From Escherichia coli (lineage in GTDB: Bacteria > Pseudomonadota > Gammaproteobacteria > Enterobacterales > Enterobacteriaceae): a stretch of DNA of 64,000 nt. The DNA lies in assembly GCF_002854065.1 (NCBI RefSeq), contig NZ_CP024147.1; one strand, 5' to 3'. Of this stretch, positions 1 to 64,000 are shown piece after piece. How positions within the stretch are numbered: the first letter of the stretch is position 1; each line of letters opens with the position of its first letter. The notes under the pieces were generated by a model that had not been told where the DNA came from, did no database searches, and saw nothing but the letters and a program-made list of their open reading frames with translations. Both the position numbers and the translations under genes were made by a program.

Positions 1-2403
<2,403 letters not shown>

Positions 2404-3837
2404 CTATTTCAAGCGATAGTAAAGCTCACGGTACGACTTCGCCGCGACCTGCCAGCTAAAATCCATTGCCATAGCCTGACGTTGCACAAACCGCCACAGT
2501 GAAGGACGGGACCACAGTACAAAAGCACGTCGAATAGCCCGTAACAGCGACCAGGCATTACTATCTTCAAAGACAAACCCACTGGCGACGCCATCTGCAA
2601 GGTTCTCAAGAGAACAGTCAGAAACCGTATCAGCAAGCCCACCGGTGCGCCGCACTAACGGCAGCGTACCGTACTTCAATCCATAAAGTTGCGTTAAGCC
2701 GCACGGTTCAAAACGGCTGGGCACCAGAATGACGTCCGCGCCGCCCATAATGCGATGCGAAAATGCTTCGTGATAGCCAATCTGAACGCCCACTTGGCCG
2801 GGGTATTCCGCTGCCGCCGCAAGGAAACCTTCCTGCAGCACCGGATCGCCCGCGCCGAGTAGCGCCAGCTGCCCGCCCTGCTCCAGAAGGCCCGGTAAGG
2901 CTTCCAGCACCAGGTCGAGACCTTTCTGGCTGGTCAGACGGCTCACCACTGCAAAAAGCGGCACTTTATCGTCAACCTTAAGCCCCATTGCGATTTGTAA
3001 CTGGCGCTTATTTTCCGCTTTATCTTCCAACGTATCGCGGGTGTAACGCGAGGCCAACAGTAAGTCCGTCTCTGGACTCCAGATTTTCTCGTCCACGCCG
3101 TTCAGTACGCCGGAAAGACGCCCTTCACGGTGACGCTGTTGCAACAGACCTTCCATACCGTAGGCAAACTGCGGTTCGGTGATCTCGCGAGCGTAGGTTG
3201 GACTGACCGCCGTAATGTGATCGGCATAGTACAGACCGGCCTTCAGGAAAGAGATTTGTCCGTTGAATTCCAGCCCATGAATATTAAAGAATGACCATGG
3301 CAATTGGATGTCATTCATGTGATGTGCATAAAACATGCCTTGATAGGCCAGGTTGTGCACAGTAAACACCGACTTCGCCGGACGCCCGCGCGCCGCCAGA
3401 TACGCAGGCGCAAGGCCTGCATGCCAGTCGTGCGCATGCACCACATCAGGACGCCAGAATGGGTCAAGCCCGCTGGCCATTTCTGCCCCAACCCACCCCA
3501 GCAGCGCAAAACGCAATACGTTGTCGGTATAGGCAAATAAGTTGGTATCGTGATACGGGCTTCCCGGACGATCATAGAGATGCGGCGCGTCAATCAGGTA
3601 TATGCCAACCCCGTTGTAATGACCGAACAACAGCGTGATATGCCCGGCAAAGGTATCACGACGGGATACTACCTGCGCATCGGTCACGCCACGGCGAATA
3701 TCGGGAAATGCAGGCAACAGTACGCGAGCGTCAACGCCGTCTGCGATTTGTGCTGCGGGTAATGCCCCAATAACATCAGCCAGACCGCCGGTTTTAAGCA
3801 GCGGGAACATCTCTGAACATACATGTAAAACCTGCAT
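2404..3837 (-). CDS. glgA: glycogen synthase
   Basis: 477-aa [25 protein letters not shown]...; start overlaps glgC stop by 1 nt. Confidence 0.96.
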
Positions 3838-5132
3838 TATCGCTCCTGTTTATGCCCTAACTTCCGTAGCATTTCGCGCGTTACCAGCACGATGCCTTCT
3901 TCTGAACGATAGAAACGACGTGCATCTTCCTCTGCGTTTTCACCAATCACCATGCCTTCCGGAATAACACAAGCACGATCGATGACGCAGCGGCGCAGAC
4001 GGCACGAGCGACCTACCCATACTTCCGGTAACAATACGGCGGAATCAATGTTGCAGAATGAATTCACGCGAACGCGCGAGAACAGAACGGACTGCACCAC
4101 CACCGAACCGGAGATCACACAACCGCCGGATACCAGTGAGTTAAGGGTCATCCCGTGGCTACCGGAGCGATCCTGCACGAATTTCGCTGGCGGTAATGAT
4201 TCATTGTAGGTGCGAATTGGCCAATTGCGATCGTACATATCCAGTTCCGGCACCACAGAGGCCAGATCGAGGTTCGCTTTCCAGTAAGCTTCCAGCGTAC
4301 CCACATCGCGCCAGTACGGCTCGGCATCCGGATCGGATTGTACGCAAGAGAGCGGGAACGGGTGCGCATAGGCCAGACCGGCTTCGGTGATCTTGGGAAT
4401 CAAATCTTTGCCAAAGTCGTGGCTGGAGTTCTCATCGCGATCGTCTTCTTCCAGCAGTTCATACAGATAGTCGGCGTCAAAGACGTAGATACCCATACTC
4501 GCCAGAGATTTGCTCGGATCGTTCGGCATTGACGGCGGGTTAGCAGGTTTTTCAACGAATTCGATAATTTTATCGTTCTCATCAACCGCCATAACGCCAA
4601 ATGCGGAGGCTTCTTCAATCGGTACTGGCATACAAGCAACGGTGCAACGTGCGCCTTTTTCGACGTGATCGATAAGCATACGCGAGTAGTCTTGCTTGTA
4701 GATATGGTCGCCCGCCAGGATCACCACGTATTCCGCTTTATAACGGCGGATAATATCGAGGTTTTGGGTGACCGCATCTGCGGTGCCGCGATACCAGTTT
4801 TCCCCTTTCATTCTCTGCTGCGCTGGCAGCAGATCGACAAACTCGTTCATTTCTTCATTAAAGAATGACCAGCCGCGCTGAATGTGCTGCACCAGAGTGT
4901 GGGACTGGTACTGGGTGATCACGCCCATACGACGGATCCCGGAGTTGATGCAGTTAGACAGCGCAAAGTCGATAATGCGGAACTTACCGCCGAAGTGTAC
5001 GGCCGGTTTTGCTCGCTTATTGGTTAAATCCTTCAGGCGGGTACCACGTCCTCCCGCCAGTATCAGGGCAACAGATTTCAATGGCAGCTGGCGCGCCAAC
5101 ATTAAGTGATCGTTCTTCTCTAAACTAACCAT
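3837..5132 (-). CDS. glgC: glucose-1-phosphate adenylyltransferase
   Basis: ORF 3837..5168; internal ATG at 5130-5132 gives [17 protein letters not shown]... with GGRGTRL nucleotide-binding motif; upstream in-frame start is likely spurious. Confidence 0.93.
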
Positions 5133-5149
5133 GACTAACTCCTTTTTTA

Positions 5150-7123
5150 TCATCTCTGGAACACACACAATCCGTGTGCAGGTCCCTGCCAGACAGCCGT
5201 AATCACTGGGTTATCCTCTCCAGCGAATGGGGGAATGGCGTGCCACTCCCCAGCAGGTAAAACAATCTCTGTTACCTCAAGCGTGGCGTTAATTGCGATC
5301 AAAAAGCGATCCGAGAGCAGAATTTGCAGCTGTTTCGGCCCGTTTTGCCACTCATCCGTGCTTAAAGGTTGAGCATATCGATTTAGCCAACGGACATTGC
5401 CGTCGCCTTCTTCCCACCAGCGATTCTCCACCAAAGCGGGAATACGCTTGCGCAGATGGATTAACGCGGCGGTAAATGCGGTTAAACCACTGCTTGCCTG
5501 CGACCAGTCCAACCAGGTTAATTGGTTATCCTGACAGTAGGCATTGTTATTGCCATGCTGGCTGTGACCATGTTCGTCACCGGCCAGTAACATCGGCGTG
5601 CCCTGGGAGAGCAACAACGTTGTTAACAGGGCATGAATGCTGTCGCGCCGCCGTTCAACCAGATCAAGAGTACCGCCTAACCCTTCTTTACCATGATTGT
5701 TACTGTAATTGTTGTTGGTCCCGTCGCGATTTTCTTCTCCGTTTGCTTCATTGTGTTTATGGTTGAAACAAACGCAGTCGCGAAGCGTAAAACCGTCATG
5801 CGCGGTGACGAGATTAATCGCGGCACTCGGCAGACGACCATTACGTTTAAAAACATCGCTGGAGGCAGCAAAACGCCCGGCAAACGCCCCCAGAGGCAAA
5901 TCATAATGTAGCCAGAAACGACGGGCAGCATCGCGGAAATGATCGTTCCACTCGGCAAACAGCGGCGGGAAATTTCCCACCTGATAACCACCAGGAGCGA
6001 TATCCCACGGTTCAGCAATTAACTTCACCTGCGAGAGCACCGGGCAGTTCTGGATAGCGGTAAACAACGGCGCATCCTGACGGAACTCTGGCGTACGGCC
6101 CATGACTGCCGCCAGATCAAAGCGGAAACCATCGACGTGGCAGGTTTCTACCCAATAACGCAGGCAGGCGCTGGCATAATCCACCACCGCCGGGTGACTC
6201 AAATTGAGCGTGTTGCCACAACCGGTCCAGTTGTGATAATCGCCGTCTTCTCTTATCCAATAATAGCTACGGTTGTCGATCCCACGCAGCGAGAATAACG
6301 GGCCGTCGAGGTCCAGTTCCGCACTATGGTTGAGCACGATATCAAGAATGACTTCGATACCCGCTTTATGCAGTGCTTTGATTGCATCGCGAAACTCATG
6401 CAGCGCCGTTTCTGGCGAGCAGGCATACGCCGGATGCAGCGCAAACATCGCCACCGGGTTGTAACCCCAGTAGTTACTTAGCCCCATGCGTTGCAGACGT
6501 GGTTCACTGGCAAACTGCGCCACTGGCAGCAGTTCCAGCGCGGTAATGCCCAATTGTTTCAAATAGTTGATCATCACCGGATGCCCGAGGGCTTTATAAG
6601 TGCCACGGATCTCGACCGGGATCTCCGGGTGCAGGTACGTTAATCCTTTAACATGGGCTTCATAAATGATGGTGCTGCCCCACGGCGTGCGCGGCGGGGC
6701 ATCATCTTCCCAGTCATAGTGATCAACCACCACTACGCATTTCGGCGCAATGGCGGCGTTGTCGCGATAGTCAGGTTCATTATGACCGGCGTGCAGCAGC
6801 GGGTTATCTTTAAACTCCCCGTCAATTTGCCGCGCGCAAGGATCAATCAACAACTTCGCCGGGTTAAAGCGATGCCCCTCGGCGGGTTGCCAGGGGCCAT
6901 GAACGCGATAACCATAACGCAAACCCGGGCGCGCATCCGGCAGATAACCGTGCCAAATGTCGCCACTGTGCCCTGGCAAGTCATAGCGATGTTCCTGGCC
7001 ATTGGCGTCAAAGACACACAGCTCTACCCGCTCGGCATGAGCGGAGAAAAGTGTGAAGTTGACGCCCTGACCGTCGTAATGCGCGCCGAGGGGAGCGGGT
7101 TTGCCAATGGCGAGTTGTGTCAT
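5150..7123 (-). CDS. glgX: glycogen debranching enzyme (GH13)
   Basis: 657-aa [26 protein letters not shown]...; alpha-amylase family catalytic region. Confidence 0.95.
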
Positions 7124-9306
7124 TCTGCCTCCCGAACCAGCCAGATAGTGGCCAGCGGTGGTAGCGTCAGGCTTAGTGAATGCTGACGACCGTGGCTGGC
7201 AATCTCATCGCTGTGTACCGTGCCGCCATTGCCTGCATTACTGCCGTGATAGTGCATGGAATCGGTATTGAGGATCTCACGCCATTTGCCTGGCTGATTA
7301 ATGCCGAAGCGATAATCATGACGCGGCACCGGCGTAAAGTTACTGGCAACAATGATTTCGTTACCCTCTTTATCGCGACGCACAAAGATCAGCACCGAGC
7401 GTTCTTTGTCATCCACCACCAGCCATTCAAAGCCGTACGGGTCAAAATCCAGTTCATGCATCGCTTTATGGTGGCGGTAGGTGAGGTTCAGATCGCGCAC
7501 CAGACGCTGGACACCGTGGTGCCAGTTATCGCCGCCTTCCAACAGATGCCAGTCGAGGCTGGCGTCATGGTTCCACTCGCGGCCCTGGGCAAATTCGTTC
7601 CCCATGAACAGCAGTTTCTTGCCCGGAAATGCCCACATCCAGCCATAGTAAGCGCGCAGGTTAGCGAATTTCTGCCATGCGTCGCCCGGCATGCGGTCGA
7701 GAATCGATTTTTTACCGTGGACCACTTCATCATGCGACAACGGTAGGACGAAGTTTTCAGTGTAGTTGTAGAGCATCCCGAAGGTCAGTTTATCGTGATG
7801 ATACTGACGATAAATCGGGTCGAGCTTCATGTAGTCCAGGGTGTCATGCATCCAGCCGAGGTTCCACTTGTACCAGAAGCCCAGACCGCCCATATCCTGC
7901 GGACGAGAAACGCCAGGGAAATCGGTAGACTCCTCAGCCATTGTCACCGCACCGGAAACCTGCTCACCAAGAATACGGTTGGTATTACGCAAGAATTCAA
8001 TCGCTTCAAGATTCTCGCGCCCGCCAAATTCGTTCGGGATCCACTCCCCCTCTTTACGGCTGTAGTCACGATAAATCATCGACGCCACCGCATCGACGCG
8101 CAGCGCATCAATACCAAAACGTTCAATCCAGTAAAGCGCGTTACCGACGAGGAAGTTACTGACTTCACGGCGACCATAGTTGTAAATCAGCGTGTTCCAG
8201 TCCTGATGATAGCCTTCGCGCGGATCGCTGTGTTCATACAAGTTCGTACCATCAAATTCGGCAAGCGCAAAGTCATCAGTCGGGAAGTGGCCTGGCACCC
8301 AGTCGAGAATCACGTTCAGACCAGCTGCGTGTGCAGCATCAATGAAATAACGGAAGTCGTCGCGAGTACCAAAACGGCGGGTTGGTGCATACAGGCCGGT
8401 TGGCTGATAACCCCAACTGCCATCGAAGGGATGCTCGTTAATGGGCAGTAGTTCGAGGTGGGTAAAGCCCATCCATTTAGCATAAGGCACCAGTTGATCG
8501 GCCAGCTCGCGGTAGCTCAACCAGAAATTGTTGTCGGTGTGGCGACGCCAGGAGCCCAGGTGAACTTCATAAATAGAGATTGGCGCATCAAACTGATTCG
8601 CTTTTTTGCGCTCTTCAGTCTGTACAACCTTTTCCGGCAGCCCGCAAATAAGAGACGCGGTTTCCGGGCGCATTTGCGCTTCGAAGGCATAAGGGTCGGA
8701 CTTCAGACGCAAGTTGCCATTGGCATCAATCATCTCGTATTTATAGAGCTGACCGTTATGCGCCCCAGGGATAAACAGTTCCCAGATGCCGCTCTCTTTA
8801 CGCAGGCGCATCGGGTGACGGCGACCGTCCCAGTAGTTGAATTGCCCAACCACCGAGACCCGACGGGCGTTTGGAGCCCAGACAGAGAAACGCGTACCTG
8901 TGACGCCATCCATAGTATCTGCATGCGCGCCTAAAGTTTCATACGGGCGCAGGTGAGTACCTTCAGATAATAGCCAGGCATCCATTTCCTGGATTAGCGG
9001 ACCAAAACGGTAAGGATCATCAATCAGGTTTTGCTGACCATGCCAGACAACAGCCAACTGATAGCGGAAAAAATTCTTACGTCGCGGAATGATGCCGCTA
9101 AAGAATCCCCGTGAGTCGAGACACTCCAGTTTTGCGAGTTTGCGCCCGGTTTTCGGTTCAATCACCCAGACATCGGTAGCGTCGGGTAAAAGGGCACGGA
9201 CTTCCAGTCCCGCGGTGGTTTTATGCATTCCCAGTACGGAAAAAGGATCCGCAAAATGGCCTGCAATTAGCGCGTTAATCACGTCTCTATCGATACGATC
9301 GGACAT
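7120..9306 (-). CDS. glgB: 1,4-alpha-glucan branching enzyme
   Basis: 728-aa [29 protein letters not shown]...; 4-nt overlap with glgX start. Confidence 0.95.
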
Positions 9307-9578
9307 GCTTGTCTTCCTGTTTTATTGTGTCACCCCATCCAATTGGATTTTTGACTTCTGGTTGTGACATTTTTTTGACCTGAACGGCGCAGCACTCTGT
9401 GCATCCTCTCTGCGTCGTCCTCACTTCAGGTAAGGCTGTGAATACTCATGTATTCAGCCACCCTTAAAGAATAGCCAATGCTCTATTTAACTCCCGGTAA
9501 ATCATGAAACATCTGCGCTTACTCCTGTATTACGCACTAACAGGGGCGGCATCGCGCCCCAGATTTAATGAATAAAGA

Positions 9579-10682
9579 TTACGCCAGTTGACGAAGCATC
9601 CGACGCAGCGGCTCCGCGGCCCCCCACAGCAGCTGGTCGCCCACGGTAAAGGCTGACAGGAACTCTGGTCCCATATTCAGCTTACGCAGGCGGCCTACCG
9701 GCGTGGTCAGCGTGCCGGTAACGGCAGCTGGGGTTAGCTCACGCATAGTGATTTCCCGATCGTTCGGAACGACTTTCGCCCACGGATTGTGTGCAGCCAG
9801 CAGTTCTTCCACGGTCGGAATAGACACATCTTTTTTCAATTTAATAGTGAATGCCTGGCTGTGGCAGCGCAATGCCCCGACACGCACACATAAACCATCT
9901 ACCGGAATTACGGAAGATGTGTTGAGGATCTTGTTGGTTTCCGCCTGCCCTTTCCACTCTTCGCGGCTCTGACCGTTATCGAGCTGTTTGTCGATCCACG
10001 GAATCAGGCTACCCGCCAGCGGCACGCCAAAGTTATCCACCGGCAGCTCACCGCTACGGGTTAAGGTTGTGACTTTGCGTTCGATATCGAGAATAGCAGA
10101 GGACGGGGTCGCGAGTTCATCTGCTACATGGCCATACAGATGGCCCATCTGGGTTAATAACTCACGCATATGTCGCGCACCACCGCCGGAAGCGGCCTGG
10201 TAGGTTGCAACGGACACCCAATCAACAAGATCATTGGCGAATAAACCACCCAACGACATCAACATCAGGCTTACGGTACAGTTACCGCCAACAAAAGTCC
10301 TGATGCCATTATTTAATCCGTCGGTAATGACGTCCTGATTGACGGGGTCAAGAATGATGATGGCGTCATCTTTCATGCGCAGAGACGATGCTGCGTCAAT
10401 CCAGTAACCCTGCCATCCGCTTTCACGAAGCTTTGGATAGATTTCGTTGGTATAATCGCCGCCCTGACAGGTCACAATGATATCGAGGGCCTTTAGCGCC
10501 TCCAGATCAAAGGCATCCTGAAGTGTGCCAGTGGTTCCGCCAAAAGACGGCGCAGCCTGACCAAGCTGAGAAGTAGAAAAAAAGACAGGGCGAATGGCGT
10601 CGAAGTCGCGCTCTTCAACCATGCGTTGCATGAGAACGGAGCCGACCATACCGCGCCAGCCGATAAAACCAACATTTTTCAT
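9579..10682 (-). CDS. asd: aspartate-semialdehyde dehydrogenase
   Basis: ORF 9579..10742; ATG at 10680-10682 gives [17 protein letters not shown] (Rossmann N-terminus); 20-codon upstream extension judged spurious. Confidence 0.94.
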
Positions 10683-10873
10683 AAGCGTTTTTTCCTGCAA
10701 AGATGTGTGCTGTATAAATGTGCCGGTCTCCTCTTGGCACATCTTTCACCATACAAAAAGCAGCCAAAGTCGCAAGTGAAATTAATCAATGATAGCGAAG
10801 CCATCAGTAATGCGACTTATCCTGCTTTGTTAGCACGCAGAAAGTCCGCGGCAATTATCAGGGAATTTGAGTT

Positions 10874-11467
10874 ATGAATGAAATCATTTCTGCAGCAGTT
10901 TTATTGATCCTGATTATGGATCCGCTCGGAAACCTACCTATTTTCATGTCCGTACTGAAACATACTGAACCGAAAAGACGGCGGGCAATCATGGTGCGAG
11001 AGTTGCTTATTGCTCTCCTGGTGATGCTGGTGTTCCTGTTTGCGGGTGAGAAAATTCTGGCATTTCTCAGCCTACGAGCAGAAACCGTCTCCATTTCTGG
11101 CGGCATCATTCTGTTTCTAATTGCCATTAAGATGATTTTCCCCAGCGCTTCAGGAAATAGCAGCGGGCTTCCGGCAGGTGAAGAGCCATTTATCGTGCCG
11201 CTGGCAATTCCGCTGGTCGCCGGGCCAACTATTCTCGCCACGCTGATGTTGTTGTCTCATCAGTACCCGAATCAGATGGGACATCTGGTGATTGCTCTGC
11301 TGCTGGCCTGGGGCGGCACCTTTGTCATCCTGCTACAGTCTTCGCTATTTTTACGTCTGCTGGGCGAGAAAGGGGTGAACGCACTTGAACGCCTGATGGG
11401 ATTGATTCTGGTGATGATGGCAACCCAGATGTTCCTCGACGGCATTCGAATGTGGATGAAGGGGTAA
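10874..11467 (+). CDS. yhgN: MarC-family (UPF0056) inner membrane protein
   Basis: 197-aa hydrophobic ORF MNEIISAAVLLILIMDPLGNLPIF...; divergent from asd. Confidence 0.9.
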   Translation: MNEIISAAVLLILIMDPLGNLPIFMSVLKHTEPKRRRAIMVRELLIALLVMLVFLFAGEKILAFLSLRAETVSISGGIILFLIAIKMIFPSASGNSSGLPAGEEPFIVPLAIPLVAGPTILATLMLLSHQYPNQMGHLVIALLLAWGGTFVILLQSSLFLRLLGEKGVNALERLMGLILVMMATQMFLDGIRMWMKG

Positions 11468-11473
11468 GGTTCA

Positions 11474-11517
11474 AACAGGTGCTGCACACAACCAGACGCG
11501 GCACCTGTTTTATTACC
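11474..11517. terminator. hairpin plus T-run between convergent yhgN and the DprA-like gene (likely bidirectional terminator)
   Basis: Arms aaacaggtgc (11474-11483) and gcacctgttt (11501-11510), followed by ttttatt. Confidence 0.5.
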
Positions 11518-12715
11518 TGAACTGATAATGACCTTCGCCCAATCGGATAACCCTTCCCTCTTCTTCTGCGCGGTTCAGCCACACACTAATTTGTTCGATG
11601 GTTAAACCAGTACAAGACGCCAGCCTTTCAATACTTATCGATTCCTTTGCAAGGATCGCCAGTTCCGCCACAAAGAGTTGATAAAAATCGACAGGCGTAT
11701 ACGCGGGCATTACTGCGTAATTTGCGTCATCTTCATGCAGCGAAAACAGTTCTGGTTGAGCGTTACGGAGTGCTCTGTCATACATCAGCCCAGGAACGTC
11801 TGGCAGTCTGATCGTCACATTCTCAGCCTGTTCAGCACTCCATGACGCCCCATTTTCTACTAATCGTGAATTGGCTGATTGCATATCCTGATTTGGTTTA
11901 ACCTGCACAGGCAGCCACTGATGTTTTAATGCCTCCATCGCCCCGGTTATCGTTCCACCGGTCATTCCCGCACGTACAACCATTGCGCTTTCAGCAAGGC
12001 AATAAATATATTTATTTCGCGCCATCGCATTGCCGACGGTGAAACGTACCTCTGGGTAAAACGGCGAAATCAACACCAGGTTGCCTGCTATAAGCCCTTC
12101 ACGCCATTTCACTAACGTACTCGTTTTTAACAAGCTATCAGCTAATACGCCAACGGCAGTTCCCCCGGCCTCCAGTACCGACGCCATTGCACATTCATCA
12201 ATACCTCGCGCACCACCAGAGATAACGCAAATCCCCTGTTGGGCCAGTTTCGCGGCCAGTTGTTGGGTATAGCGCAAATCGTCAGTCGGAGCATCTCGCG
12301 AGCCAACAATCGCCATACCTTCCGCTTGCAGTAATGCTTTATTCCCGCAGCCAAATAAAACGGGAGGTGCATCCGTTCGCAATCGGTTTTTCAAGCGAAC
12401 GGGATAATCAGCATCTCCGCGGGTTAAGATCCATAAACCGGCGCGTTGCCACTTATCTACCGCCAACGCCAGACTATGACCACGCGCCAGCAAGCCAAGA
12501 ATACGCTCCTGAGAAATACGCGGATCGCTCCAGCCTGTAAGTTTCTCTTGCGGTTGCGGCACCAGAAGCTCGGCGGGACTGATACGTTGGTGCTTCAGCC
12601 ATAATGCAAACTTCCCCCATTCACTATTACTAAGAGGTTTATACTCACTCGCCGCCGCGCGAGAAAAATCGCTGGTTAGCAGGAGAGTTGCTTGTGCATT
12701 GGCTGAAAGATTCAT
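11513..12715 (-). CDS. DprA/Smf-like (DNA-processing protein A family) protein
   Basis: ORF 11513..12808; DprA Rossmann-core signature ...IVGSRDAPTDDLRYTQQLAAKLAQQGICVISGGARGIDECAMASVLEAGGTAVGVLADSL... Start set at ATG 12713-12715, which overlaps the upstream TGA (12715-12717) by 1 nt; alternative start 12808. Confidence 0.75.
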   Translation of the reverse strand: MNLSANAQATLLLTSDFSRAAASEYKPLSNSEWGKFALWLKHQRISPAELLVPQPQEKLTGWSDPRISQERILGLLARGHSLALAVDKWQRAGLWILTRGDADYPVRLKNRLRTDAPPVLFGCGNKALLQAEGMAIVGSRDAPTDDLRYTQQLAAKLAQQGICVISGGARGIDECAMASVLEAGGTAVGVLADSLLKTSTLVKWREGLIAGNLVLISPFYPEVRFTVGNAMARNKYIYCLAESAMVVRAGMTGGTITGAMEALKHQWLPVQVKPNQDMQSANSRLVENGASWSAEQAENVTIRLPDVPGLMYDRALRNAQPELFSLHEDDANYAVMPAYTPVDFYQLFVAELAILAKESISIERLASCTGLTIEQISVWLNRAEEEGRVIRLGEGHYQFR

Positions 12716-14822
12716 CAATTTTTTACCGAGGTAGAAGCAAGGGCAAGAGGATAAACCGTCGGGCAACCTGCCTGGCGTAACAGTGCTGTCAGAACTGTCA
12801 GCGTCCATGCAGAATCCACGATATCGTCAACCAGCAACGCCGGACCAGGCATCAAAGGAGGGGTAATCACAAACGCCCCGTCGAGATTTTGACACTGGTG
12901 GAAACGGTTTTGCTGCATTTTCTGCGGTGGATTGTCCACGACTTTTTCAATGGCATCAATAATAGGTAAGCCAAGTTTCGCCGCCAGTCGCCGGGCAAAA
13001 TCAGGAACCAGGTCGAGGTGCTTTAATGAAGGAACGCAGCATACCCAGGTTGGTTCAGGATGCGGATTCCAGCGTTGGCGAACCATTTCCGCACATGCCT
13101 CCACCAGTTCATCACTGAATCGCCCCGTTTTTTTCTCCTGTGCTACCTGCTTTCCCCACCCGGAATCTCCCCAACGAGAAAGGATTCGCCCCGTAGATCC
13201 TTGTAAAATCGCAGGCAAGTTCCCTTTAAATCCGTATTGCGTAAAAGCCCCAGCTGCCACCTGTTTATTGAGATTTAATGACAGGTCAGCGTGTTTAATA
13301 AATAAGTTTGCCGCATGGAGTAAGCCGCTATCAATGTCGGGCGACAACAACGGATGCTGAAGACAACTGCTACATTTACCACAATGTTCGGCACCTGGCT
13401 CATCGAGTGCGCGGCGCAGAAATTGCATTTTGCACTCCTTGGTCGTGATATAGCTTTCAACGTCTGCCAGCTCACTTTTTCTCTGATTCATCAAATGGTT
13501 AATTCGTTCATGGTCAGGAGAAAAACTGACAATTGTTCTGCGCCATAATTTCTCGGTATACACCACAGGCGATGGATTTTCAGCTACCAATAATTTCAGT
13601 GCTTTTTCTATTTGCCCATAACGGAGATTCGTCCGTTGTTCAATGCCTCGTAAGGTAAGACCGTCATTCACGCTAAGTACGTTGAGTATTTCATGAATTT
13701 GCGCCTCCGCAGGAAAGGCGCTTTCACGGAAGAATTTATGAATAGCACGGTCTTCACTGCCGCAAAGCAGTATGCCAACAGCAGAATCGATACCGCGACC
13801 GGCACGCCCCACCTGTTGGTAGTAACCAACTATCGAACCTGGCATCTGGTAATGAATAACAAACCCCAAATCCGGTTTGTCAAAGCCCATTCCCAGCGCC
13901 GTTGTCGCAACCAGCACTTTAATTTTATTTGCCAGCAACGCCTGCTCCAGATATTCCCTGGCAGTATTAGAATCTTCCGCGCCTTCACAAGTCACGCCGC
14001 TGTAGTAAGCAAATGCACTGATACCATTTTTCCTTAACCACTCGGCGACAAGTTCGGCATCGCGAGTAGTCAGGGTATAAACAATTCCCGATTTGGAAAA
14101 CTGAGGGAAAACTGAGGGATAACCGTTGCTAACCATGCCAGACGGGATGACTGTTCACCTAAGACTAAGGCATCAAGCGCCAAACTTTCGCGAGCCAGCG
14201 TTCCACGCTGAATCACAATGTCACCCAATTGCTGACGGATATCCTCAACGACACGGTTATTCGCTGTCGCGGTTGTACCCAGAACAGGGGTATTCGCAGG
14301 TAGTTGGCGCAAAATATCTAATATACGTCGGTAATCCGGGCGAAAATCGTGGCCCCAATCAGAGATGCAGTGCGCCTCGTCGACCACAAGCAAGCCAATA
14401 TGATCGGCTATAGGATATAAAACCGTTTCGATAAAGTCCTGGTTTGCCAAACGTTCCGGGGAAACCAGCAAGCAATCGACCTCACCTTGCAGCAACTTAT
14501 CGCTAATGCGCTGCCATTCTTCTCTGTTTGTAGAATTCAACGTTTCAGCCGTAATACCTAACCGTTCAGCGGCGGCAACCTGGTTACGCATCAGGGCAAG
14601 CAAAGGAGAGATGATAATTGTCGGGCCAGCGCCGCGATCGCGGAAGATTTTACTGGCGATGAAGTACACAGCACTTTTCCCCCAGCCAGTGCGTTGGACA
14701 ACCAGCAGTTTTCGCCGTTGGTTCACCACCGCGTCTATGGCTTCCCATTGCCCTTCCCTGAAAGTAGCGGTGGTATTTCCTAACATCCGCTGTAAAAGCA
14801 ATTCAGCTGCGTGCTTTTCCAT
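12715..14822 (-). pseudogene. RecQ-like helicase fused to a C-terminal ComF/PRTase-like domain, frameshifted by an 11-bp tandem duplication
   Basis: Two overlapping minus-strand ORFs (14070..14822 and 12715..14136). The N-terminal part carries Walker A QRTGWGKS and DEAH-type VVDEAHCISDWGHDFRPDY; the C-terminal part carries the helicase C-domain (VATTALGMGFDKPDLGFVIHYQMPGSIVGYYQQVGRAGRG), a CxxCxxC cluster and a PRPP-binding-like ALLVDDIVDS segment. Deleting one 11-bp copy in silico joins them into a ~696-codon ORF (...ATVIPQFSKSGIVYTLTTRDAE...). Confidence 0.75.
14097..14118. repeat. perfect 11-bp tandem duplication (aaaactgaggg x2) causing the helicase frameshift
   Basis: Copies at 14097-14107 and 14108-14118 read directly from the sequence. 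Confidence 0.9.
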
Positions 14823-14922
14823 CTTTATCTCCTGCGATCTTTAGGCAGTGATTAGAACGGATTATTTGCAGGTAAATTTGCGAGAGAGATCAAAAAGATG
14901 AAGAGAGGAGAAAAGAGAAATG

Positions 14923-14950
14923 AATTACTGCGAGCAAGCTCGCAGTAATT
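14923..14950. terminator. perfect palindrome (13-bp arms, 2-nt centre) just downstream of gntU; probable gntU terminator, possibly also an operator
   Basis: aattactgcgagc-aa-gctcgcagtaatt; pyrimidine-rich tract follows on the minus strand; partial direct repeat cgcagtaatt at 14954-14963. Confidence 0.55.
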
Positions 14951-14961
14951 TGTCGCAGTAA

Positions 14962-16302
14962 TTAACTCAACAGCTGGAACGCAATCATCCCAACGATGGC
15001 ACCGACAGTGCCGAGGATGGTTTCCATCATGGTCCAGGTTTTCAGCGTTTCGGCTTCGGTCGCGCCGGTAAATTTACCGAACAACCAGAAACCAGCGTCG
15101 TTAACGTGGCTGACAACAATCGAACCACCGGCGATACAAATCGACAGCGCCGCCATTTGCGCACCGGAGTAGTTCAGTTGTTCAATAACCGGCATCACCA
15201 GTCCCACCGCCGTTAAACAGGCAACGGTTGCAGAACCCTGAATGATGCGCACTGCAGCGGCCAGCACGAAGCAGGTGATGGCAATCGGCAGGCCCATGCC
15301 GGTTAACGCTTCGCCCAGTGCCGGACCTACGCCAGAGTCAACCAGCACCTGTTTGAACACGCCGCCCGCACCAATCACCAGCAGAATGATCCCCGCCGGT
15401 TGCAGCGCGTGACCGCAAATATCCATCACTTTGTCTTTTGGCATGCCCTGACGCATTGCCAGGCCATAAATCGCTACCAGACAAGCAACCAGAATCGCGG
15501 TAAACGGATGACCAATAAACTCGAACCATTCGTAAGCGGTAGAGCCTTCCGGCACAAAACGCGCGGCAATGGTTTTCAGCCCCACCAGCACCAGCGGCAG
15601 CAGGATCAGCGACAGGCTGAATCCGAAGGACGGCATTTTGCCTTCGCCGAGATGCGGCTCGCTGATGTCGTCAGGAATATGCAGCTCAACGTAACGGCTG
15701 ATGAAGTTACCCCACAGCGGCCCGGCAATAATCATTCCCGGAATTGCCGCACACAGGCCAATCAGGATCATCCAGCCAAAATCGGCGTTCATCTGCGATG
15801 CCAGCAGCATTGGCGCTGGCCCAGGCACCAGGAACGCCGCCGCGGCCGCCACGCCTGCGAATAATGGGATTACCAGCTTCACCAGGTTCGTACCGGTGTG
15901 GCGCGCCATTGAGAAAGCAACGCTAATCAGCAGAACAATCGCCACTTCAAAGAACAGCGGTAGCGCACAGACCAGCCCCGCAAGGCCGATGGCATAATGC
16001 GCGCGGCTGTGACCGAAGGATTTGAGCATTTTGACGGCAATCTGATCGACTGCGCCGGTTTCATGTAAGATCTTGCCAAACATAGCTCCCAGGGCGACAA
16101 CCACCGCCAGGAAGCCGAGGGTGCCTCCCATCCCTTTTTCCATCGTCGCTGCGATTTTATCGAGCGGCATACCGGAAAAAAGGCCAGCCCCCATGGACAC
16201 CACCATTAAAGCCAGGAAAGCGTGCATACGCGCCTTCATGACTAAAAACAGCAGCAGTAAAACAGACCCTACTGCTGTTAAAACAAGCGTTAATGTAGTC
16301 AC
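14962..16302 (-). CDS. gntU: low-affinity gluconate permease (GntP family)
   Basis: 446-aa polytopic ORF MTTLTLVLTAVGSVLLLLFLVMKARM... Confidence 0.94.
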   Translation of the reverse strand: MTTLTLVLTAVGSVLLLLFLVMKARMHAFLALMVVSMGAGLFSGMPLDKIAATMEKGMGGTLGFLAVVVALGAMFGKILHETGAVDQIAVKMLKSFGHSRAHYAIGLAGLVCALPLFFEVAIVLLISVAFSMARHTGTNLVKLVIPLFAGVAAAAAFLVPGPAPMLLASQMNADFGWMILIGLCAAIPGMIIAGPLWGNFISRYVELHIPDDISEPHLGEGKMPSFGFSLSLILLPLVLVGLKTIAARFVPEGSTAYEWFEFIGHPFTAILVACLVAIYGLAMRQGMPKDKVMDICGHALQPAGIILLVIGAGGVFKQVLVDSGVGPALGEALTGMGLPIAITCFVLAAAVRIIQGSATVACLTAVGLVMPVIEQLNYSGAQMAALSICIAGGSIVVSHVNDAGFWLFGKFTGATEAETLKTWTMMETILGTVGAIVGMIAFQLLS

Positions 16303-16305
16303 TAC

Positions 16306-16833
16306 TTATTTGCCTTTTTTAATAACCTCAATGGTGCTTGCCACAACACCTTCCAGCGGTTGATCGATATCCACCACCAGTACATCGGTTTCGTCCGCAC
16401 CCGGCTCCTGCAGCGTTTCAAACTGCGTCACCAACATTTGGGTTTTAAAGAAATGGCCTTTGCGCGCTTTCAGGCGGCTTTCAATCACATCAAAATCGCC
16501 TTTCAGGTAGATGAAAGAGAGATTCGGATTACCTTCACGCAGCAAGTCGCGATAGTGTTTTTTCAATGCAGAACAGACGATCAGTGACACTTTATTAGTG
16601 CGCTGCATAGCAAACGCGGCGTCGTTCAGCGCCTGCAACCACGGTTTGCGATCGTCGTCATTCAGCGGTTCGCCAGACGCCATTTTTTCGATATTGCGCC
16701 GTGGATGGAGGAAATCGCCATCAAGAAACGCGGCATGAAGTTGATGCGCCACTTCACTGGCGACCGCAGATTTGCCGCTGCCCGATACGCCCATCAAGAC
16801 GTAAATGTGGTGATCATGGTTAGTCGTGCTCAA
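16306..16833 (-). CDS. gntK: gluconokinase (thermoresistant)
   Basis: ORF 16306..16854; P-loop GVSGSGKS; start placed at TTG 16831-16833 giving MSTTNHDHHIYVLMG; exact start uncertain. Confidence 0.88.
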   Translation of the reverse strand: MSTTNHDHHIYVLMGVSGSGKSAVASEVAHQLHAAFLDGDFLHPRRNIEKMASGEPLNDDDRKPWLQALNDAAFAMQRTNKVSLIVCSALKKHYRDLLREGNPNLSFIYLKGDFDVIESRLKARKGHFFKTQMLVTQFETLQEPGADETDVLVVDIDQPLEGVVASTIEVIKKGK

Positions 16834-16864
16834 AGTGGTGCCCCCACAATACAAGAATTAAAAA

Positions 16865-16893
16865 ATGTTACGGGTAACTGTTATCGGTAACAT
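16865..16893. promoter_or_regulatory. GntR operator-like dyad in the gntK promoter region
   Basis: atgttacgggtaactgttatcggtaacat, two ATGTTAC-N-GTAACAT-like half-site pairs upstream of gntK. Confidence 0.5.
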
Positions 16894-16972
16894 TCTCCGG
16901 CCGGACAATATCAGAAGCAATATCCATCCGTGCCTTAAGTGTATAAGTGTGAGCTACTTCAAATTTGTGGGC

Positions 16973-17968
16973 TTAAATAGATCCGCCCGGTGACAAGGTG
17001 AAACCTAAATCTAACATTTTCGGTGTCACAGATTCGCCACGAATACGCGCCAGAAGGCGTTCAGCGCCAATACTGCCCATCCGCTCACGCGGCGTCAGCA
17101 CGCTCGCAAGTCGTGGCTCCATCACCTGACCAATGTCATGACCGTGGAAACCGGCAATCGCCATATCGTCAGGAACTTTTAACCCCAGACGCTGACATTC
17201 AAACGCCGCGCCGACCGCCAGATCATCATTAGTACAGAACACGCCATCCAGCTGCGGATATTCCCGCCGCGCCTGGCGAATCAGTTCAATACCGGAAGAG
17301 TAAGAAGAAGATTGCTCAACCATCACGCTATACGGCACCAGGCCTGCATCCAGCATCGCCTGTTCGTATCCCTTCTGTTTGATGATAGTACGTTCGTCGA
17401 GACGTGCGCCGAGATAGGCAATATGGCGATGCCCGCGAGCAATAATGGCGGTGGTCATCTGGCGTGCCGCTTCAAAGTTATCAAAACCGACGGCGATATC
17501 GAGGCACGGCGACTTGCTGTCCATCAGTTCCACCACGGGAATACCCGCCACTTCAATCATCTTTAAGGTGCGCGGCGTGTGCGTACGTTCAGTGAGGATC
17601 AGGCCGTCGATATTCCAGGAGAGCATGGATTCGAGGCGTTCTTGCTCCATTTCCGGTTTATAACCGTAGTGGGCCAGCATGGTCTGATAACCGTGCGCGT
17701 CGGTGACGCTTTCGATTCCGCGTAATACTTCCGCGAAAACCTGGTTGGTGAGAGAAGGTAACAGGACGCCAATCGCCCGGCTGGTGGCGTTAGAGAGGAT
17801 ATCGGGCGCACGATTGGGAATATAGCCCAGTTCATCAAGAGCCGCGGCAATCTTGCCGCGTAGAGCGACGGAAACCTGCTCCGGGTTGCGTAAAAAACGG
17901 CTGACCGTCATTTTGGTCACGCCTACACGGTCAGCCACATCCTGAAGTACGGGTCTTTTCTTTTTCAT
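16973..17968 (-). CDS. gntR: LacI-family gluconate repressor
   Basis: 331-aa ORF MKKKRPVLQDVADRVGVTKMTVSRFL... (HTH N-terminus, periplasmic-binding-like fold). Confidence 0.94.
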   Translation of the reverse strand: MKKKRPVLQDVADRVGVTKMTVSRFLRNPEQVSVALRGKIAAALDELGYIPNRAPDILSNATSRAIGVLLPSLTNQVFAEVLRGIESVTDAHGYQTMLAHYGYKPEMEQERLESMLSWNIDGLILTERTHTPRTLKMIEVAGIPVVELMDSKSPCLDIAVGFDNFEAARQMTTAIIARGHRHIAYLGARLDERTIIKQKGYEQAMLDAGLVPYSVMVEQSSSYSSGIELIRQARREYPQLDGVFCTNDDLAVGAAFECQRLGLKVPDDMAIAGFHGHDIGQVMEPRLASVLTPRERMGSIGAERLLARIRGESVTPKMLDLGFTLSPGGSI

Positions 17969-18191
17969 CGTCCTGAAGGTACAAAAGAGATAGATTCTCT
18001 TAGTTTAACACGGACGCATCAGAACCTTCCCGGGGAAAACAGTGCTTGTTTACAATTATTAGATATACACTAAATCAATTGCATCGCATTGTGCTAACGA
18101 CGCGGCAAAACCCCGGAAGCGTACATCAGCACGCGACCGGAGCGAGCGAGGAAGCCTGCAAAAAGGCAGGCTTCAAAGATGCCGTTGAGTT

Positions 18192-18887
18192 TTAAACCGG
18201 CGGCAGATCGAACAGTAACACTTCGCTGTCGCTATCCGCATGGATGGAGATTGCCTGCTCATCCCAGATTGCCAGACCATCGCTGGTCGAGGCTTTCACG
18301 CCGTTAATGGTGACATTGCCTTTCACCACCTGGATCCAGACGCGGCGTTCAGCGGCAATCTGATGCACCGACTGCTCATCTTTCAGCAACGCCCAGCGGT
18401 ACAGTTCCATATCCTGATGCACTTTCAATGAGCCATCTCGCGCATCCGGCGAGAGCACCAGCTGTTTGCCCTGTACGGCATCGAAGCGACGCTGTTCATA
18501 ACGCGGCGTAATACCGTTTTCTTCAGGCATGATCCAGATCTGATACAGATGCAGACGCTCGGTGCTGCTTGGGTTGTACTCTGAGTGACGAATACCCGTA
18601 CCAGCACTCATAATCTGGAACTCACCCGCCGGAACCTGCTCTTTATTGCCCATGCTGTCCTGGTGCTCAACAGTACCTTCCAGCACGTAGGTCAAAATTT
18701 CCATATCTTTATGCGGGTGAGTGCCGAAGCCCTGCCCTGCTTCAATCACGTCGTCGTTAATCACGCGCAGCGCGGAGAAGCCCATAAAGTTCGGATCGTA
18801 ATAGTTGGCAAAAGAGAAAGTATGCCAGGAGTCCAGCCAGCCATGATTTGCATGACCACGTTCATTTGCTTTGCGTAAGTAGATCAT
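18192..18887 (-). CDS. yhhW: pirin-like cupin (quercetin 2,3-dioxygenase family)
   Basis: 231-aa ORF with cupin His motif GFGTHPHKDMEILTYVLEG. Confidence 0.9.
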   Translation of the reverse strand: MIYLRKANERGHANHGWLDSWHTFSFANYYDPNFMGFSALRVINDDVIEAGQGFGTHPHKDMEILTYVLEGTVEHQDSMGNKEQVPAGEFQIMSAGTGIRHSEYNPSSTERLHLYQIWIMPEENGITPRYEQRRFDAVQGKQLVLSPDARDGSLKVHQDMELYRWALLKDEQSVHQIAAERRVWIQVVKGNVTINGVKASTSDGLAIWDEQAISIHADSDSEVLLFDLPPV

Positions 18888-19009
18888 TTGTATTCGCCCC
18901 CTGAATGATTTCGATGGGCTTAGTGTGGACCCGATCTGCCTGGGATGATAGAGGGTGAAAATTGCCCCCTCTGTTCAAAAAAATTGAACTATTAGAGGGG
19001 CCATCAAAC

Positions 19010-20047
19010 TTACTTCGCGAGAGTCACTGTGGAGGGAGAGGCTTGCTCGAATCCGCGTTCAAGGATTTCCAGATTGGTAAGAACTTCAGATTCCTTGACG
19101 TAATTTGGCGCACCGTGGGTGATGGTTTGATACAACGCATCATAAACGCGCCCGTAATCGCCCATCTCCGGCTTCATCTCTTCTCTGACCGTCACGCCCT
19201 CGTCATTGACATACTCCAGCACACCGACCGAATCATCCGCTGCGAATCCCGGTTCGCCCGGCATAATATTAGCCTTCAGGCTGGTTTCCTGCTGGTCGAT
19301 ACCGTATTTAATAAACGAACCTTTCTTACCGTGAACGATAAATTTCGGATAATCGATTTTCACCAGATGGCTGGTTTTGACGATGGCTTTTAGATCGCCA
19401 TAAAACAGTTGCGCTTCGAAAGTATCGTCAGGATTGGCTTTAATGCGCAGGCTGCGGATGTCATAAGCGACGTGATCCGGGCGACCGAACAGAGAAATAA
19501 TCTGGTCCATCGTATGCACACCAAGGCCATAGAACGCGCCATCCTGCGGCAGCCCAGGTTTGGTTTCTGCCACCGGGCGGTAATAGTCAAAATGGCTTTC
19601 CACTTCGACAATCTCTCCCAGCTTGCCGCTTTCAATCGCTTTTTTCGCCGTCAGGAAGCAGGAATCAAAGCGACGATTCTGATATGGCGTGACGGTCAGC
19701 CCTTTGCTTTTCGCCAGTGCAAACAGCTCTTTCGCCTGCGCAAGTGTCGGAGTGAACGGTTTTTCGACCAGCACATTTTTCCCGGCTTCCAGCGCGCGCT
19801 TCGCGTACTCGAAGTGGCTGTCCGCATGGGTGCAGACAACAACCAGCTTAACATCGGGATCGTTTAGCACTTCGTTGAGATCGCTGGTGAAATGGATATG
19901 AGAGTAAATGGGAGCTTGTTCTTCCGGCTTTGCATGGCGGCGAAAAATATGCGCGACATGCCAGCTATCCTTGCGGTTAAGTACATACGGCAGATGGTAA
20001 CGGGTGGTGCTTTTGCCGAAGCCAATAAAGGCGCAGTTGATGACCAT
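19010..20047 (-). CDS. yhhX: Gfo/Idh/MocA-family oxidoreductase
   Basis: 345-aa ORF MVINCAFIGFGKSTTRYHLPYV... (N-terminal Rossmann). Confidence 0.9.
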   Translation of the reverse strand: MVINCAFIGFGKSTTRYHLPYVLNRKDSWHVAHIFRRHAKPEEQAPIYSHIHFTSDLNEVLNDPDVKLVVVCTHADSHFEYAKRALEAGKNVLVEKPFTPTLAQAKELFALAKSKGLTVTPYQNRRFDSCFLTAKKAIESGKLGEIVEVESHFDYYRPVAETKPGLPQDGAFYGLGVHTMDQIISLFGRPDHVAYDIRSLRIKANPDDTFEAQLFYGDLKAIVKTSHLVKIDYPKFIVHGKKGSFIKYGIDQQETSLKANIMPGEPGFAADDSVGVLEYVNDEGVTVREEMKPEMGDYGRVYDALYQTITHGAPNYVKESEVLTNLEILERGFEQASPSTVTLAK

Positions 20048-20169
20048 GATTTCGTCCTTTTTAAGGTGGTTATTTACACCTTAGCGCAAAGCGGACGTGG
20101 TTCCTACTGGAGTGCGCATAACGAACACAAGCACTTCCCGAGGATAAATTGAGAACGAAAGATCAAAAA

Positions 20170-20259
20170 AAAAGCCAGCACCCGGCTGGCTAAGTAATAC
20201 TGGAAGCAATGTGAGCAATGTCGTGCTTTCAGGTTCTCCGCGAGGGTCTTCCTGATCGC
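20170..20259 (-). ncRNA. ryhB: RyhB iron-sparing small RNA
   Basis: Reverse complement reads GCGATCAGGAAGACCCTCGCGGAGAACCTGAAAGCACGACATTGCTCACATTGCTTCCAGTATTACTTAGCCAGCCGGGTGCTGGCTTTT, ending in a terminator hairpin and U-run; lies in the yhhX-yhhY intergenic region. Confidence 0.9.
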
Positions 20260-20263
20260 GAGA

Positions 20264-20284
20264 CAATAATAATCATTCTCATTC
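20264..20284 (-). promoter_or_regulatory. Fur box overlapping the ryhB promoter
   Basis: Minus-strand gaatgagaatgattattattg resembles the GATAATGATAATCATTATC consensus, immediately upstream of the RyhB 5' end. Confidence 0.55.
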
Positions 20285-20380
20285 GCACTTGTCCAACACT
20301 TTTTGCAAAAAAATGCATTTGACTCGCATTCGAAAGTCAATGATGTTGAAAGGGACTTTTACCCCAAAGAGGACAAAGGA

Positions 20381-20869
20381 ATGAGTGAGATAGTGATACG
20401 CCATGCTGAAACGCGCGATTACGAGGCCATCAGGCAGATTCACGCCCAGCCGGAGGTGTATTGCAACACACTACAACTACCTCATCCTTCGGAAGGCTGG
20501 TGGCCAGAAAGATTGAAAGATCGCCAGGGTTTTAAACAACTGGTTGCCTGCATTGATGGCATCGTAGTGGGTCATCTTTTCATTGAGGCTTATCAAGGCC
20601 CACGCCGCAGTCATGTTGCAACTTTTGGTATCTGTGTTGACTCCCGCTGGCACAACCGCGGCATCGCCAGCGCCCTGATCCGCGAATTGATTGAAATGTG
20701 CGACAACTGGTTACGGATAGATCGTATTGAGTTGACGGTGTTTGCGGATAACGCCCCGGCAATCACAGTCTATAAAAAATTCGGATTTCACATAGAAGGC
20801 ACCGGCAAAAATTACGCTTTTCGTAATGGTGAATATGTCGATGCGTATTATATGGCGCGGGTGAAATAG
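20381..20869 (+). CDS. yhhY: GNAT-family N-acetyltransferase
   Basis: ORF 20303..20869; ATG at 20381 gives MSEIVIRHAETRDYEAIRQIH; GNAT acetyl-CoA motif region RGIASALI. Confidence 0.88.
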   Translation: MSEIVIRHAETRDYEAIRQIHAQPEVYCNTLQLPHPSEGWWPERLKDRQGFKQLVACIDGIVVGHLFIEAYQGPRRSHVATFGICVDSRWHNRGIASALIRELIEMCDNWLRIDRIELTVFADNAPAITVYKKFGFHIEGTGKNYAFRNGEYVDAYYMARVK

Positions 20870-20894
20870 AGAATTTGCAATCTAAGTTTGTCAT

Positions 20895-20925
20895 TTAAGC
20901 CCTCACCTACCGGGAGAGGGCTTAA
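20895..20925. terminator. hairpin between convergent yhhY and ggt
   Basis: Arms ttaagccctc (20895-20904) and gagggcttaa (20916-20925); no strong T-run. Confidence 0.4.
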
Positions 20926-20929
20926 GATA

Positions 20930-22675
20930 TTAATACCCCGCCGTTAAATCATCCACCGAGCGCGGGTCGGATGCGCCGTACAACTCACCGTCCGGCCCAA
21001 CCATAATGCTTTGTGTACTGCCCATCGCCTCTTTCAGCGCCACTTTCTGACCTTTTGCTTCCAGCAGCTTGAGCGTATCCGGGCTAAACCCTTTTTCGAC
21101 ACGCAGCTCGTCCGGCAACCACTGATGGTGGAAACGCGGCGCATTGGTCGCTTCGGCGACATTCATACCATAATCGATGCTATTCACCACCATTTGAAGC
21201 ACGGTGGTAATGATCCGGCTCCCGCCAGGGCTACCGGTGACCAGCCAGGTTTTACCGTCTTTCACCACAATGGTGGGTGACATCGATGACAGCGGGCGTT
21301 TGTTCGGCCCGACGGCGTTGGCATCACCGCCCACCAGCCCATAAATGTTCGGTACGCCCGGTTTGGCGGAGAAATCATCCATCTGGTTATTAAGCAGAAT
21401 ACCGCTCTCGCCCGCGACAATGCCCGTACCGAAGGTGGTGTTCAGCGTATAGGTCACCGCCACCGCGTTACCATCTTTATCCACCACTGAGTAATGGGTA
21501 GTTTGATTACTCTCATAAGGCGCAAGCTTACCAGGGCGAATCTCGCTGGACGGTTTCGCTTTATTGATATCGATTTGCTCGGCAATAGATTTGGCATAGG
21601 CTTTATTGGTCAGCGCCTGCCACGGGACTTTGACAAAATCCGGGTCGCCAAGATATTCCGAGCGGTCAGCGTAGGCATATTTCTCCGCTTCTGCCATGAT
21701 CTGCATCGCGTCGGCGCTGCCAAAACCGTATTTCTTCATATCGAAGTTTTCCAGAATATTGAGGATTTGTACGATATGGATCCCGCCGGAGGATGGCGGT
21801 GGCATGGAGTAAACCTGATACCCGCGATAATCGCCGCTTATCGGTGTGCGTTCGACTGCTTTATACGCCGCTAAATCTTCTTTAGTGATCAGGCCACCGT
21901 TTTTCTGCATCTCCTGGGCAATCTGTTCCGCTATCGTGCCTTTGTAGAATTCGTCCGGGCCGTTTTCGGCAATCATCTCCAGGTTCTTTGCCAGGTTCGC
22001 CTGCACCAGCTTGTCGCCCTTTTTCAGCGGCTCGCCCTCTTTCCAGAAGATAGCCTTGCTGTTTTCGTGATTCGGCAGCACTTCGCTCCCGTAGGTTTTG
22101 AGATCGTCAGCCAGCGCGTCGTTAACGATAAAACCATCGCGTGCCAGTTTAAACGCTGGCTGCACCACTTTGTTCAACGGCATTGTGCCGTATTTATCCA
22201 ACGCCAGCGAGAAACCAGCGACCGTACCGGGCGTGCCGGAAGCCAGATGCGAAGTGAGTGATTTTTTGCTGTCCGGGTTGCCCTGGTCATCGAGAAACAT
22301 ATCGCGGGTCGCTTTGGCGGGTGCCATTTCGCGGAAATCGATAGCGGTGGTATTGCCATTTTTCGAGCGGATCAGCATAAAACCACCACCGCCCAGATTC
22401 CCTGCCTGCGGATGCGTTACCGCCAGCGCGTAGCCCACAGCCACGGCGGCATCAACGGCATTCCCGCCCTCCTTGAGGATATCCACCCCCACCTGAGTGG
22501 CAGTAGCATCTACAGATGCCACCATCCCCTGTTTCGCGCGTACCGGATGAAAGACATCTTCCTCCACGCCGTAAGAAACAGGAGACGGCGCAGGTGGCGC
22601 GGCTACCGTACTAAAACAACTTCCTGAGAGCAGAGCAGCAATGGCCACCCGGCGTAAAAACGTCGGTTTTATCAT
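20930..22675 (-). CDS. ggt: gamma-glutamyltranspeptidase (periplasmic)
   Basis: ORF 20930..22702; ATG at 22673-22675 gives MIKPTFLRRVAIAALLSGSCFS (signal peptide). Confidence 0.94.
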   Translation of the reverse strand: MIKPTFLRRVAIAALLSGSCFSTVAAPPAPSPVSYGVEEDVFHPVRAKQGMVASVDATATQVGVDILKEGGNAVDAAVAVGYALAVTHPQAGNLGGGGFMLIRSKNGNTTAIDFREMAPAKATRDMFLDDQGNPDSKKSLTSHLASGTPGTVAGFSLALDKYGTMPLNKVVQPAFKLARDGFIVNDALADDLKTYGSEVLPNHENSKAIFWKEGEPLKKGDKLVQANLAKNLEMIAENGPDEFYKGTIAEQIAQEMQKNGGLITKEDLAAYKAVERTPISGDYRGYQVYSMPPPSSGGIHIVQILNILENFDMKKYGFGSADAMQIMAEAEKYAYADRSEYLGDPDFVKVPWQALTNKAYAKSIAEQIDINKAKPSSEIRPGKLAPYESNQTTHYSVVDKDGNAVAVTYTLNTTFGTGIVAGESGILLNNQMDDFSAKPGVPNIYGLVGGDANAVGPNKRPLSSMSPTIVVKDGKTWLVTGSPGGSRIITTVLQMVVNSIDYGMNVAEATNAPRFHHQWLPDELRVEKGFSPDTLKLLEAKGQKVALKEAMGSTQSIMVGPDGELYGASDPRSVDDLTAGY

Positions 22676-22794
22676 CGTTATTCTCCAGAGATTAAGGGGC
22701 AACCCCAGCTAAGCCTGGTATATAACTCTGAATTAATCCTGATGATTGCAGGAAAGGAGTAAACTTAAAGAATATCTTCAGAGGAGGATACGCG

Positions 22795-23235
22795 ATGAAA
22801 CGACTTCTGATTCTTACGGCACTCCTGCCGTTTTTCGGCTTTGCACAGCCCATTAATACTCTGAACAACCCTAACCAGCCGGGGTATCAGATCCCCAGTC
22901 AGCAGCGGATGCAAACCCAGATGCAGACTCAGCAAATCCAGCAAAAAGGGATGCTGAATCAGCAACTGAAAACGCAAACTCAGTTGCAACAACAGCATTT
23001 AGAAAACCAGATAAACAATAATTCTCAGCGGGTGTTGCAGTCACAGCCGGGGGAGCGAAATCCCGCCCGGCAGCAAATGCTGCCCAACACCAATGGCGGG
23101 ATGTTAAACAGCAACCGTAATCCGGATAGTTCGTTGAATCAGCAGCATATGTTGCCGGAGAGGAGAAACGGCGACATGCTGAATCAGCCCGGCACGCCGC
23201 AGCCTGATATACCGTTGAAAACTATTGGGCCGTAA
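22795..23235 (+). CDS. yhhA: secreted Q/N-rich low-complexity protein
   Basis: 146-aa [22 protein letters not shown]..., signal peptide then Gln-rich repeats; 3' end overlaps convergent ugpQ by 14 nt. Confidence 0.85.
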
Positions 23236-23965
23236 AGTTCGGACCAATCACATCAATCGCATCGGTACAGATGCAATCCACGCCCCAGCGCAGCAACTCT
23301 GCCGCGCGCTGGGGTTTATTGACGGTATAAACCAGAATCCGTAATCCGGCGTCTTTCAACTGCATCACTCGCGCTTTATCGAGTAACTTATGATTGAGAT
23401 GAATAGAGACGCAGCCCAGCCGCGCGGTCAGTTCTCGCCAGTCGTCGCGCCACTCATCCAGCAACAAACCGCGCGGCAGTTCTGGTACTGCCTGTTGTGC
23501 GGCTTCTAAAGCATCAATCTCAAACGATGACAGTAGCGGCGGCGTCATACCGGCCCACAGCTCGCGTGCCGCCAGCGCCACCATTTTGCCCGTTAATGGC
23601 CCGGTGCCAGTGGTGGGTTTGATTTCGATATTCGCCATCATCCCATGTTCGCGACAGCGTTCCGCCACCTGCGAAAGCAACGGCAGCGGCTCACCTTTAA
23701 ACGCTTTGCCGTACCAACTGCCTGCATCCACACGTAGTAAATCCTGCCAGTTCAGTTCACCCGCGACGCCCCAGCCGTTGCTGGTACGTTCAAGATTGTC
23801 GTCATGGAGCAGAAAGATCTCGCCATCTTTCGATAACTTCGCGTCAAATTCGATCATCTTATGACCGTATTTTGCCCCGACGTCGGTTGCCGCCAGGGTG
23901 TTTTCCGGGGCCAGCTTACCGCCGCCACGATGTGCGACGATGCGGGGATAAGGCCAGTTACTCAT
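23222..23965 (-). CDS. ugpQ: cytoplasmic glycerophosphodiester phosphodiesterase
   Basis: 247-aa [29 protein letters not shown] (GDPD motif). Confidence 0.94.
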
Positions 23966-25032
23966 ACTCGTTGTCCTGTTTCACCATCAAAAAGATGCAG
24001 CTGATTTTCCGCCAGATGCAGCCACAGCGTGCTGCCTGCCGTCGGGCGCTCCTGATGCGCCAGTCGCACCACCAGCTTCTGTTCGCCCCAGCGTCCGTGC
24101 GCCAGGTTATCTGCGCCGAGGATCTCCAGCGTGTCCATCACCAGCGGTACGCCGCCTTCTGCCTGCGAGCTTAGCGCAATATGTTCCGGGCGAATGCCGA
24201 GAGTCATTTTACGCCCGGCATACTGACGGTAGCCACCGTTTAGCGGTAGCACGATACCGCCGTCCAGTTCAAAATGCGTGCCTTCATTATTCACGCGGCC
24301 TGTCAGCAGATTCATCGCCGGACTGCCAATAAAACTCGCCACAAACAGGCTGGCGGGCTTTTCGTAGACTTCAACTGGCGTGCCAATCTGTTCGGCAACG
24401 CCGCCGTTCATCACCATTACTCGCTGGGCGAGCGTCATCGCCTCAACCTGATCGTGAGTAACGTAGAGTGATGTCGTTTTCAGGCGACGGTGCAGCTGTT
24501 GCAGTTCAAGACGCATCTGTACGCGCAGCTTGGCATCGAGGTTAGAGAGTGGCTCATCAAACAGGAACACCGCCGGATCGCGCACAATCGCGCGGCCCAT
24601 CGCCACACGCTGACGCTGACCGCCGGAAAGCTCGCGCGGGCGGCGCTTAAGCAGACCGTCCAGTTCCAGAATGCGCGCCGCCTCTTTAACGCGCTCGGCA
24701 ATTTGCTGCTTGCCCATGCCGCGAATTTTCAGCCCCCACGCCATGTTTTCTTCAACACTCATATGCGGATAAAGCGCGTAGTTCTGGAACACCATCGCAA
24801 TCCCGCGATCTTTCGGCTCCATTTCGGTCACCCGCTGGTCGTTGATCCAGATATCGCCTTCCGTCACCCGCTCCAGCCCGGCAACCATGCGCAGCAGCGT
24901 CGATTTCCCGCAGCCTGACGGCCCGACCATCACGATAAATTCGCCATCCGCCACATCAAGGGTCAGCGGTTTAATCACCTGGGTTTTGCCATCCCAGCTT
25001 TTGGTTACTGCCTGTAATTTCAGTCCTGCCAT
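23962..25032 (-). CDS. ugpC: sn-glycerol-3-phosphate ABC transporter ATPase
   Basis: ORF 23962..25071; ATG at 25030-25032 gives [13 protein letters not shown]; Walker [10 protein letters not shown], signature LSGGQRQR. Confidence 0.94.
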
Positions 25033-25033
25033 C

Positions 25034-25879
25034 TTATTTCTCACTATCGACCAGGCCGCGCACGAAGGCACGCTGCATCACTAAAACAATCACTACTGGT
25101 GGGATCAGGGTTAACAACATCGCCGCCATCACTGAGTTCCATTCTGTGGTGCCTTCGCCAGTGGCGATCATCCCTTTGATCCCTGCCACGGTGGTGCCGA
25201 GATCCACGTCGGTAATAATCAACAACGGCCACAAATACTGGTTCCAGCCGTAAATAAAGGTGATCACAAACAACGCCGCCAGATTAGTTTTGGACAACGG
25301 AAAAACGATGTCGCAAAAGAAGCGCATTGGCGATGCGCCGTCGATCCGCGCGGCTTCCACCAGTTCATCCGGTAGGGTCATAAAGAACTGGCGGAAAAGA
25401 AACGTCGCGGTCGCCGAGGCCATCAGCGGCAGCGTTAAACCTGCGTAGCTGTCGAGCATCTTCAGGTTGGCGATGACTTCCACCGTCGGGAAGATACGTA
25501 CTTCAACCGGCAACATCAGGGTGATAAAAATCATCCAGAAAAAGAGGTTACGCAGCGGAAAACGAAACCAGACAATGGCGAATGCCGAGAGCATCGAGAC
25601 GGTAATTTTGCCGAGCGTAATGCTGAACGCCATCACGAAGCTGTTAAGCAACATCCGCCAGAACGGCGCACTATTTGTGCCTACCCCGTTTACCCAGATG
25701 TTGTGGATGTTTTCCAGCAGATGCGTGCCGGGGATGAGCGTCATCGGCGCGGCGTAGATGGCCTGTTTATCCAGCGTCGCCGCGACAAACGCCACGTACA
25801 GCGGGAATAGGATCACCGCGATCCCGAGGATCAGCATGGTATGGCTGAATATCGTCAGCCACGGACGGTTCTCAATCAT
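25034..25879 (-). CDS. ugpE: sn-glycerol-3-phosphate ABC transporter permease
   Basis: 281-aa polytopic [22 protein letters not shown]... Confidence 0.94.
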
Positions 25880-26763
25880 TGGTAACGCACCTTGCTTTCA
25901 ACATAGCGGAACTGCACCACCGTCAGCACGATGACGAGGAACATCAACACCACCGACTGTGCGGCAGACGAAGCCAGATCCAGTCCGGTAAAGCCTTCAC
26001 GGTAGATCTTATAAATCAGCGTCGTGGTGGCCTGCACCGGCCCACCGGACGTGGCGGCGTCGATCACCGGGAAGGTGTCGAAGAAGGCATACACCAGGTT
26101 CACTACCAGCAGGAAGAAACTCACCGGAGCGATAAGCGGTAGCGCAATCTTAAAGAAGCGGCGAATCGGGCCTGCGCCATCAATGGCTGCGGCTTCAATC
26201 AACGAACGGGGAATGGATTGCAGCGCGGCATAGAAGAACAGAAAGTTGTAGCTGATTTGCTTCCACACCGAGGCAAACACCACCAGAAACATCGCCTGAC
26301 CGCTGTTTTGCGCGTGGTTCCAGTCGTAGCCGAACTCGGCGAGAAAATGAGTGATCAGCCCGCGACCGGGGTTAAACAAAAATATCCACAATACGGCGGC
26401 AACGGCGGGAGCCACGGCATACGGCAGCAGCATCAAGGTTTGATAGAAACGACTGCCGCGCACGATGTACTCCACCAGCGCCGCAAAGAACAGCGATACC
26501 AGCAAACCGCTGACGGTGACAAAGGTGCTGAATTTTATCGTCGTCCAGAAGGAGTCGATATAGTAGCTGTCATGAAACAGCGCGACGAAGTTATCCAGGC
26601 CGACAAACTGGCTAGAGAAACCAAACGGATCGACGCTTTGTAGCGAGTACCACAACGCTTCGCCCGCAGGCCAGATAAAAAAGATAACGGTGATGATGAG
26701 CTGCGGCGCGACCAGCAAATAAGGCAACCAGCGCGAGCGGAACACCGGACGGGATGATGACAT
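25876..26763 (-). CDS. ugpA: sn-glycerol-3-phosphate ABC transporter permease
   Basis: 295-aa polytopic [25 protein letters not shown]... Confidence 0.94.
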
Positions 26764-26783
26764 TACGGTTAATTCCTGAACTG

Positions 26784-26851
26784 TGCCGGATGCGCTTCGC
26801 TTATCCGGCCTACACGCGATGCCAGGTCAGATAAGCGAAACGCATCCGACA
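26784..26851. repeat. REP/BIME-type palindromic repeats in the ugpB-ugpA intercistronic spacer
   Basis: tgccggatgcgcttcgcttatccggcctacac followed by gtcagataagcgaaacgcatccgaca. Confidence 0.6.
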
Positions 26852-26860
26852 TTACACTGA

Positions 26861-28177
26861 TTAAGACTTCGTCGATTTCTCAAAGCGGCGCAGTAACTGG
26901 TTCCCACGCTCAACGGCGGTATCCAGTGCCTGCTGCGGTGTCTTCTTACCGGTCCACACGCTCTCCAGCTCTTCATCCACAATCACGCGGATCTGCGGCA
27001 TGTTGCCCAGACGCAGCCCTTTGGTGAACGGCAATGGCGGCTTGTTCAGCATCTGACGCGTCGCGGTATCCGCCCCTGGGTTTTTCTCATAAAAGCCCTG
27101 CTCACGAGTCAAGTCATACGCCGCTTTGGTGATTGGCAGATAACCAGTTTTCTGATGCCACTCGGCAGCATTTTCTGGCTTAGCGAGGAAGTCGAGGAAC
27201 TTCGCCACGCCGGTATAAGTTTCTTTATCTTTGCCCTGCATCACCCACAGGCTGGCCCCGCCGATAATGGCGTTTTGCGGTGCATCTTTCGCATCGGCGT
27301 CGTAAGGCATCATGCCTACGCCATAGTTGAATTTGGCGTACTCGCGAATATTAGCGAGAGAACCGGAAGAGGCGGTGGTCATCGCGCAATCACCGTTATA
27401 GAACTTCTCGGTGGATTCATCCTTACGCCCGACGTAGCTGAAATCGCCCTTCTTGTTCATCTCTTCGAGCATGGCGATGTGTTTCACCTGCTCCGGCTTG
27501 TTGAACTCCAGCACCGCATCCGTGCCGTCAAAGCCGTTGTTTTTGCTGGCAAACGGCAGACCGTTCCAGGCGCTAAAGTTTTCCAGTTGGATCCAGCCCT
27601 GCCAGCCGCTGGCGTAGCCGCACTTCATTCCGGAGGCTTTCAGTTTTGCAGAATAGTCCGCCAGATCCTGCCAGGTTTTCGGCGGCTGTTCCGGGTCTAA
27701 TCCTGCTTTCTTGAAGGCGTCTTTGTTGTAATAGAGAACGGGGGTCGAGCTGTTGAATGGCTGGGAGAGTAAGTGGCCGGTTTTGCTGTCGGAGTAGTAA
27801 CCGGAAACCGTCGGCACAAACTGCGACTCATCGAATTGAATCCCCGCCTCTTTAAACACGTCATATACCGGTTTAATGGCTTTCGACGCCATCATGGTGG
27901 CGGTGCCAACTTCATAAACCTGCAAAATAGCCGGAGCGTTGCCGGTACGAAATGCGGCAATCCCCGCGCTTAAATTCTGTTCGTAGTTGCCTTTATAGGT
28001 CGGTACAATTTTGTAATCCGGGTTTTCGGCGTTAAAACGTTGGGCCAGAGAATCCACCTCTTTACCCAGTTCCCCTTCCATAGAATGCCAGAACGGAATG
28101 GTCGTCACTGCCTGTGCATTCCCCATTAACGCCAGTCCGAGCGCCAGTGCTGAAGCTGTATAATGTAACGGTTTCAT
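26861..28177 (-). CDS. ugpB: sn-glycerol-3-phosphate periplasmic binding protein
   Basis: 438-aa [26 protein letters not shown] (signal peptide). Confidence 0.95.
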
Positions 28178-28294
28178 CGTTTATCTCTCTTGTTGTACCG
28201 AATGCGCGAATTCACGCGTTTTATGCTCGCGGGGTAACATGACATGCTCGAATTACAGAAAAATAACTTTTTTGTTACATTTGTAAGATAGTAA

Positions 28295-28314
28295 GGTGTC
28301 AGAAAGATGACAAG
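28295..28314 (-). promoter_or_regulatory. Pho box (PhoB site) in the ugpB promoter
   Basis: Minus-strand cttgtcatctttctgacacc (CTGTCAT-N4-CTGTCAC-like direct repeats) about 120 nt upstream of ugpB. Confidence 0.5.
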
Positions 28315-28435
28315 GCGGTGACGGTACGGGTGAGGGAAAATGGGAGATGGGGCACGGATATCCCGAGAATGCACTGAAAAGAGGCGATTAACGGCCAGCT
28401 AATCGCCAGAACTCCTTACCATGAAGAGCAAAAAT

Positions 28436-28466
28436 GGCAGCAAATTCTGCGTCCAGTTTTGCTGCC
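28436..28466 (-). terminator. hairpin plus T-run downstream of ORF 28537..29283 / liv operon
   Basis: Arms ggcagcaaa (28436-28444) and tttgctgcc (28458-28466); minus strand continues atttttgctctt. Confidence 0.45.
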
Positions 28467-28536
28467 CGATGAGAGCTACATTTTTCAATTTTAACAAAAG
28501 ATTGCCGCGACACTGGTCTAACGGCAAAGAAGATTT

Positions 28537-29283
28537 TCATTGCACCACACTCTGCTTCAACCGTTCATTGGCGGTCTTAATCCATTCCCGGTGGTGTTTT
28601 CTATAATGAGGTCTTGAGCGTTTAGCCGTATCAACTACAGCAACATACTGCTCGTTGGCTTCACGTAACCGACTCATTTTCGCCAACATTTCCGCATAGT
28701 AAATACGCGCCTGCGGGCCGGGGTAATAAGAAATCAATACTTCAAACTCGCTTTCCGCATCAGCGTATTTTTCTTGTGCGGCTAACGTTCTGGCAAATAA
28801 CAAATGCCCGTCTGCCGACTGAAAATCAGGGTTATAACGCATCACATCTTCCAGCGTCTGCTGACAGGCGGCGAACTCCTGAATAGCAAACTGTGCCTGC
28901 GCCAGGCTTAGCATCATTGCCGCTTCATGGGCGAATATCCCGCTTAACGCCTGCTGATAATGGGGAACGGCTTCGTGGTAACGCTCCAGACGCGCCAGCT
29001 CGTTGGCAAGTTGATAGTGGTTTTGATTGGTCTCGGCAATCGCCAGCTCTTCGGTTAATTTGCGCAGGTGACGTTCCGGATTGATTTTGTCCTGCAGGCG
29101 CATCAGAAAGGTACGCCCGTGACGGTCAGCGCCCGTTTCTGGCAGCATCACCATGACAAAATACGCCACGCAACCAATCACCGGAAAACAGAAGATGATA
29201 AAAAACCAATATCGCTCTTGTCCGGTACGGTAAGCGTGGATACAGCAAAGCATTTCAAGCATGGCGACAACGGCATAATGCAT
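28537..29283 (-). CDS. hypothetical membrane-anchored protein (PLDc_N-like hydrophobic N-terminus plus TPR-like helical repeats)
   Basis: 248-aa ORF; N-terminus HAYRTGQERYWFFIIFCFPVIGCVAYFVMVML resembles the N-terminal anchor of phospholipase-D-like proteins; C-terminal helical repeats (YHEAVPHYQQAL...); no K-12 gene recalled. Confidence 0.6.
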   Translation of the reverse strand: MHYAVVAMLEMLCCIHAYRTGQERYWFFIIFCFPVIGCVAYFVMVMLPETGADRHGRTFLMRLQDKINPERHLRKLTEELAIAETNQNHYQLANELARLERYHEAVPHYQQALSGIFAHEAAMMLSLAQAQFAIQEFAACQQTLEDVMRYNPDFQSADGHLLFARTLAAQEKYADAESEFEVLISYYPGPQARIYYAEMLAKMSRLREANEQYVAVVDTAKRSRPHYRKHHREWIKTANERLKQSVVQ

Positions 29284-29401
29284 GGGAGGGAACCTTTCCG
29301 TGGCAAATAAGTGGTCTGGTTTTAATCCTCCCGGTCAGTTGAAACAAGTCTGTATACGGACGAATAACCCGGCAGAACTTAGCTGCCGGGTTATTGATAA
29401 T

Positions 29402-30115
29402 TTACCCGCCTAAATACGCACTTCTCACCGCTTCATTCGCTAGTAGCGCATCACCAGTATCGGAGAGCACTACATGGCCGTTTTCCAGCACGTAGCCGCG
29501 ATCAGCGAGCTTTAGCGCCTGGTTGGCGTTCTGCTCGACGAGGAAGATAGTCATCCCCTGCTCGCGCAGCTGCTCGATGGTGTCGAAAATTTGCTGGATG
29601 ATAATCGGCGCAAGACCGAGCGATGGCTCATCAAGCAACAACAAACGCGGGTTGCTCATCAGCGCGCGACCAATCGCCAGCATCTGCTGTTCACCGCCGG
29701 ACATGGTGCCTGCCCGCTGAACACGGCGCTCATGCAGACGCGGGAACAGTTCATACACCCACTTTATGCGCTCCTGGAACTGGTCGCGTTCGGCAAAGAA
29801 GCCGCCCATCGCCAGGTTCTCTTCCACCGTCATCCGCGAGAAGACGCGACGCCCTTCCGGGACAATCGCTACCGCTTCGCGCATGATTTTCGCCGTCTGC
29901 CAGTCGGTAATGTCTTTATCATCAAACACAATTCGCCCGCTGGTGGCGCGTGGATCGCCGCATAATGTGCCAAGCAAGGTGGTTTTCCCCGCCCCGTTTG
30001 CGCCAATGAGGGTGACAATCTCGCCCTGATTGATATGCAGGCTCACCTCATGCAGCGCCTGGATTTTGCCGTAGTGGGCGCTGACTTTGTCAAAGGACAA
30101 CATGACTTTTTCCAT
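29402..30115 (-). CDS. livF: branched-chain amino acid ABC transporter ATPase
   Basis: ORF 29402..30127; ATG at 30113-30115 gives MEKVMLSFDKVSAHYG; Walker A GANGAGKTT. Confidence 0.94.
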   Translation of the reverse strand: MEKVMLSFDKVSAHYGKIQALHEVSLHINQGEIVTLIGANGAGKTTLLGTLCGDPRATSGRIVFDDKDITDWQTAKIMREAVAIVPEGRRVFSRMTVEENLAMGGFFAERDQFQERIKWVYELFPRLHERRVQRAGTMSGGEQQMLAIGRALMSNPRLLLLDEPSLGLAPIIIQQIFDTIEQLREQGMTIFLVEQNANQALKLADRGYVLENGHVVLSDTGDALLANEAVRSAYLGG

Positions 30116-30116
30116 C

Positions 30117-30884
30117 TTATGCCTCACCTAAATAGGCACGGATCACGTCCGGGTTATTACGGATTTGCTCCGGCGTACCGTTTGCCAGCGGCGTCCCCTG
30201 ATTGACCACGTAAATTCGGTCCGAAATTCCCATCACCAGCTTCATATCGTGTTCAATCAACAAGATAGTGGTGTTGTGATGGTTACGCAGTTCGGCAATC
30301 AGCTCATCCAGCTCTTTGGTTTCTTTTGGGTTAAGACCTGCTGCCGGTTCGTCGAGCATTAAAATCTCCGGCTGCGTCACCATGCAGCGGGCAATCTCCA
30401 GACGGCGCTGGTCACCATAGGCCAGGTTACTCGCCTGACGGTTGGCGTGTTCCAGCAAACCAATACGCTCAAGCCAGGTGGCGGCGCGGTCGAGCGCTTC
30501 GCTCTGGGTGCGACGGAAAGACGGCGTTTTCAACAGGCCTGAGAACAGCCCGGTTTTCAGTTGCTGATGCTGCGCCACCAGCAGGTTTTCAATTACCGTC
30601 ATTTCACGGAACAGACGCACATGCTGGAAGGTACGCACCACGCCCATGCGGGCAATTTGCTGCCCCGGTAAACCTTCCAGATGCTGATCGCGCAGTAAAA
30701 TGGTGCCTCCTGTGGGTTTGTAGAATCCGGTCAGGCAGTTAAAGACCGTGGTTTTTCCGGCACCGTTAGGACCGATTAACGAGACGATCTCCTGCGGGTA
30801 CAATTCAAGATTGACGTTATTCACAGCCAGCAGGCCGCCGAAGCGCATCATCAGGCCGTTAACAGATAATAATGGCTGACTCAT
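30117..30884 (-). CDS. livG: branched-chain amino acid ABC transporter ATPase
   Basis: 255-aa [20 protein letters not shown]...; Walker [10 protein letters not shown]. Confidence 0.95.
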
Positions 30885-32158
30885 GCCTGCTCTCCTTTCG
30901 CTGCGCCGTTTTTCAGCTTCAGTTGCGGGCGCGTCATGGGCAGCAAGCCCTGCGGACGCCAGATCATCATCAGCACCATCAAACCACCGAGCATTAACAT
31001 GCTGTATTCGTTGAAATCACGCATCAACTCGCGCGACACCACCAGCAAAATTGCCGCCAGAATTACCGCAAATTGCGAGCCCATACCGCCGAGCACCACT
31101 ATCGCCAGCACAAACGCCGATTCGGCAAAGGTGAAGGATTCCGGGCTGACAAAGCCCTGACGCGCAGCAAACAGCGTTCCGGCAAAACCGGCAAACGCGG
31201 CGCTGATGGTAAAGGCAGTCAGCTTGATACGACGCGGGCTTAAGCCCAGCGAACGGCAGGCGATTTCATCTTCACGCAACGCTTCCCACGCACGCCCCAG
31301 CGGCATCCGCAGCAGGCGGTTAATGACAAACAGGCTTAGCACCACCAGCAGCAACGCCACCAGGTAGAGGAAGATGACACGATCGGAGGGATCGTATTTC
31401 AGGCCAAAGAAATTACTGAACGTGTCCCAGCCGCCTTCACGAGCGGTACGGCTGAACTCGAGTCCGAAGAGTGTCGGTTTCGGGATCTGACTGATACCGT
31501 TCGGGCCGCCGGTAATTCCGGTGTTATTGAGCAGCAATATGCGCACAATTTCGCCGAAACCGAGGGTAACGATCGCCAGATAGTCGCCGCGCAGGCGCAG
31601 CACCGGAAAACCGAGCAGGAAGCCCGCCGCCGCTGCCATTAACCCGGCAATCGGCAGACAGGTCCAGAAGCCCAGGCCGTAATAGTGATTGAGCAGCGCA
31701 AAGGTGTAAGCGCCGATGGCGTAAAAGCCGCCGTAACCCAGCACCAGCAGGCCAGAAAGCCCTACCACCACGTTCAGCCCGAGACCAAGGATAATGTAGA
31801 TCATGGTCAAGGTGGCGATATCCACCGTCCCGCGTGAAACCATAAACGGCCACGCCACCGCAAGCACCAGCAGCGCCACGAGAAACAGCTTTTGCCTCAC
31901 CGTGGAGCCATCAATGGCGGGCAGAATAAACTTCGGTCCGGAAACGCTTTTCAACCCTTTCTGGAAAGCCGGTCGCAAAAGCTGGAAGAAAAAGACCACC
32001 GCCGTGCCGATAAACACCCACTGCCAACGGATGTCTGAAGCCGTGTCGACCACCAGTTTGGTGCCATCCAGCTCCAGTTGTACGCCCATAAAGACGCCCG
32101 CCAGGACAAAAAACATCGCGGCAGAGAACAACGCCATTGCAATATGCATCGGTTTCAT
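30881..32158 (-). CDS. livM: branched-chain amino acid ABC transporter permease
   Basis: 425-aa polytopic ORF. Confidence 0.94.
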
Positions 32159-33081
32159 ACTTTCTCTACCTCCGGGCGACCCAGAATACCGGTAGGCATC
32201 ACCAGCAGCACCAGAATCAGCAGGGCGAATGAGACCACATCTTTATATTCCGTACTCAGATAGGCAGAAGAGAGCGCCTCCGCAATCCCCAGAATCAGCC
32301 CGCCAATCATCGCTCCCGGAATGCTGCCAATCCCACCGAGCACCGCCGCGGTAAAGGCTTTCATCCCGGCCATAAAGCCGATGTAGGGGTTAATTACGCC
32401 GTAGAACTGGCCGAGCAGTACGCCCGCCACCGCCGCCATCGCCGCACCAATCACAAAGGTCAGCGCAATCACCCGGTCGGTGTTAATGCCAAGCAGACTC
32501 GCCATTTTCAGATCTTCCGCACAGGCACGACACGCGCGCCCCATACGGGAATAACGAATGAAAATCGTCAGCGCCAGCATGGCGAGGAAAGTAACAATCC
32601 AGATCACCGCCTGCATGGTAGTAATAGAGGCAGAGAAGTTTTCGCTATGGCCCACCACCCACTGACCGTTAAACAGGCTCGGCAGCGCCACGTCGCGCGA
32701 ACCTTCGGTCAGGCTGACGTAGTTTTGCAGGAAGATGGACATACCGATTGCCGAGATGAGTGCAATCAGGCGCTTGGAGTTACGCACCGGGCGATAGGCC
32801 ACCCGTTCGATACTCCAGCCGTAGGCGCTGGCAATGACGATTGCGCCGACGAATCCCGCCGCCACCAGCAGCCAGCCGGTATCAATGCCCAGCATCATCA
32901 GCGCGGCGATGATCATAAAAGAGACGTAGCTGCCAATCATGTAAACCTCGCCGTGGGCGAAGTTGATCATGCCGATAATGCCGTAAACCATGGTGTAGCC
33001 GATGGCTATCAGCGCGTAGGTACTGCCCAGCGTGACGCCGTTAAACATCTGCTGCAAGAAATATAAAAACTGCTCAGACAT
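32155..33081 (-). CDS. livH: branched-chain amino acid ABC transporter permease
   Basis: 308-aa polytopic [22 protein letters not shown]... Confidence 0.95.
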
Positions 33082-33128
33082 AAGGTAACCTTTCTAAACC
33101 CGCCCGCATTTCACGGGCGGTGGGATTT

Positions 33129-34238
33129 TCACTTGGCTGCCGTGGATGAACCGTCGGCGTGCCACTGGAAGACACCAAAATCAAATCCCTTAAGATCGCC
33201 TTTTTCATCCCAGTTCAGCGGCCCAATCACGGTGTTTGCACCGTTAGCTTTTAAATCTTTCACCAGCGCCAGCGGCTCATCGCTGCCGGTACGTTCAAGG
33301 GCAGTTGCCAGAGATTGCACCGCCGCGTAGGTGATCCAGACATAAGGCCCGGACGGATCTTTCTTGTCTGCTTTCAGCGCATCAACGATGCCCTGGTTTG
33401 CCGGATCCTGGTCATAGCGTTTTGGCATAGTGACCAACATGCCTTCGGCGGCATCACCGGCAATGTTCGACAACGACGCATTACCCACACCTTCCGGCCC
33501 CATAAACTGGGTTTTCAGGCCAACGGAACGGGCCTGGCGCAGCATCTGCCCCATTTCCGGGTAGTAACCGCCGTAGTAAACGAAGTCGATGTTTTCTTTT
33601 TTCAGGCGGGCGATCAGCGCGGAGAAATCTTTCTCCCCGGCGGTAATACCGTCGAAGAAGACGACGTTGGCGTTAGCCGCTTTCAGCCCGTTCTGCACCG
33701 AACGCGCCAGCCCTTCGCCATACTGTTGTTTGTCGTGAATGATGGCGATGCGCTGGGGCTTCACCGTCTCAAGAATGTATTTTGCCGCCGTTGGTCCCTG
33801 GGAAGAGTCCAGCCCGGCAGTACGCATAATGTGTTGATAACCGCGTTGGGTCAGCTCCGGGTTGGTCGCTCCCGGCGAGATCATCAGAATACCTTCGTCT
33901 TCATAGATATCTGACGCAGGCTGGGTAGAAGAAGAACACAGATGACCAATAACGTATTTAATGCCGTCATTAACGATTTTGTTGGCGACCGCAACGGCTT
34001 GTTTCGGGTCGCAGGCGTCGTCATATTCCACGCCAACCAGCTTATCGCCTTTAATTCCCCCTTTGGCATTAATGTCTTTAATCGCCTGACGCGCGCCGTT
34101 AAATTCCATATCGCCCCACTGGGCAATCGGGCCGGACATCGCGCCGACAACGGCAACTTTAATATCGTCGGCTAAAGCGGTGTGTGAAATTGCCAGTGCA
34201 ATCATCCCTGCGATGATAGTTTTCGCATTCCGTTTCAT
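33129..34238 (-). CDS. livK: leucine-specific periplasmic binding protein
   Basis: ORF 33129..34292; ATG at 34236-34238 gives [23 protein letters not shown] (signal peptide). Confidence 0.94.
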
Positions 34239-34661
34239 AGTCAAAAATCCCCATTCGTGATGTTGTGTTGCTTTGTTTTTATGTGTTAACAAATCAGACT
34301 GTTCTTTTTTTATACTGCACTGTTTTTGCCTGTCTGATTAAGGGTTTAGCGCAGTATTTTGTGATAATAGCGATTAAAGTCCCTATTTTTCAGTCGATTA
34401 AGAACAGATAATATTCTGAATTTATTGATAGATAAACAGAAAAAAGCGCCTTTGTCAGCATAAAATAACGGCACAAAGGGCGGAATAATTCACTACCATT
34501 CAGGGGATTATGCTGGGTATTTTTCATTCTCTAATGTTTTAACTTTGTAATTATTGCTGTTAAAAAATTAATCACCTGCCAAAAGAAATAAAAAAGAGAA
34601 AGCCTCCGATTAAATTATTTCGCTACACTGGTTCCACTTTTGTGATTTACACGGGTTCCCC

Positions 34662-35045
34662 ATGAAGCTGACCATCATTCGATTAGAAAACTTTAGCGAC
34701 CAGGACCGGATTGACCTGCAAAAGATCTGGCCGGAGTATTCCCCTTCCTCTTTACAGGTTGACGATAACCACCGTATCTACGCCGCGCGTTTTAACGAGC
34801 GCCTGCTCGCGGCCGTGCGGGTAACCTTAAGCTGCACGGAGGGCGCACTGGATTCCCTGCGCGTGCGGGAAGTCACCCGCCGTCGCGGTGTGGGGCAATA
34901 TCTGCTGGAAGAGGTTTTGCGTGATAATGCCAGCGTTTCATCCTGGTGGATGGCGGATGCAGGCGTGGAAGATCGCGGCGTGATGGCGGCGTTTATGCAG
35001 GCACTGGGATTTACGGCACAACAGGGCGGCTGGGAAAAGCGTTAA
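34662..35045 (+). CDS. panM: PanD maturation/regulatory factor (GNAT-like)
   Basis: 127-aa ORF MKLTIIRLENFSDQDRIDLQKIWPEY... Confidence 0.88.
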   Translation: MKLTIIRLENFSDQDRIDLQKIWPEYSPSSLQVDDNHRIYAARFNERLLAAVRVTLSCTEGALDSLRVREVTRRRGVGQYLLEEVLRDNASVSSWWMADAGVEDRGVMAAFMQALGFTAQQGGWEKR

Positions 35046-35085
35046 TCGTCAAGTTTGATTTCAAAAGTGATGACCAACGAGAAAT

Positions 35086-35188
<103 letters not shown>

Positions 35189-35244
35189 AAGCAACGTACT
35201 CGATATTAGCAATTTGGCGGCAACCCAAAGTTGCCGATTAATGA

Positions 35245-36348
35245 TTACTTCGCATCGGTCGCCGTGCCGTTGGCGTGCCAGTCAAACACACCGAACTCAA
35301 AGCCTTTCAGATCACCTTTCTCATCCCACGTCAGCGGACCCATCACGGTATCAACCGAGTTCGCTTTCAGGTATTTGGCGATCTCAGCCGGATCGTCAGA
35401 CTGATTCAGGCCCGCCTGCAAAGATTGCAGCGCGGCGTAGGTGGTCCAGACGAATGCGCCGCTTGGGTCCTGTTTTTTCGCTTTGATCGCATCAACAATG
35501 GGTTTGTTCGCCGGAACCTGATCGTAGTTCTTCGGCTTGGTCACCAGCAGCCCTTCCGCTGATTCGCCCGCAATGTTAGACAGCGAAACGTTAGCCACGC
35601 CTTCCGGCCCCATAAACTGAGTTTTCAGCCCTGCCGCGCGTGCCTGACGCAGGATTTGCCCCATTTCCGGGTGATAACCGCCGTAGTAAACGAAGTCGAT
35701 ATTCTCTTTTTTCAGACGCGCCACCAGCGTTGAGAAATCTTTTTCCCCGGCGGTGATACCATCAAAGAACACCACGTTAGCATTGCCTTTCTTCAGGCCG
35801 TCCTGCACCGCTCGCGCCAGACCTTCGCCGTATTGCTGTTTGTCGTGAACGATAGCAATACGCTGCGGTTTCACTTTCTCAAGAATATATTTCGCCGCCG
35901 TCGGCCCCTGGTCGGAGTCCAGGCCGGTAGTGCGCAGGATCAGCTGATAGCCACGGGCGGTCAGCTCCGGCGCGGTTGCCGCTGGGGTGATCATTAAAAT
36001 GCCTTCGTCTTCGTAGATGTCAGACGCAGGCTGCGTTGATGAAGAACAGAGGTGACCAATCACATATTTAATGCCGTCGTTAACGACTTTGTTCGCCACC
36101 GCAACCGCCTGTTTCGGGTCACAGGCATCGTCATATTTTACGATTTGCAGTTTGTTGCCTTTAATGCCGCCTTTAGCGTTGATATCCGCAACCGCCTGCT
36201 CTGCGCCGGTAAACTCCTGGTCACCGTACTGCGCAACCGGACCGGACATTGCGCCCACGACCGCGACTTTAATATCTTCTGCCAGAGCCATATTACTGAA
36301 TGCCAGCGCGATACATCCTGCCAGTAACGCTTTACCCTTTATGTTCAT
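35245..36348 (-). CDS. livJ: Leu/Ile/Val periplasmic binding protein
   Basis: ORF 35245..36405; ATG at 36346-36348 gives [23 protein letters not shown] (signal peptide). Confidence 0.94.
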
Positions 36349-36563
36349 CCTGAGAATCCCCATTCTTCTGGTTATTACGTGTGTTGTGATGTTGTTGTTC
36401 AGCACTTTATTTCGTTTTATGCATGACTACCCGTGCTTTAGCAGCATACTCTGCTAAAACATACCCGATTTTTATGATATTGGAATAGCTATTTTGACAG
36501 TTTATTAACAATCTGCGTGGGGATTGGCGTTTTGCCGGAGGGGAAATTGATTATTGTAGAGGC

Positions 36564-36598
36564 CCAAAAAACAAAAACCCCGGACTCGCATCCAGGGT
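36564..36598 (-). terminator. rpoH rho-independent terminator
   Basis: Minus-strand RNA CCCUGGA-UGCGAG-UCCGGGG (7-bp stem with one G-U pair) followed by UUUUUGUUUUUU. Confidence 0.6.
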
Positions 36599-36618
36599 TC
36601 TCTGCTTAATAGCGGAAA

Positions 36619-37473
36619 TTACGCTTCTATAGCAGCGCGCAGTTTTTTCATCGCGTTCTTTTCCAGCTGGCGTACACGTTCAGCGGAAACACCGTAACGG
36701 TCAGCCAGTTCCTGCAACGTGGACTTGTTGTCTTCGTCCAGCCAGCGCGCGCGGATGATGTCCTGGCTGCGTTCGTCCAGACCCTGCATCGCGTCGGTCA
36801 GACGGTTTGCTGCCTGCTCTTCCCAGTTATCATCTTCAATGCCGTCGGCAAAGTTAGATGATTTATCCTGCAGATAGAGCACCGGTGCCATCGGTTGGCT
36901 GTCGGAATCGTCGTCGGAAGACAGGTCAAAGGTCATGTCCTGTGCCGCCATACGTGATTCCATCTCACGTACGTCTTTGCTGGTTACGCCCAGTTCACGG
37001 GCCACCATTTCGACTTCATCCTGGTTAAACCAGCCCAAACGCTGCTTGGTTTTACGCAGGTTGAAGAACAGTTTGCGCTGCGCTTTGGTGGTCGCAACTT
37101 TGACGATACGCCAGTTACGCAGAACGTATTCGTGGATCTCTGCTTTGATCCAGTGAACGGCGAAGGAGACCAGGCGCACACCCACTTCCGGGTTAAAACG
37201 GCGCACTGCTTTCATCAGGCCGATGTTACCTTCCTGAATCAAATCCGCCTGTGGCAGGCCATAGCCCGCATAATTACGAGCAATATGAACAACAAACCGC
37301 AGGTGAGACAGGATCAGCGTTTTAGCTGCTTCCAGATCGCCATGGTAATGCAGCTTTTCAGCCAGCGCCCGCTCCTCGTCAGCCGACAACATCGGCCACG
37401 CGTTAGCTGCCCGGATGTAGGAATCCAGGTTGCCAACTGGGGCTAAAGCTAAACTTTGCATTTTGTCAGTCAT
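36619..37473 (-). CDS. rpoH: RNA polymerase sigma-32 (heat-shock sigma factor)
   Basis: 284-aa [54 protein letters not shown]... Confidence 0.97.
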
Positions 37474-37579
37474 TCAAATCCTCTCAATCGATATCTTCTG
37501 GCGCTTCAGTGGTAGCAACAACTGTGCCAGAGCTTAAGAGCAACGAGGTTATCATTCACTGTTTTATCAGACCGTGATT

Positions 37580-37588
37580 TTATCCACA
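37580..37588. promoter_or_regulatory. DnaA box in the rpoH promoter region
   Basis: ttatccaca (consensus TTATNCACA), about 110 nt upstream of the rpoH start. Confidence 0.45.
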
Positions 37589-37717
37589 AGTTCAATGCAA
37601 GCTTGTGAATAAATTACGCACAAAATGTGACATAGAGATGAAATACCGGGAAGAGACAACGGGGTCTCTTTCCCTACTACGGAACCCATTGCAGGGAAAG
37701 AGTATAACACGCTTTTA

Positions 37718-38776
37718 TTATTCAGGCGTAAAGTGGCGTAAATGTTGTACCGTGGCAAGCCACGCTGCCACCCAGCCAATCATCGAGCATACCAGCAGCA
37801 ATAGCAGGCATTCATCGAACGATAAGCCATTGATATCAAACTTCGTTCCGAAAACCTGTGCCACTTCCGCAACCGCCGATGACAATCGCAGTACCAGAAT
37901 TTCTGACAAAATTAGTGACAACAATGCGCCAGAAAACCCCAGCAATGCGCCACCGTACAGGAACGGGCGCAGGATGAAACCATCCGTTGCACCAATCAGT
38001 TTCTGCACGTTAATGGAGTCACGACGAGCAAAGATACTCAGGCGTACACTGTTACCGATGACGAGGAACACTGCCGCCACCATCAACACGCCGATCATCG
38101 CCGAAACGCGCCCGACCAGCCCGGTCAACGCCGCCAGACGAGCAAACCAGCTGTCATCCATCCGCACTTCGTCAATGCCGTTAATCTGCGTGATACGATC
38201 GCGCAGCGTATTCAGTGATTCCGTCCCCTGAAAATCGAGTTTCGGGATCACCACCGCCACTGCCGGAAGCGGGTTTTCTTCCAGCATATCCAGCGCACCA
38301 CCAAAACCAGACCAGTTACGGAACTCACCCAGTGCGTCTTCACGAGAAAGATAATTCACTTTCTCCACGCCTTGCTCGGCCTGCAACTGTGCCACCACGC
38401 CCGCAGCAGCGTCATCGTCCAGCGTTTTTTGCAGATAAACAGTGATTTGCGGTGACGGATAATATTGCGTCGCCGCCTGGTTAACGTTTTTGTACACCAT
38501 ATAACAGACGCTGGGCAGCGTCAGGGAGATGGCGATAACCATCACCGTTAAAAACGTGGCGAACGGTTTGCTTTTCAGATCCTGCAATGCGCCGTGGAAG
38601 GCATAGCGCACCTGTTCGTTGAAAACGTTGGTTTTGCGATTTACCGGTTTTGGCGAGGATTTCGCGCGTTTCGGTGCGTTACGACCGCCGTCGCCTGAGC
38701 CGCCGACCGATTTACGGAAGCGATCAAGACGCCCGCCAAACTGCCGAATATGATTGATTGCATCGCGCTTATTCAT
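37718..38776 (-). CDS. ftsX: cell division ABC transporter permease-like protein
   Basis: ORF 37718..38803; ATG at 38774-38776 gives [20 protein letters not shown]. Confidence 0.94.
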
Positions 38777-39437
38777 GGCCCACGCCTCCATGCAAGTGAC
38801 CATCGCTCAGGGTGAGCATGCGATAGGAACGCCGCGAAATCAGGTTGATGTCGTGCGTTGCCATCAATACGGTTACCCCAACGCGGTTAAACTCTTCAAA
38901 CAGACGTAGAATCCCTTCCGACAACGCGTCGTCCAGGTTACCAGTCGGTTCGTCCGCCAGCAGTACCGCGGGCTTATTCACCACCGCGCGGGCAATGCCA
39001 ACACGCTGTTGTTCACCGCCGGAAAGCTGAATAGGAAAGTTCTTCGCTTTGTCCAGTAGCCCGACTTTATCCAGCGCCGCCGACACCCGGCGACGAATAT
39101 CGTCACCGCTGGCACCGGCGATAATCAGCGGGATCGCCACGTTATCGTAGACAGTACGGTCCATCAGTAGATGGTGATCCTGGAAAATCATGCCAATCTG
39201 GCGGCGCAGAAACGGAACTTCACGGTTTTTCAGACGCGTGATGTCATGGCCGCTAAACCAGATTTTCCCGGCGCTGGGCCGCTCAATCCCACAGATCAGC
39301 TTCAGGAGGGTACTTTTCCCTGCGCCGGAATGACCGGTCAGAAACGCCATCTCACCCGGCTGCATATGGAACGTAACGCCCTGCAGCGCCTGTCTCCCAC
39401 CGAGATAAGCCTTGCTGACATGTTCAAAGCGAATCAT
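38769..39437 (-). CDS. ftsE: cell division ABC transporter ATPase
   Basis: 222-aa [24 protein letters not shown]...; Walker [10 protein letters not shown]. Confidence 0.95.
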
Positions 39438-39439
39438 TG

Positions 39440-40936
39440 TTAATCCTCTCGGGCAAAAAGTGCCTCTATAAAGTCGTCCGCCTTAAACGGACGCAAATCC
39501 TCAATACGTTCGCCGACACCAATGTAGCGGATAGGGATACCAAACTGGTCAGCCACCGAGAAAATTACCCCGCCTTTCGCCGTGCCGTCCAGTTTCGTTA
39601 GCGTGATGCCGGTTAAGCCAACAGCTTCGTGGAACAGTTTGGCCTGGCTTACCGCGTTCTGCCCGGTGCTGGCATCAATAGTCAGCATAACTTCATGCGG
39701 CGCTTCAACGTCGAGTTTCTTCATCACGCGGACGATTTTCTTCAACTCTTCCATCAGATGCGATTTGTTCTGCAGACGTCCGGCGGTATCGGCAATCAGG
39801 ACGTCGATATTACGCGCTTTAGCTGCCTGAATGGCGTCGAAGATAACAGAGGCGGAATCCGCACCGGTATGCTGGGCAATCACCGGAATATTGTTGCGCT
39901 GACCCCAGACCTGAAGCTGTTCAACCGCTGCTGCACGGAAAGTATCGCCCGCCGCCAGCATCACCGATTTACCCTGCTGCTCAAACTGACGCGCCAGCTT
40001 ACCAATCGTCGTGGTTTTACCCACACCGTTGACGCCCACCATCAGGATCACGAACGGCGTTTTACCTTCAACATTCAGCGGCTCATCGACTTTCGCCAGA
40101 ATCTCGCCCATCTCTTCTTTCAGCAGGCCATAGAGCGCCTCGGCATCACGAAGCTGCTTGCGGGATGCGCCTTCCGTCAGATTGGTGATAATTTTACGTG
40201 TGGTTTCCACGCCCACATCGGCGATCAACAGCTGTTCTTCCAGCTCTTCAAAAAGATCATCGTCGATTTTTTTACCGCGGAACAGGCTGATAAATCCGGA
40301 ACCGAGGTTTTCTTTGGTTTTTAACAGGCTGCGTTTCAGGCGCGCGAAGAAACCTTCTTTGGTCGGCTTTTCCTGCTCCTGAGCAATTTCTCCCACCGGC
40401 TGCTCTTCTTCTGCCGGAGGAACCACCATCACCGCCTCTTCTGCCGCTTCGGCAGCCAGCGCCTGTGTTTCCAGCTCTTCGTCGGTGATTTCTTCTTTAG
40501 CCGCTTCTTCTTCCGCCGCTTCGACAATCTCTACGGTTTCCGCTTCAGCCTGCCACTCTTTTGGCGAAACCTCTTCGGCGTTGACGTCTTCCGGCAACGG
40601 CAGTTCTTCACGTTCGATAGCCACTGGCTCCGGCGTTTCTTCTACGACCGGTTCCGGCTGTGCAACGACTTCCGCTTCAGGCTGCGCTTTTTCACTTTCA
40701 GCTACCTGTTCAGTGACTTCCACAACTTCGGCAGCAAAAGTTTCCGCCTCGGCTTCAGTATGCGCCTGCGGCTGCTCTTCAACGGCTTGTTCAGAAGCCT
40801 TCACAGGCTCTTGCGCCTGAACGATTTCTTCTACAACCGGTTGTTCATTCTGAACTTCTGTCTCTTTTTCCGGGGTCTGCTCTTTTTGACCAAAGCCCAG
40901 CCAGGAAAAAAAGCCACGTTTTTTTTCTTTCGCCAT
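39440..40936 (-). CDS. ftsY: signal recognition particle receptor
   Basis: 498-aa ORF; acidic repetitive N-domain (E/A/Q-rich), C-terminal SRP GTPase (GVNGVGKTTTIGKLA). Confidence 0.95.
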   Translation of the reverse strand: MAKEKKRGFFSWLGFGQKEQTPEKETEVQNEQPVVEEIVQAQEPVKASEQAVEEQPQAHTEAEAETFAAEVVEVTEQVAESEKAQPEAEVVAQPEPVVEETPEPVAIEREELPLPEDVNAEEVSPKEWQAEAETVEIVEAAEEEAAKEEITDEELETQALAAEAAEEAVMVVPPAEEEQPVGEIAQEQEKPTKEGFFARLKRSLLKTKENLGSGFISLFRGKKIDDDLFEELEEQLLIADVGVETTRKIITNLTEGASRKQLRDAEALYGLLKEEMGEILAKVDEPLNVEGKTPFVILMVGVNGVGKTTTIGKLARQFEQQGKSVMLAAGDTFRAAAVEQLQVWGQRNNIPVIAQHTGADSASVIFDAIQAAKARNIDVLIADTAGRLQNKSHLMEELKKIVRVMKKLDVEAPHEVMLTIDASTGQNAVSQAKLFHEAVGLTGITLTKLDGTAKGGVIFSVADQFGIPIRYIGVGERIEDLRPFKADDFIEALFARED

Positions 40937-41085
40937 TTGCGACTACACTCCTCGCTGTTGCTTCATGGCACAGCGTTAACGCTATGTACATAGCAGCTAA
41001 AAAAATGATGAAATAGTCTATCACTTAACTTAATTCACATCACCGCCTGCAAGTATGTGTTATCTGGCGGATTGAGCAATTTATC

Positions 41086-41682
41086 ATGAAAAAACCGAAT
41101 CATTCCGGCAGCGGCCAAATCCGCATTATTGGCGGGCAGTGGCGAGGCCGTAAACTCCCGGTTCCTGATAGCCCAGGTCTGCGCCCCACCACCGACCGCG
41201 TACGCGAAACGTTATTTAACTGGCTGGCTCCGGTCATTGTTGACGCCCAATGTCTGGATTGCTTCGCCGGAAGCGGCGCACTGGGGCTGGAAGCGTTATC
41301 ACGCTACGCTGCGGGGGCCACGTTGATTGAGATGGATCGTGCAGTTTCTCAGCAGTTAATTAAGAACCTGGCGACACTAAAAGCAGGCAATGCACGCGTG
41401 GTGAACAGCAACGCAATGTCATTCCTGGCGCAAAAAGGCACACCGCATAATATCGTGTTTGTCGATCCACCGTTCCGCCGTGGCTTGTTAGAAGAGACGA
41501 TAAATTTACTGGAAGATAACGGCTGGCTGGCTGATGAAGCCCTGATTTATGTCGAAAGCGAAGTCGAAAACGGTCTGCCCACTGTTCCGGCAAACTGGTC
41601 ATTACATCGGGAAAAAGTGGCGGGTCAGGTGGCTTATCGGCTGTATCAACGCGAAGCACAAGGAGAAAGTGATGCTGATTAA
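41086..41682 (+). CDS. rsmD: 16S rRNA m2G966 methyltransferase
   Basis: 198-aa ORF MKKPNHSGSGQIRIIGGQWRGRKL...; SAM-MTase motifs DCFAGSGALGLEA and FVDPPF. Confidence 0.92.
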   Translation: MKKPNHSGSGQIRIIGGQWRGRKLPVPDSPGLRPTTDRVRETLFNWLAPVIVDAQCLDCFAGSGALGLEALSRYAAGATLIEMDRAVSQQLIKNLATLKAGNARVVNSNAMSFLAQKGTPHNIVFVDPPFRRGLLEETINLLEDNGWLADEALIYVESEVENGLPTVPANWSLHREKVAGQVAYRLYQREAQGESDAD

Positions 41683-41941
41683 TATTGGACGTTTGTTAAT
41701 GCTCTGCGTTTGGGGATTTTTAATCCTCAACCTGGTGCATCCCTTCCCGCGTCCGCTGAATATTTTCGTTAACGTGGCGCTGATTTTTACCGTGCTGATG
41801 CATGGTATGCAGCTGGCGCTGTTGAAATCGACCTTGCCGAAAGATGGCCCGCAGATGACCACCGCCGAAAAGGTGCGGATTTTCCTTTTCGGCGTGTTTG
41901 AACTGCTGGTCTGGCAGAAGAAATTTAAAGTTAAAAAATAA
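41672..41941 (+). CDS. yhhL: small inner membrane protein (DUF1145)
   Basis: ORF 41549..41941; ATG at 41672 preceded by aggag RBS gives MLINIGRLLMLCVWGFLIL; overlaps rsmD 3' end by 11 nt. Confidence 0.85.
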   Translation: MLINIGRLLMLCVWGFLILNLVHPFPRPLNIFVNVALIFTVLMHGMQLALLKSTLPKDGPQMTTAEKVRIFLFGVFELLVWQKKFKVKK

Positions 41942-41943
41942 CC

Positions 41944-42303
41944 TTATTGTTTGCCTACAAAGCTGACAAAGCGCGTTCCTTTATAGCTCAGCGTACCTTT
42001 ATCGCCCACTGTCAGGGCGTGGTACTGCTGGGCGTCGAGGCGAAACGTTTGCTCCATTCCTCCGCTTTGCGGTTTGAAGCTTGCCTCATAGCGTATACTG
42101 GTGCCTGCCGGAGTCACTTCTTGCTGGCGCGAACGGCGATCGTTAATCGGTTTTTCCCGCTTGTTGCTCACCACCACCAGCTTTTGCTGGAGCGGAGCCA
42201 TATCATTATCAGCTTTTTCCCGTCGCTGTTGCATAAAACGAAACGATGCGGCGACGACAATTAAGCCAATGATAACAATAAAGAAAAGAGGTGGTTTGCT
42301 CAT
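41944..42303 (-). CDS. yhhM: DUF2500 membrane-anchored protein
   Basis: 119-aa ORF MSKPPLFFIVIIGLIVVAASFRF... Confidence 0.85.
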   Translation of the reverse strand: MSKPPLFFIVIIGLIVVAASFRFMQQRREKADNDMAPLQQKLVVVSNKREKPINDRRSRQQEVTPAGTSIRYEASFKPQSGGMEQTFRLDAQQYHALTVGDKGTLSYKGTRFVSFVGKQ

Positions 42304-42443
42304 CTTTATCCCTCATCGGAAAATGCGGAATTAAGCATACCCTGCCAGTTATGGTGTTGTCATCCGTCCACCCTCGCCACTAAACTGGAAGCAAGACCGT
42401 AGGCATTCCGCCTACGAAAAAATAACGAATTCAAGGAACTAAG

Positions 42444-43070
42444 ATGCTTTGGTCGTTTATCGCTGTCTGTCTTTCCGCATGGCTATCTGTGGATGCATCG
42501 TATCGTGGGCCAACCTGGCAACGCTGGGTGTTTAAACCGTTAACCCTTCTTCTCCTGCTGTTACTGGCCTGGCAAGCGCCGATGTTCGACGCCATTAGCT
42601 ATCTGGTGCTGGCAGGGCTGTGCGCCTCACTGCTGGGCGATGCGCTAACCCTGTTGCCACGTCAACGTCTGATGTACGCCATCGGCGCGTTTTTCCTCTC
42701 GCACCTGCTGTACACCATCTATTTCGCCAGTCAGATGACGCTCTCTTTCTTCTGGCCTCTGCCACTGGTGTTGCTGGTTCTGGGCGCGCTGTTACTGGCG
42801 ATTATCTGGACGCGGCTGGAAGAGTATCGTTGGCCCATCTGCACGTTTATCGGCATGACGCTGGTGATGGTGTGGCTGGCAGGTGAACTGTGGTTCTTCC
42901 GTCCGACCGCTCCGGCACTCTCTGCGTTTGTCGGCGCTTCGTTGCTGTTTATCAGTAACTTTGTCTGGCTGGGTAGCCACTATCGCCGACGCTTCCGTGC
43001 GGATAACGCGATTGCTGCGGCCTGCTACTTTGCCGGTCACTTCCTCATCGTCCGCTCGCTGTATCTCTGA
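42444..43070 (+). CDS. yhhN: YhhN-family polytopic membrane protein
   Basis: 208-aa hydrophobic ORF. Confidence 0.9.
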
Positions 43071-43076
43071 TAAAAC

Positions 43077-43108
43077 TTGACTCTGGAGTCGACTCCAGAG
43101 TGTATCCT
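43077..43108 (+). promoter_or_regulatory. zntA promoter with ZntR (MerR-type) operator
   Basis: -35 ttgact (43077-43082), perfect 22-bp palindrome actctggagtcgactccagagt (43080-43101) within a 20-bp spacer, -10 tatcct (43103-43108). Confidence 0.7.
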
Positions 43109-43143
43109 TCGGTTAATGAGAAAAAACTTAACCGGAGGATGCC

Positions 43144-45342
43144 ATGTCGACTCCTGACAATCACGGCAAGAAAGCCCCTCAATTTGCTGCGTTCAAACCG
43201 CTAACCACGGTACAGAACGCCAACGACTGTTGCTGCGACGGCGCATGTTCCAGCACGCCAACGCTCTCTGAAAACGTCTCCGGCACCCGCTATAGCTGGA
43301 AAGTCAGCGGCATGGACTGCGCCGCCTGTGCGCGCAAGGTAGAAAATGCCGTGCGCCAGCTTGCAGGCGTGAATCAGGTGCAGGTACTGTTCGCCACCGA
43401 AAAACTGGTGGTCGATGCCGACAATGACATCCGTGCACAAGTTGAATCTGCGGTGCAAAAAGCGGGCTATTCCCTGCGCGATGAACAGTCCGCCGAAGAA
43501 CCGCAAGCATCACGCCTGAAAGAGAATTTGTCGCTGATTACGCTAATCGTGATGATGGTAATCAGCTGGGGTCTGGAGCAGTTCAATCATCCGTTTGGGC
43601 AACTGGCGTTTATCGCGACCACGCTGGTTGGGCTGTACCCGATTGCTCGTCAGGCATTACGGCTGATCAAATCAGGCAGTTACTTCGCCATTGAAACGTT
43701 AATGAGCGTAGCTGCTATTGGTGCGCTGTTTATTGGCGCAACGGCTGAAGCTGCGATGGTGTTGCTGCTGTTTTTGATTGGTGAACGACTGGAAGGCTGG
43801 GCCGCCAGCCGCGCGCGTCAGGGCGTTAGCGCGTTAATGGCGCTGAAACCAGAAACCGCCACGCGCCTGCGTAACGGTGAGCGGGAAGAGGTGGCGATTA
43901 ACAGCCTGCGCCCTGGCGATGTGATTGAAGTCGCCGCAGGTGGACGTTTGCCTGCCGACGGTAAACTGCTCTCACCGTTTGCCAGTTTTGATGAAAGCGC
44001 CCTGACCGGCGAATCCATTCCGGTGGAGCGCGCAACGGGCGATAAAGTCCCTGCTGGTGCCACCAGCGTAGACCGTCTGGTGACGTTGGAAGTATTGTCA
44101 GAACCGGGAGCCAGCGCCATTGACCGGATTCTGAAACTGATCGAAGAAGCCGAAGAGCGTCGCGCTCCCATTGAGCGGTTTATCGACCGTTTCAGCCGTA
44201 TTTACACGCCAGCGATTATGGCCGTCGCCCTGCTGGTAACGCTGGTGCCGCCGCTGCTGTTTGCCGCCAGCTGGCAAGAGTGGATTTATAAAGGCCTGAC
44301 GCTGCTGCTGATTGGCTGCCCATGTGCGTTAGTTATCTCCACGCCCGCGGCGATTACCTCCGGGCTGGCAGCAGCGGCACGTCGTGGGGCGTTAATTAAA
44401 GGCGGTGCGGCGCTGGAGCAGCTAGGTCGTGTTACCCAGGTGGCGTTTGATAAAACCGGTACGCTGACCGTCGGTAAACCGCGCGTTACCGCGATTCATC
44501 CGGCAACGGGTATTAGTGAATCTGAACTGCTGACACTGGCGGCGGCGGTCGAGCAAGGCGCGACGCATCCACTGGCGCAGGCCATCGTGCGCGAAGCACA
44601 GGTTGCTGCACTCGCCATTCCCGCCGCCGAATCACAGCGGGCGCTGGTCGGGTCTGGCATTGAAGCGCAGGTTAACGGTGAGCGCGTATTGATTTGCGCT
44701 GCCGGGAAACATCCCGCTGATGCATTTGCTGGTTTAATTAACGAACTGGAAAGCGCCGGGCAAACGGTAGTGCTGGTAGTACGTAACGATGACGTGCTTG
44801 GTGTCATTGCGTTACAGGATACCCTGCGCGCCGATGCTGCAACTGCCATCAGTGAACTGAACGCGCTGGGCGTCAAAGGGGTGATCCTCACCGGCGATAA
44901 TCCACGCGCAGCGGCGGCAATTGCCGGGGAGCTGGGGCTGGAGTTTAAAGCGGGCCTGTTGCCGGAAGATAAAGTCAAAGCGGTGACCGAGCTGAATCAA
45001 CATGCGCCGCTGGCGATGGTCGGTGACGGTATTAACGACGCGCCAGCGATGAAAGCTGCCGCCATCGGGATTGCTATGGGTAGCGGCACAGACGTGGCGC
45101 TGGAAACCGCCGACGCAGCATTAACCCATAACCACCTGCGCGGTCTGGTGCAAATGATTGAACTGGCACGTGCAACTCACGCCAATATCCGCCAGAACAT
45201 CACTATTGCGCTGGGGCTGAAAGGGATCTTCCTCGTCACCACGCTGTTAGGAATGACCGGACTATGGCTGGCGGTGCTGGCAGATACGGGTGCGACGGTG
45301 CTGGTGACAGCGAATGCGTTAAGATTGTTGCGCAGGAGATAA
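43144..45342 (+). CDS. zntA: Zn/Cd/Pb-exporting P1B-type ATPase
   Basis: 732-aa ORF; N-terminal metal-binding GMDCAAC, CPC motif (IGCPCALV), phosphorylation site DKTGTLT. Confidence 0.95.
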   Translation: MSTPDNHGKKAPQFAAFKPLTTVQNANDCCCDGACSSTPTLSENVSGTRYSWKVSGMDCAACARKVENAVRQLAGVNQVQVLFATEKLVVDADNDIRAQVESAVQKAGYSLRDEQSAEEPQASRLKENLSLITLIVMMVISWGLEQFNHPFGQLAFIATTLVGLYPIARQALRLIKSGSYFAIETLMSVAAIGALFIGATAEAAMVLLLFLIGERLEGWAASRARQGVSALMALKPETATRLRNGEREEVAINSLRPGDVIEVAAGGRLPADGKLLSPFASFDESALTGESIPVERATGDKVPAGATSVDRLVTLEVLSEPGASAIDRILKLIEEAEERRAPIERFIDRFSRIYTPAIMAVALLVTLVPPLLFAASWQEWIYKGLTLLLIGCPCALVISTPAAITSGLAAAARRGALIKGGAALEQLGRVTQVAFDKTGTLTVGKPRVTAIHPATGISESELLTLAAAVEQGATHPLAQAIVREAQVAALAIPAAESQRALVGSGIEAQVNGERVLICAAGKHPADAFAGLINELESAGQTVVLVVRNDDVLGVIALQDTLRADAATAISELNALGVKGVILTGDNPRAAAAIAGELGLEFKAGLLPEDKVKAVTELNQHAPLAMVGDGINDAPAMKAAAIGIAMGSGTDVALETADAALTHNHLRGLVQMIELARATHANIRQNITIALGLKGIFLVTTLLGMTGLWLAVLADTGATVLVTANALRLLRRR

Positions 45343-45348
45343 GGCAAA

Positions 45349-45412
45349 CCGATCGCAACATTGAGCGCGATCGGTCCCCTCGCTCCTCTGGGGAGAGGGT
45401 TAGGGTGAGGGG
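45349..45412. repeat. intergenic hairpin plus G-rich palindromic repeat between zntA and tusA
   Basis: Arms ccgatcgc/gcgatcgg, then cccctcgctcctctggggagagggttagggtgagggg; a spurious ORF across it translates to LTLTLSPEERG. Confidence 0.4.
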
Positions 45413-45443
45413 AAAAGGCGGCATCGAAGCCAATCTGCCCCCA

Positions 45444-45689
45444 TCAACCACCTTTACGAATCAAATAACGATAAGGCAGTCCATCCGTCTCTTTGGCAAC
45501 CAGTTCGTGTTCCATAAAGGTACAAAACCCAGGGATATCGCGGGTCGTCGCCGGATCGTCAGCAATAATCAGCAACGTTTCACCTGGCTGCATATTGCGC
45601 ACTGTTTTGCGCACCATCATTACTGGTTCCGGGCAGCGCAGGCCAAGTGCGTCGAGTGTGTGGTCAGGGCTGGAAAAGAGATCGGTCAT
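45444..45689 (-). CDS. tusA: sulfur carrier protein (tRNA 2-thiouridine synthesis)
   Basis: 81-aa [28 protein letters not shown] (conserved CPxP cysteine). Confidence 0.95.
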
Positions 45690-45909
45690 TTTCTTCTCAT
45701 CACATAAAAAAACGGCGCTAGTTTACGCCCTGTGAGTCCGTAAGCAAACCAGGTTAACGATTGCGTAAAAATTAACCATTGCATTGTCAACGTAAAGCAG
45801 TATCATGCGGCGGCTCGAAAAAAGGGTAAGCACGTTATTATGTTAAGGTAACAGACGTGTCGTACGTATTGGGTTCCCTCACCCCAATGGTTAATCAAAA
45901 AGGTACAAT

Positions 45910-46575
45910 ATGAACGTTTTCTCGCAAACTCAACGCTATAAAGCGTTGTTCTGGTTATCGTTATTTCATCTGCTGGTGATCACCTCCAGTAACTATCTGG
46001 TTCAGCTTCCCGTCTCCATTTTTGGTTTCCATACCACCTGGGGCGCGTTTAGCTTTCCGTTTATCTTTCTCGCTACCGACCTGACCGTACGTATTTTTGG
46101 CGCACCGCTGGCCCGTCGTATCATCTTTGCGGTGATGATCCCGGCATTGCTGATCTCCTACGTCATCTCGTCGCTATTCTATATGGGTTCATGGCAGGGA
46201 TTCGGCGCACTCGCCCACTTCAACCTGTTTGTCGCCCGTATCGCCACCGCCAGTTTCATGGCCTACGCGCTGGGACAGATCCTCGACGTGCACGTTTTTA
46301 ACCGCCTGCGTCAGAGTCGCCGCTGGTGGCTGGCACCGACAGCGTCCACACTGTTCGGTAACGTCAGCGACACGCTGGCCTTTTTCTTCATTGCCTTCTG
46401 GCGTAGCCCGGATGCCTTTATGGCTGAACACTGGATGGAAATCGCGCTGGTCGATTACTGTTTCAAAGTGTTAATCAGTATCGTTTTCTTCCTGCCAATG
46501 TATGGCGTATTACTCAATATGCTGTTGAAAAGACTGGCAGATAAATCCGAAATCAACGCTTTGCAGGCGAGTTAA
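45910..46575 (+). CDS. yhhQ: queuosine-precursor transporter family membrane protein
   Basis: 221-aa polytopic ORF MNVFSQTQRYKALFWLSLFHLLV... Confidence 0.9.
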   Translation: MNVFSQTQRYKALFWLSLFHLLVITSSNYLVQLPVSIFGFHTTWGAFSFPFIFLATDLTVRIFGAPLARRIIFAVMIPALLISYVISSLFYMGSWQGFGALAHFNLFVARIATASFMAYALGQILDVHVFNRLRQSRRWWLAPTASTLFGNVSDTLAFFFIAFWRSPDAFMAEHWMEIALVDYCFKVLISIVFFLPMYGVLLNMLLKRLADKSEINALQAS

Positions 46576-46647
46576 AGGTTCGTTATCAGAGTTGTGATAA
46601 GATGGATGAATGAGCCGTTATGGCCGTTTATCGAAAGGAAGAAGTCA

Positions 46648-47205
46648 ATGCGCAATCTGGTTAAATATGTCGGAATTGGCCTGCTGGTTATGGGGCTTGC
46701 GGCCTGTGATGATAAAGACACTAACGCTACGGCGCAGGGTTCGGTCGCGGAAAGTAACGCTACCGGGAATCCCGTCAACCTGCTTGATGGCAAGTTAAGT
46801 TTCTCGCTGCCAGCGGATATGACCGACCAGAGCGGTAAGCTGGGAACGCAGGCCAATAACATGCATGTCTGGTCCGACGCCACCGGTCAGAAAGCAGTCA
46901 TCGTCATCATGGGCGATGATCCGAAAGAAGATCTGGCGGTGCTGGCGAAGCGTCTGGAAGATCAGCAACGTAGCCGCGATCCGCAGCTGCAAGTGGTAAC
47001 CAATAAAGCCATTGAGCTGAAAGGTCACAAAATGCAGCAGTTAGACAGTATTATCTCCGCGAAAGGCCAGACGGCGTACTCTTCCGTTATTCTGGGTAAC
47101 GTGGGTAATCAACTGCTAACCATGCAAATTACGCTGCCAGCTGACGATCAGCAAAAAGCGCAGACAACCGCAGAAAACATCATTAATACGCTGGTTATTC
47201 AGTAA
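46648..47205 (+). CDS. dcrB: periplasmic lipoprotein DcrB
   Basis: ORF 46594..47205; ATG at 46648 gives [20 protein letters not shown] (lipobox). Confidence 0.9.
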
Positions 47206-47208
47206 GTT

Positions 47209-48426
47209 TTAAGATGATGAGGCGGCCTCAGGGACGTGTTCCGGAGGCCGTTTTTTTAATCGCCACGTCAGTAATAACGCGATTGCGACCAGTCCCGCCG
47301 CCGCCAGATAAATCACCGGTACGCCCGCCCAGCTCATCACCAGCCCAGCCAGTGGTCCGGTCACGCCAAGCGATAAATCCATAAATACGGTGTAAGTTGC
47401 CAGCGCCGCCCCCTGATTTTGCTGCGGAACCGCTTTTACCGCCACTACACCCAATGCCGGGAACACCAGCGAAAACCCGGCCCCCGCCAGTAAGACGCCG
47501 ATTTTCGCCATCCACGGCATAGTCGCCACGCCAACCAGTAGCAGGCCGATTATCTCAACGCTAAAGCAAATCATCGCTACGTTTAAGCCGCCGATACGGT
47601 TAATGCCGTTAGGGAATAACAAACGCGTACCGACAAACGCACAGCTAAACAGCGTCAGCGCGAAAGCCGCACCGTCCCAACCTTTAGCGTCATAAAACAG
47701 CGTGATAAAGGTGGCGATGACGCCAAATCCGGCGGAAGCCAACGCCAGCGCCATACCGTATAGCCAGACGCGCCCAAGCACCGCGCGAAACGGCAGCGGT
47801 TTGCCTTTACTGGCTTTTACCGTCGGACGCGGGATCGCCAACAAAATGGCCACCAGCGCCACGGCCATAATGATTAACGCTAACGCCTGCAAGCCGCCCC
47901 AGTGATAAAACACGACACCTAACGGCGCACCCATCGCCATCGCCCCATAAGTGACAATACCGTTCCACGAAATCACCCGTCCGATATGCAGCGAGCCAAC
48001 CACGCCAACGCCCCACAGGGTCGATCCCGTTCCGGCAAAACTTTGCCCAATCCCAAGGATGACGCGTCCCAGGCAAAGTAATAACAGGCTGATGACGGGC
48101 AGACTGGCGGTTAATCCTGCCGTCAGATATCCCAGACCGCTCAAAAAGCAGCCGCATAAACCGAAGACGACAATCTTTTTGGGGCCCAGCAAATCGGCGT
48201 AACGTCCGGCATGAGGACGGCTCAGCAAGGTGGCAAAATATTGCAGGCTGATAACCAATCCTGCCCAGAAAGCGCTAAAGCCCATCACATCATGGACATA
48301 GCCCGGTAATACAGCGAGCGGCAACCCGATGGTGAGGTAGCTGGCGAAGTTAAACATGACAATGGAGACAATGCGCAAATTCAGGCGCAATCCGTTTAGC
48401 GCGGGTTCGGCTACGGGTTCGGGCAT
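47209..48426 (-). CDS. yhhS: MFS transporter
   Basis: ORF 47209..48468; ATG at 48424-48426 gives MPEPVAEPALNGLRLNLRIVSIVMFNF; 12 predicted TM segments. Confidence 0.9.
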   Translation of the reverse strand: MPEPVAEPALNGLRLNLRIVSIVMFNFASYLTIGLPLAVLPGYVHDVMGFSAFWAGLVISLQYFATLLSRPHAGRYADLLGPKKIVVFGLCGCFLSGLGYLTAGLTASLPVISLLLLCLGRVILGIGQSFAGTGSTLWGVGVVGSLHIGRVISWNGIVTYGAMAMGAPLGVVFYHWGGLQALALIIMAVALVAILLAIPRPTVKASKGKPLPFRAVLGRVWLYGMALALASAGFGVIATFITLFYDAKGWDGAAFALTLFSCAFVGTRLLFPNGINRIGGLNVAMICFSVEIIGLLLVGVATMPWMAKIGVLLAGAGFSLVFPALGVVAVKAVPQQNQGAALATYTVFMDLSLGVTGPLAGLVMSWAGVPVIYLAAAGLVAIALLLTWRLKKRPPEHVPEAASSS

Positions 48427-48557
48427 GAGGATCACCACATTTTTACAACAGTGTTTCATTTTTACCACGTGCTGACGTGAAAATCAGCAGTAAGAATCAG
48501 AATATTGCTGGCGTGACTCCCGCTACACTTAATACAAAAAGTCACAAGGAAGCCCCA

Positions 48558-49607
48558 ATGGAAACCCCTCAACCCGATAAAACGGGCATGCACATTCTGC
48601 TCAAGCTGGCCTCGCTGGTAGTGATCCTGGCGGGCATTCACGCAGCGGCAGATATCATTGTGCAGCTGTTACTGGCGCTGTTTTTTGCCATCGTCCTCAA
48701 CCCGCTCGTCACCTGGTTTATTCGTCGGGGAGTACAACGCCCCGTTGCCATTACGATTGTAGTGGTGGTGATGCTGATCGCACTAACCGCGCTGGTCGGC
48801 GTACTGGCGGCATCGTTTAACGAATTTATCTCTATGCTGCCGAAGTTTAATAAGGAGCTGACGCGCAAACTTTTTAAATTGCAGGAGATGTTGCCTTTTC
48901 TTAATTTGCATATGTCGCCGGAGCGAATGCTGCAGCGGATGGACTCGGAAAAAGTGGTTACCTTCACCACGGCGCTAATGACCGGGCTTTCCGGGGCAAT
49001 GGCGAGCGTGCTTTTGCTGGTGATGACCGTAGTTTTTATGCTGTTTGAAGTGCGCCACGTCCCTTACAAAATGCGTTTTGCGCTGAATAACCCACAGATT
49101 CACATCGCAGGATTACACCGCGCACTTAAAGGCGTTTCGCATTATCTGGCGTTAAAGACGCTACTCAGTTTATGGACAGGTGTCATCGTCTGGCTGGGGC
49201 TGGAGCTGATGGGGGTGCAGTTTGCGCTGATGTGGGCAGTACTGGCGTTTTTGCTTAACTACGTGCCCAATATCGGCGCGGTAATTTCCGCCGTACCGCC
49301 AATGATTCAGGTGCTGCTGTTTAATGGTATTTACGAATGTATTCTGGTCGGCGCATTGTTTTTAGTTGTCCATATGGTCATCGGCAATATTTTAGAGCCA
49401 CGGATGATGGGCCATCGCCTGGGGATGTCCACCATGGTGGTATTTCTTTCATTGTTAATTTGGGGATGGCTGCTCGGCCCGGTAGGGATGCTACTTTCGG
49501 TGCCATTAACCAGCGTGTGTAAAATCTGGATGGAAACGACGAAAGGCGGTAGCAAACTGGCGATTTTACTGGGGCCGGGCAGACCGAAAAGTCGGTTACC
49601 GGGTTAA
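48558..49607 (+). CDS. yhhT: AI-2E/PerM-family transporter
   Basis: ORF 48477..49607; ATG at 48558 (RBS aagga) gives METPQPDKTGMHILLKLASLVV. Confidence 0.9.
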   Translation: METPQPDKTGMHILLKLASLVVILAGIHAAADIIVQLLLALFFAIVLNPLVTWFIRRGVQRPVAITIVVVVMLIALTALVGVLAASFNEFISMLPKFNKELTRKLFKLQEMLPFLNLHMSPERMLQRMDSEKVVTFTTALMTGLSGAMASVLLLVMTVVFMLFEVRHVPYKMRFALNNPQIHIAGLHRALKGVSHYLALKTLLSLWTGVIVWLGLELMGVQFALMWAVLAFLLNYVPNIGAVISAVPPMIQVLLFNGIYECILVGALFLVVHMVIGNILEPRMMGHRLGMSTMVVFLSLLIWGWLLGPVGMLLSVPLTSVCKIWMETTKGGSKLAILLGPGRPKSRLPG

Positions 49608-49626
49608 TAGCACCTCCTGAGCAGGC

Positions 49627-49657
49627 AATGGCCACCGTTTATCTAACAGTGGCCATT
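49627..49657 (+). terminator. yhhT terminator hairpin
   Basis: Arms aatggccac (49627-49635) and gtggccatt (49649-49657), followed by tgatttg. Confidence 0.45.
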
Positions 49658-49659
49658 TG

Positions 49660-49986
49660 ATTTGAGGAAATGATGAAACATTATTCAGAAAATTAATTTA
49701 AAAAAACCATTCCTTAAGTCAAATATATATAAACGCCGAATAGCGATTAAATCCTTCTCAAAGAATGCACTGATAACATTGTGTTATTTTTATTGCCTCA
49801 TTTTTCTCACTCACTTATAGTTGGTCCCTGCTGGCAGTAATTTAGTCATTTCAGAGATTTTTACTCTGATGTGCACTTACTGACTTATCTCACAAGTAAT
49901 TTTTTCTCTAAATAAAGAATAGTGATGCCAGCAATTACAGTTAAATCTTGCTTTACTCGTAAAAACAATACTTTAATGGGGTTCTA
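49660..49986. other. AT-rich junction between core (yhhT) and accessory cluster; probable island boundary and cluster promoter
   Basis: Visibly AT-rich (long A/T runs), no ORFs in any frame, immediately precedes the first cluster gene. Confidence 0.6.
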
Positions 49987-50376
49987 ATGAGACATTACAT
50001 GAAGTGGTTTGCGGCTATTGCTGTTGTGGGTGCTTTAGCAGGTTGCGCGCGTACTGCGCCAATTGATCAGGTTCACTCAACCGTCAGCGCTGGTCATACC
50101 CAGGAACAAGTGAAAAAAGCGATTCTGAAAGCTGGCGTTGAACGCAAATGGATTATGTCCGAAGCCGGACAAGGCATAATTAAAGCACGTCAACAGTCAC
50201 GCGATCATTCAGCGGAAATACGCATTAACTACACGGCATCCAGCTACGATATCAATTATGAAAATAGCCAGAACCTACAAGCGTCAGGCGGACAAATTCA
50301 TAAAAACTACAATCGCTGGGTCCGCAATCTCGACAAAGATATTCAACTGAATTTGTCAGCGGGCGCAGATTTATAA
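49987..50376 (+). CDS. small lipoprotein, first gene of the APE-type cluster
   Basis: 129-aa ORF MRHYMKWFAAIAVVGALAGC (signal peptide plus lipobox); alternative start 49999; lower GC than downstream genes. Confidence 0.7.
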   Translation: MRHYMKWFAAIAVVGALAGCARTAPIDQVHSTVSAGHTQEQVKKAILKAGVERKWIMSEAGQGIIKARQQSRDHSAEIRINYTASSYDINYENSQNLQASGGQIHKNYNRWVRNLDKDIQLNLSAGADL

Positions 50377-50435
50377 TTCTTCCTAAAGTCGGGCCGTTGC
50401 GGTCCGATAATAATTTAATTCCCTCTTAACAGGTT

Positions 50436-51503
50436 GTGCCCAACATGTACGAACAGGATTCTCTTAGCGCACTGGATGCGATTACCGAAGCTCAACGCAT
50501 TGCCTTTGCCCCTATGCTTTTTCAAACAGCACTCTGCCTACGTAATGCGGGTGTACTTTCATATCTGGATCGGCAAGGCAAACATGGCGCAACGCTGGCT
50601 GATATCACCGAACATAGCCATATCAACGAATATGCTGCCAGCGTTCTGTTAGATATGGGCTTAAGCGGGCGAATTATTACCTGTAAAGAGGGAATTTATT
50701 ACCTGGCGAAAATCGGTCATTACCTCCTGCATGACACTATGACTCGCGTGAATATGGATTTCACCCAGGATGTCTGTTACCAGGGGCTCTTCTTCCTCGC
50801 CGATTCACTCAATGAAGGAAAACCTTCCGGGTTAAAAGTATTTGGCGACTGGTCGACGATATATCCGGCACTTTCGCAATTACCAGACGCCGCTCGTGAA
50901 AGCTGGTTTGCGTTTGATCATTACTATTCAGATGGCGCATTTAACGCCGTACTGCCTTATGTATTCGCCAACAACCCCACAACATTGTACGATGTAGGCG
51001 GCAATACGGGTAAGTGGGCTTTGCGTTGCTGCAAATACAATGAAAACATCGCCGTGACGTTATTAGATCTGCCACAACAAATCGTACTAGCGAAAGAAAA
51101 TATCGCGAATGCAGGTTTTTCTGATCGCATAGATTTCCATGCGGTGGATATGCTAAGCGATGCCCCATTACCGGGCGAGGCTGATATCTGGTGGATGAGC
51201 CAATTTTTAGACTGTTTTTCACCCGAACAAATAATTAGCATACTCAGCAAAATTGCCAGCGTAATGAAGCCTGGCGCAAAAGTTTGCATCATGGAGTTGT
51301 TCTGGGATGCGCAGCGGTTTGAAGCAGCATCGTTTAGCCTGAACGCGTCCTCACTTTATTTTACCTGCATGGCAAACGGTAACAGCCGTTTCTATAGTGC
51401 AGAGAAATTTTACGACTATCTGAATAAAGCAGGATTCCAGGTAGCAGAGCGCCACGATAATTTAGGCGTTGGGCATACACTTTTGATATGCCAAAAGAAA
51501 TAA
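50436..51503 (+). CDS. apeB: SAM-dependent (O-)methyltransferase
   Basis: 355-aa ORF; Rossmann SAM motif LYDVGGNTGKWAL. Symbol inferred from conserved ape cluster order; verify. Confidence 0.7.
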   Translation: MPNMYEQDSLSALDAITEAQRIAFAPMLFQTALCLRNAGVLSYLDRQGKHGATLADITEHSHINEYAASVLLDMGLSGRIITCKEGIYYLAKIGHYLLHDTMTRVNMDFTQDVCYQGLFFLADSLNEGKPSGLKVFGDWSTIYPALSQLPDAARESWFAFDHYYSDGAFNAVLPYVFANNPTTLYDVGGNTGKWALRCCKYNENIAVTLLDLPQQIVLAKENIANAGFSDRIDFHAVDMLSDAPLPGEADIWWMSQFLDCFSPEQIISILSKIASVMKPGAKVCIMELFWDAQRFEAASFSLNASSLYFTCMANGNSRFYSAEKFYDYLNKAGFQVAERHDNLGVGHTLLICQKK

Positions 51504-51543
51504 TCGTCACTTAATAATTTTGGTTTACCGCGGGCGCGCGTTG

Positions 51544-52266
51544 ATGAAATTTACATTAAATATTACCGACTGGCAGGCACTGGCGCCTGGACTTAGCGAA
51601 GCGCAGCAATGGCAAGCATGGTCGCGCCAGCCGTGGGCGATTGACCCTGCCGCGCCGTTGGCAAAATTAAGTGAACTGCCAATGATGACCGCCCGCCGCC
51701 TCAGTTCAGGCAGCAAACTGGCTGTTGAATGCGGTCTGGCAATGCTACGCCGCCATCAGCCAGACGCCGTTTTGTATACCAGTCGTCATGGCGAACTGGA
51801 GCGCAATTACCGCATTGTTCATGCACTGGCAACCGAACAGGCGCTTTCTCCGACGGACTTCGCGCTCTCCGTACACAACTCTTCCGTGGGTAACCTGACC
51901 ATTGCGGCCAAACAGCCGATCGTTTCGTCATCGCTTTCGGCTGGTCGCGACACTTTCCAGCAAGGTTTGTGTGAAGTGCTTAGTCTGTTACAGGCGGGCT
52001 ACCAGCGCGTGTTGATGGTCGATTTTGATGGCTTTCTGCCTGAGTTCTATCATCCACAACTGCCCGCAGAAATGCCGACCTGGCCGTACGCCGTCGCGCT
52101 GGTGATTGAAGCTGGCGATGAGTGGCAATGTGGAACGCAGTCAGCCATTGCGGGTAATGAAACAACACTGCCGCAAAGCATGTTGTTTTTACAGCACTAT
52201 TTACAAAATGCGGACACATTTTCACTGCCTGGCGAGCGCGTACAGTGGCGCTGGAGCCGTGGATGA
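51544..52266 (+). CDS. apeC: short KS-like partner protein (chain-length-factor-like)
   Basis: ORF 51520..52266 (TTG); ATG at 51544 gives MKFTLNITDWQALAPG; about 240 aa, far shorter than a full KAS; ATGA overlap with the next gene. Confidence 0.6.
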   Translation: MKFTLNITDWQALAPGLSEAQQWQAWSRQPWAIDPAAPLAKLSELPMMTARRLSSGSKLAVECGLAMLRRHQPDAVLYTSRHGELERNYRIVHALATEQALSPTDFALSVHNSSVGNLTIAAKQPIVSSSLSAGRDTFQQGLCEVLSLLQAGYQRVLMVDFDGFLPEFYHPQLPAEMPTWPYAVALVIEAGDEWQCGTQSAIAGNETTLPQSMLFLQHYLQNADTFSLPGERVQWRWSRG

Positions 52267-53084
52267 GTAAGCTGCTGTCACGTCTGGAGTGGACCTGGCG
52301 ACTGGTCATGACCGGGTTATGTTTTGCCCTGTTTGGTCTCGGCGGCCTGCTGCTTTCTGTCGTGTGGTTTAACATATTGTTAGTTTTGGTGTGGGATACT
52401 TCCCGCCGCCGTCGTTTGGCGCGTCGCAGCATTGCCGCCAGTTTTCGCCTGTTTTTAACTGTCGCGAAAGGGCTTGGCGTGCTGGATTATCGTATTGATG
52501 GCGCTGAAATTTTACGTCAGGAACGCGGTTGCCTCGTCGTAGCCAATCATCCCACGCTGATCGATTACGTGCTGCTGGCGTCAGTCATGCCAGAAACTGA
52601 CTGCCTGGTGAAAAGCGCGCTGTTAAAAAATCCTTTTCTTGGCGGCGTCGTGCGGGCGGCAGATTATTTAATCAACAGCGAAGCTGAAACCCTGTTACCC
52701 CGCTGCCAACAGCGACTGGCACAGGGTGACACTATCCTGATTTTCCCCGAAGGCACGCGAACGAAGCCCGGTGAAAAAATGACGCTGCAGCGCGGGGCGG
52801 CGAATATTGCCGTGCGCTGTGCCAGCGATTTACGCATCGTGACGATCGGCTGTAGCGAGCATCTGCTGGATAAACAAAGTAAATGGTATGACGTTCCACC
52901 TGACCGGCCGTTTTTTACGGTTGCAGTCCATGGTCGGGTTGAAATCAATAAATTTTACGATGCAACTTCACAAGAACCGGCGCTGGCAGCAAGGCAGTTA
53001 AACCGGCATCTTTTGCTTCAATTACAACAAGGTTGTTTACCTCTCTCAGGAATAAATAATGCAAGCGCTTTATCTGGAAATTAA
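52263..53084 (+). CDS. lysophospholipid/glycerol-3-phosphate acyltransferase family protein
   Basis: ORF 52245..53084; HX4D motif NHPTLIDY and FPEGTRT motif; start chosen at the ATGA overlap (52263). Confidence 0.75.
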   Translation: MSKLLSRLEWTWRLVMTGLCFALFGLGGLLLSVVWFNILLVLVWDTSRRRRLARRSIAASFRLFLTVAKGLGVLDYRIDGAEILRQERGCLVVANHPTLIDYVLLASVMPETDCLVKSALLKNPFLGGVVRAADYLINSEAETLLPRCQQRLAQGDTILIFPEGTRTKPGEKMTLQRGAANIAVRCASDLRIVTIGCSEHLLDKQSKWYDVPPDRPFFTVAVHGRVEINKFYDATSQEPALAARQLNRHLLLQLQQGCLPLSGINNASALSGN

Positions 53085-53316
53085 AAACCTCATCATCAGC
53101 ACCCTCAATCTGGACGAGTTGACGCCTGATGATATCGATACCGACGCGCCGCTGTTTGGCGACGGTTTAGGGCTGGACTCTATCGATGCCCTGGAACTGG
53201 GACTGGCAGTAAAAAATGAGTACGGCATCGTGCTCTCTGCGGAAAGCGAAGAGATGCGTCAGCACTTTTTCTCCGTCGCCACTCTGGCCTCTTTCATTGC
53301 TGCGCAACGTGCCTGA
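53059..53316 (+). CDS. apeE: acyl carrier protein
   Basis: 85-aa acidic ORF with phosphopantetheine-site motif LGLDSIDALEL. Confidence 0.8.
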   Translation: MQALYLEIKNLIISTLNLDELTPDDIDTDAPLFGDGLGLDSIDALELGLAVKNEYGIVLSAESEEMRQHFFSVATLASFIAAQRA

Positions 53317-53327
53317 GGAAAGCCATC

Positions 53328-53579
53328 ATGACAGAACAACAAACCGTCTATCAGGAAGTCTCAGCCCTGCTGGTTAAGCTGTTTGAAATCGATCCGCAGG
53401 ACATCAAACCTGAAGCGCGCCTGTACGAAGATCTGGAACTGGACAGCATCGACGCCGTTGACATGATTGTGCACCTGCAAAAGAAAACCGGTAAGAAAAT
53501 CAAGCCGGAAGAGTTTAAAGCAGTGCGTACAGTCCAGGATGTCGTCGAGGCTGTAGAACGCCTGCTACAAGAAGCCTGA
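53328..53579 (+). CDS. apeF: acyl carrier protein
   Basis: 83-aa ORF with LELDSIDAVDM motif. Confidence 0.8.
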   Translation: MTEQQTVYQEVSALLVKLFEIDPQDIKPEARLYEDLELDSIDAVDMIVHLQKKTGKKIKPEEFKAVRTVQDVVEAVERLLQEA

Positions 53580-53583
53580 TCTG

Positions 53584-54165
53584 ATGTCGGGCATTCGCTC
53601 GCTACCGATGATTAAGCTGCTGACTGGATTATTGCTGCTCGCCTGGCCGTTTGTGATTTGGTTTGGCTTAGCGCATAACGGCCTGCACTGGCTGTTGCCG
53701 CTAATAGCGTTGCTGCTTTTGTTGCGCCTGCGCCAGACCCGTCGCCAGGCGGGGCCGCTCCAGGTCGTCACACAAATCGTCGCTGTCGTGGGCATCGCAT
53801 TATGTGTCGCCAGCGTTCTGTTGAAAACACACCAGCTACTGCTGTTTTACCCGGTAGTGGTTAACGCGGTCATGCTGGCGGTTTTTGGCGGTTCGCTGTG
53901 GTCGGCAATGCCGATAGTTGAGCGGCTGGCGCGTTTGCAGGAGCCAGATCTGCCGGAAAAGGGCATGCGCTATACCCGCCGCGTCACGCAAATCTGGTGC
54001 GGCTTTTTCATCATCAACGGTGGAATTGCCCTCTTTACCGCGCTTTATGCCGATATGTCGTTATGGACCGCCTGGAACGGCATGATTGCTTATTTGTTGA
54101 TGGGAACATTAATGGCTGGTGAATGGCTGGTGCGCCGTCAGGTGATGAAAAGAGATCGCGCATGA
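53584..54165 (+). CDS. integral membrane protein of unknown function
   Basis: 193-aa ORF with several hydrophobic segments (LLLAWPFVIWFGL, VVGIALCVASVLL, ...). Confidence 0.65.
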   Translation: MSGIRSLPMIKLLTGLLLLAWPFVIWFGLAHNGLHWLLPLIALLLLLRLRQTRRQAGPLQVVTQIVAVVGIALCVASVLLKTHQLLLFYPVVVNAVMLAVFGGSLWSAMPIVERLARLQEPDLPEKGMRYTRRVTQIWCGFFIINGGIALFTALYADMSLWTAWNGMIAYLLMGTLMAGEWLVRRQVMKRDRA

Positions 54166-55523
54166 AGCAGACCTTACCGCTTGCACGCTGGCTGACTGCG
54201 CCACGCTCTGATGACACACCCATTGCGTGGCTGGACGAAAGCTTCTGGACGCTGGGCGATTTGCGTCACGATGTCGCGCAACTTATCTGCCGCTTGCAGC
54301 AACAGCCGGGTGAACGCTGGGCGCTGTGCTTTGAGAACAGCTATCTGTTTATCGTTGCCCTGCTCGCCACGCTACACGCCGGAAAAACGCCGGTGCTTCC
54401 GGGGCATAACCGTGTTATCCAGCTTAACGAGCAACGTGAACTTTTTGATGGTGTGCTTAGCGACAGCGAACTTAACTGGCAAGGTTCATTGCTGTTGGTA
54501 GCAAGTTCCCCACAAATCGCGACACAATCCTTCACCTTTGCCGCTATAGCGCCAGAGGCTTTTATCGAGCTGTTTACCTCCGGTTCCACGGGACAGCCGA
54601 AACGGGTGATTAAACCTGTTCATTTGCTGGATCGTGAAGCAGAACTGCTGGCTGAACGATTAGGCGCACGTCTGGCGGGTTGTCGTGTCGTCGGTTCCGT
54701 ATTGCCGCAGCATTTGTACGGCCTGACTTTTCGCGTTTTCCTGCCCATGGCGTTGGGATTACCGCTGCACGCCGCCATGCTCTGGTATGTCGAACAGTTT
54801 GCCGCGTTGAGTCATCAGCATCGCTATATCTTCATCAGCAGCCCGGCATTTTTGAAGCGCCTGGATACCCAGCTTTCTCCGCCACCCGTTCAGGTGCTTC
54901 TCTCTGCTGGCGGTGAGCTGCCGTGGCAGGATGTACAACACACCGCAAGCTGGCTGCGCGTCTGGCCTGATGAAATCTACGGCAGCACGGAAACCGGTGT
55001 CATCGCCTGGCGTTACCGCGAACAAGAGCAACGCCGCTGGCTACCCTTCCCTGGTATGCAGTTCCAGGCCGAAGGTGATTCTTTTCGTCTCTTTTCACCG
55101 CTGATGGCGGAAGATAACGGCCTGTTACTCGACGATCTCTTGCAGTTTAGCCAGGACGGTCAGTTCCATCTGATGGGGCGTCGTGGGCGCATCGTTAAGA
55201 TTGAAGAAAAACGTATTTCACTCCAGGAAGTAGAACAACGTCTGCTGGCGCTGGACGGTATTCGCGAGGCGGCGGCAGTTCCCGTTACGCGCGGCGGGCG
55301 TCAGAGCATAGGCGTTTTGCTGGTGCTGGATGACGAAGCTCATCTGCAATGGCAGAACGGCGGCGGGCATAGCCAGGAAATGACCTGGCGGCGTTTACTG
55401 CGCCCGACGCTGGAGCCAGTTGCTATTCCGCGTTACTGGCGCGTTATTGATGAAATGCCAGTAAACAGTATGAACAAGCGTGTCTATGCGCAATTACAGG
55501 AGTTATTTCATGAAGCCCCATGA
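54162..55523 (+). CDS. apeH: AMP-dependent synthetase/ligase (acyl/aryl-activating enzyme)
   Basis: ORF 54123..55523; start at the ATGA overlap 54162 (MKQTLPLARW); AMP-binding motif TSGSTGQPKRV. Confidence 0.78.
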   Translation: MKQTLPLARWLTAPRSDDTPIAWLDESFWTLGDLRHDVAQLICRLQQQPGERWALCFENSYLFIVALLATLHAGKTPVLPGHNRVIQLNEQRELFDGVLSDSELNWQGSLLLVASSPQIATQSFTFAAIAPEAFIELFTSGSTGQPKRVIKPVHLLDREAELLAERLGARLAGCRVVGSVLPQHLYGLTFRVFLPMALGLPLHAAMLWYVEQFAALSHQHRYIFISSPAFLKRLDTQLSPPPVQVLLSAGGELPWQDVQHTASWLRVWPDEIYGSTETGVIAWRYREQEQRRWLPFPGMQFQAEGDSFRLFSPLMAEDNGLLLDDLLQFSQDGQFHLMGRRGRIVKIEEKRISLQEVEQRLLALDGIREAAAVPVTRGGRQSIGVLLVLDDEAHLQWQNGGGHSQEMTWRRLLRPTLEPVAIPRYWRVIDEMPVNSMNKRVYAQLQELFHEAP

Positions 55524-55863
55524 AATCGAGCGCCATCAGGCACAAACGAATCACCTTGAAATTGTTCTGCATCTCAGGGCGGATCTGTTCTGGTTTCGCG
55601 GTCATTTTGCCGTGCAACCATTACTCCCAGGAGTTGCGCAAATCGACTGGGCGATGAGCTACGCGCTCAATCTGCTCGCGCCTGGCTGGCGTTTTCACTC
55701 CATTCAGAACATAAAATTCCAGTCTCCGTTGCTGCCGGAAAACCGCGTCACGCTCGCGCTTAACTGGCAGGAAGAACGCCAGATTCTGAGCTTTAGCTAT
55801 CAGCGTCACGACGGTGACGCCCGCCACACCGCCAGTAGCGGGAAGATCCGCCTATGTCGGTAA
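55510..55863 (+). CDS. apeI: hotdog-fold (3R)-hydroxyacyl-ACP dehydratase-like protein
   Basis: ORF 55480..55863; FabA/FabZ-like motif GHFAVQPLLPGV; start 55510 overlaps the upstream gene. Confidence 0.7.
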   Translation: MKPHEIERHQAQTNHLEIVLHLRADLFWFRGHFAVQPLLPGVAQIDWAMSYALNLLAPGWRFHSIQNIKFQSPLLPENRVTLALNWQEERQILSFSYQRHDGDARHTASSGKIRLCR

Positions 55864-57530
55864 ACTTTTCTCCCTGCGTGTTGATTCCCTGCTATAACCA
55901 CGGCGCGATGATGCCGGGCGTGCTGGCGCGTCTTAAGCCATTTAATCTCCCCTGTATTGTGGTGGACGACGGCAGCGATGCCGCCACGCAACAGCAACTG
56001 GATAATCTGGTTAGCGAACAGCCTGGCGTGACCTTAATTCGCTTAGCAGAAAACGCAGGTAAAGGCGCGGCAGTGATGCGTGGCTTACAGGCAGCGGCAG
56101 ACGCAGGGTTCAGCCATGCGGTGCAGGTGGATGCTGACGGTCAACATGCGATTGAAGATATCCCCAAACTGCTGGCACTCGCTGAACGACACCCTGCGGC
56201 GCTGATCTCCGGCCAGCCAATTTACGATGACTCCATCCCCCGCTCACGGCTTTACGGGCGCTGGGTCACCCACGTCTGGGTATGGATCGAAACGCTCTCC
56301 CTGCAACTGAAAGACAGCATGTGCGGCTTTCGCGTTTATCCGGTTGCGCCAACGCTGCAACTGGCAAAACACGCCACCATCGGCAAGCGGATGGATTTCG
56401 ACACTGAAGTGATGGTGCGCCTCTACTGGCAGGGAAACACCAGCTATTTCGTGCCGACCCGCGTCACCTATCCACTGGACGGGCTTTCGCATTTTGATGC
56501 CCTGAAAGATAACGTCCGCATCTCGCTCATGCACACGCGTCTGTTTTTCGGCATGTTACCGCGTATTCCTTCACTGCTGATGCGCCGCTCTTCCAGCCAC
56601 TGGGCGCGGCAGAGTGAAGTGAAAGGATTATGGGGAATGCGCCTGATGCTGCTGGTCTGGCGTCTGCTGGGAAGAACGGCGTTTAGCGCGCTGCTTTACC
56701 CGGTGGTGGGCGTCTACTGGCTCACTGCTTCTCGTGCGCGCAAAGCGTCGCAAGACTGGCTCGCCCGTGTACGACAGCATCAACCACAGGCGGCAAAACT
56801 CAACAGCTATCAGCACTTTCTACGTTTCGGTAATGCCATGCTCGACAAAATCGCCAGTTGGCGCGGCGAGCTGCAACTGGGGCGCGATGTGCTGTTTGCG
56901 CCAGGCGCAGAAGCGGCACTTAACGTCAGCGATCCGCGCGGCAAATTGCTGCTGGCCTCGCATCTTGGCGATGTGGAAGTGTGCCGGGCGCTGGCAAAAA
57001 TTCAGGGCTACAAAACCATTAACGCGCTGGTGTTTAGCGAAAACGCCCAACGCTTTAAACAGATAATGCAGGAGATGGCCCCGCAGGCCGGCATCAACCT
57101 GATGCCGGTAACGGATATCGGCCCGGAAACCGCCATCCTGCTCAAAGAGAAGCTGGATAACGGCGAATGGGTGGCGATTGTCGGTGACCGCATCGCCGTC
57201 AACCCGCAACGCGGCGGCGACTGGCGCGTCTGCTGGAGTCCGTTTATGGGCCAGCCTGCGCCCTTCCCACAGGGGCCGTTTATTCTCGCGTCTATTTTGC
57301 GCTGCCCGGTGAATCTGATTTTCGCCCTGCGCCAGCACGGCAAGCTGCATATTCACTGCGAAACCTTTGCCGACCCGCTGCTGTTGCCGCGTGGCGAACG
57401 CCAACAGGCGCTGCAAAACGCTATCGACCACTACGCCGCGCGTCTGGAACATTACGCGCTCCAGTCGCCCCTCGACTGGTTTAATTTTTTCGATTTCTGG
57501 CAACTGCCGGAAATTCAGGACAAGGAGTAA
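55854..57530 (+). CDS. bifunctional GT2 glycosyltransferase / lipid-A-type acyltransferase-like protein
   Basis: 558 aa; N-terminus CVLIPCYNHG...VVDDGSDA...DADGQH (GT-A DxD); C-terminal half resembles HtrB/LpxL-type acyltransferases. Confidence 0.7.
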   Translation: MSVNFSPCVLIPCYNHGAMMPGVLARLKPFNLPCIVVDDGSDAATQQQLDNLVSEQPGVTLIRLAENAGKGAAVMRGLQAAADAGFSHAVQVDADGQHAIEDIPKLLALAERHPAALISGQPIYDDSIPRSRLYGRWVTHVWVWIETLSLQLKDSMCGFRVYPVAPTLQLAKHATIGKRMDFDTEVMVRLYWQGNTSYFVPTRVTYPLDGLSHFDALKDNVRISLMHTRLFFGMLPRIPSLLMRRSSSHWARQSEVKGLWGMRLMLLVWRLLGRTAFSALLYPVVGVYWLTASRARKASQDWLARVRQHQPQAAKLNSYQHFLRFGNAMLDKIASWRGELQLGRDVLFAPGAEAALNVSDPRGKLLLASHLGDVEVCRALAKIQGYKTINALVFSENAQRFKQIMQEMAPQAGINLMPVTDIGPETAILLKEKLDNGEWVAIVGDRIAVNPQRGGDWRVCWSPFMGQPAPFPQGPFILASILRCPVNLIFALRQHGKLHIHCETFADPLLLPRGERQQALQNAIDHYAARLEHYALQSPLDWFNFFDFWQLPEIQDKE

Positions 57531-57533
57531 AGG

Positions 57534-57956
57534 GTGCTTAACGATCCCCGATTTACCGCTGAAGTCGAGCTGACCATTCCCTTTCACGACGTCGATATGA
57601 TGGGCGTGGCCTGGCACGGTAACTATTTTCGCTACTTTGAAGTGGCCCGCGAGGCGCTGCTCAACCAGTTCAATTACGGCTATCGGCAGATGAAAGAGTC
57701 CGGTTATTTGTGGCCAGTGGTCGATGCGCGGGTGAAATATCGCCACGCCCTCACCTTTGAGCAACGCATCCGCGTGCGTGCGCATATCGAAGAGTTCGAA
57801 AACCGTCTGCGGATTGGCTATCAGATTTTCGATGCCGAAACGGGCAAACGCGCCACCACCGGATACACCATTCAGGTCGCGGTCGACGAGCAAAGTCGCG
57901 AACTGTGCTTTGTCAGCCCCGATATTCTGTTTGAACGCATGGGAGTCAAACCATGA
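57534..57956 (+). CDS. apeK: 4HBT/YbgC-type acyl thioesterase
   Basis: 140-aa ORF (GTG start); hotdog thioesterase pattern HDVDMMGVAWHGNYFRYFEVAR. Confidence 0.75.
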   Translation: MLNDPRFTAEVELTIPFHDVDMMGVAWHGNYFRYFEVAREALLNQFNYGYRQMKESGYLWPVVDARVKYRHALTFEQRIRVRAHIEEFENRLRIGYQIFDAETGKRATTGYTIQVAVDEQSRELCFVSPDILFERMGVKP

Positions 57957-58558
57957 AATTTTTACCGCTACTGGCGCTGCTGATTAGCCCGTTTGTGAGC
58001 GCCCTGACCCTGGACGATCTTCAGCAACGCTTTACCGAACAATCGGTGATCCGCGCCCATTTCGATCAAACCCGGACGATTAAAGATCTGCCGCAGCCGC
58101 TGCGATCTCAGGGCCAGATGTTGATCGCCCGCGACCAGGGGCTGTTGTGGGATCAAACCTCACCGTTCCCCATGCAACTATTACTGGACGATAAACGCAT
58201 GGTGCAGGTGATCAACGGTCAGCCGCCGCAAATCATCACGGCAGAAAACAACCCGCAGATGTTTCAGTTTAACCACCTGCTGCGCGCGCTGTTCCAGGCC
58301 GATCGCAAAGTGCTGGAACAAAACTTCCGCGTCGAATTTACCGACAAAGGCGAAGGCCGCTGGACGCTGCGCCTGACCCCAACCACCACGCCGCTGGATA
58401 AAATTTTCAACACCATCGATCTCGCCGGGCAAACCTATCTGGAGAGCATTCAACTTAATGATAAACAGGGCGATCGCACCGATATTGCTCTTACCCAACA
58501 TCAACTGACGCCAGCGCAACTGACCGATGACGAACGCCAACGTTTTGCCGCCCAGTAA
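57953..58558 (+). CDS. LolA-like outer-membrane lipoprotein carrier
   Basis: 201 aa, signal peptide MKFLPLLALLISPFVSA; LolA-family length and layout. Confidence 0.65.
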   Translation: MKFLPLLALLISPFVSALTLDDLQQRFTEQSVIRAHFDQTRTIKDLPQPLRSQGQMLIARDQGLLWDQTSPFPMQLLLDDKRMVQVINGQPPQIITAENNPQMFQFNHLLRALFQADRKVLEQNFRVEFTDKGEGRWTLRLTPTTTPLDKIFNTIDLAGQTYLESIQLNDKQGDRTDIALTQHQLTPAQLTDDERQRFAAQ

Positions 58559-60845
58559 ACGCCCCGCGCTGTTATGGGGGCTAGTCTGCCTGGTCATGGC
58601 GGCGGCGTTGCTGATCCTGCTGCCGCAATCACGGCTGAACAGTAGCGTGCTGGCTATGTTACCCAAACAGGCGATGGGCGATATTCCCCCAGCGCTGAAT
58701 GACGGCTTTATGCAGCGTCTGGACCGCCAACTGGTGTGGCTGGTCAGCCCCGGTAAAGAGGCTAATCCCAGGGTGGCTCAGGAGTGGCTGACGCTGCTGC
58801 AAAAATCCGCTGCGCTCGGCGACGTTAAAGGGCCAATGGATGCCGCCAGCCAGCAAGCGTGGGGCGCGTTTTTCTGGCAGCACCGCAACGGCCTGATTGA
58901 CCCCGACACCCGCGCCCGCCTGCAAAACGGCGGCGAAGCGCAGGCGCAGTGGATCCTCTCCCAGCTTTATTCTGCATTCTCCGGGGTAAGCGGCAAGGAG
59001 CTGCAAAACGATCCGCTGATGTTAATGCGCGGCTCGCAGCTGGCGATGGCAAAAAATGGCCAGCGTTTGCGGCTGATGGACGGCTGGCTGGTGACGCAGG
59101 ATCCCCAGGGCAACTACTGGTATCTGCTGCACGGCGAACTGGCGGGATCGTCGTTTGATATGCAGCAAACCCACCAGCTCATCACGACCCTGAATACGCT
59201 GGAAAAGGATCTGAAAACGCGTTACCCACAGGCGCAGTTGCTCTCGCGCGGCACGGTATTTTACAGCGATTACGCCAGTCAACAGGCGAAGCAGGATATC
59301 TCAACCCTGGGCGTGGCAACGCTGCTGGGGGTGATATTACTGATTGTGGCGGTGTTCCGCTCTTTGCGCCCATTGTTGCTTTGCGTGATTTCCATCGGCA
59401 TCGGCGCGCTGGCGGGAACGGTCGCCACTTTATTGATTTTCGGTGAATTACACCTGATGACGCTGGTGATGAGCATGAGCGTTATCGGCATTTCCGCTGA
59501 CTACACGCTCTATTATCTCACCGAGCGGATGGTGCACGGCAACGACGTTTCGCCGTGGCAAAGCCTGGCGAAAGTACGCAATGCCCTGCTGCTGGCGCTG
59601 CTCACCACCGTGGCGGCATATCTGATTATGATGCTCGCCCCCTTCCCCGGCATTCGCCAGATGGCGATTTTTGCCGCCGTCGGGTTGAGCGCCTCCTGTC
59701 TGACCGTCCTGTTCTGGCATCCGTGGCTGTGCCGTGGCCTGCCGGTGCGTCCGGTTCCGGCGATGGCGCTGATGCTGCGCTGGCTGGCAGCGTGGCGGCG
59801 CAATAAAAAACTGTCGCTGGGTCTGCCCGTCGCGCTGGCGCTGTTTTCGCTGGCGGGGATGTCAATGCTGCGCGTCGATGACGATATCTCGCAGTTACAG
59901 GCGCTGCCGCAGCATATTCTGGCGCAGGAGAAAGCCATTACCGCCCTGACCGGACAAAGCGTCGATCAAAAATGGTTTGTGGTTTACGGCGATTCGCCAC
60001 AGCAAACATTGCGGCGACTGGAGAAATATACCGCCTCACTTGAGTATGCGAAAAAAGAGGGGCTTATCAGCAACTACCGCACCATTCCGCTGAACTCCCT
60101 TGCGCGGCAGGAGGAAGATTTACAACTGCTGAAAACGGCGGCCCCGACAGTAACAAAAGCGCTGCAAAATGCCGGGCTGACGGCAGTGAACCCGGATCTC
60201 AACGCCATGCCAGTGAACGTTGATGAATGGCTGGCAAGCCCTGCCAGTGAAGGCTGGCGTCTGCTGTGGCTGACGCTGGAAAACGGCGAAAGCGGCGTAC
60301 TGGTGCCGGTTGAAGGGGTTAAAAGTAGCGCGTTGATGCAGGAAATCGCCACATATTACCCTTGCGGCATTGCCTGGGTTGATCGCAAAAGCACCTTTGA
60401 TGAGTTGTTCGCGCTTTACCGTTATGTCTTAACCGGCTTGTTGCTGGTGGCGCTGGCGGTGATTGCCTGCGGCGCAGTGGCCCGTCTCGGCTGGCGCAAA
60501 GGGCTTATCAGCCTTGTACCTTCGGTGCTTTCGCTGGGTTGTGGTCTGGCGGTGCTGGCGATGAGCGGGCAGGCGGTGAATCTCTTTTCGCTGCTGGCGC
60601 TGGTGCTGGTGCTTGGCATCGGCATCAACTACACGCTGTTTTTCAGTAATCCGCGCGGCACACCATTAACTTCGCTACTGGCGATCACGCTGGCAATGCT
60701 CACCACCTTGCTGACGCTGGGAATGCTGATATTCAGCGCCACCCAGGCCATCAGCAGTTTTGGCATTGTGCTGGTGAGCGGTATTTTCACCGCCTTCCTG
60801 CTTTCGCCGCTGGCGATGCCCGATAAAAAGAGAACAAAAAAATGA
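58527..60845 (+). CDS. MMPL/RND-superfamily exporter
   Basis: 772-aa ORF with two blocks of TM helices separated by large soluble domains. Confidence 0.75.
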   Translation: MTNANVLPPSKRPALLWGLVCLVMAAALLILLPQSRLNSSVLAMLPKQAMGDIPPALNDGFMQRLDRQLVWLVSPGKEANPRVAQEWLTLLQKSAALGDVKGPMDAASQQAWGAFFWQHRNGLIDPDTRARLQNGGEAQAQWILSQLYSAFSGVSGKELQNDPLMLMRGSQLAMAKNGQRLRLMDGWLVTQDPQGNYWYLLHGELAGSSFDMQQTHQLITTLNTLEKDLKTRYPQAQLLSRGTVFYSDYASQQAKQDISTLGVATLLGVILLIVAVFRSLRPLLLCVISIGIGALAGTVATLLIFGELHLMTLVMSMSVIGISADYTLYYLTERMVHGNDVSPWQSLAKVRNALLLALLTTVAAYLIMMLAPFPGIRQMAIFAAVGLSASCLTVLFWHPWLCRGLPVRPVPAMALMLRWLAAWRRNKKLSLGLPVALALFSLAGMSMLRVDDDISQLQALPQHILAQEKAITALTGQSVDQKWFVVYGDSPQQTLRRLEKYTASLEYAKKEGLISNYRTIPLNSLARQEEDLQLLKTAAPTVTKALQNAGLTAVNPDLNAMPVNVDEWLASPASEGWRLLWLTLENGESGVLVPVEGVKSSALMQEIATYYPCGIAWVDRKSTFDELFALYRYVLTGLLLVALAVIACGAVARLGWRKGLISLVPSVLSLGCGLAVLAMSGQAVNLFSLLALVLVLGIGINYTLFFSNPRGTPLTSLLAITLAMLTTLLTLGMLIFSATQAISSFGIVLVSGIFTAFLLSPLAMPDKKRTKK

Positions 60846-61426
60846 TCAAATCCACATTCTGGCGAGCGTTCGCCCTGACCGCTACGCTTATCCTCACCGG
60901 CTGTAGCCACTCGCAACCAGAACAGGAAGGCCGCCCGCAGGCGTGGCTGCAACCTGGCACGCGCATCACGCTGCCGGCACCAGGGATTTCACCCGCAGTC
61001 AATTCGCAGCAACTGTTGACCGGCAGCTTCAACGGCAAAACCCAGTCGCTGTTAGTGATGCTTAACGCCGACGATCAGAAAATCACCCTTGCCGGGCTGT
61101 CGTCGGTCGGCATTCGCCTGTTTCTGGTGACCTACGATGCGCAAGGGCTACGCGCCGAGCAATCCATCGTCGTCCCACAGTTACCGCCCGCAAGTCAGGT
61201 ACTGGCTGACGTGATGCTCAGCCACTGGCCGATTAGCGCCTGGCAACCGCAACTTCCCGCAGGATGGACACTTCGCGACAACGGTGACAAACGCGAGCTG
61301 CGTAACGCCAGCGGCAAACTGGTCACGGAAATCACCTATCTGAATCGCAAGGGCAAACGCGTGCCAATCAGCATTGAGCAGCATGTCTTTAAATACCACA
61401 TCACCATTCAATACTTAGGTGACTGA
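60842..61426 (+). CDS. lipoprotein (DUF3261-like)
   Basis: 194 aa, MIKSTFWRAFALTATLILTGC lipobox. Confidence 0.65.
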   Translation: MIKSTFWRAFALTATLILTGCSHSQPEQEGRPQAWLQPGTRITLPAPGISPAVNSQQLLTGSFNGKTQSLLVMLNADDQKITLAGLSSVGIRLFLVTYDAQGLRAEQSIVVPQLPPASQVLADVMLSHWPISAWQPQLPAGWTLRDNGDKRELRNASGKLVTEITYLNRKGKRVPISIEQHVFKYHITIQYLGD

Positions 61427-62597
61427 TATGATTTATATTTCCGCCGTCGGCATGATCAACGCCCTGGGAAATAACCTTGACGAAATCGCAACCAACCTGA
61501 CTCGCGGTGTTGCTCCCGGCATGCGCCCGCGCGCAGGCTGGTTGCAGGGGCATCCGCAGGCGGTCCTGGCTGGCGTGGATGGCGAGCTTCCGCTTATCCC
61601 GGAAAAATTCGCTGCGCACCGCTCGCGCAACAATCAGATCCTGCTGGCGGCGCTGGCGCAGATCCAGCCGCAGGTTGATGACGCTATCGCGAAATATGGT
61701 CGCGAGCGCATCGCGATTGTACTTGGCACCAGCACCTCCGGCCTGCATGAAGGCGACACGCACGTTAACCTGCGCACCCACGGGCAGCCGAGCACCACAT
61801 GGCACTACGCGCAACAGGAACTCGGCGATCCGTCGCGTTTTCTCAGCCACTGGCTGGCGCTCGACGGCCCGGCCTATACCCTTTCAACCGCCTGCTCTTC
61901 CAGCGCCAGAGCGATAATCAGCGGGCGCAGGCTTATCGAAGCGGGGCTGGTCGATGCCGCCATTGTGGGTGGCGCAGACACCCTGAGCCGGATGCCGATT
62001 AACGGTTTTCACAGCCTCGAATCGCTGTCGCCAACCTTATGTCAGCCGTTTGGTCGTGACCGCGCAGGTATCACCATTGGTGAAGGGGCGGGGCTAATGC
62101 TGCTGACCCGGGAACCGCAGCCCATCGCGTTGCTGGGCGTTGGTGAATCGAGCGACGCTTACCATATTTCGGCCCCGCATCCGCAGGGCGAAGGGGCGAT
62201 CCGCGCCATTAATCAGGCACTGACCGATGCGCAGCTTACGCCAGATGACGTCGGCTATATCAACCTGCACGGCACCGCCACGCAACTCAACGACCAGATT
62301 GAATCGATGGTGCTTAACGCCCTGTTTGGCGAACGCGTACCGTGCAGCTCCACCAAACATTTGACCGGCCACACGCTGGGCGCGGCGGGCATTACCGAAG
62401 CAGCAATCAGTATGTTGATCTTACAGCGTGATTTACCGCTGCCCGCCCAAGATTTCAGCCTGTCGCCACGCGATCCCACGCTGCCACCCTGCGGCATTAT
62501 CGAAAAACCGCAGCCGCTGGCTCGTCCGGTGATCCTGTCCAATTCCTTCGCCTTTGGCGGCAATAACGCCAGCATTCTGCTCGGGAGGGTTTCGTGA
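61419..62597 (+). CDS. apeO: beta-ketoacyl-ACP synthase (KAS I/II-like)
   Basis: 392 aa; active-site Cys TACSSS, His motifs HGTATQLND and GHTLGAAG. Confidence 0.85.
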   Translation: MTDMIYISAVGMINALGNNLDEIATNLTRGVAPGMRPRAGWLQGHPQAVLAGVDGELPLIPEKFAAHRSRNNQILLAALAQIQPQVDDAIAKYGRERIAIVLGTSTSGLHEGDTHVNLRTHGQPSTTWHYAQQELGDPSRFLSHWLALDGPAYTLSTACSSSARAIISGRRLIEAGLVDAAIVGGADTLSRMPINGFHSLESLSPTLCQPFGRDRAGITIGEGAGLMLLTREPQPIALLGVGESSDAYHISAPHPQGEGAIRAINQALTDAQLTPDDVGYINLHGTATQLNDQIESMVLNALFGERVPCSSTKHLTGHTLGAAGITEAAISMLILQRDLPLPAQDFSLSPRDPTLPPCGIIEKPQPLARPVILSNSFAFGGNNASILLGRVS

Positions 62598-63058
62598 GCC
62601 ACTATTTATCCCCCGGCGCTTATCTGCCCCACGACGCGCCCATGTTACTGCTGGAAGACGTGGTGAGCGTCAGCGATGACAGCGCGGTGTGCCGCGTGAC
62701 GGTTTCGCCCAGTGGCGTACTGGCACCGTTTCTCGACCCGGACGGCAATCTCCCCGGCTGGTTTGCCCTTGAACTGATGGCGCAAACCGTCGGCGTCTGG
62801 TCTGGCTGGCATCGCCACCAGCAGGGCAAAAACAGTATTGAGTTAGGGATGATACTGGGCGCGCGTGAATTGCTTTGCGCCGCTGGCATTCTGCCCGCAG
62901 GCCAGACGCTGACCATTACCGTCAAACTGCTGATGCAGGACGATCGCTTCGGCAGTTTTGAGTGCAGCATCAACGACGGCGAGGCGACGGGCCGCATTAA
63001 CACCTTCCAGCCGACCGCGGAAGAACTTACCACCCTGTTTCAACAAGGAGCGTCCTGA
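62594..63058 (+). CDS. apeP: hotdog-fold dehydratase
   Basis: 154-aa ORF; 4-nt overlap with KS, 1-nt overlap with KR. Confidence 0.7.
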   Translation: MSHYLSPGAYLPHDAPMLLLEDVVSVSDDSAVCRVTVSPSGVLAPFLDPDGNLPGWFALELMAQTVGVWSGWHRHQQGKNSIELGMILGARELLCAAGILPAGQTLTITVKLLMQDDRFGSFECSINDGEATGRINTFQPTAEELTTLFQQGAS

Positions 63059-63789
63059 TGAGTCGTTCAGTTCTGGTTACTGGTGCCAGCAAAGGCATTG
63101 GTCGCGCCATCGCCTGCCAACTGGCGGCAGACGGCTTTAACATTGGCGTTCACTATCACCGTGACGCCACAGGCGCTCAGGAAACGCTGAATGCCATTGT
63201 CGCCAACGGGGGTAACGGGCGTTTGCTCAGTTTCGACGTCGCAAACCGCGAACAGTGTCGGGAAGTGCTGGAGCATGAGATCGCGCAACACGGTGCCTGG
63301 TACGGCGTGGTCAGTAACGCCGGGATCGCCCGCGATGCCGCTTTTCCGGCTTTAAGCGATGACGACTGGGATGCGGTGATCCACACCAACCTCGACAGTT
63401 TCTACAACGTCATTCAGCCGTGCATTATGCCAATGATCGGCGCGCGCCAGGGTGGGCGCATCATCACGCTGTCCTCGGTTTCCGGCGTAATGGGCAATCG
63501 CGGCCAGGTGAATTACAGCGCAGCCAAAGCCGGAATTATCGGCGCAACTAAAGCGCTGGCTATCGAACTCGCGAAGCGCAAAATCACCGTCAACTGCATC
63601 GCGCCGGGGCTTATTGATACCGGGATGATCGAAATGGAAGAGAGCGCTCTGAAAGAGGCAATGTCGATGATCCCCATGAAACGTATGGGCCAGGCGGAAG
63701 AAGTTGCCGGGCTTGCCAGTTATTTAATGTCTGATATTGCGGGTTACGTCACCCGCCAGGTTATTTCCATCAACGGAGGGATGTTATGA
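63058..63789 (+). CDS. apeQ: 3-oxoacyl-ACP reductase (SDR, FabG-like)
   Basis: 243 aa; TGASKGIGRAIA NAD(P)-binding and YSAAKAG catalytic motifs. Confidence 0.88.
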   Translation: MSRSVLVTGASKGIGRAIACQLAADGFNIGVHYHRDATGAQETLNAIVANGGNGRLLSFDVANREQCREVLEHEIAQHGAWYGVVSNAGIARDAAFPALSDDDWDAVIHTNLDSFYNVIQPCIMPMIGARQGGRIITLSSVSGVMGNRGQVNYSAAKAGIIGATKALAIELAKRKITVNCIAPGLIDTGMIEMEESALKEAMSMIPMKRMGQAEEVAGLASYLMSDIAGYVTRQVISINGGML

Positions 63790-64000
63790 CACGTCGCGTA
63801 GTGATTACAGGAATGGGCGGCGTGACTGCCTTTGGTGAAAACTGGCAGGACGTTTCTGCACGCTTACTGGCGTATGAAAATGCGGTGCGCAAAATGCCGG
63901 AGTGGCAGGTCTACGATGGCCTGCACACCCTGCTTGGCGCGCCTGTTGATGATTTCACGCTACCGGAGCACTATACCCGCAAGCGTATCCGTGCGATGGG
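63786..64000 (+). CDS. apeR: beta-ketoacyl-ACP synthase (partial, N-terminal 71 codons; continues beyond window)
   Basis: ATG at 63786 (ATGA overlap with KR); MTRRVVITGMGGVTAFGENWQD (KAS N-terminus). Confidence 0.75.
   Translation, partial: MTRRVVITGMGGVTAFGENWQDVSARLLAYENAVRKMPEWQVYDGLHTLLGAPVDDFTLPEHYTRKRIRAM

Follow-up and report, generated by a model that had tools for sequence, protein, structure and literature searches.

The window analysed here, a 64-kb stretch of Escherichia coli DNA, carries zntA and tusA as convergent genes whose stop codons face each other across a spacer of 101 nt (45343-45443). Over 801 nt around the feature described below, it is 100% identical to strain 100416, and this 801-nt stretch matches 5,425 of 5,426 complete E. 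coli genomes. The spacer contains an inverted repeat and, directly 3' of it, a G-rich palindromic unit (cccctcgctcctctggggagagggttagggtgagggg, 45376-45412), which together start 5 nt past the zntA stop and end 31 nt past the tusA stop. Both parts had been reported downstream of zntA in an initial annotation of the window and both are present, with the inverted repeat (ACCGATCGC and GCGATCGGT, 10-nt loop) pairing in 9 of 9 positions and reaching one base further on each side than first described. Folded as DNA, the hairpin has an energy of -10.2 kcal/mol (z = -4.7), which was equalled by 0 of 200 shuffles, and the 23-nt G-rich part had no chance match in 100 shuffles of the window. The whole spacer (~101-103 nt) also folds better than shuffled sequences on both strands (z = -3.3 and -3.25). 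Coordinates are collected in Table 1.

Table 1. Features of the zntA-tusA spacer and its flanking genes (window coordinates).
Feature	Position	Strand	Remarks
zntA CDS	43144-45342	+	732-aa ORF; annotated zntA in matching E. coli genomes
zntA stop codon TAA	45340-45342	+	
Mechanical 71-aa ORF across the repeat	45236-45451	-	reads ...PFPLTLTLSPEERGDRS... / ...PLTLTLSPEERGD...; antisense to zntA 3' end
U-rich tail UUGCCUUAUCU	45337-45347	-	3' of the hairpin on the tusA transcript strand; overlaps zntA stop codon
Hairpin 5' arm ACCGATCGC	45348-45356		locus-specific, outside the repeat consensus
Hairpin loop	45357-45366	+	within the conserved left flank of type-A BoxC
Hairpin 3' arm GCGATCGGT	45367-45375	+	within the conserved left flank of type-A BoxC
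Type-A left flank aacattgagcgcgatcggtc	45357-45376	+	consensus of 15 K-12 type-A copies and the window
BoxC/PIT/TMECO core	45377-45412	+	36 nt; type A, one mismatched stem pair ('A mm', Table 1 of PMC4666352)
Core C-arm CCCTCGCTC	45377-45385	+	
T allele	45384	+	T for C of K-12 and the published pattern; G-C pair becomes G-T
Core loop CTCTG	45386-45390	+	
Core G-block 1 GGGAGAGGG	45391-45399	+	
Core second loop TTA	45400-45402	+	defines type A
Core G-block 2 GGGTGAGGG	45403-45411	+	
Core final G	45412	+	
Type-A right flank aaaaggcggcat	45413-45424	+	consensus GaA.ag then gcc.gca; 3' boundary approximate
tusA CDS	45444-45689	-	81-aa ORF; annotated tusA; convergent with zntA

Comparison with catalogued enterobacterial repeat families, a check proposed in the initial annotation, identified the G-rich unit as BoxC, also known as PIT and TMECO, and more precisely as copy no. 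16. The core agrees in 35 of 36 bases, and in both flanks, with TMECO no. 16 of E. coli K-12 (NC_000913.3, 3,608,684-3,608,719), which Holder et al. (2015) list at these coordinates as CCCTCGCCCCTCTGGGGAGAGGGTTAGGGTGAGGGG, class 'A mm' (Table 1, PMC4666352). In NC_000913.3, no. 16 was found in the same spacer, in the same orientation and between the same flanks as the window copy, and Supplementary Table S2 of that study gives the order zntA / 33 nt / TMECO 16 / 31 nt / tusA (PMC4666352). TMECO is there the element earlier named BoxC and PIT, with the ITxF search pattern CCCTCNCCC-N3-6-GGGNGAGGG-N3-GGGNGAGGG[GTC-] (PMC4666352), and BoxC is catalogued elsewhere as an E. coli family of 56 bp with 32 copies (PMC2267715). 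Within the literature searched, 'TMECO' in its bacterial sense was met only in Holder et al. (2015). The window copy and no. 16 share the TTA second loop and the same G/A stem mismatch, and both are intergenic and multi-copy; they differ in a C to T change at 45384, which places the window copy outside the strict pattern. The name BoxC reportedly goes back to Bachellier et al. in the 1990s, and PIT element is said to come from Hoyne and Maher (2000/2002).

A pattern search recovered 23 of the 23 published K-12 copies, and 18 K-12 loci were fetched for comparison. Fifteen type-A copies from K-12 are conserved past the core, over ~20 nt of left flank immediately 5' of it (consensus aAaaa.g.gc.Cg.aCgGTC) and over a right flank, and the window copy aligns with all 15; its right flank resembles those of the lldD-trmL, adk-hemH and ygfF-gcvP copies. 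Shared flanks together with a shared derived G/A mismatch indicate that the copies stem from a common source. On the strength of these alignments, the window unit is evidently the ortholog of K-12 TMECO no. 16 and a BoxC/PIT/TMECO copy, a known element that a published catalogue already places at exactly this position.

A dispersed intergenic repeat family had been suspected from the window, which itself holds a single BoxC copy, so that repetitiveness had to be demonstrated genome-wide. When the segment 45370-45420 (51 nt) was counted, it occurred at a median of 18 places per genome, and at up to 34, in 5,425 of 5,426 complete E. coli genomes; strain 100416, identical to the window over 801 nt, has 14. 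Over the E. coli pan-genome the BoxC loci number about 62, and 143 copies have been reported from Enterobacter asburiae, a copy-rich species. The suspicion was thereby borne out, and the single-copy state named beforehand as evidence against it was not what the count returned. All 18 K-12 loci are intergenic, 7 of them between convergent, 9 between co-directional and 2 between divergent genes, and 16 of the 18 touch a gene 3' end. One K-12 copy was located in the pstB-pstA spacer (L014 1001-1035) inside the pstSCAB-phoU operon, showing that the element can reside in a polycistronic transcript.

The initial annotation had treated the hairpin and the repeat as successive elements. Both exist, but the hairpin is not separate, as its loop and 3' arm coincide with the left flank of the repeat. 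None of the other 22 K-12 copies has its 5' arm in the flanks, and variants of the arm occur at the same locus in relatives: ACCGATTGC in E. albertii, CCGATCG in the metagenome-assembled genome (MAG) L047 and a degenerate ACCGGTTTC in B2-type E. coli. Judged by these comparisons, the loop and the 3' arm are repeat sequence and only the 5' arm is locus-specific, which is a new detail; hairpin and palindrome are best handled as a single repeat-derived unit.

The one base that separates the window core from no. 16 makes the DNA less stable in nearest-neighbour folding (-7.7 against -9.2 kcal/mol), a Watson-Crick loss of 1.5 kcal/mol. The K-12 ortholog matches the strict pattern CCCTCNCCC, whereas the window reads CCCTCGCTC, and in the terms of PMC4666352 the window copy is a 'mutated TMECO' and not a strict-pattern TMECO. 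Because the pattern is missed by one base, triplex stability may be lower here. Of the 5,467 records with a match, 2,718 (about half of the E. coli records) have the exact 51-mer carrying T as their best place; censuses that rely on the strict pattern miss this allele, and published copy counts are accordingly underestimates.

Taken as a whole, the segment from 45357 to ~45424 is best explained as a type-A BoxC copy, a passive dispersed repeat tolerated in a convergent spacer, with a probable tusA terminator or protective hairpin that we infer on top of it; we put the probability of this reading at roughly 0.85. BoxC is a short non-coding repeat that encodes no mobility, present in roughly 15-30 copies in E. 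coli, almost all of them in spacers touching a gene 3' end, and under this reading the copy at zntA-tusA would persist because a convergent spacer tolerates insertions. When single-stranded, the G-rich strand could adopt either a hairpin or an intrastrand triplex of the purine motif, as published in vitro, and could stall DNA polymerase, also an in vitro result, with a statistical link to local sequence instability. In the 9-bp hairpin, a 5' arm specific to the locus pairs with left-flank sequence of the repeat itself. A triplex was formed in vitro by consensus oligonucleotides, as followed by CD and NMR, and PIT elements block DNA polymerase in vitro, while a stable triplex was not seen in vivo (PMC4666352). 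Most likely the copy does nothing that is specific to zntA or tusA, an argument that proceeds from no function being known. As a finding it is genuine but unremarkable, and it matters little.

On the tusA strand, the G+C-rich 9-bp stem is followed by UUUGCCUUAUCU, as in a Rho-independent terminator, and the minus-strand RNA of 45330-45380 folds with -20.6 kcal/mol. The hairpin may thus terminate or protect the tusA transcript, and its position ahead of UUUGCCUUAUCU suggests that it is probably an intrinsic terminator of tusA or a stem that protects its 3' end. It differs from the consensus in its 10-nt loop and its interrupted U run, and its 3' arm is repeat sequence and not that of a dedicated terminator. 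Accordingly, a consensus terminator scan called none in the spacer, the loop exceeding the limit of 8 nt and the T run being interrupted. The 3' ends of tusA and zntA were not found in the E. coli Term-seq supplements of PMC7815308 and PMC12207403. The initial annotation had favoured a repeat over a unique terminator, and the multi-copy, catalogued nature of the unit upholds this preference, although the hairpin may still terminate transcription on the tusA strand.

A further step would be to regard hairpin and palindrome as a dedicated bidirectional terminator or insulator, selected at zntA-tusA against transcriptional collision. The location exactly between the convergent stops (5 nt from that of zntA, 31 nt from that of tusA), the folding of the spacer (~103 nt) beyond its shuffles on both strands, the U-rich tail 3' of the hairpin on the minus strand and the retention of the left arm in E. 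albertii and MAG L047 are all consistent with such a device. However, the same core and flanks recur at about 13 or more unrelated loci of the same genome, among them divergent promoter regions and a site inside the pst operon, and the zntA strand has no U run after the stem, which together with the empty terminator scan argues against selection for this role at this site. Further points against it are that the zntA and tusA stops overlap without a spacer in many relatives, that the left arm is degenerate in some E. coli lineages and that, as far as PMC4666352 relates the reporter tests that it cites, PIT elements had no promoter or terminator activity. We therefore consider a dedicated device unlikely.

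Another possibility is that type-A BoxC is a two-structure mobile unit consisting of a stem-loop and a triplex core, or that the repeat flank was recruited here as a tusA terminator. In the former case, the hairpin would be a feature of the family and perhaps be recognised by a mobilising enzyme, much as RAYT recognises REP hairpins. Candidate co-varying arm pairs, sought between the bases 5' of the core and a segment 10-35 nt upstream, were ACCGT/ACGGT, GACTG/CAGTC and, at zntA-tusA, ACCGATCGC/GCGATCGGT. Six K-12 type-A copies (L005, L010, L012, L014, L016 and L018) showed upstream complements of the forms ACCGT/ACGGT and GACTG(A)/(T)CAGTC with loops of 20-32 nt and a post hoc P of ~0.01. For the 15 K-12 type-A copies, a test anchored on a right arm ending 0-2 nt before the core, a loop of 10-35 nt and a stem of at least 4 or 5 nt gave P ~0.001-0.02, a value from a test designed after the data had been seen. 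When upstream complements were sought without an anchor in 26 copies, the result was no better than in controls (mean stem 5.1 versus 4.6-4.9), and the anchored excess did not recur in 75 dereplicated environmental copies, of which 18 had stems of at least 4 nt against 15-17 expected (P > 0.2). A scan of viral contigs yielded 10 loci only, mostly not enterobacterial. Given the null result of the unanchored test and the failure of the environmental copies to reproduce the excess, we judged a family-wide hairpin unsupported, and the two-structure or recruited-flank proposal appears quite improbable.

It could also be asked whether the G-rich strand works as RNA in the zntA 3' UTR, for example by forming a G-quadruplex or by stabilising the 3' end in the way of REP elements. 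Its four G tracts, GGGG-AGA-GGG-TTA-GGG-TGA-GGGG, fit the canonical G-quadruplex pattern, and the RNA hairpin of 45376-45425 reaches -22.8 kcal/mol. Purine-motif triplexes cannot form in RNA (introduction of PMC4666352), which would leave the RNA a hairpin or a quadruplex. Set against this, the core, given its composition, has an ordinary RNA fold (z = -1.67), NMR showed that the DNA oligonucleotide does not form a quadruplex, and the K-12 copies have no strand bias relative to genes, with 13 on the plus and 10 on the minus strand (PMC4666352). An RNA role of this kind is very unlikely.

The repeat was also noted to read as an LTLTLSPEERG-type peptide in spurious small ORFs, and such a minus-strand ORF of 71 aa is indeed present in the translation and spans the repeat. 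The remark holds in a mechanical sense only; the ORF was absent as an exact sequence from a collection of 15 billion proteins, had no Pfam match and coincides with no CDS annotated in RefSeq genomes. That the repeat is a gene, either for this small protein or for a small RNA related to Hrs13, is a reading to which we give practically no credence. A weak full-length alignment to Hrs13 was obtained (19.7 bits, E = 0.007, 181-nt stretch), but it lies far under the gathering score of 52 and rests only on a generic layout of two hairpins and a U tail; moreover, the ORF is antisense to the zntA 3' end, and no promoter-like sites were found in 45000-45900. The 71-aa ORF is not a gene, and its annotation as one is unwarranted. 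Membership in Rfam Hrs13 (RF02631) was rejected on the same score; a match to ylbH near the repeat, likewise sub-threshold, is explained by the generic hairpin layout. Over the whole window, Rfam at the gathering threshold returned only the RyhB sRNA (RF00057, 83.1 bits), at 20166-20230 on the minus strand.

REP/BIME (PU) elements resemble BoxC as short palindromic intergenic repeats that mostly follow gene 3' ends, and Citrobacter and some lineages of E. coli have them in the same zntA-tusA spacer, but in sequence they are unrelated to BoxC. A REP/BIME identity was rejected for the window unit, since the consensus GCCGGATG...CCGGCCTAC, allowing up to 3 mismatches, matched only 35152-35185 and nothing in 45343-45443. 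The matching REP (PU) element, GCCGGATGCGGCGTAAACGCCTTATCCGGCCTAC on the minus strand, has 1 mismatch to the consensus used. REP has a transposase partner, RAYT, and known protein binding; we know of no equivalent partner for BoxC.

For the history of the spacer, 80 loci anchored on TusA were compared across other species. Pantoea, Kosakonia and others have zntA and tusA stops that overlap or are separated by at most ~20 nt, which indicates that the repeat-hosting spacer of Escherichia and Citrobacter is a later expansion. Judged from this distribution, the BoxC element is an addition to the zntA-tusA locus and not an ancestral part of it. The convergent frames overlapped by 4 nt or left a gap of up to ~20 nt in L066, L069, L072, L073, L077, L083, L086, L093 and others, from Pantoea, Kosakonia and related genera. 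Citrobacter spacers carry REP elements in place of BoxC, and in MAG L047 the type-A copy is intact and accompanied by the same left arm. In E. albertii (L019 1447-2557), a 1.1-kb insertion separates tusA from zntA and only a BoxC remnant is left; E. albertii has two ORFs there, a membrane-like one of 102 aa and another of 165 aa, with no Pfam match. A 0.8-kb insertion at the same place, and no BoxC, was seen in Escherichia strain SCPM-O-B-8794 (L020). In the Enterobacter cloacae complex (L021, L022, L024 and L026), tusA is immediately followed by a BoxC of type B, either CCCTCTCCCTGTGGGAGAGGGCCGGGGTGAGGG or a decayed version, oriented as in E. coli, and zntA was not detected within the 1.2-kb flank.

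Within E. coli, at least 80% of the spacer is kept in 5,032 of 5,426 genomes and not in the other 394, and at least three spacer alleles were distinguished. The first is that of K-12 and the window. The second has a REP element directly upstream, a left arm degenerated to ACCGGTTTC and a loop longer by 7 bases, and the third, found in 21AR0173 and clone D i2, combines these features with the loss of 8 nt from the third G block. Alleles with inserted REP/BIME sequence were seen in 21AR0173 (L002 644-903), clone D i2 (L099) and 2014C-3338 (L100), and the 8-nt deletion, present in two strains, leaves a simple hairpin only. TMECO loci have been associated with small intergenic changes, a correlative result (PMC4666352), and the polymorphism of the zntA-tusA spacer fits this published association with instability.

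TMECO has been described as widespread (PMC4666352). The single zntA-tusA copy does not ease the study of how BoxC spreads or why its core recurs across dissimilar bacteria. An exact 21-mer, GGGAGAGGGTTAGGGTGAGGG, was present in at least 120 environmental (metagenome) contigs (L101-L220) with a G+C content of 31-72%, and the canonical CCCTCNCYC arm stood directly upstream of it in 80 of 127 cases among the matches listed. Such breadth of the 21-mer and its C-arm could indicate a selected function. The flanks of these environmental copies are unrelated to the enterobacterial ones, and several contigs carry two or three copies.

Follow-up and report, generated by a model that had tools for sequence, protein, structure and literature searches.

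Gene chain downstream of yhhT

The window, a stretch of 64,000 nucleotides of Escherichia coli DNA (NZ_CP024147.1), carries 18 genes in an unbroken chain on the plus strand after yhhT (48,558–49,607, same strand), which encodes an AI-2E family transporter, forms the conserved left flank outside the cluster and shares 90–91% identity with Citrobacter yhhT at the equivalent position. The chain, apeA to apeR, is seen in both the open reading frame listing and the PGAP annotation, which we read from NZ_CP182139.1 (4 SNPs relative to the window across 47,000–64,000). These sources, together with Pfam and NCBIfam, agree with the product types that a first-pass annotation had listed for 18 single-strand genes. 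Seventeen genes are complete; apeR, described there as a second ketosynthase gene truncated by the window end, has its first 71 codons inside. None of the ape reading frames contains an internal stop, and all four window-specific SNPs leave them intact. The cluster has a GC content of 55.6%, about 3 points higher than the remaining window.

Neighbouring genes overlap at 11 of the 17 junctions (by 4, 26, 4, 14, 10, 4, 32, 4, 4, 1 and 4 nt), in line with the 1–32 nt noted earlier for most genes, and are separated by gaps of 1–68 nt at the other six. The ATGA overlaps reported at 52,263, 54,162 and 63,786 are present, and further ones lie at 57,953 and 60,842. We found no convincing internal terminators within the ape cluster. 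Judging from these two features, the ape genes probably constitute a single transcription unit; the overlaps also fit the earlier proposal of one translationally coupled operon, a proposal drawn from sequence alone.

The AT-rich spacer between yhhT and apeA (49,608–49,986, plus strand) is the presumed promoter and regulatory region of the operon. Its GC content is 33% over 391 bp (49,608–49,998, up to the PGAP start of apeA), and it contains one weak sigma-70-like match (49,793–49,821, 9/12). Conservation of the spacer is poor relative to both Citrobacter and the CFT073-type locus, with nothing alignable to the latter upstream of apeA, and an Rfam search of it returned zero family matches. On an O157 array, genes of O-island 138, the O157:H7 counterpart of the cluster, were 2–6-fold up in an rpoS mutant (PMC2907692). 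Given this rise and the low GC content of the spacer, laboratory expression of the cluster may be poor.

Assembly-line and accessory proteins

Two acyl carrier proteins are encoded by apeE (53,059–53,316; LDS serine motif at residue 41; NF006617, 90.8 bits versus a cut-off of 70) and apeF (53,328–53,579; LDS motif; NF003757, 146 bits versus 65). The elongating ketosynthase ApeO (61,428–62,597; NF006618, 555.6 bits versus 407) retains the Cys-His-His motifs TACSS, HGTAT and GHTLGAAG and matches chain A of PDB entry 6QSP (5.6e-175). Chain B of the same entry is the top match (1.4e-92) for its chain-length-factor partner ApeC (51,544–52,266; Pfam Ketoacyl-synt_2, 4.5e-65), which PGAP names 'beta-ketoacyl synthase chain length factor'. 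Likewise, the dehydratase subunits ApeI (55,510–55,863; Pfam ApeI-like, 1.1e-37) and ApeP (62,594–63,058; Pfam ApeP-like, 8.1e-39) match chains A (7.3e-39) and B (1.9e-47) of 6QSR; 6QSP and 6QSR headed the PDB search, followed by Acinetobacter baumannii 7F28. ApeQ (63,058–63,789; TIGR01831, 476 bits versus 339) is a FabG2-type 3-ketoacyl-ACP reductase with TGASKGIG and YSAAK motifs, and ApeR (63,786–64,000 in the window, extending to 65,015; 1,230 nt in full in NZ_CP182139.1) is the second, initiating ketosynthase (NF006587, 778 bits versus 470). ApeH (54,162–55,523; Pfam AMP-binding), an adenylate-forming enzyme with core motifs TSGSTGQPK and YGSTE, would load an aryl starter, presumably 4-hydroxybenzoate, onto the ACP. 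The ketosynthase Cys-His-His residues, carrier-protein serines, SDR Tyr-x3-Lys and adenylation motifs are intact. NCBIfam cut-offs were exceeded by ApeE, ApeF, ApeO, ApeR, the FabG2-type reductase and AcpT, and six of the cluster's proteins had no NCBIfam model.

Many of these names are generic to FAS II (FabG2, FabZ family, KAS, ACP, acyltransferase), FabF models also recognise ApeO and ApeR, with scores below cut-off, and the original O157:H7 annotation read 'putative fatty acid biosynthesis'. An ordinary or auxiliary operon for fatty-acid, phospholipid or lipid A modification is nevertheless extremely improbable here, as the cluster combines a ketosynthase–chain-length-factor pair, an aryl-acid-type adenylating enzyme and ApeI- and ApeP-specific dehydratase families, lacks FabD and FabH equivalents, and has no enoyl-reductase domain in any product by Pfam and NCBIfam. 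Moreover, CFT073 genes that are 94–100% identical yield an aryl polyene, not fatty acids (PMC8253772).

The remaining genes would have accessory, transport and tailoring roles. ApeA (49,987 or 49,999 to 50,376) is a lipoprotein with an LAGC lipobox; PGAP places its start at 49,999, and Citrobacter and clone D i2 use a start that corresponds to 49,987. It is 100% identical to the O157:H7 protein, 84% to that of Citrobacter and 65% to the CFT073-type version. ApeB (50,445–51,503; Pfam Methyltransf_2 and Dimerisation2-like) is a SAM-dependent O-methyltransferase-type protein predicted to methylate the aryl head group, and ApeD (52,263–53,084; Pfam Acyltransferase PF01553; TIGR00530 below cut-off) is a lysophospholipid/glycerol-3-phosphate-type acyltransferase predicted to attach the lipid anchor; they are 94% and 97% identical to their CFT073-type counterparts, respectively. 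ApeG (53,584–54,165) is a hydrophobic integral membrane protein, of COG4648 type according to the literature; neither it nor ApeA matched any Pfam or NCBIfam model. ApeJ (55,854–57,530; 98% identical to the CFT073-type protein) carries a GT2 glycosyltransferase domain (Pfam Glycos_transf_2) in its N-terminal third, fused to a C-terminal part that matched no Pfam or NCBIfam model and was named an acyltransferase by Johnston et al. (PMC8253772). The hot-dog thioesterase ApeK (57,534–57,956; Pfam 4HBT_2 and 4HBT) is 100% identical to the CFT073-type protein. For export, the cluster encodes the LolA-like periplasmic carrier ApeL (57,953–58,558; Pfam LolA and LolA_3; NCBIfam LolA below cut-off) and the MMPL/RND-type inner-membrane exporter ApeM (58,527–60,845; 'MMPL family transporter' in PGAP; HAE3 and HpnN below cut-offs; 97% identical to the CFT073-type protein). 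ApeN (60,842–61,426; Pfam DUF3261, 1.1e-37), a lipoprotein with an LTGC lipobox, is LolB-like according to the literature.

Known relatives and the ancestral yhhT–acpT position

All of the aryl-polyene chemistry comes from work with the clusters of CFT073, Vibrio and Xenorhabdus. The CFT073 APE_Ec cluster (c1204–c1186; MIBiG BGC0000836) has the same 18 genes, order and overlaps as the window, and 14 of its 18 proteins (ApeB, C, D, E, F, J, K, L, M, N, O, P, Q and R) are 94–100% identical, with ApeR at 99.8%. That cluster is the experimentally validated reference: it is sufficient for heterologous APE_Ec production, pigment is lost in mutants of its deletion series, and oxidative-stress and biofilm phenotypes are described for it (PMC8253772). 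The APE_Xd cluster of Xenorhabdus doucetiae (apeA–R), which was reconstituted in vitro, shares gene set and nomenclature with the window, and its structures 6QSP (ApeO:ApeC) and 6QSR (ApeI:ApeP) are the best PDB matches of the window proteins; it belongs to another genus, and the lipid anchor and the methylation of the head group may not be the same.

Among the closest known systems is the O157:H7 locus (O-island 138, Sakai S-loop 225; Z4851–Z4868; ECs_4324–ECs_4341), with the same 18 genes, the same site (yhhT ... acpT–nikA) and 98% nucleotide identity across the whole cluster. With ApeR past codon 71 and AcpT taken from NZ_CP182139.1, no residue differs in ApeA, E, I, K, N, Q, R or AcpT. The two loci show allelic changes only (0–16 amino acids per protein), with 1 residue changed in ApeF and the most in ApeC (93.3% identity). 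The window comes from a non-O157 strain, and the records nearest to it are those of strains 100416 and CUWW06. A published antiSMASH analysis called the orthologous Sakai locus ECs_4324–4341 an APE cluster (PMC9205054).

Xanthomonadin and flexirubin clusters resemble the window in their type II FAS/PKS-like logic, aryl starter, and LolA-like and MMPL export genes. However, ApeB (472.9 bits versus a cut-off of 560), ApeL and ApeQ match the flexirubin FlxJ, LolA2 and FlxB models below threshold, and because these scores fall under the equivalog cut-offs the cluster does not belong to either subfamily; by contrast with them, the window cluster also has no halogenase and no dialkylresorcinol (DarA/DarB) genes. 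The aryl-polyene class named by the first-pass annotation is supported by each test run, among them collinearity and identity with CFT073, the 6QSP and 6QSR matches, and the ApeI-like, ApeP-like and DUF3261 families.

The same annotation had stated that K-12 continues from yhhT to acpT, which we observed (54-bp spacer), and had described the cluster as inserted downstream of yhhT. An empty yhhT–acpT site is found in 4,856 of 5,426 complete E. coli genomes (about 89%). Recent acquisition as a genomic island at this site would account for that absence, and the AT-rich leader and the GC difference of about 3 points from the remaining window point the same way, as does a second, clearly island-borne copy: in CFT073-type strains (255 of the 5,426 genomes, versus about 569 with the yhhT–acpT type) the cluster occupies another chromosomal site, which is not linked to acpT and has hemagglutinin, ShlB and garD pseudogenes as neighbours. 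We nevertheless regard acquisition as very unlikely, since the cluster has the matching tusA–yhhQ–dcrB–yhhT–ape–acpT context in Citrobacter rodentium and C. amalonaticus, K-12 retains the final 19 nt of apeR directly before acpT, and PGAP annotates neither an integrase nor a tRNA nor any further mobility gene at the borders. Because of the Citrobacter synteny and the apeR remnant, the empty site is a deletion scar and the earlier polarity has to be reversed: the cluster is ancestral at yhhT–acpT and was lost by K-12, not gained by the window strain. De Lay & Cronan 2006, to judge from its title as cited in PMC8253772, reached the matching conclusion. We are highly confident that the 18-gene region is the chromosomal aryl-polyene cluster of E. 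coli at its ancestral position.

Proposed pathway and product

Beyond the window, acpT starts 1 nt past the apeR stop (NZ_CP182139.1), and this TGAnATG junction is also kept in Citrobacter. In vitro, AcpT activates the ApeE and ApeF homologues of O157 (De Lay & Cronan 2006, as cited in PMC8253772). Thus, acpT is functionally part of the ape unit, acting as a 19th gene for a phosphopantetheinyl transferase, a relationship missed by the first-pass annotation.

The content, order and integrity of the genes were observed, as were their orthology, synteny and catalytic motifs. From the orthologous systems of CFT073 and Xenorhabdus, we propose all of the following biochemical steps and the product. 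AcpT would phosphopantetheinylate both carrier proteins, and ApeH would adenylate an aryl acid, most likely UbiC-derived 4-hydroxybenzoate, for direct loading onto the ACP. The first condensation would be carried out by ApeR and later ones by the ApeO:ApeC heterodimer with malonyl-ACP. After every condensation, ApeQ would act on the 3-keto group as reductase and ApeI:ApeP would then dehydrate the chain; because no enoyl reductase is encoded, the double bonds would be kept and a conjugated polyene would grow. ApeB would methylate the aryl head, ApeK release the acid, and ApeD and ApeJ couple this acid to a (glyco)lipid anchor in the membrane. The lipid would then be moved by ApeG, ApeM, ApeL, ApeN and ApeA to the outer membrane, where the product would be a yellow antioxidant pigment that may also favour biofilm formation.

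Since ApeA (65%), ApeG (82%), ApeH (66%) and ApeI (72%) belong to another allelic lineage than their CFT073 counterparts, we can only infer that the product of the yhhT–acpT locus type is APE_Ec. Nucleotide identity to the CFT073-type locus falls sharply from 87–100% to 58–78% at about 54,000–55,805, the divergence beginning within apeG, and is 62–70% from about 50,008 to 50,605. The boundaries of these segments are sharp and mosaic, with a recombination-like appearance. It is conceivable, though unlikely, that the different-lineage apeA segment and the apeG(3′)–apeH–apeI cassette direct an APE-type product whose starter unit, head-group decoration, chain length or anchor is unlike that of APE_Ec. 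Besides the identity drop, the nearest relatives of ApeH would speak for this: outside E. coli, CFT073 ApeH is closest to a protein of 'Enterobacteriaceae bacterium ESL0689' (87%), whereas the window ApeH is nearest to Citrobacter and to an Escherichia-named 90%-identity protein cluster (1,676 members; 95% to the representative), which one source names E. fergusonii. However, ApeH is the least conserved protein everywhere (73–75% between E. coli and Citrobacter, versus 77–94% for the others), its orthologues of about 65–75% identity across Enterobacteriaceae retain length and gene context, and the methyltransferase and the presumed determinants of chain length (ApeO, ApeC and ApeR) are 94–100% identical to those of CFT073.

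APE_Ec is the likely product of a locus that is intact and real but ordinary, the already described yellow membrane pigment cluster of some E. coli, O157:H7 included. Its non-trivial detail is that ApeA, ApeG, ApeH and ApeI are only 65–82% identical to the CFT073 versions.

Gene chain downstream of yhhT

The yhhT gene (48558-49607) is followed by a 391-bp AT-rich spacer (33% GC) and then by unbroken plus-strand ORFs up to the end of the window. The complete genome NZ_CP182139.1 is separated from the window by 4 SNPs over 47000-64000, and its PGAP annotation shows 18 genes in this region. In order, all on the plus strand, these encode a lipoprotein (apeA, 49987 or 49999 to 50376), a methyltransferase (apeB), a ketosynthase chain-length factor (apeC), a lysophospholipid acyltransferase (apeD), two carrier proteins (apeE and apeF), a membrane protein (apeG), an AMP-binding enzyme (apeH), a FabZ-family dehydratase (apeI), a GT2 fusion protein (apeJ), a thioesterase (apeK), a LolA-family protein (apeL), an MMPL transporter (apeM), a DUF3261 protein (apeN), a ketosynthase (apeO), a dehydratase (apeP), FabG2 (apeQ) and a second ketosynthase (apeR, from 63786, with 71 codons inside the window). 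For apeA, PGAP places the start at 49999 (125 aa), and an upstream ATG at 49987 gives 129 aa (MRHYMKWF...). The upstream ATG lines up with the apeA start of Citrobacter and of the CFT073-type locus, neither of which shares the second ATG; 49987 is the likelier start.

Neighbouring genes overlap by 1-32 nt at 11 of the 17 junctions, with ATGA at 52263, 54162 and 63786; gaps of 1-68 nt separate the others. No internal stop interrupts any of the ape genes. The first-pass annotation had described an 18-gene, single-strand chain with overlaps of this size, these three ATGA sites and a final KAS gene (apeR) cut at the window end. As gene chain, overlaps and ATGA sites all agree, that description holds in every particular. 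Because of the overlaps, a single operon spanning apeA-R is plausible.

The cluster contains no regulator genes. An Rfam search of 47000-64000 at gathering thresholds returned zero matches, so the AT-rich spacer contains no riboswitch or leader of a known family. Consensus scans were uninformative, giving only weak promoter-like sites (15 versus 9.3 ± 3.0 expected) and weak terminator-like sites (27 versus 17.6 ± 4.1 expected); the spacer upstream of apeA holds only a weak sigma-70-like site. Aligning the spacer of the window with those of the CFT073-type locus and of two Citrobacter species yielded no conserved regulatory motif, as conservation is too low.

Two other parts of the window also drew attention. 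Genes for a DprA-family protein and a RecQ-family helicase lie on the minus strand at 11513-14822, between yhgN and gntU, which are neighbours in K-12. Of 5426 complete E. coli genomes, 1650 have the pair; in strain 100416 an IS5 element interrupts it, and the helicase gene is frameshifted in NZ_CP182139.1. Genes for a small hypothetical protein and a tetratricopeptide-repeat protein lie between ugpB and livF (28388-29283, minus strand). At least 80% of 28200-29400 is held by 659 of the 5426 complete genomes, and the others match its first 161 bases only.

Assignment to the aryl-polyene class

The aryl-polyene (APE) biosynthetic gene cluster (BGC) family is reportedly that of Cimermancic et al. 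2014, and the ape gene names are said to come from Grammbitter et al. 2019; no other BGC family is said to be as widespread in bacteria. A ketosynthase and chain-length-factor pair, one hallmark of the family, is present as ApeO:ApeC. ApeO scores 555.6 bits against NF006618 (cut-off 407), ApeC matches Pfam Ketoacyl-synt_2 (4.5e-65), and the best PDB match of both is the Xenorhabdus ApeO:ApeC structure 6QSP (6QSP_A, 5.6e-175; 6QSP_B, 1.4e-92). The stand-alone initiation ketosynthase is represented by ApeR, at 778 bits against NF006587 (cut-off 470). The dehydratase pair matches the Pfam families ApeI-like (1.1e-37) and ApeP-like (8.1e-39), with the ApeI:ApeP structure 6QSR as best PDB match (6QSR_A, 7.3e-39; 6QSR_B, 1.9e-47). 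The candidate for loading an aryl acid is the AMP-binding protein in the ApeH position, which retains its core motifs but is only 66% identical to ApeH of the E. coli reference cluster; it is encoded close to the ACPs ApeE and ApeF.

A ketoreductase is present in ApeQ (FabG2, TIGR01831, 476 bits versus a cut-off of 339), and none of the 18 products matches an enoyl-reductase family in Pfam or NCBIfam, a combination that also characterizes the family: it is the absence of the enoyl-reductase domain that makes a FAS-like cycle a polyene synthase. An attachment and export module is indicated by the Pfam families Acyltransferase, Glycos_transf_2, 4HBT_2, LolA/LolA_3 and DUF3261 and by the PGAP-annotated MMPL transporter, and Pfam also finds AMP-binding and O-methyltransferase domains. 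Both ACPs, both ketosynthases and FabG2 exceed curated NCBIfam cut-offs, and the Cys-His-His motifs of ApeO and ApeR, the ACP serines, the SDR Tyr-x3-Lys and the adenylation core are intact. ApeA, C, G, I, N and P have no NCBIfam model and were searched with Pfam as concatenated sequences; ApeA and ApeG have no family match in Pfam or NCBIfam.

We also weighed ordinary fatty-acid or lipid A metabolism, which was rejected on these independent family tests, namely cluster-specific families, structures and motifs and the missing enoyl reductase. Membership in a flexirubin cluster was likewise rejected, with all three NCBIfam Flx-type matches below curated cut-offs and thus short of equivalog level (FlxJ, 472.9 versus 560; FlxB, 266 versus 340; LolA2, 56.6 versus 125).

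The closest validated system is the CFT073-type cluster, found in clone D i2 and Nissle, which has the same gene order A-R as the window and aligns with only 11 gap columns from apeA start to apeR end. Of its proteins, 14 of 18 are 94-100% identical to those of the window; ApeR, compared by joining the 71 codons in the window to the remainder from the near-identical record, is 99.8% identical. In CFT073 the genes c1204-c1186 form the validated APE_Ec BGC, whose heterologous expression suffices for pigment and in which single-gene deletions have been made (PMC8253772). The pigment is reported to protect from oxidative stress and to enhance biofilm formation (PMC8253772; PMC12871727). In clone D i2, the cluster is flanked on one side by frameshifted hemagglutinin-repeat and ShlB-type secretion genes (L003 1-5221, L003 being the clone D i2 locus) and on the other by garD, DeoR-family regulator and aldolase pseudogenes (L003 20989-24957), and has no adjoining acpT.

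Closer still are O157:H7 strains, in which all 18 genes occupy this site with 98% nucleotide identity. Their ApeA, E, I, K, N, Q, R and AcpT do not differ from ours, with apeR beyond codon 71 and acpT taken from the near-identical record. This form is O-island 138 of EDL933 and S-loop 225 (ECs_4324-4341) of Sakai, and the cluster at this locus is therefore already known. The antiSMASH analysis suggested in the first-pass annotation has been published for the orthologous Sakai genes: a pangenome study using antiSMASH 6 assigned them to APE cluster BGC0000836 (PMC9205054). In an array study, O-island 138 genes were expressed 2-6 fold higher in an EDL933 rpoS mutant (PMC2907692). Collinearity with CFT073, the 6QSP and 6QSR matches, the ApeI-like, ApeP-like and DUF3261 families and the absent enoyl reductase bear out the proposed APE-type class and support the identification of the region as an aryl-polyene biosynthetic gene cluster.

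By orthology to APE_Ec (PMC8253772 and work cited there), AcpT would activate ApeE and ApeF, and ApeH would adenylate 4-hydroxybenzoate and load it onto an ACP without a CoA intermediate. ApeR would initiate and ApeO:ApeC would elongate using malonyl-ACP, with ApeQ reducing and ApeI:ApeP dehydrating in each case without enoyl reduction. ApeB would methylate the ring, ApeK would release the acid, ApeD and ApeJ would join it to a lipid anchor, and ApeG, M, L, N and A would export the product to the outer membrane. For clusters of the yhhT-acpT type, our literature searches yielded no described product; by the same analogy, it would be a cell-bound aryl-polyene pigment.

Polarity of the yhhT-acpT junction

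The window stops 1015 nt short of the apeR end and does not reach acpT. Both O157 and the near-identical record have acpT starting 1 nt past the apeR stop, and its product scores 396 bits against NF007676 (cut-off 174). De Lay and Cronan (2006; cited in PMC8253772) reportedly showed AcpT to phosphopantetheinylate the two carrier proteins of the O157 island and argued that K-12 AcpT was 'orphaned' through genome rearrangement. The ACPs here match those O157 substrates, ApeE exactly and ApeF in all but one residue. With acpT translationally adjacent to apeR, it behaves as effectively the 19th gene.

K-12 runs directly from yhhT to acpT, as stated in the first-pass annotation, with a 54-bp spacer between them (8916-8969 of the K-12 locus L002, compared with 23998-24017 of the cluster-bearing locus L001). 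The final 19 nt of this spacer (CATTAAACGTTGGCCCTGA) are the apeR 3' end including its stop codon; next come one base and the start codon of acpT, just as in cluster-bearing strains. The remaining filler of about 34 nt (GGCGACAAGTGATACGATACGCACTTTCATTTTC) has no source in the cluster beyond chance 8-9-mers. Citrobacter rodentium and C. amalonaticus carry the full cluster in the order tusA-yhhQ-dcrB-(yhhS)-yhhT-apeA..R-acpT, with 77-94% protein identity to the window for most genes (ApeH, 73-75%) and the TGAnATG apeR-acpT junction of the window type. With this context shared by Citrobacter, the yhhT-ape-acpT arrangement is older than the genus. The cluster had been described as inserted downstream of yhhT; the apeR remnant and the Citrobacter synteny reverse that direction and make the K-12 junction a deletion scar and the window form ancestral. 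The annotation of the near-identical record shows neither an integrase nor a tRNA nor any further mobility gene at the cluster borders.

Among the 5426 complete genomes of E. coli, 4856 show the K-12-type scar; subtracting these from the 5425 with a junction match leaves about 569 with the cluster at yhhT-acpT; at least 80% of the locus plus flanks is held by 566. Despite the scars, acpT is kept in 5425 genomes. The second, island-borne copy occurs in 255 of the 5426, and at least one genome has the cluster in two places.

Mosaic structure and its possible consequences

Over most of its length, the window cluster is 87-100% identical in nucleotide sequence to the CFT073-type locus. Identity falls sharply to 62-70% at about 50008-50605 (apeA and the apeB 5' end) and to 58-78% at about 54000-55805 (from the apeG 3' end through apeH and almost to the end of apeI), and the yhhT-apeA spacer is not alignable. 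The corresponding protein identities are 65% for ApeA, 82% for ApeG, 66% for ApeH and 72% for ApeI. The window ApeH shares 95% identity with the representative of a protein cluster (90% identity level, 1,676 members) named E. fergusonii by one source, with Citrobacter and Klebsiella as next relatives at 73-75%. CFT073 ApeH falls in a separate cluster, its nearest named relative being an unclassified Enterobacteriaceae bacterium (87%). The two alleles are about equally distant from Citrobacter (73-75% for the window, 70-71% for CFT073). From these sharp boundaries, it looks as if one locus was patched by recombination with DNA of another enterobacterial lineage, in the apeA segment and the apeG(3')-apeH-apeI cassette.

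If these two segments were replaced, the O157-type cluster could use another aryl starter, or produce and anchor a somewhat altered polyene lipid, than APE_Ec, which would turn E. coli into a naturally occurring test of cassette swapping within a type II PKS-like cluster. As ApeH is predicted to load the starter, identity of the yhhT-acpT product with APE_Ec is probable rather than strictly proven. We nevertheless regard a different product as improbable, since in every comparison ApeH evolves fastest among the cluster proteins and the chain-length proteins and methyltransferase are near-identical to those of the CFT073 type.

Except for the direction of insertion or deletion, the interpretation given in the first-pass annotation is supported. 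It adds little to what is known, the E. coli APE version having already been expressed, mutated gene by gene and phenotyped, and this locus having already been invoked in print to account for the 'orphan' AcpT of K-12. For annotation, the window stands as the ancestral, acpT-linked form and the K-12 yhhT-acpT junction as the scar of its deletion. The CFT073 product structure should be transferred to O157-type strains with care, as the divergence sits in the starter-loading enzyme.

Follow-up and report, generated by a model that had tools for sequence, protein, structure and literature searches.

Organization of the locus

The stretch of E. coli DNA analyzed here (64,000 nt, hereafter the window) was annotated through the RefSeq record of E. 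coli strain 100416 (NZ_CM128593), which was 100% identical over the region tested. The core gene yhhT is followed by a spacer of 379 bases, and the spacer by a 19-gene single-strand block that corresponds in the RefSeq annotation to apeA-apeR plus acpT of an aryl-polyene (APE) cluster. The features of the region are listed below.

48558-49607, + strand: yhhT (AI-2E family transporter), core gene, from the annotation of the 100%-identical record
49608-49986, + strand: yhhT-apeA spacer (the tract), 379 bases, the first DNA of O-island 138, present in cluster-bearing genomes only
49627-49665, + strand: candidate intrinsic terminator of yhhT, with a AATGGCCACCGTT / AACAGTGGCCATT stem, a 5-nt loop and a TTGATTTG tail
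49773-49787, no strand assigned: palindrome ATAACA-TTG-TGTTAT just 5' of the -35 hexamer, read from the sequence
49793-49821, + strand: best sigma-70 candidate, -35 TTGCCT, 17-nt spacer, -10 TATAGT (49816-49821)
49977-49989, + strand: ribosome-binding site GGGG (49978-49981) and apeA ATG (49987), placed from homologue lengths, the paralogue and syntenic loci
49987-50376, + strand: apeA, lipoprotein and first APE gene, from the annotation and the lipobox LAGC in its translation
50445-64000, + strand: apeB onward, the rest of apeA-apeR-acpT, which continues beyond the window end

Genes 1-9 of the block encode a lipoprotein, a methyltransferase, a chain-length factor, an acyltransferase, two carrier proteins, a COG4648 protein, an AMP-binding protein and a dehydratase. 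Genes 10-19 encode a glycosyltransferase, a thioesterase, a LolA-like protein, an MMPL transporter, a DUF3261 protein, a ketosynthase, the ApeP dehydratase, FabG2, a further ketosynthase and AcpT. The APE core set was found in its conserved order, namely the ketosynthases and chain-length factor (apeC/O/R), the carriers (apeE/F), the dehydratases (apeI/P), the reductase (apeQ) and the transporter (apeM). From apeA to acpT, no gap exceeds 68 bases, the majority of the genes overlap, and a single base separates apeR from acpT. The start of acpT falls at about 65017 in window-equivalent coordinates.

The locus, its genes and its flanks yhhT and acpT are the same as those of O-island 138 in O157:H7 EDL933 (S-loop 225 in Sakai, ECs4325-4341), and the 379 bases of the tract open this island. 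A rearrangement in K-12 reportedly separated ('orphaned') AcpT from its substrates, going by the title of De Lay & Cronan 2006. The name ApeA was taken from PMC8253772, which gives the APE cluster of O157:H7 as the source of the substrates of AcpT. Array papers assign Z4851-Z4861 to O-island 138, and Z4850, listed as a putative O-methyltransferase, is apeB (PMC2907692). By its position before Z4850, apeA would be Z4849, and as the first locus of S-loop 225 it would be ECs4325.

The start of apeA was reconsidered. RefSeq places the start of the lipoprotein gene at the second ATG (49999), which gives a protein of 125 aa. Among the matches listed, ApeA homologues were mostly 129 aa long; the others were mostly 125 aa long, with their start placed at the second ATG. 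At the RefSeq start position the paralogous cluster reads ATA, which leaves the upstream ATG as the only conserved one. The 29 syntenic loci described below share a purine-rich, Shine-Dalgarno-like block (GGGAGTT/GGAGTT) ahead of the ATG. These comparisons support 49987, not 49999, as the true start of apeA. In strain 7CC, an IS1A was inserted at the ribosome-binding site and start codon of apeA (equivalent to 49984-49993), which cuts the operon off from the tract; about 10 bases are common to the two flanking alignments, as a target duplication would produce.

Base composition and coding content of the spacer

The G+C content of the tract was 33.2%, compared with 53.2% for the whole window, and only 0.23% of all 379-base windows in the 64,000 nt were as low. 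The neighbors yhhT and apeA had G+C contents of 51.2% and 45.9%, respectively. The A+T content was 67% over the 379 bases, and the 100-base minima fell to 25% G+C. The sequence-only reading had described the tract as AT-rich relative to its flanks, and the sliding G+C calculation agreed, placing it well below the local average. The same reading had the first cluster gene lower in G+C than the rest; this was the case for apeA and equally for apeB (45.9% each), against 50-61% for the later cluster genes. Its distance of roughly 330 bp between the hairpin of yhhT and the first gene was close, as 329 bases were measured from the hairpin to the ATG of apeA.

No ORF of at least 30 codons lies wholly within the tract on either strand, and at this threshold the earlier description of the tract as ORF-free was borne out. 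An 85-codon ORF antisense to yhhT (49378-49635) covers the first 28 bases of the tract, and the tract itself contains four ORFs of 20-27 codons, none of them supported.

The livK-panM core spacer in the same window (34239-34661) has 423 bases and a G+C content of 33.8%. It is equally AT-rich, so the tract is not the only such stretch in the window. The two spacers are comparable in length and G+C content, and both are ORF-free. The livK-panM spacer is present in all strains and separates divergent genes, whereas the tract has one direction of transcription and carries the probable terminator of the upstream gene. The other core spacers of at least 130 bases in the window had G+C contents of 41-46%. 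An AT-rich, promoter-bearing spacer is an entirely ordinary kind of object. The lowest 100-base G+C content of the window (24%) was found within the livK-panM divergent spacer.

The end of yhhT

The inverted-repeat scan found a hairpin at 49627-49657 with arms of 13 nt and a loop of 5 nt, followed by TTGATTTG. Its center is about 35 nt past the stop codon of yhhT. The 81-nt stretch containing the hairpin folded at -22.8 kcal/mol (z = -1.7). In most of the syntenic genera, a hairpin of another sequence occupied the same place (e.g., AAAACTACC-N6-GGTAGTTTT). The terminator scan did not call the hairpin at 49627-49665, because the T-run in its tail, UUGAUUUG, is interrupted. From its stem and position, this hairpin is probably the intrinsic terminator of yhhT, and yhhT transcripts would end there. 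As the terminator scan made no call, some read-through from yhhT past the hairpin is possible.

Distribution among E. coli genomes and the two junctions

A total of 5426 complete E. coli genomes were surveyed. The tract, together with apeA, was found in 569 of them, and the K-12 junction was found over its full length in 4856 (89.5%). These two counts sum to 5425, so only two states exist, with no intermediates. The expectation of the sequence-only reading that cluster-less strains lack the tract was confirmed by alignment, which found it in 0 of the 4856 genomes. Eight of the surveyed genomes gave two matching places. About 255 further genomes had only the apeA of the pathogenicity-island type (60-80% identity class), and one or the other type of APE cluster was carried by about 15% of complete E. 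coli genomes in total.

On the left side, the homology of cluster-less E. coli to the window ended at 49603 by megablast and at the yhhT stop by eye; the stop codon TAA (49605-49607) was the last position alignable with cluster-less strains. At the stop, the window reads GGT TAA, Escherichia sp. E1V33 reads GGA TAA and K-12 reads GGA TGA, and the two cluster-bearing forms part from K-12 directly after this codon. The island-specific sequence therefore begins at position 49608. On the right side, identity with K-12 resumed 20 bases before the stop codon of apeR. In K-12, the yhhT stop is followed by 35 unrelated bases and then by ATTAAACGTTGGCCCTGA, after which comes the acpT ATG. This 18-mer encodes IKRWP*, the C-terminus of ApeR. 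The closest solved structures, the ApeR-type synthases 4ewg and 7f27, end in ...NNFAFGGINTSLIF(K/R)R, which indicates that this C-terminus is a feature of the enzyme family and not derived from the host. The 'empty' site thus contains the last five codons of apeR, which an insertion could not have left there. On this comparison of sequences, the polymorphism is a deletion and not an insertion.

The same arrangement was seen outside E. coli. In Salmonella enterica and S. salamae, yhhT and acpT are separated by 51 bases. When the Salmonella spacer was compared with the K-12 filler (GGCGACAAGTGATACGAT against GGCGACAGATGCTACAAT), 2 and 6 of 5000 shuffles scored as well. The adjacent coding sequence showed the ordinary divergence between E. 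coli and Salmonella, so the shared junction does not stem from recent transfer. The cluster-less allele looks like one old event common to Salmonella. In C. freundii, E. hormaechei and K. aerogenes, apeR abuts acpT. Typical Salmonella is cluster-less at yhhT-acpT; some Salmonella, including S. enterica GCA_029590215.1, carry an APE cluster at another locus, with a KptA-like gene and unknown genes upstream.

Neither the cluster, the spacer nor any of the compared loci gave a significant match to the 35-base filler of K-12. With no source detectable, either the excision was not clean or the deletion is too ancient to be traced. A derivation from the 3' end of apeR was considered on the basis of an apparent resemblance seen by hand, which the shuffle test did not confirm. 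The K-12 yhhT-acpT spacer has no hairpin, so the deletion would also have taken the probable yhhT terminator and the presumed native ape promoter. In K-12, acpT is probably transcribed only through read-through from yhhT. The K-12 spacer contains an 18-codon ORF, whose ATG overlaps the yhhT stop and whose end lies in the apeR remnant.

Position and composition across genera

An ApeA alignment scan was performed with one genome per species, and the best 80 loci were kept. In 29 of these 80 species loci, representing about 15 named genera, yhhT lies directly upstream of apeA. The syntenic set includes Escherichia sp., many Citrobacter, Klebsiella, Superficieibacter, Lelliottia, Huaxiibacter, Leclercia, Enterobacter, Kosakonia and Pluralibacter. 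The 29 syntenic spacers were 265-696 bases long, with 30-43% G+C compared with 50-60% in the flanks. In all 80 loci, whatever their context, the 250 bases 5' of apeA were at least 6.5 points below the G+C content of the cluster. The means over the 80 loci were 35% upstream and 51-54% in the cluster. The low G+C content in 80 of 80 loci indicates that it is a property of the operon and not of the junction.

The identity between E. coli and Citrobacter was 78-85% for ApeA, 79-82% for ApeD and 77-82% for AcpT, which is present in every E. coli. These similar distances of the Ape proteins and AcpT are consistent with vertical descent.

Candidate promoter, palindrome and leader

The tract is the sole non-coding gap of more than 68 bases ahead of 19 co-oriented genes. 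The gaps of at most 68 bases and the overlaps among these genes leave the tract as the only place for a main promoter. The sequence-only reading had suggested that the cluster promoter lies here; this indirect reasoning supports it well, and the tract is by far the likeliest site.

TTGCCT-17-TATAGT matched the sigma-70 consensus at 9 of 12 positions and was the sole + strand match in the tract, with a T-rich stretch immediately 5' of it. Over 800 bases, the sigma-70 scan returned 3 sites against a shuffle mean of 1.7, so such a match by itself is weak evidence. The window and Escherichia sp. E1V33 differed by 10.7% in the spacer, and their longest identical run (49776-49828) spans both hexamers and the expected start; a run of that length was reached in 116 of 2000 shuffles, which is marginal support. 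The sole stretch common to the tract and the spacer of the second E. coli APE cluster was TAT..T-TGGTCCCTG, which falls at the -10 and start position. We infer that the hexamers TTGCCT and TATAGT form the ape promoter. Transcription would then start near 49827-49829, leaving a 5' leader of about 158 nt. No mapped transcription start for this locus was found in the searchable literature.

The 29 syntenic spacers were compared between genera by MAFFT and a 10-mer census. Their sequences could not be aligned across genera, which precludes wider footprinting of the hexamers. The only elements recurring across the 29 spacers were the position of the terminator, the ribosome-binding site with its ATG, and low-complexity A/T words.

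The palindrome at 49773-49787 may be a regulator site or an UP-like element, a suggestion that we make with low confidence. The two substitutions that strain WL297 has in this region are confined to the 3-nt spacer of the palindrome and spare its arms; Escherichia sp. E1V33 differs at one arm base. Because IHF controls APE production in Frischella, the IHF consensus WATCAANNNNTTR was also tried, and no site was found within the tract.

Reported expression of the cluster

Reports on the expression of this and related clusters were collected. In O157:H7, an rpoS mutant showed 2-6 fold upregulation of seven O-island 138 genes between Z4851 and Z4861, and the wild-type array signals of these genes in LB were low to moderate (PMC2907692). 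Z4853 and Z4854 were upregulated upon contact with epithelial cells, and spinach lysate induced ECs4325-4340 as a block. Expression of the CFT073 cluster was higher at 37 °C than at 23 °C. The cluster of X. doucetiae was silent in the laboratory, and a single promoter inserted before apeB activated the whole pathway. IHF mutants of Frischella lost the APE pigment. Published work has linked the APE cluster to protection against oxidative stress and to biofilm formation. The expression reports fit one regulated promoter at the 5' end; none of them maps that promoter.

Interpretation of the spacer

We believe that the tract serves apeA-apeR-acpT as its native 5' control region, exposed by an old deletion, and we put the probability of this reading at about 80%. 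The tract would comprise three parts. The first would be the intrinsic terminator belonging to the core gene upstream, yhhT. The second would be an AT-rich promoter and regulatory zone, with TTGCCT-17-TATAGT (49793-49821) as its likeliest core. The third would be the leader of about 158 nt, ending in the ribosome-binding site of apeA. The deletion would have begun with the base after the yhhT stop and spared only the last 20 bases of apeR, so that acpT was left behind yhhT as an orphan. The resemblance of the tract to an 'island boundary' comes from the presence of this old deletion in most E. coli and in Salmonella.

The sequence-only reading had regarded the tract as the boundary of a horizontally acquired island. 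The boundary itself stood, since the tract begins at the presence/absence edge (49604-49608); the acquisition was not supported, in view of the apeR remnant, the synteny in about 15 genera and the AT-rich upstream regions in all 80 loci. In its full form, this alternative holds that foreign AT-rich DNA was inserted between yhhT and acpT and silenced by H-NS, which we consider unlikely. It would account for the absence of the tract from 89.5% of complete E. coli and for its beginning exactly at the junction, yet the apeR remnant in both K-12 and Salmonella makes the empty site a deletion product and not an intact target, and the order of the locus is kept in about 15 named genera. The low G+C content of apeA and apeB could likewise be taken as a foreign signature, but it is confined to the spacer and these two genes; the cluster body, at 50-61% G+C, is at or above the 53% of the window. 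The Ape proteins and AcpT have also diverged alike from Citrobacter, which fits vertical descent.

Signs of mobility were sought at the locus. The annotation from livF to nikE contains no mobility gene (integrase or transposase), and no tRNA gene lies within 44000-64000. There was no phage match, and the sole match in the plasmid collection was a 4.9-Mb E. coli record, which is not a genuine plasmid. On reading, no repeat common to both junction sequences was seen. The absence of a mobility gene, a tRNA gene and a phage or genuine plasmid match argues against insertion.

As for silencing, the AT content and the TpA density (0.090 compared with 0.040 in the window) suit H-NS binding, and the composition of the tract is compatible with it. 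The temperature dependence of the CFT073 cluster and the laboratory silence of the Xenorhabdus cluster can be read as typical of silenced loci. Against this, the tract contains no match with up to 2 mismatches to TCGATAAATT, which we take to be the high-affinity H-NS nucleation motif and which occurs at 1.2 per kb in the window overall. The moderate array signals of the cluster genes in LB (PMC2907692) also speak against silencing. No H-NS occupancy was found for the locus in the literature searched, and the supplements consulted for an EHEC H-NS ChIP paper make no mention of it. It is possible that the cluster was regained by homologous recombination from another Escherichia lineage.

That the tract encodes a small RNA or leader peptide of its own, or a structured 5' leader (riboswitch or thermometer), is highly improbable: the putative leader is long (about 158 nt), and a mini-ORF, ATGATGAAACATTATTCAGAAAATTAA (MMKHYSEN, 49671-49697), lies behind a Shine-Dalgarno-like GAGGAA (from 49664) and mimics the apeA start in its first 12 bases (ATGAAACAYTAY in relatives), but the leader folds no better than shuffles (z = -0.47), an Rfam scan of 49300-50300 at E <= 1 matched no family, the mini-ORF sits 5' of the predicted promoter and differs in its length and residues across five Escherichia sequences, with all three E. 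coli substitutions non-synonymous or stop-creating, and the ORFs of 20-27 codons are without support. The likeness of the mini-ORF to the apeA start is probably a coincidence.

For the native control region, a bolder version can be put forward, which we regard as tentative and on balance doubtful. The junction would be one deletion allele older than the split between Escherichia and Salmonella, with the intact cluster still kept in about 10% of E. coli, and the tract, with its conserved block (49762-49840) and the palindrome ATAACA-N3-TGTTAT, would contain a regulator site dedicated to timing the production of the aryl-polyene lipid. If true, this would mean a very long-lived presence/absence polymorphism, or alleles replaced repeatedly through homologous recombination spanning the flanks.

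The literature already covers the island, the genes it contains and the idea of its loss in K-12, and nothing here is surprising to a specialist. The present comparisons provide the exact junctions, the 20-base apeR remnant, the finding that Salmonella shares the allele, a survey of synteny and a candidate promoter. For users of this locus, they yield the exact junctions of O-island 138, support for an apeA start at 49987 and a specific promoter candidate to examine. More generally, the edge of an 'O-island' with a sharp AT dip can be a native promoter region exposed by a deletion in the reference strain.

Comparison with the CFT073-type cluster

The APE cluster of CFT073 (c1186-c1204; Cimermancic 2014, Johnston 2021) has the same gene order from apeA to apeR. 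The CFT073-type cluster was compared through strains D8 and ETEC-2264. The identity with D8 was 92% over 14.9 kb and 95-100% over most of this length. The CFT073-type cluster lies in a pathogenicity island beside a two-partner secretion locus, whereas the cluster studied here lies between yhhT and acpT. It also has an AT-rich upstream spacer, of 515 bases and 37% G+C, which is unalignable with the tract except for the stretch TAT..T-TGGTCCCTG mentioned above. Two cassettes of only 60-70% identity to D8 were observed, one comprising the spacer, apeA and the first ~200 bases of apeB (window 49608-50640) and the other the end of apeG, apeH and apeI (about 53640-55840). Their sharp breakpoints point to recombinational mosaicism between the two E. 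coli APE clusters.

Follow-up and report, generated by a model that had tools for sequence, protein, structure and literature searches.

Aryl polyene (APE) gene clusters encode type II PKS systems in which a small protein, ApeC, accompanies the ketosynthase (KS) ApeO. The X. doucetiae protein was crystallized together with ApeO (PDB 6QSP, ApeC as chain B; Grammbitter et al. 2019, J Am Chem Soc 141:16615), and it is reported in PMC8253772 to form an in vitro heterocomplex with ApeO and to function as a chain length factor (CLF). The ApeC of A. baumannii (AbApeC; PDB 7F28 chains A and C) likewise heterodimerizes with its ApeO; it consists of a single thiolase domain in which the first half-domain is kept and nearly all of the second is lost, and in the AbApeO-AbApeC complex, ApeO His138 and a Glu from ApeC form the end of the cavity (PMC8358021). 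A review assigns the setting of product length to the depth of the pocket in ApeO-ApeC (PMC9006962). In E. coli CFT073, most core-gene deletions in a deletion series abolished the pigment, with apeA, apeF, apeD, apeJ, and apeK named in that account as exceptions (PMC8253772).

The actinorhodin KSbeta (1TQY_B) and the ishigamide Iga12 protein (6KXF_B) are also inactive KS partners of thiolase fold that close the substrate tunnel. Such classical CLFs have a Gln at the Cys position, and their genes adjoin the KS gene, in many cases so closely that the stop and start codons overlap. PMC9006962 also describes classical KS and CLF genes as neighbors.

Here, we analyzed a 64,000-nucleotide stretch of E. 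coli DNA (the window) with a focus on a short KS-like gene, apeC. The gene is already known, as it carries a RefSeq annotation, crystal structures of its orthologues are available, and genetic dissection of the near-identical CFT073 cluster has been published. The present analysis settles the start codon, identifies the residues that are invariant in the family, and documents a complete and apparently intact copy of the cluster at the yhhT-acpT locus.

Aryl polyene cluster at the yhhT-acpT locus

The window holds a complete, apparently intact APE cluster, the last gene of which runs past the window end (Table 1). Gene coordinates were taken from the RefSeq feature table of the TR01 locus, which is 98.7% identical, and re-mapped onto the window. 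The cluster begins with the lipoprotein gene apeA, the methyltransferase gene apeB, apeC as the third gene, the acyltransferase gene apeD, and the ACP genes apeE and apeF, and continues with apeG (membrane protein), apeH (AMP-ligase), apeI (dehydratase), apeJ (glycosyltransferase), and apeK (thioesterase). These are followed by apeL (LolA-like), apeM (MMPL), apeN (DUF3261), apeO (KS), apeP (dehydratase), apeQ (reductase), and the terminal KS gene apeR. Pfam and NCBIfam matches among the neighbors include ApeI-like, DUF3261, LolA-like, MMPL, and FabG2, and the cluster corresponds gene for gene to the CFT073 cluster as listed in Table 1 of PMC8253772.

Table 1. Positions of apeC, its partner genes, and selected codons in the 64,000-nucleotide window
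Feature	Coordinates	Strand	Evidence or remark
Aryl polyene cluster apeA-apeR, between yhhT and acpT	49999..64000	+	RefSeq table, Pfam, NCBIfam; apeR cut by window end
8-codon in-frame extension from TTG 51520	51520..51543	+	Rejected as start
apeC CDS, 240 aa plus stop	51544..52266	+	ORF, PF13723, 6QSP_B, RefSeq WP_001313357.1, AF2
Codons for invariant Arg51-Arg52	51694..51699	+	71/71 sequences
Codons for invariant Val110-His111-Asn112	51871..51879	+	71/71 family members
ATGA overlap, apeC stop TGA 52264-52266 and apeD start ATG 52263	52263..52266	+	Sequence, RefSeq
apeD, lysophospholipid acyltransferase family	52263..53084	+	PF01553 E 1.3e-19; RefSeq; Johnston et al. Table 1
apeO, active ketosynthase partner	61428..62597	+	6QSP_A E 5.6e-175; PF00109 and PF02801; NF006618 557 bits

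The gene apeC sits directly upstream of the acyltransferase gene apeD and then the tandem ACP genes (apeB-apeC-apeD-apeE-apeF). Its stop codon overlaps the apeD start in an ATGA motif, which suggests translational coupling of apeC to apeD, and a Shine-Dalgarno-like sequence upstream of the apeD ATG pairs at -5.6 kcal/mol. The longest apeD ORF would begin at GTG 52245, whereas RefSeq uses ATG 52263, and the ATG pairs better with the anti-Shine-Dalgarno sequence. Both the apeC-apeD-ACP-ACP order and the apeC-apeD overlap are kept in relatives at 27 to 30% identity. In a distant APE-type cluster (GCA_000743945.1/CP009238.1), a single fusion protein of 573 aa (positions 12574-14295 of that locus) combines the ApeH AMP-ligase with the ApeI-like dehydratase, whereas apeH and apeI of the window are separate, overlapping genes; the same distant cluster has its glycosyltransferase and a lipid A-type acyltransferase as separate genes and a tryptophan-halogenase-like flavoenzyme after an MMPL-sized gene.

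The APE cluster is found in two E. coli chromosomal settings. One is yhhT-acpT, next to the PPTase gene, the O157:H7-type arrangement that De Lay and Cronan (2006) discuss. The other is that of CFT073, where IS remnants and a hemagglutinin pseudogene surround the cluster. The two copies share the apeA-R order, and the CFT073 ApeC (c1202, APE_Ec) is 95.2% identical to the window copy in nucleotides and 94.6% in protein (227/240). Identity along the cluster is uneven. It reaches 90.4% over 50251-54409 and 96.3% over 55409-64000, and the interval of about 54410-55408 (apeH) has no megablast-level match in CFT073. This suggests a mosaic history of the cluster.

Reading frame and translation start of apeC

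The plus-strand frame of apeC is uninterrupted from either TTG 51520 or ATG 51544 to the TGA, and the product from the ATG has 240 aa. An earlier sequence-only reading of this DNA had described a product of about 240 aa, far shorter than the KAS of the same window, and had left the choice between the two starts ambiguous. The size difference holds (240 versus 389 aa, or 392 aa if the KAS is read from GTG 61419), and the ambiguity can now be settled in favor of ATG 51544.

The intergenic DNA between apeB and apeC was uninformative in this respect, as the alignment of three E. coli alleles shows no variation in any of its 79 columns, the last of which cover the first two apeC codons, and does not separate TTG from ATG. 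The start was therefore decided by the N-termini of homologues. In a family alignment of 71 diverse ApeC members, the M1 column of the ATG 51544 version is the starting point in 65, and the M1 of the X. doucetiae protein (XdApeC) aligns with it. A length of 239 to 241 aa predominates by far in the 120 listed clusters of close homologues, and a single cluster has the 248 aa expected from TTG. RefSeq also begins the gene at ATG 51544. Pairing with the anti-Shine-Dalgarno sequence is weak for ATG 51544 (-2.6 kcal/mol) and absent for TTG 51520 (+1.2 kcal/mol). The homologue N-termini, the RefSeq usage, and the Shine-Dalgarno pairing together led us to reject TTG 51520, and ATG 51544 is the preferred translation start.

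Family membership

The apeC product matches PF13723 (Ketoacyl-synt_2) in Pfam with an E value of 1.1e-66 and 225.1 bits, where the cut-off is 25, and its residues 23-238 cover the entire profile (positions 1-223 of 223). Among PDB sequences, it aligns with 6QSP chain B from residues 1-239 to 1-239 (E 1.4e-92; 60% identity, or 143 of 238 aligned positions) and with the A. baumannii ApeC, 7F28_A, at E 1.2e-14, or 6.7e-44 when the family profile is used. The RefSeq CDS WP_001313357.1 occupies exactly 51544-52266 under the name "beta-ketoacyl synthase chain length factor"; NCBIfam, KS models included, holds no model that matches ApeC. An exhaustive HMMER scan at E<=1e-3 recovered 2113 clusters of ApeC relatives (50% identity), nearly all of about 240 aa. 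The product of 51544-52266 carries every defining feature of the ApeC family that can be tested on sequence, and we assign apeC on these grounds as the ApeC orthologue of E. coli, the CLF of the APE type II PKS.

The closest structural reference is the X. doucetiae protein, which resembles the window protein in length (239 versus 240 aa), in sequence from end to end (60% identity), in its VHN motif, in the predicted fold (TM 0.95), in its ApeO partner (E 5.6e-175), and in cluster architecture. The two differ in host, and the cluster of the window lies at yhhT-acpT. AbApeC shares the family, the single thiolase half-domain, and presumably the heterodimer with ApeO; its identity to the window protein is 26% by Foldseek, and it lacks some 20 N-terminal residues, which make up the first helix in XdApeC (PMC8358021) and are kept in the window protein.

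Predicted fold and relationship to ketosynthases

An AlphaFold2 (AF2) model of ApeC built on the 71-sequence alignment reached a mean pLDDT of 95.4 and a pTM of 0.92. The best match of this model in a Foldseek search of the PDB is 6QSP_B (TM 0.95, rmsd 1.4 Å), followed by 7F28, then by the ishigamide CLF Iga12 (6KXF_B, E 2e-8) and the actinorhodin CLF (1TQY_B, E 2.4e-7), with many further matches to FabF, KasA, and FabH structures (E 1e-7 to 1e-5). The predicted fold of ApeC is thiolase-like. The sequence-only reading had named the absence of a thiolase-fold relationship as one result that would speak against its interpretation, and the matches to CLFs and FabF show that the relationship exists.

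Sequence methods alone give no such link. BLASTP of ApeC against ApeO was not significant (E 0.56), comparison of the 71-member ApeC profile with a thin alignment of three KS sequences by hhalign gave E 0.12 and a probability of 0.5%, and the ApeC profile searched against PDB sequences found, beyond the two ApeC entries, no KS match better than E 1.1. The relationship between ApeC and the ketosynthases thus rests on structure. The model, the Foldseek matches, and the description of the family in PMC8358021 agree on a half-size protein of about 240 aa with one thiolase half-domain, in contrast to the classical CLFs, which have 360 to 402 residues in the solved chains and both thiolase halves; the TM scores of ApeC against 1TQY_B and 6KXF_B are 0.39 to 0.46 when normalized to the target.

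Loss of the active site and invariant residues

No conserved Cys was found in the ApeC family, as Cys occurs in at most 14 sequences in any column of the 71-member alignment, and the three Cys of the window protein (Cys63, Cys143, and Cys196) are all variable. PF13723 is the sole Pfam domain detected in ApeC. The PF02801 half, in which both KS catalytic His are located, is present in ApeO and missing from ApeC. The protein accordingly differs from active elongating ketosynthases of the FabF/FabB/ApeO type in having neither the Cys-His-His triad nor PF00109 and PF02801. The earlier reader had failed to find a canonical active-site Cys by eye and had named an intact triad as the observation that would speak against a CLF-like role; the alignment bears out the first, and ApeC has no such triad.

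Eight positions are invariant in all 71 members (R51, R52, S102, P103, F106, V110, H111, and N112). The invariant Val-His-Asn appears to stand where ketosynthases have Ala-Cys. A local alignment of LSVHNSS with LSTACSS sets N112 of ApeC opposite C156 of ApeO, although this HSP is not significant alone, and N112 directly precedes the helix 113-122 in the AF2 model. The nucleophilic Cys of ketosynthases likewise lies at the N-terminus of a helix. The local alignment and the place of N112 at the start of its helix suggest that Asn112 replaces the KS nucleophile Cys. Unlike the classical CLFs, with their Gln, ApeC would have Asn at this position. A weak match of the ApeC profile (E 1.1) is PDB 9S5H_C, a protein of 412 aa annotated as "3-oxoacyl-ACP synthase" that has TVLNAP at the position of SVHNSS in ApeC; its companion chain 9S5H_B is a good relative of ApeO (E 4.5e-47), and the two chains may be another pair of a KS and an inactive partner with Asn at the dead site.

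The invariance of H111 and N112 is more than a purely structural vestige seems to need. ApeC might retain some chemistry, such as malonyl-ACP decarboxylation or substrate gating through His111-Asn112, by analogy with the role of Gln in KSQ and in classical CLFs. Decarboxylation in ketosynthases is driven by two His of the C-terminal thiolase half. That half is absent from the 240-aa ApeC, with its single thiolase domain and PF13723 only, and decarboxylative priming is not needed because ApeH primes with 4-hydroxybenzoate (PMC8253772). We regard residual chemistry as extremely unlikely.

A further thought is that His111-Asn112, with Val110, Ser102-Pro103, and Phe106, and Arg51-Arg52 might form a functional site rather than inert vestiges. 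At the tunnel end, such a site could recognize the 4-hydroxyphenyl head group; alternatively, it could dock one of the two ACPs, with Arg51-Arg52 as candidate interface or ACP-docking residues. This is speculative and unlikely to be correct; if true, ApeC would actively select substrate or carrier protein and would be no passive molecular ruler.

Selection on apeC

A gene with about 60% of the length of a KS, no catalytic residues, and a weak Shine-Dalgarno sequence could be taken for the decayed, functionless remnant of a full-length ketosynthase. The differences between three E. coli alleles of apeC are mostly synonymous, with a dN/dS of 0.15 to 0.19, which demonstrates purifying selection and identifies the short ORF as a genuine gene and no chance frame. 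The consistent length of about 240 aa across the 2113 clusters, the agreement of the high-confidence predicted fold with a crystal structure, and the maintenance of gene position and apeD overlap in distant taxa also contradict decay. A pseudogene is refuted by these conservation data and has practically no chance of being the right explanation.

The partner ketosynthase ApeO

The KAS of the window is assigned by its PDB, Pfam, and NCBIfam matches (Table 1) as the ApeO orthologue. Its triad of Cys156, His281, and His315 is intact, within the motifs TAC156SSS, H281GTAT, and GH315TLGAAG. The gene had been recognized correctly in the sequence-only reading, as 61419-62597, but its start had not, since RefSeq begins it at ATG 61428. 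The alignment with 6QSP_A begins at residue 2 of the ATG 61428 version, and this ATG pairs with the anti-Shine-Dalgarno sequence at -3.7 kcal/mol, better than GTG 61419. The end of apeC (52266) and the start of apeO lie 9.2 kb apart, with eleven genes between them; where classical CLF genes adjoin the KS gene, apeC overlaps apeD instead.

That same reading had taken the short protein for a chain-length-factor-like partner of the KAS. This proposal has fared well, as the protein is 60% identical to the X. doucetiae ApeC that was crystallized with ApeO, RefSeq names it a chain length factor, and the KAS belongs with ApeO. On the same comparison, the E. coli ApeC and ApeO probably heterodimerize.

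Distribution and differences from TR01

The gene apeC is present in 824 of 5426 complete E. coli genomes, always on the chromosome, and 12 of these 824 carry it at >=99% identity to the window allele. Typical O157:H7 strains have an apeC that is 92.7% identical; that of TR01, labeled O157:H7, matches at 100%. At least 10 RefSeq genomes are 100% identical to the window over 51400-52400. Over the full 64 kb, the window and TR01 share 98.4 to 99.1% identity, with indels.

Two other regions of the window were noted. Between yhgN and gntU, minus-strand genes for a DprA-like protein (11513-12808) and a RecQ-family helicase span 11513-14822. The helicase is a single CDS of 2097 nt in TR01, but in the window it is split into two overlapping ORFs (12715-14136, 473 aa; 14070-14822, 250 aa) that lie in different frames. 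The split points to a frameshift, which would reflect either a pseudogene or a sequencing error. TR01 also has an AtaT/AtaR toxin-antitoxin pair between panM and livJ (TR01 locus 34295-35095). The window strain appears to be without this module, because about 127 bp (window 35086-35213) stand in place of about 870 bp of TR01 sequence (TR01 locus 34339-35213).

Discussion

We consider it highly probable that apeC encodes a half-size, catalytically dead CLF that pairs with ApeO in a pseudo-symmetric KS:CLF heterodimer and sets the polyene length. In the proposed mechanism, ApeC, which retains essentially only the first of the two KS thiolase half-domains and no catalytic residues, would assemble with the full-length ApeO, whose gene follows 9.2 kb downstream in the cluster. 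ApeH would load the 4-hydroxybenzoyl starter, and ApeO, with its Cys-His-His machinery, would carry out decarboxylative condensations that add malonyl-ACP units to it. ApeC would complete the dimer interface and close the far end of the substrate tunnel, and the polyene length would thereby be set. The ketoreductase ApeQ and the dehydratases ApeI and ApeP would process each round, and the finished aryl polyene would receive a lipid anchor and reach the outer membrane by export. ApeC would work like a classical type II PKS CLF but is none, being half the size and not encoded beside the KS.

The literature found contains no experimental work on ApeC:ApeO from E. coli, and we found no evidence that contradicts ApeC as the CLF partner of ApeO. 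Both the heterodimer and the control of chain length by the E. coli proteins are deduced from the orthologous complexes. A different division of labor would make ApeC an obligate structural or solubilizing subunit with an ACP-docking surface, leave the length to ApeO, ApeR, or downstream enzymes, and render "CLF" a misnomer. Consistent with this, A. baumannii ApeO-ApeC has a very high affinity for ACP1 (Kd 74 nM), and A. baumannii ApeR modulates both product throughput and length distribution (PMC8358021). The invariant, surface-type R51 and R52 would fit docking, and the literature consulted on the complex yielded no mutagenesis of the ApeC tunnel. However, the AbApeO-AbApeC cavity closes on ApeC Glu together with ApeO His138, a Glu at a possibly equivalent position (E144 in E. 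coli ApeC) is conserved in 67 of the 71 family members, and the review cited above puts product length on the depth of the ApeO-ApeC pocket (PMC9006962). A purely structural ApeC is therefore very unlikely in our judgment, and a CLF that closes the ApeO tunnel is the reading we prefer.

The biological interest of the pathway lies in its product, as the APE pigment protects pathogenic E. coli from oxidative stress and promotes biofilm formation (PMC8253772).

Follow-up and report, generated by a model that had tools for sequence, protein, structure and literature searches.

Two adjacent genes in the window, the whole 64-kb stretch of Escherichia coli DNA that was analysed, encode ApeE (ORF1) and ApeF (ORF2, the second and accessory carrier), the acyl carrier proteins (ACPs) of an aryl-polyene (APE) cluster. 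Both are true members of the fully described ApeE and ApeF families and not mere look-alikes, because curated profiles, diagnostic motifs and indels, the position of the attachment serine and the cluster context all agree. The two proteins quite probably act as the dedicated ACPs of a type II PKS-like cluster, ApeE carrying the starter and the growing chain and ApeF donating extender units. Identity and orthology were established directly, and the enzymology is carried over from orthologues, which are 96% identical in the CFT073 lineage (via strain Nissle), 58% and 44% identical in Acinetobacter baumannii, and also include those of Xenorhabdus doucetiae.

This is the textbook ApeE/ApeF tandem, which belongs to the biosynthetic gene cluster family most widespread among Gram-negative bacteria. 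A first-pass annotation had seen in it two ACPs specialised in function, for example for starter and elongation. That observation was correct and the interpretation is supported, and the finding is already known. Its significance is mostly one of correct annotation; structures have been published, and so have the individual deletions and AMP-ligase loading assays, on orthologues. The remaining interest lies in the job of ApeF, as extender donor or as carrier of a second chain.

Identity of the two carrier proteins

The pair had been described as two adjacent small acidic ORFs, each with a DSID phosphopantetheine-site motif, that differ substantially in sequence, and this description holds in every part. 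Both ORFs lie on the same strand with a gap of 11 nt (Table 1), and their products have a pI of 4.05 and a net charge of -11 (ORF1) and a pI of 4.61 and a net charge of -7 (ORF2). RefSeq has both CDSs in its annotation of a strain with 100% identity across the 3.3-kb stretch. The DSID tetrapeptide occurs just at these two places in the six-frame translation of the whole window. Pfam PF00550 (PP-binding; gathering cut-off 20.8 bits) recognises ORF1 with 33.3 bits and ORF2 with 50.4 bits. In both ORFs the serine of the D-S-[LI] motif stands at the N-terminus of helix 2, and D40-S41-I42 of ORF1 and D39-S40-I41 of ORF2 align with the DSL serine of AcpP and with S41 and S40 of the solved structures 9LS6 and 9L1V. 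Pairwise alignment of the two ACPs, proposed as a check, gave 30% protein identity over 81 aligned residues (BLASTP, E 2e-9), and the genes share about 52% DNA identity.

Table 1. Position of the ACP genes, their attachment motifs and the surrounding cluster (window coordinates; for locus L001, window coordinate = locus coordinate + 40244)
Feature	Coordinates	Strand	Description	Basis
apeA to apeR (APE cluster)	49999..64000	+	aryl-polyene cluster	RefSeq annotation of syntenic locus L001; NCBIfam matches; per-gene Nissle comparison
apeD	52263..53084	+	lysophospholipid acyltransferase	PF01553, 70.7 bits; RefSeq annotation
apeE (ORF1)	53059..53316	+	85-aa acyl carrier protein; attachment Ser41 in FGDGLGLDSID	
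DSID of ORF1	53176..53187	+	aa 40-43	
apeF (ORF2)	53328..53579	+	83-aa acyl carrier protein; attachment Ser40 in LELDSID	
DSID of ORF2	53442..53453	+	aa 39-42	
apeG	53584..54165	+	193-aa membrane protein, COG4648 family	RefSeq names
apeH	54162..55523	+	adenylate-forming enzyme (the 'AMP-ligase' of the first-pass annotation)	PF00501

Curated profiles separate the two proteins. ORF1 scored 90.8 bits with NCBIfam NF006617 (cut-off 70) and ORF2 146 bits with NF003757 (cut-off 65), and each fell far under the cut-off on the model of the other. Among all PDB sequences, the top match of ORF1 was 9LS6 (E 1.6e-25, 58% identity), with the next match at E 2e-4, and the top match of ORF2 was 9L1V (E 5.7e-19, 44% identity). 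These NMR structures are those of ApeE and ApeF of A. baumannii, respectively (Lee et al. 2025, PMC12624758). Structure 9L1V was not among the PDB matches of ORF1 at E <= 0.01, nor was 9LS6 among those of ORF2 at E <= 1e-4. Cross comparisons with the A. baumannii proteins yielded 26-34% identity, as against 58% for ApeE with ApeE and 44% for ApeF with ApeF.

Neither protein needs a gap to align with its solved orthologue, so that residue numbering carries over directly. A. baumannii has the same tandem, with Ser41 and Ser40 at identical positions and the same loop insertions specific to ApeE. ORF1 retains Ser41, F33, G34/G36/G38, A44, L45, G48 and F70 of A. baumannii ApeE and has R67 for K67. 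The glycine-rich motif F33-G34-D35-G36-L37-G38 (FGxGLGLDS in the shared form) and G48 in helix 2 are present. Relative to ApeF and AcpP, ORF1 carries loop insertions of 3 and 6 aa, which read LDE and SAESEE; those of A. baumannii ApeE read LED and NAESDE, the lid thus being NAE there and SAE in the window. ORF2 retains S40, D42, A43, F63, K64 and V66 of A. baumannii ApeF and has L38 for V38. The shallow-cavity residues of ApeF listed by Lee et al. (2025) are V38, A43, F63, K64 and V66.

The closest characterized proteins are the AcpT substrates of E. coli O157:H7, encoded at the same position beside acpT. ORF1 is 100% identical to the O157:H7 protein and ORF2 99%, with one A30T difference. There is essentially no difference between the ACPs of the two strains, and the window strain is nevertheless distinct, the region having 98.1% DNA identity. 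ApeE-type proteins are 84-99% conserved in many genera of Enterobacterales. AcpP belongs to the same four-helix PP-binding fold family, with a D-S-[LI]-D attachment motif, and is only 23-26% identical to the window ACPs. Its attachment motif reads DSLD and its acyl cavity is deep, whereas ApeE has loop insertions and a surface pocket.

The aryl-polyene cluster and its neighbours

The cluster in the window is the aryl-polyene cluster apeA-apeR described for E. coli CFT073 (PMC8253772), in its O157:H7-type copy at yhhT/acpT. According to the syntenic RefSeq annotation, it comprises 18 genes on a single strand between yhhT and acpT/nikA. The window end cuts apeR and leaves the PPTase gene acpT just outside. 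The annotated order begins with a lipoprotein, a methyltransferase, a KS chain-length factor, a lysophospholipid acyltransferase, a PP-binding protein and an ACP. It continues with a COG4648 membrane protein, an AMP-binding enzyme, a FabZ-like dehydratase, a GT2 glycosyltransferase, a thioesterase and a LolA-like protein, and ends with an MMPL transporter, a DUF3261 protein, a KS, an 'ApeP family dehydratase', FabG2 and a KS. NCBIfam matches on the ORFs of the window itself comprise an FlxJ-family methyltransferase, a PRK09185 KS, FabG2 and a resemblance to LolA/LolA2-flexirubin, and they also cover KR, MMPL and thioesterase. Thus, apeE stands in an APE cluster with ApeH, KS-CLF, KR and DH. 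The order apeD-apeE-apeF-apeG-apeH is the same in the APE(Ec) cluster of CFT073 (Cimermancic 2014; Johnston 2021, PMC8253772).

The genes around the pair are tightly packed. The 3' end of apeD overlaps the start of apeE by 26 nt, and upstream of apeE there is only a weak Shine-Dalgarno-like 'AGGA'. The Shine-Dalgarno sequence of apeF, GAGGAA, overlaps the stop codon of apeE, and apeG begins 4 nt past apeF. A consensus scan over 6.2 kb gave no convincing promoter or terminator between apeD and apeG; promoter-like sites numbered 12 (6.1 ± 2.9 expected) and terminator-like sites 11 (8.0 ± 2.7 expected). The simplest reading is that the ACP genes and their neighbours are transcribed together and coupled in translation. 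The IspA-like Pfam match of apeG is weak, and a similarly sized protein occupies its position in distant loci. The nearest NCBIfam resemblance of apeH is to 4-coumarate-CoA ligase, under the cut-off; from the literature on orthologues, its product is predicted to load 4-hydroxybenzoate on ApeE.

The region from 52245 to 55523 has 100% DNA identity to E. coli SCU-316, and among 5426 complete E. coli genomes 824 contain a match to it, which is chromosomal in every case. Outside this 3.3-kb query, the window strain and SCU-316 differ by about 1% and one indel.

Roles of ApeE and ApeF

Experiments on orthologues bear directly on the proposed division between starter and elongation, which coincides with the published model (PMC8253772, PMC12624758). 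In E. coli CFT073, whose lineage has proteins about 96% identical to ApeE and ApeF of the window (measured on strain Nissle), deletion of apeE abolished the pigment though apeF was intact; interchangeability was not observed for ApeE (PMC8253772). Deletion of apeF left partial pigment, and yellow intermediates piled up (PMC8253772). This residual pigmentation indicates that ApeF can in part be substituted, or that it acts after the polyene has been made. The mature APE-lipid peak was reported just in the APE+ and ΔapeR extracts (PMC8253772).

Biochemical work points to different partners for the two carriers. PMC8253772 cites De Lay & Cronan for the in vitro phosphopantetheinylation of the O157:H7 homologues of ApeE and ApeF by AcpT. 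The X. doucetiae proteins, which belong to the same cluster family and bear the same gene names by their published description (Grammbitter 2019), are the source of the in vitro preference of ApeH for ApeE. As that study is cited in PMC8253772, both ACPs are loadable by ApeH, ApeF far less efficiently. In A. baumannii, ApeH perturbs the NMR signals of ApeE around S41 and not those of ApeF, and its activity with ApeF is minimal (PMC12624758). The substrate of ApeE sits in a surface pocket. Deletion of the ApeE loops reduces ApeH activity and overall APE output, and deletion of the glycine-rich motif lowers the affinity for ApeO-ApeC about 100-fold (PMC12624758). FabD binds A. baumannii ApeF, and NMR of malonyl-ApeF revealed a shallow cavity, called 'optimized for malonyl transfer' (PMC12624758). 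FabD binding together with malonyl in a shallow cavity supports ApeF as extender-unit donor; the evidence for this donor role consists of binding and chemical-shift data from A. baumannii (PMC12624758). The E. coli apeF mutant makes pigmented intermediates, which indicates that malonyl supply is not strictly dependent on ApeF.

By analogy with these orthologues, the following mechanism can be proposed. AcpT, encoded just downstream of the cluster, would convert ApeE and ApeF to the holo form on the DSID serine, a 4'-phosphopantetheinylation predicted for the window proteins from the 100% and 99% identical O157:H7 proteins. ApeH would adenylate 4-hydroxybenzoate and transfer it directly to holo-ApeE, and the window ApeE is predicted to be loaded in preference to ApeF. 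Besides the starter, ApeE would carry the growing aryl-polyene through cycles of ApeO-ApeC (KS-CLF), ApeQ (KR) and ApeI-ApeP (DH). ApeF, the ancient paralogue with the shallower pocket, would most likely be malonylated by the housekeeping FabD and donate extender units. Its contribution may be helpful yet dispensable in part, with ApeE or AcpP as the probable substitute.

A different role for ApeF was proposed by Grammbitter et al. from the structure of the X. doucetiae APE lipid and a deletion series (bioRxiv 10.1101/2020.12.19.423268). That lipid contains a second conjugated chain, cFA 26:5, 3-OH (bioRxiv 10.1101/2020.12.19.423268). ApeF may possibly carry this second product chain of the mature APE lipid, a conjugated 3-hydroxy fatty acyl (cFA 26:5), a suggestion that we regard as tentative. 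In that case, the same KS/KR/DH set would assemble the chain and ApeD would pass it to a lysophosphatidylglycerol, and ApeE would bear the aryl-polyene chain alone, which ApeJ would attach. The yellow intermediates of the E. coli apeF mutant, with a mature lipid peak that is missing by implication (PMC8253772), are what the loss of a lipid-anchor chain would look like, and the tight linkage and overlap of apeD-apeE-apeF, syntenic in distant taxa, also agree with such a role. On the other hand, the shallow cavity of ApeF seems a poor fit for a C26 chain, and ApeF was a component of the in vitro APE reconstitutions (PMC12624758). Moreover, some APE-type clusters have no second ACP. In the xanthomonadin cluster with XanC (PMC8253772) and in the metagenomic locus L010, an E-type ACP follows CLF and acyltransferase genes and there is no adjacent F-type ACP. 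The second-chain role overlaps in part with that of extender donor, the role of ApeE being identical in both and a malonyl-donor role of ApeF being compatible with it. In its fuller form for E. coli, in which ApeF would be dedicated to a conjugated fatty acyl chain that is primed separately and installed by ApeD, and one KS/KR/DH set would make two polyenes in parallel, the proposal appears somewhat more doubtful still.

Age and conservation of the pair

An exhaustive phmmer search for relatives of ApeE among 1.84 billion cluster representatives returned 2404 sequences at E <= 1e-3, with 595 of them reaching E <= 1e-10. The genomic context was inspected for six ApeE representatives with 46-55% identity. 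Loci L006, L007, L008/L009 and L012, with the order read as far as each contig extends, contain an acyltransferase, an E-type ACP, a second ACP of 83 or 84 aa, a protein of the size of ApeG and an AMP-binding enzyme; in all of them, as in the window with its 11-nt spacer, the F-type ACP gene is directly downstream of the E-type gene. In relatives with 47-55% identity, the order D-E-F-G-H is conserved. Locus L009 comes from CP000774.1, of the alphaproteobacterium Parvibaculum lavamentivorans. An ApeD-like gene precedes the E-type ACP in L007, L008/L009, L010 and L011. Natural fusions of ApeE with ApeF occur as well, namely P0129 (174 aa, locus L005) and P0169 (182 aa). In L010, the contig ends within the gene that follows the unpaired E-type ACP, and in its 404-aa product the AMP-binding match does not begin until about residue 326.

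Eight E-type and seven F-type sequences and AcpP were aligned with MAFFT and placed in a neighbour-joining tree, in which the E-type and F-type sequences form two clean clades. Identity is 42-58% within the E clade, 35-54% within the F clade and 19-35% between E and F. The E clade has three fixed indels, namely 3 additional aa in the alpha1-alpha2 loop, one additional Gly before DSID and 6 additional aa in the alpha2-alpha3 loop. By these comparisons, the ApeE/ApeF pair is to be read as an old co-inherited module, and the duplication as ancient, because the two types form separate clades with diagnostic indels. The earlier suggestion that the two ORFs do not stem from a recent duplication is thus supported by their separate NCBIfam families, their separate A. 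baumannii orthologues and the two clades with E-specific indels.

That ApeE and ApeF could be redundant, interchangeable copies from a recent tandem duplication is accordingly very improbable. The ORFs are adjacent, of similar size, on one strand and have DSID in common, and the pigment kept by the apeF mutant speaks for some substitution (PMC8253772). Nevertheless, the two proteins are only 30% identical and fall into different curated NCBIfam families, and the E and F clades keep their fixed indels across Gammaproteobacteria, Alphaproteobacteria and metagenomic relatives. Loss of apeE is fully APE-negative with apeF present (PMC8253772), and ApeH tells ApeE from ApeF in vitro (PMC12624758). 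Recent duplication was ruled out by the family assignments, the reciprocal PDB matches and the tree.

The chance that one or both ORFs are spurious or decayed, unexpressed pseudogenes is negligible: nothing specific favours it beyond the weak 'AGGA' of apeE and its overlap with apeD, and it was ruled out by profile scores above the curated family cut-offs and by the conservation across Enterobacterales genera, while a comparison of the two E. coli cluster types shows intact frames in the ACP genes at 96-97% identity and the nearly identical O157:H7 proteins are reported, in the work cited in PMC8253772, to be modified by AcpT in vitro.

The second E. coli cluster type is that of the B2 lineage, represented by Nissle. 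Its ApeE and ApeF are 96.5% and 96.4% identical to those of the window and have the same lengths, DSID site and 11-nt spacer. The Nissle B2-type copy lies at another locus, beside contact-dependent-inhibition gene remnants, and the window copy lies at yhhT/acpT. Compared with the Nissle cluster, that of the window is a mosaic. The segments apeB-F and apeJ-R have 92-99% DNA identity, whereas apeA (65%), apeG (84%), apeH (68%) and apeI (73%) diverge as orthologues of other genera do. At the protein level, identity is 81% for apeG, 66% for apeH and 72% for apeI, and the window-type ApeH is therefore only 66% identical to the CFT073-lineage (Nissle) enzyme behind the genetics. A near-unchanged ApeE is thus paired with two very different ApeH enzymes inside one species. 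This combination of near-identical ApeE and divergent ApeH could serve to map the surface by which ApeH recognises its ACP, or to search for a different aryl starter.

Mosaic structure of the aryl-polyene cluster

The two types of aryl-polyene (APE) cluster in E. coli form a mosaic. When the window cluster was compared gene by gene with the B2-type cluster of E. coli Nissle (L003), DNA identity was 92-99% for apeB-F and apeJ-R, 65% for apeA, 84% for apeG, 68% for apeH, and 73% for apeI. The fall in identity begins directly 3' of apeF. The two ApeH proteins share 66% identity, and ApeH of other Enterobacterales genera shares 65-75% with that of the window, so that the divergence of the G-H-I block lies at the inter-genus level. 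A divergence of this order suggests, from the sequence comparison, that the block was exchanged as a cassette. A near-identical ApeE is thus paired with two very different predicted loading enzymes.

The Nissle cluster is situated away from the yhhT/acpT locus that holds the window copy. Its flanks contain IS21 remnants, a garD pseudogene, and a two-partner secretion system of the hemagglutinin-repeat/ShlB type that has decayed. The APE cluster thus occupies at least two chromosomal sites in E. coli. In the window cluster, the G+C content is ~44-47% at apeA and apeB and climbs to 57-60% over apeJ-apeQ, a gradient that fits an island gained by horizontal transfer and possibly of composite origin.

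Coordinates and sizes of the features discussed
Feature	Location	Product
Window cluster compared with L003	window 49400-64000	
B2-type APE cluster, Nissle (L003)	NZ_CP148105.1 3080766-3109040	
apeA	window 49999-50376	
apeG-apeH-apeI	window 53584-55863	
apeD/apeE overlap (26 nt)	window 53059-53084	
Low G+C interval (apeA, apeB)	window 49000-51000	
High G+C interval (apeJ-apeQ)	window 56000-63000	
ApeE-ApeF fusion P0129	L005 30-554	174 aa
ApeE-ApeF fusion P0169		182 aa
ApeE with partial ApeF, P0123		141 aa
E-type ACP locus	L010 2220-3718	
AMP-binding/ApeI-like fusion	L009 (CP000774.1) 6070-7725	551 aa
DprA-like and RecQ-family genes	window ~11513-14811 (-)	
panM-livJ interval without ataR-ataT	window ~35012-35263	

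Gene junctions and fused relatives

The start codon of apeE lies within the 3' end of apeD, preceded only by a weak AGGA. A strong GAGGAA precedes apeF and overlaps the apeE stop codon, and the start of apeG follows apeF by 4 nt. The overlap, the placement of GAGGAA, and the short apeF-apeG distance suggest translational coupling through apeD-E-F-G.

Natural fusions of ApeE and ApeF into a single polypeptide occur in metagenomes (P0129, P0169), with the E part preceding the F part in every case. P0123 resembles a complete ApeE to which ApeF contributes its C-terminal half alone, beginning at the DSID region. At L010, a locus of a distant relative, an E-type carrier protein is the sole ACP; the next gene product (404 aa, ended by the contig edge) shows an AMP-binding match starting near residue 326 and may be an ApeG-ApeH fusion. 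At L009, AMP-binding and ApeI-like parts are fused, and an aromatic ammonia-lyase gene lies downstream.

Other regions of the window

The ACP region of the window is 100% identical to that of E. coli SCU-316. Between panM and livJ, however, SCU-316 carries ~750 bp with the ataR-ataT toxin-antitoxin pair that are absent from the window, and the window strain is therefore distinct from SCU-316 despite this identity. Synteny with SCU-316 also places two overlapping genes, one DprA-like and the other for a RecQ-family helicase, between yhgN and gntU. This interval presumably differs from the arrangement in E. coli K-12, and the pair may accordingly represent a small accessory islet, possibly related to defence.

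Follow-up and report, generated by a model that had tools for sequence, protein, structure and literature searches.

A divergent apeH allele, probably the initiation enzyme of the APE pathway, in the O157-type cluster adjoining acpT of Escherichia coli

Introduction

According to published work, ApeH of Xenorhabdus doucetiae adenylates 4-hydroxybenzoate (4-HBA) and then loads it on an ACP without a CoA thioester (PMC8253772); the ape cluster of this organism holds one apeB, and mono- and dimethyl products are made. The ApeH of Acinetobacter baumannii, described as a "benzoyl-ACP synthetase," loads p-hydroxybenzoate, and in vitro p-coumarate too, with ApeE as the preferred carrier and a direct ApeE-ApeH interaction seen by NMR (PMC12624758). 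XanA2 of the Xanthomonas xanthomonadin cluster is reported to be an ATP-dependent 3-hydroxybenzoate (3-HBA):ACP ligase that starts an aryl-polyene pigment (Cao et al., 2018; PMC6859482). In Escherichia coli, the APE_Ec product of the CFT073 cluster (c1204-c1186, where c1197 is ApeH) has been characterized as a 4-hydroxy-3-methylphenyl hexaene (head group source: bioRxiv 10.1101/2020.12.19.423268).

Here we consider a 64,000-nucleotide stretch of E. coli contig NZ_CP024147.1 (the window), for which the original prediction proposed an adenylate-forming enzyme that loads an aryl acid starter onto an ACP. The gene is apeH and, with a probability of roughly 0.85, its product initiates the type II PKS-like pathway by which E. 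coli makes aryl polyene (APE), a yellow membrane pigment.

Results

A Complete APE Cluster between yhhT and acpT

E. coli chromosomes with an 18-gene APE cluster flanked by yhhT and acpT match the window at 100% identity, and the cluster in the window is the known O157-type APE cluster adjoining acpT. All 18 genes are in canonical order (ApeE/ApeF carriers, KS/CLF, KR, two DH, and the ApeJ-N export/attachment genes), running from MTase, CLF and LPLAT through ApeE, ApeF, ApeG, ApeH, ApeI and ApeJ to ApeR and then acpT; the order is the same as in CFT073, and the domain content of the neighbors (Pfam, NCBIfam) fits an APE cluster. The yhhT-acpT cluster is commoner than the CFT073 cluster (566 vs. 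259 of 5426 complete genomes). Its chromosomal site differs from that in CFT073, an island adjoining garD and hemagglutinin pseudogenes, and from that in strain YSP8-1, a tRNA-Phe island with an integrase.

The apeH frame (Table 1) carries the RefSeq label "AMP-binding protein" (WP_000815061.1, from an E. coli chromosome 100% identical to the window). An alternative in-frame ATG lies upstream at 54123, but the column of Met1 (54162) does not vary across 90 aligned homologs. The enzyme had been placed between the ACPs and the dehydratase and described as coupled by an ATGA overlap. The dehydratase gene apeI does follow and an ATGA does mark the apeH start, but the gene immediately upstream, and the partner in the overlap (apeH ATG 54162-54164 over apeG TGA 54163-54165), is apeG rather than an ACP gene, both ACP genes lying upstream of apeG in the local order ACP-ACP-membrane protein-ligase-dehydratase. 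At the 3' junction, the apeI ATG at 55510 is in frame with the open reading frame 55480..55863 and the Pfam ApeI-like match starts at residue 1; with this start the apeH/apeI overlap is 14 nt, and the "ATGA" at 55520-55523 is out of the apeI frame. Overlaps of 4 nt occur at five more junctions of the operon (C/D, K/L, M/N, O/P, and Q/R in RefSeq coordinates); such coupling characterizes the operon as a whole and is not specific to the ligase.

Table 1. Positions of apeH, its motifs and its neighbors in the window.
Feature	Coordinates	Strand	Description
apeB	50445..51503	+	SAM-dependent methyltransferase, FlxJ-family-like, aryl head-group tailoring; Pfam Methyltransf_2
apeE	53059..53316	+	85-aa carrier protein; PP-binding domain; NF006617 at 90.8 bits
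apeF	53328..53579	+	83-aa second ACP
apeG	53584..54165	+	193-aa polytopic helical membrane protein, COG4648; ATGA partner of apeH
Putative recombination block	53950..55795	+	Divergent from CFT073-type cluster; apeG 3' end, all apeH, most of apeI
apeH	54162..55523	+	453 aa, stop-free translation; RefSeq CDS with identical coordinates
ATGA overlap	54162..54165	+	apeH start over apeG stop
A3/P-loop motif	54576..54608	+	TSGSTGQPKRV, aa 139-149 of ApeH
A4 motif, His184	54711..54713	+	Aligned with CBAL His207, a residue of the pocket and gate
A5 motif	54978..54992	+	YGSTE, aa 273-277 of ApeH
A8 motif	55176..55223	+	GRRGRIVKIEEKRISL, aa 339-354; Arg340 = CBAL Arg400
A10, Lys439	55476..55478	+	Catalytic lysine of the adenylation half-reaction; aligns with CBAL Lys492
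apeI	55510..55863	+	117-aa ApeI-family dehydratase; Pfam ApeI-like E = 7.4e-40

ApeH Is a Divergent ANL Enzyme

The claim of an adenylate-forming enzyme with a TSGSTGQPKRV motif holds in full: ApeH is an ANL adenylate-forming enzyme by profile, core motifs and predicted two-domain fold. PF00501 (AMP-binding) matches far beyond chance, with 50.5 bits (cut-off 29.9, E = 1.8e-13), and covers only aa 137-289, which marks ApeH as a divergent member. The AlphaFold model (pLDDT 94.9, pTM 0.92) has a large N-terminal and a small C-terminal domain, and with it Foldseek returned 640 PDB matches at E ≤ 1e-3, the top ones all ANL enzymes at E about 1e-24 and TM-scores of 0.76-0.81, including the benzoate-CoA ligases 4eat, 4zjz and 4rlf and EntE-EntB (3rg2). 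A sequence search of the PDB gave weak partial matches only, with E of at least 1e-6, and found no solved ApeH, while a profile search reached 4-chlorobenzoate:CoA ligase (CBAL) and benzoate-CoA ligases.

CBAL (1T5D/3CW9) and the benzoate-CoA ligases (4EAT, 2V7B) share the two-domain fold, and their A3, A4-His, A5, A7-Asp, A8-Arg and A10-Lys positions align with those of ApeH. Beyond the correspondences in Table 1, T139, S142 and K147 align with CBAL T161, T164 and K169, YGSTE with T307/E308, and the A7 Asp, D325, with D385. These enzymes are at most 20% identical to ApeH, however, and their acceptor is CoA; ApeH is also about 50 residues shorter than CBAL, lacking 22 residues ahead of the P-loop and 29 from A5 to A7. 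Within its own family (1196 cluster representatives at E ≤ 1e-30), S140, G141, H184, G274, E277, R340 and K439 are invariant across 90 aligned homologs, His occupies position 184 in 81/81 sequences, and all 50 positions conserved at 90% or more among 79 other orthologs have the consensus residue in the window ApeH. The hinge residue is Gly342, in a column where 68 of 81 sequences have Asp and the other 13 have Gly. With a dN/dS of 0.08-0.21 within the window-type allele, apeH is under purifying selection.

Every NCBIfam match to ApeH fell below its cut-off, including every CoA-ligase equivalog. The best was the PYP-type 4-coumarate-CoA ligase (TIGR02372, 86.5 bits vs. 334.7); the benzoate-CoA ligase family (TIGR02262) reached 34.6 bits vs. 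375.25, through the C-terminal domain only, and the fatty-acid ACP/CoA ligase models 23-33 bits vs. cut-offs of 476-886 (Aas, NF005959: 23.5 vs. 886).

EntE, DhbE and the mycobacterial p-hydroxybenzoyl-AMP ligase FadD22 convert an aryl acid to an aryl-AMP and then to a carrier-protein thioester without CoA; they are functional analogs of ApeH from different subfamilies, to which no NCBIfam match above cut-off assigns ApeH.

A conventional aryl-CoA ligase, whose CoA thioester product would need a separate acyltransferase to bring the aryl group to the ACP, could be read from the nearest solved folds being CoA ligases, from the RefSeq label "acyl-CoA synthetase" on some copies and from the thioesterase (ApeK) and acyltransferases encoded in the cluster. 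We nevertheless regard it as extremely improbable: apeH is always the second gene after the ACP pair, the equivalog cut-offs are failed throughout, ApeE and ApeH interact directly (PMC12624758), and the X. doucetiae work describes ACP loading that bypasses a CoA thioester (PMC8253772). Very unlikely, too, is that ApeH is, or also is, a fatty-acyl-ACP ligase providing ApeF with the starter for the second, conjugated fatty-acyl chain found in APE lipids. These lipids do have a second polyene-like conjugated acyl chain; ApeF is its proposed assembly site, and the loading of its starter is unexplained. Weak NCBIfam similarities to fatty-acid ligases exist as well; these lie far under the cut-offs, however, the PDB fold matches include several enzymes that activate aryl or short acyl groups, and the characterized ApeH enzymes load 4-HBA with a strong preference for ApeE over ApeF.

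The Predicted Aryl Pocket and the Starter

The pocket was mapped from a CBAL sequence identical to 1T5D, whose aryl-pocket residues we take to be F184/H207/F249/A280/I303/G305/M310/N311. Two alignment methods, at an identity of ≤20%, place these at L162/H184/I225/A249/I272/G274/G279/V280 of ApeH, so that I272, G274, G279 and V280, which flank A5, correspond to I303, G305, M310 and N311, with Gly279 and Val280 standing in place of Met310 and Asn311. The predicted pocket strings are LHIAIGGV in the window, MHVAIGGI in CFT073 and WHIAIGG[V/I] in Xenorhabdus, that is, L/M, I/V and V/I exchanges only from CFT073, and 7/8 positions the same in Xenorhabdus; position 162 is highly variable across the family (L, M, W, T, V, Q, I).

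It had been suggested that an alignment to characterized aryl-acid adenylating enzymes would resolve specificity, and that pocket and methyltransferase together would reveal the head group of this strain; the latter holds in part only. Run against CBAL, the alignment maps eight putative pocket positions at which the window ApeH, the CFT073 allele and Xenorhabdus are identical or differ conservatively. The prediction is therefore 4-HBA as starter for the window ApeH and the CFT073 allele alike, without strain discrimination. ApeB (94% aa identity to CFT073 ApeB; 473 bits against NF053543, under the cut-off of 560) does not complete the prediction: because X. doucetiae has a single apeB in its ape cluster and yields both mono- and dimethyl products, the number of ring methylations is not readable from the ApeB sequence.

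4-HBA is readily supplied in E. coli, from chorismate via UbiC, and we know of no route to 3-HBA or 4-coumarate in this species. The diverged allele might nonetheless activate another aromatic starter (3-HBA, benzoate or 4-coumarate) and so produce a head group unlike that of CFT073. ApeH is far less similar to its CFT073 counterpart than the rest of the cluster is (65.8% vs. an otherwise 95-100% identity), the related XanA2 reportedly uses 3-HBA, p-coumarate is accepted in vitro by the A. baumannii enzyme (PMC12624758), and among the sub-threshold NCBIfam models one for 4-coumarate-CoA ligase scores best. Given the conservative pocket exchanges, the retention of all family-conserved positions and the ready supply of 4-HBA, we consider a changed starter unlikely, and prefer 4-HBA.

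Among the compared systems, CFT073 ApeH has the same position in an 18-gene cluster, the same gene order, all ANL motifs, the hinge Gly, 452 vs. 453 aa and a predicted pocket conservatively identical to that of the window ApeH. The likeness to Xenorhabdus was established via X. mauleonii and X. ehlersii rather than X. doucetiae (45-46% full-length identity, E = 6e-120 and 7e-127); their apeH genes are syntenic with the window in the same E-F-G-H-I order, and differ in having Trp instead of Leu at position 162 and Asp instead of Gly at the hinge. A. baumannii ApeH is likened by its reported reaction (ApeE over ApeF), not by sequence, and differs in its in vitro use of p-coumarate. XanA2 prefers 3-HBA, whereas 4-HBA is predicted for the window ApeH. 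A Stenotrophomonas rhizophila homolog (Xanthomonas family, XanA2 orthology not implied) is 34% identical to the window ApeH, and is a 580-aa ApeH-ApeI fusion with an "S...GG" pocket variant, AHVSVGGG.

A Divergent Block Spanning apeG, apeH and apeI

Over a block of about 1.85 kb, nucleotide identity to CFT073 drops to 66.5%, with flanks at 95-97%. ApeH itself is 65.8% identical to CFT073 ApeH (WP_001077063.1) over its full length (67% nt), while the flanking genes are 95-100% identical; it is thus about 34% different from the only E. coli ApeH with a known cluster product. From this comparison, E. coli APE clusters appear to have exchanged the apeG(3')-apeH-apeI block. Orthologs from Citrobacter and Enterobacter are slightly more similar to the window-type block, and the GC content of that block (55.0% vs. 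48.2%) is also in better agreement with its own flanks; for the CFT073-type allele, "Enterobacteriaceae bacterium ESL0689" has a relative at 87%. These observations point, although not decisively, to the CFT073-type rather than the window-type block as the import.

Possible Association of ApeG, ApeH and ApeI

In 79 related loci surveyed across Proteobacteria, Fibrobacter and Treponema, ApeH has ApeG as its neighbor in 75 and ApeI in 78. Gene fusions are present in 17 of them (13 H-I, 3 G-H-I, 1 G-H), with ApeG fused to ApeH in other phyla and ApeI-ApeH fusions in many taxa, and the E-F-G-H-I order is kept in the 15 related loci tabulated. One of the G-H-I fusions, from Fibrobacter, has 767 aa. 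The near-universal adjacency and the fusions suggest a membrane-tethered initiation module, for which the translational coupling and the block exchange provide further support, the exchanged E. coli block being exactly the apeG-apeH-apeI region (~66% identity in clusters otherwise 95-100% identical). Going by gene order and fusions, ApeH is probably active at the inner membrane, physically associated with ApeG and ApeI. The fuller proposal, that the three form one physically associated, membrane-anchored initiation module in which ApeG tethers or assists the ligase with ApeI alongside, and which is exchanged as a ~1.85-kb cassette, is tentative, and we would lean slightly against it at present. 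The AlphaFold model of ApeG is all-helical and has no fold match in the PDB (best E = 1.2); Pfam and NCBIfam gave no family for ApeG either, and its published "pyrophosphatase" label is neither backed nor contradicted by these results.

Discussion

That ApeH loads an aryl acid starter onto an ACP, as originally proposed, is supported by the position of apeH in a complete APE cluster and by the literature on ApeH and XanA2. By orthology with the characterized ApeH enzymes, the substrate would be 4-HBA and the route independent of CoA, and ApeE, whose role as starter ACP is known from the literature, is the predicted acceptor. In the proposed reaction, ApeH would bind ATP and 4-HBA and form 4-hydroxybenzoyl-AMP by means of the P-loop and Lys439; rotation of the domains about the A8 hinge would then pass the aryl group directly, with no CoA intermediate, to the phosphopantetheine thiol of holo-ApeE, which the adjacent PPTase AcpT would have activated. 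The aryl-ApeE would be elongated by ApeR with ApeO:ApeC, ApeQ and ApeI:ApeP, and the ring methylated by ApeB.

The function of ApeH is already known, and the finding, which re-identifies a known enzyme in a known cluster, is ordinary and adds little in itself. The ApeG, ApeH and ApeI set of the yhhT-acpT cluster is roughly 66-81% identical to that of CFT073, and because the sets differ, results from CFT073 are not transferable residue by residue to the yhhT-acpT cluster; inhibitor or antibody work on ApeH should take in both alleles. The adjacency and fusion of ApeG, ApeH and ApeI point to another, testable role for ApeG in place of the published conjecture that it powers export as a "transport energiser."

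Gene Organization of apeH

The 18-gene aryl polyene (APE) operon, apeA-apeR, lies between yhhT and acpT-nikA and carries apeH as its eighth gene. Its gene order is that of the APE_Ec cluster of E. coli CFT073 (c1204-c1186), where ApeH is c1197 (CFT073 record checked). The cluster (window 49987-64000 plus flanks, locus L001) adjoins acpT, the cognate PPTase gene. The apeH ORF shares its coordinates with a RefSeq CDS annotated as "AMP-binding protein" (WP_000815061.1), and the original observation of an adenylate-forming enzyme gene with the TSGSTGQPKRV motif is confirmed. Several complete E. coli chromosomes are 100% identical to the window sequence.

Features of the apeH region and operon (window coordinates)
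Feature	Coordinates	Strand	Description
apeH ORF	54162-55523	+	Uninterrupted, 453 residues by translation
P-loop TSGSTGQPKRV	54576-54608	+	Residues 139-149
A8 hinge residue Gly342	55185-55187	+	Asp in CBAL (D402)
Divergent block 1	49999-50651		About 66% identity to CFT073/Nissle-type cluster; apeA lipoprotein gene and first ~200 nt of apeB methyltransferase gene
Divergent block 2	about 53950-55795		66.5% DNA identity to CFT073/Nissle-type cluster; apeG 3' end, whole apeH, most of apeI
Operon genes 1-4			Lipoprotein; methyltransferase; chain-length factor; LPLAT acyltransferase
Operon genes 5-8			ACP; ACP; COG4648 membrane protein; ligase
Operon genes 9-12			ApeI dehydratase; GT2/acyltransferase; thioesterase; LolA-like
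Operon genes 13-18			MMPL transporter; DUF3261; KS; ApeP dehydratase; FabG2 reductase; second KS
Fusion loci			L056, L063, L068, L075, L058-L062, L069, L071, L073, L077-L082
Fusion proteins			P0133, P0142, P0166, P0222

The ligase gene had been placed between the ACP genes and the dehydratase gene and described as coupled by an ATGA overlap. The upstream overlap and the downstream apeI are as described, but the ATGA, formed by the apeH start codon and the TGA of ORF 53584-54165, is shared not with an ACP gene but with apeG, which encodes a 193-aa COG4648 membrane protein and is itself preceded by the two ACP genes. We place the apeI start at ATG 55510, preceded by AGGAG at 55499-55503 and overlapping apeH by 14 nt, because the ApeI-like domain hit in Pfam covers the protein from residue 1 onward. 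A second ATGA, at the apeH stop (55520-55523), could be mistaken for a start/stop overlap, yet it lies outside the apeI reading frame. Five further operon junctions have 4-nt overlaps in the RefSeq coordinates.

Family, Fold and Predicted Aryl Starter

ApeH scores 50.5 bits against Pfam AMP-binding (cut-off 29.9), and since the match is limited to residues 137-289 it is a divergent member of that family. No NCBIfam equivalog was reached, the top model being a PYP-type 4-coumarate-CoA ligase (86.5 vs. 334.7 bits). Relative to 4-chlorobenzoate:CoA ligase (CBAL), ApeH is compact: it is 22 residues shorter ahead of the P-loop and 29 residues shorter from motif A5 to motif A7, and the canonical A6/"GWxxTGD" segment is absent, which accounts for the weak and partial Pfam match. 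The A8 hinge residue is Asp in 68 of 81 ApeH sequences; the 13 with Gly are those of the window, CFT073 and close Enterobacteriaceae. Residues S140, G141, H184, G187, G274, E277, R340 and K439 are invariant (n = 90 homologs), and the AlphaFold model built from this 90-homolog alignment is confident (pLDDT 94.9, pTM 0.92). Its closest solved structures (Foldseek, PDB) are ANL enzymes, namely McbA, benzoate-CoA ligases, MatB, MenE and EntE-EntB, each with E about 1e-24 and identity ≤20%; sequence and profile searches found no ApeH structure in the PDB. Score, invariant residues, model and fold matches together bear out the assignment as an adenylate-forming enzyme.

The function of ApeH has already been described, and the enzyme belongs to a known, biochemically characterised family. 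ApeH of X. doucetiae adenylates 4-hydroxybenzoate (4-HBA) and charges an ACP without a CoA thioester, ApeE being the starter ACP of choice (PMC8253772); ApeE/ApeF homologues of O157:H7 are activated by AcpT (PMC8253772; De Lay and Cronan reference). The A. baumannii enzyme behaves likewise and also accepts p-coumarate in vitro (PMC12624758), and in xanthomonadin synthesis XanA2 is a 3-hydroxybenzoate:ACP ligase (PMC6859482). These activities and the cluster position of apeH support the proposal that an aryl acid starter is loaded onto an ACP.

A pocket alignment, suggested as a check alongside the original prediction, was made against CBAL (sequence checked against PDB 1T5D) with 81 ApeH sequences in two ways, which agreed. 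The eight CBAL residues that we take to form the 4-chlorobenzoate pocket, F184, H207, F249, A280, I303, G305, M310 and N311, map to L162, H184, I225, A249, I272, G274, G279 and V280 of the window ApeH, respectively. The predicted pocket is LHIAIGGV in the window, MHVAIGGI in CFT073 and WHIAIGG[V/I] in Xenorhabdus; a second subtype, xH[I/V]S[I/V]GGG, occurs in Vibrio, Aeromonas, Betaproteobacteria and Stenotrophomonas. Conservation across 79 other orthologs reaches ≥90% at 50 positions, and both E. coli alleles carry the consensus at every one of them (50/50); their 154 differences fall at variable sites, and dN/dS within the window-type allele is 0.08-0.21. Given the pocket alignment, the kept positions and dN/dS, we conclude that both alleles are functional, with 4-HBA most likely their common starter. 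Between strains of one allele type, dS reaches 0.15 (window vs. WP8-S17-ESBL-12; loci L084/L085 compared), which is high relative to typical E. coli core genes.

Pocket and methyltransferase had been expected to reveal the head group. This is borne out only in part: with 4-HBA as the likely starter and an ApeB 94% identical to that of CFT073, the 4-hydroxy-3-methylphenyl unit of CFT073 (bioRxiv 10.1101/2020.12.19.423268) is also predicted here; the degree of methylation is not readable from sequence.

Allelic Replacement Between Two Cluster Types

DNA matches to apeH occur in 786 of 5426 complete E. coli genomes, at full length with 95-100% identity in 566; in the others the match is confined to the final ~115 nt. 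Genomes with the short match, among them CFT073 and derivatives of Nissle 1917, harbour another type of cluster elsewhere on the chromosome; the ApeH of this second type (WP_001077063.1) is found at full length in 259 of the 5426. As there are up to two places per genome, and 566 plus 259 stands against about 822 matching genomes, a few genomes appear to carry both versions.

Per gene, the two types share 92-100% DNA identity (apeK 100%), with the exceptions of apeA (64%), apeG (83%), apeI (72.5%) and apeH (67% nt, 65.8% aa). A sliding comparison located two divergent blocks, the first ending sharply at about 50651. Block 2 is flanked by sequence of 95-97% identity, has a sharp right-hand boundary at about 55795 and contains a near-identical patch at 55431-55513; it is, on this comparison, an allelic cassette replacement. 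At least one of the two versions of the block is an import, because the apeH alleles, 66% identical to each other, are 74 and 72% identical to Citrobacter youngae, whereas in the flanking genes the E. coli types are closer to each other than to C. youngae. The GC content of the window-type block (55.0 vs. 48.2%), which is nearer to that of its flanks, and an 87% relative of the CFT073-type protein in "Enterobacteriaceae bacterium ESL0689" provide weak evidence that the CFT073 block is the foreign one. At 57331-57930 and 59181-59580, which take in all of apeK, the two types are 100% identical at the nucleotide level; as they occupy different chromosomal sites, this implies recent exchange.

A Possible ApeG-ApeH-ApeI Module

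A genome scan recovered 79 related loci in Gamma- and Betaproteobacteria, Fibrobacter and Treponema, with ApeG directly upstream of ApeH in 75 and ApeI directly downstream in 78. Fusions comprise ApeH-ApeI (13; Paraburkholderia, Stenotrophomonas, Pseudomonas, Methylobacter and others), ApeG-ApeH-ApeI (3; Fibrobacter, Treponema) and ApeG-ApeH (1; Treponema); representatives at 50% identity show the same types plus a 1185-aa ApeH-ApeI-ApeJ protein. Across species (L005-L083 vs. window 49999-63789) ApeH is usually the least conserved cluster protein, and ApeQ and ApeR the most; against C. youngae, ApeH is 74% identical and the other proteins 77-94%.

ApeG has been proposed to be a "COG4648 pyrophosphatase" energising export (bioRxiv 10.1101/2020.12.19.423268). 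Its predicted structure (pLDDT 79.6) is that of a membrane protein made up of helices only; the best fold match in the PDB was not significant (E = 1.2), Pfam and NCBIfam assigned it to no family, and these searches leave the published label unsupported. The pattern of fusion and coupling points instead to a role beside the ligase, which ApeG may anchor or assist at the inner membrane. With the observation on apeH confirmed and its interpretation supported, the allelic cassette and the possible ApeG-ApeH-ApeI module, by-products of this check, are modest and merit a note.
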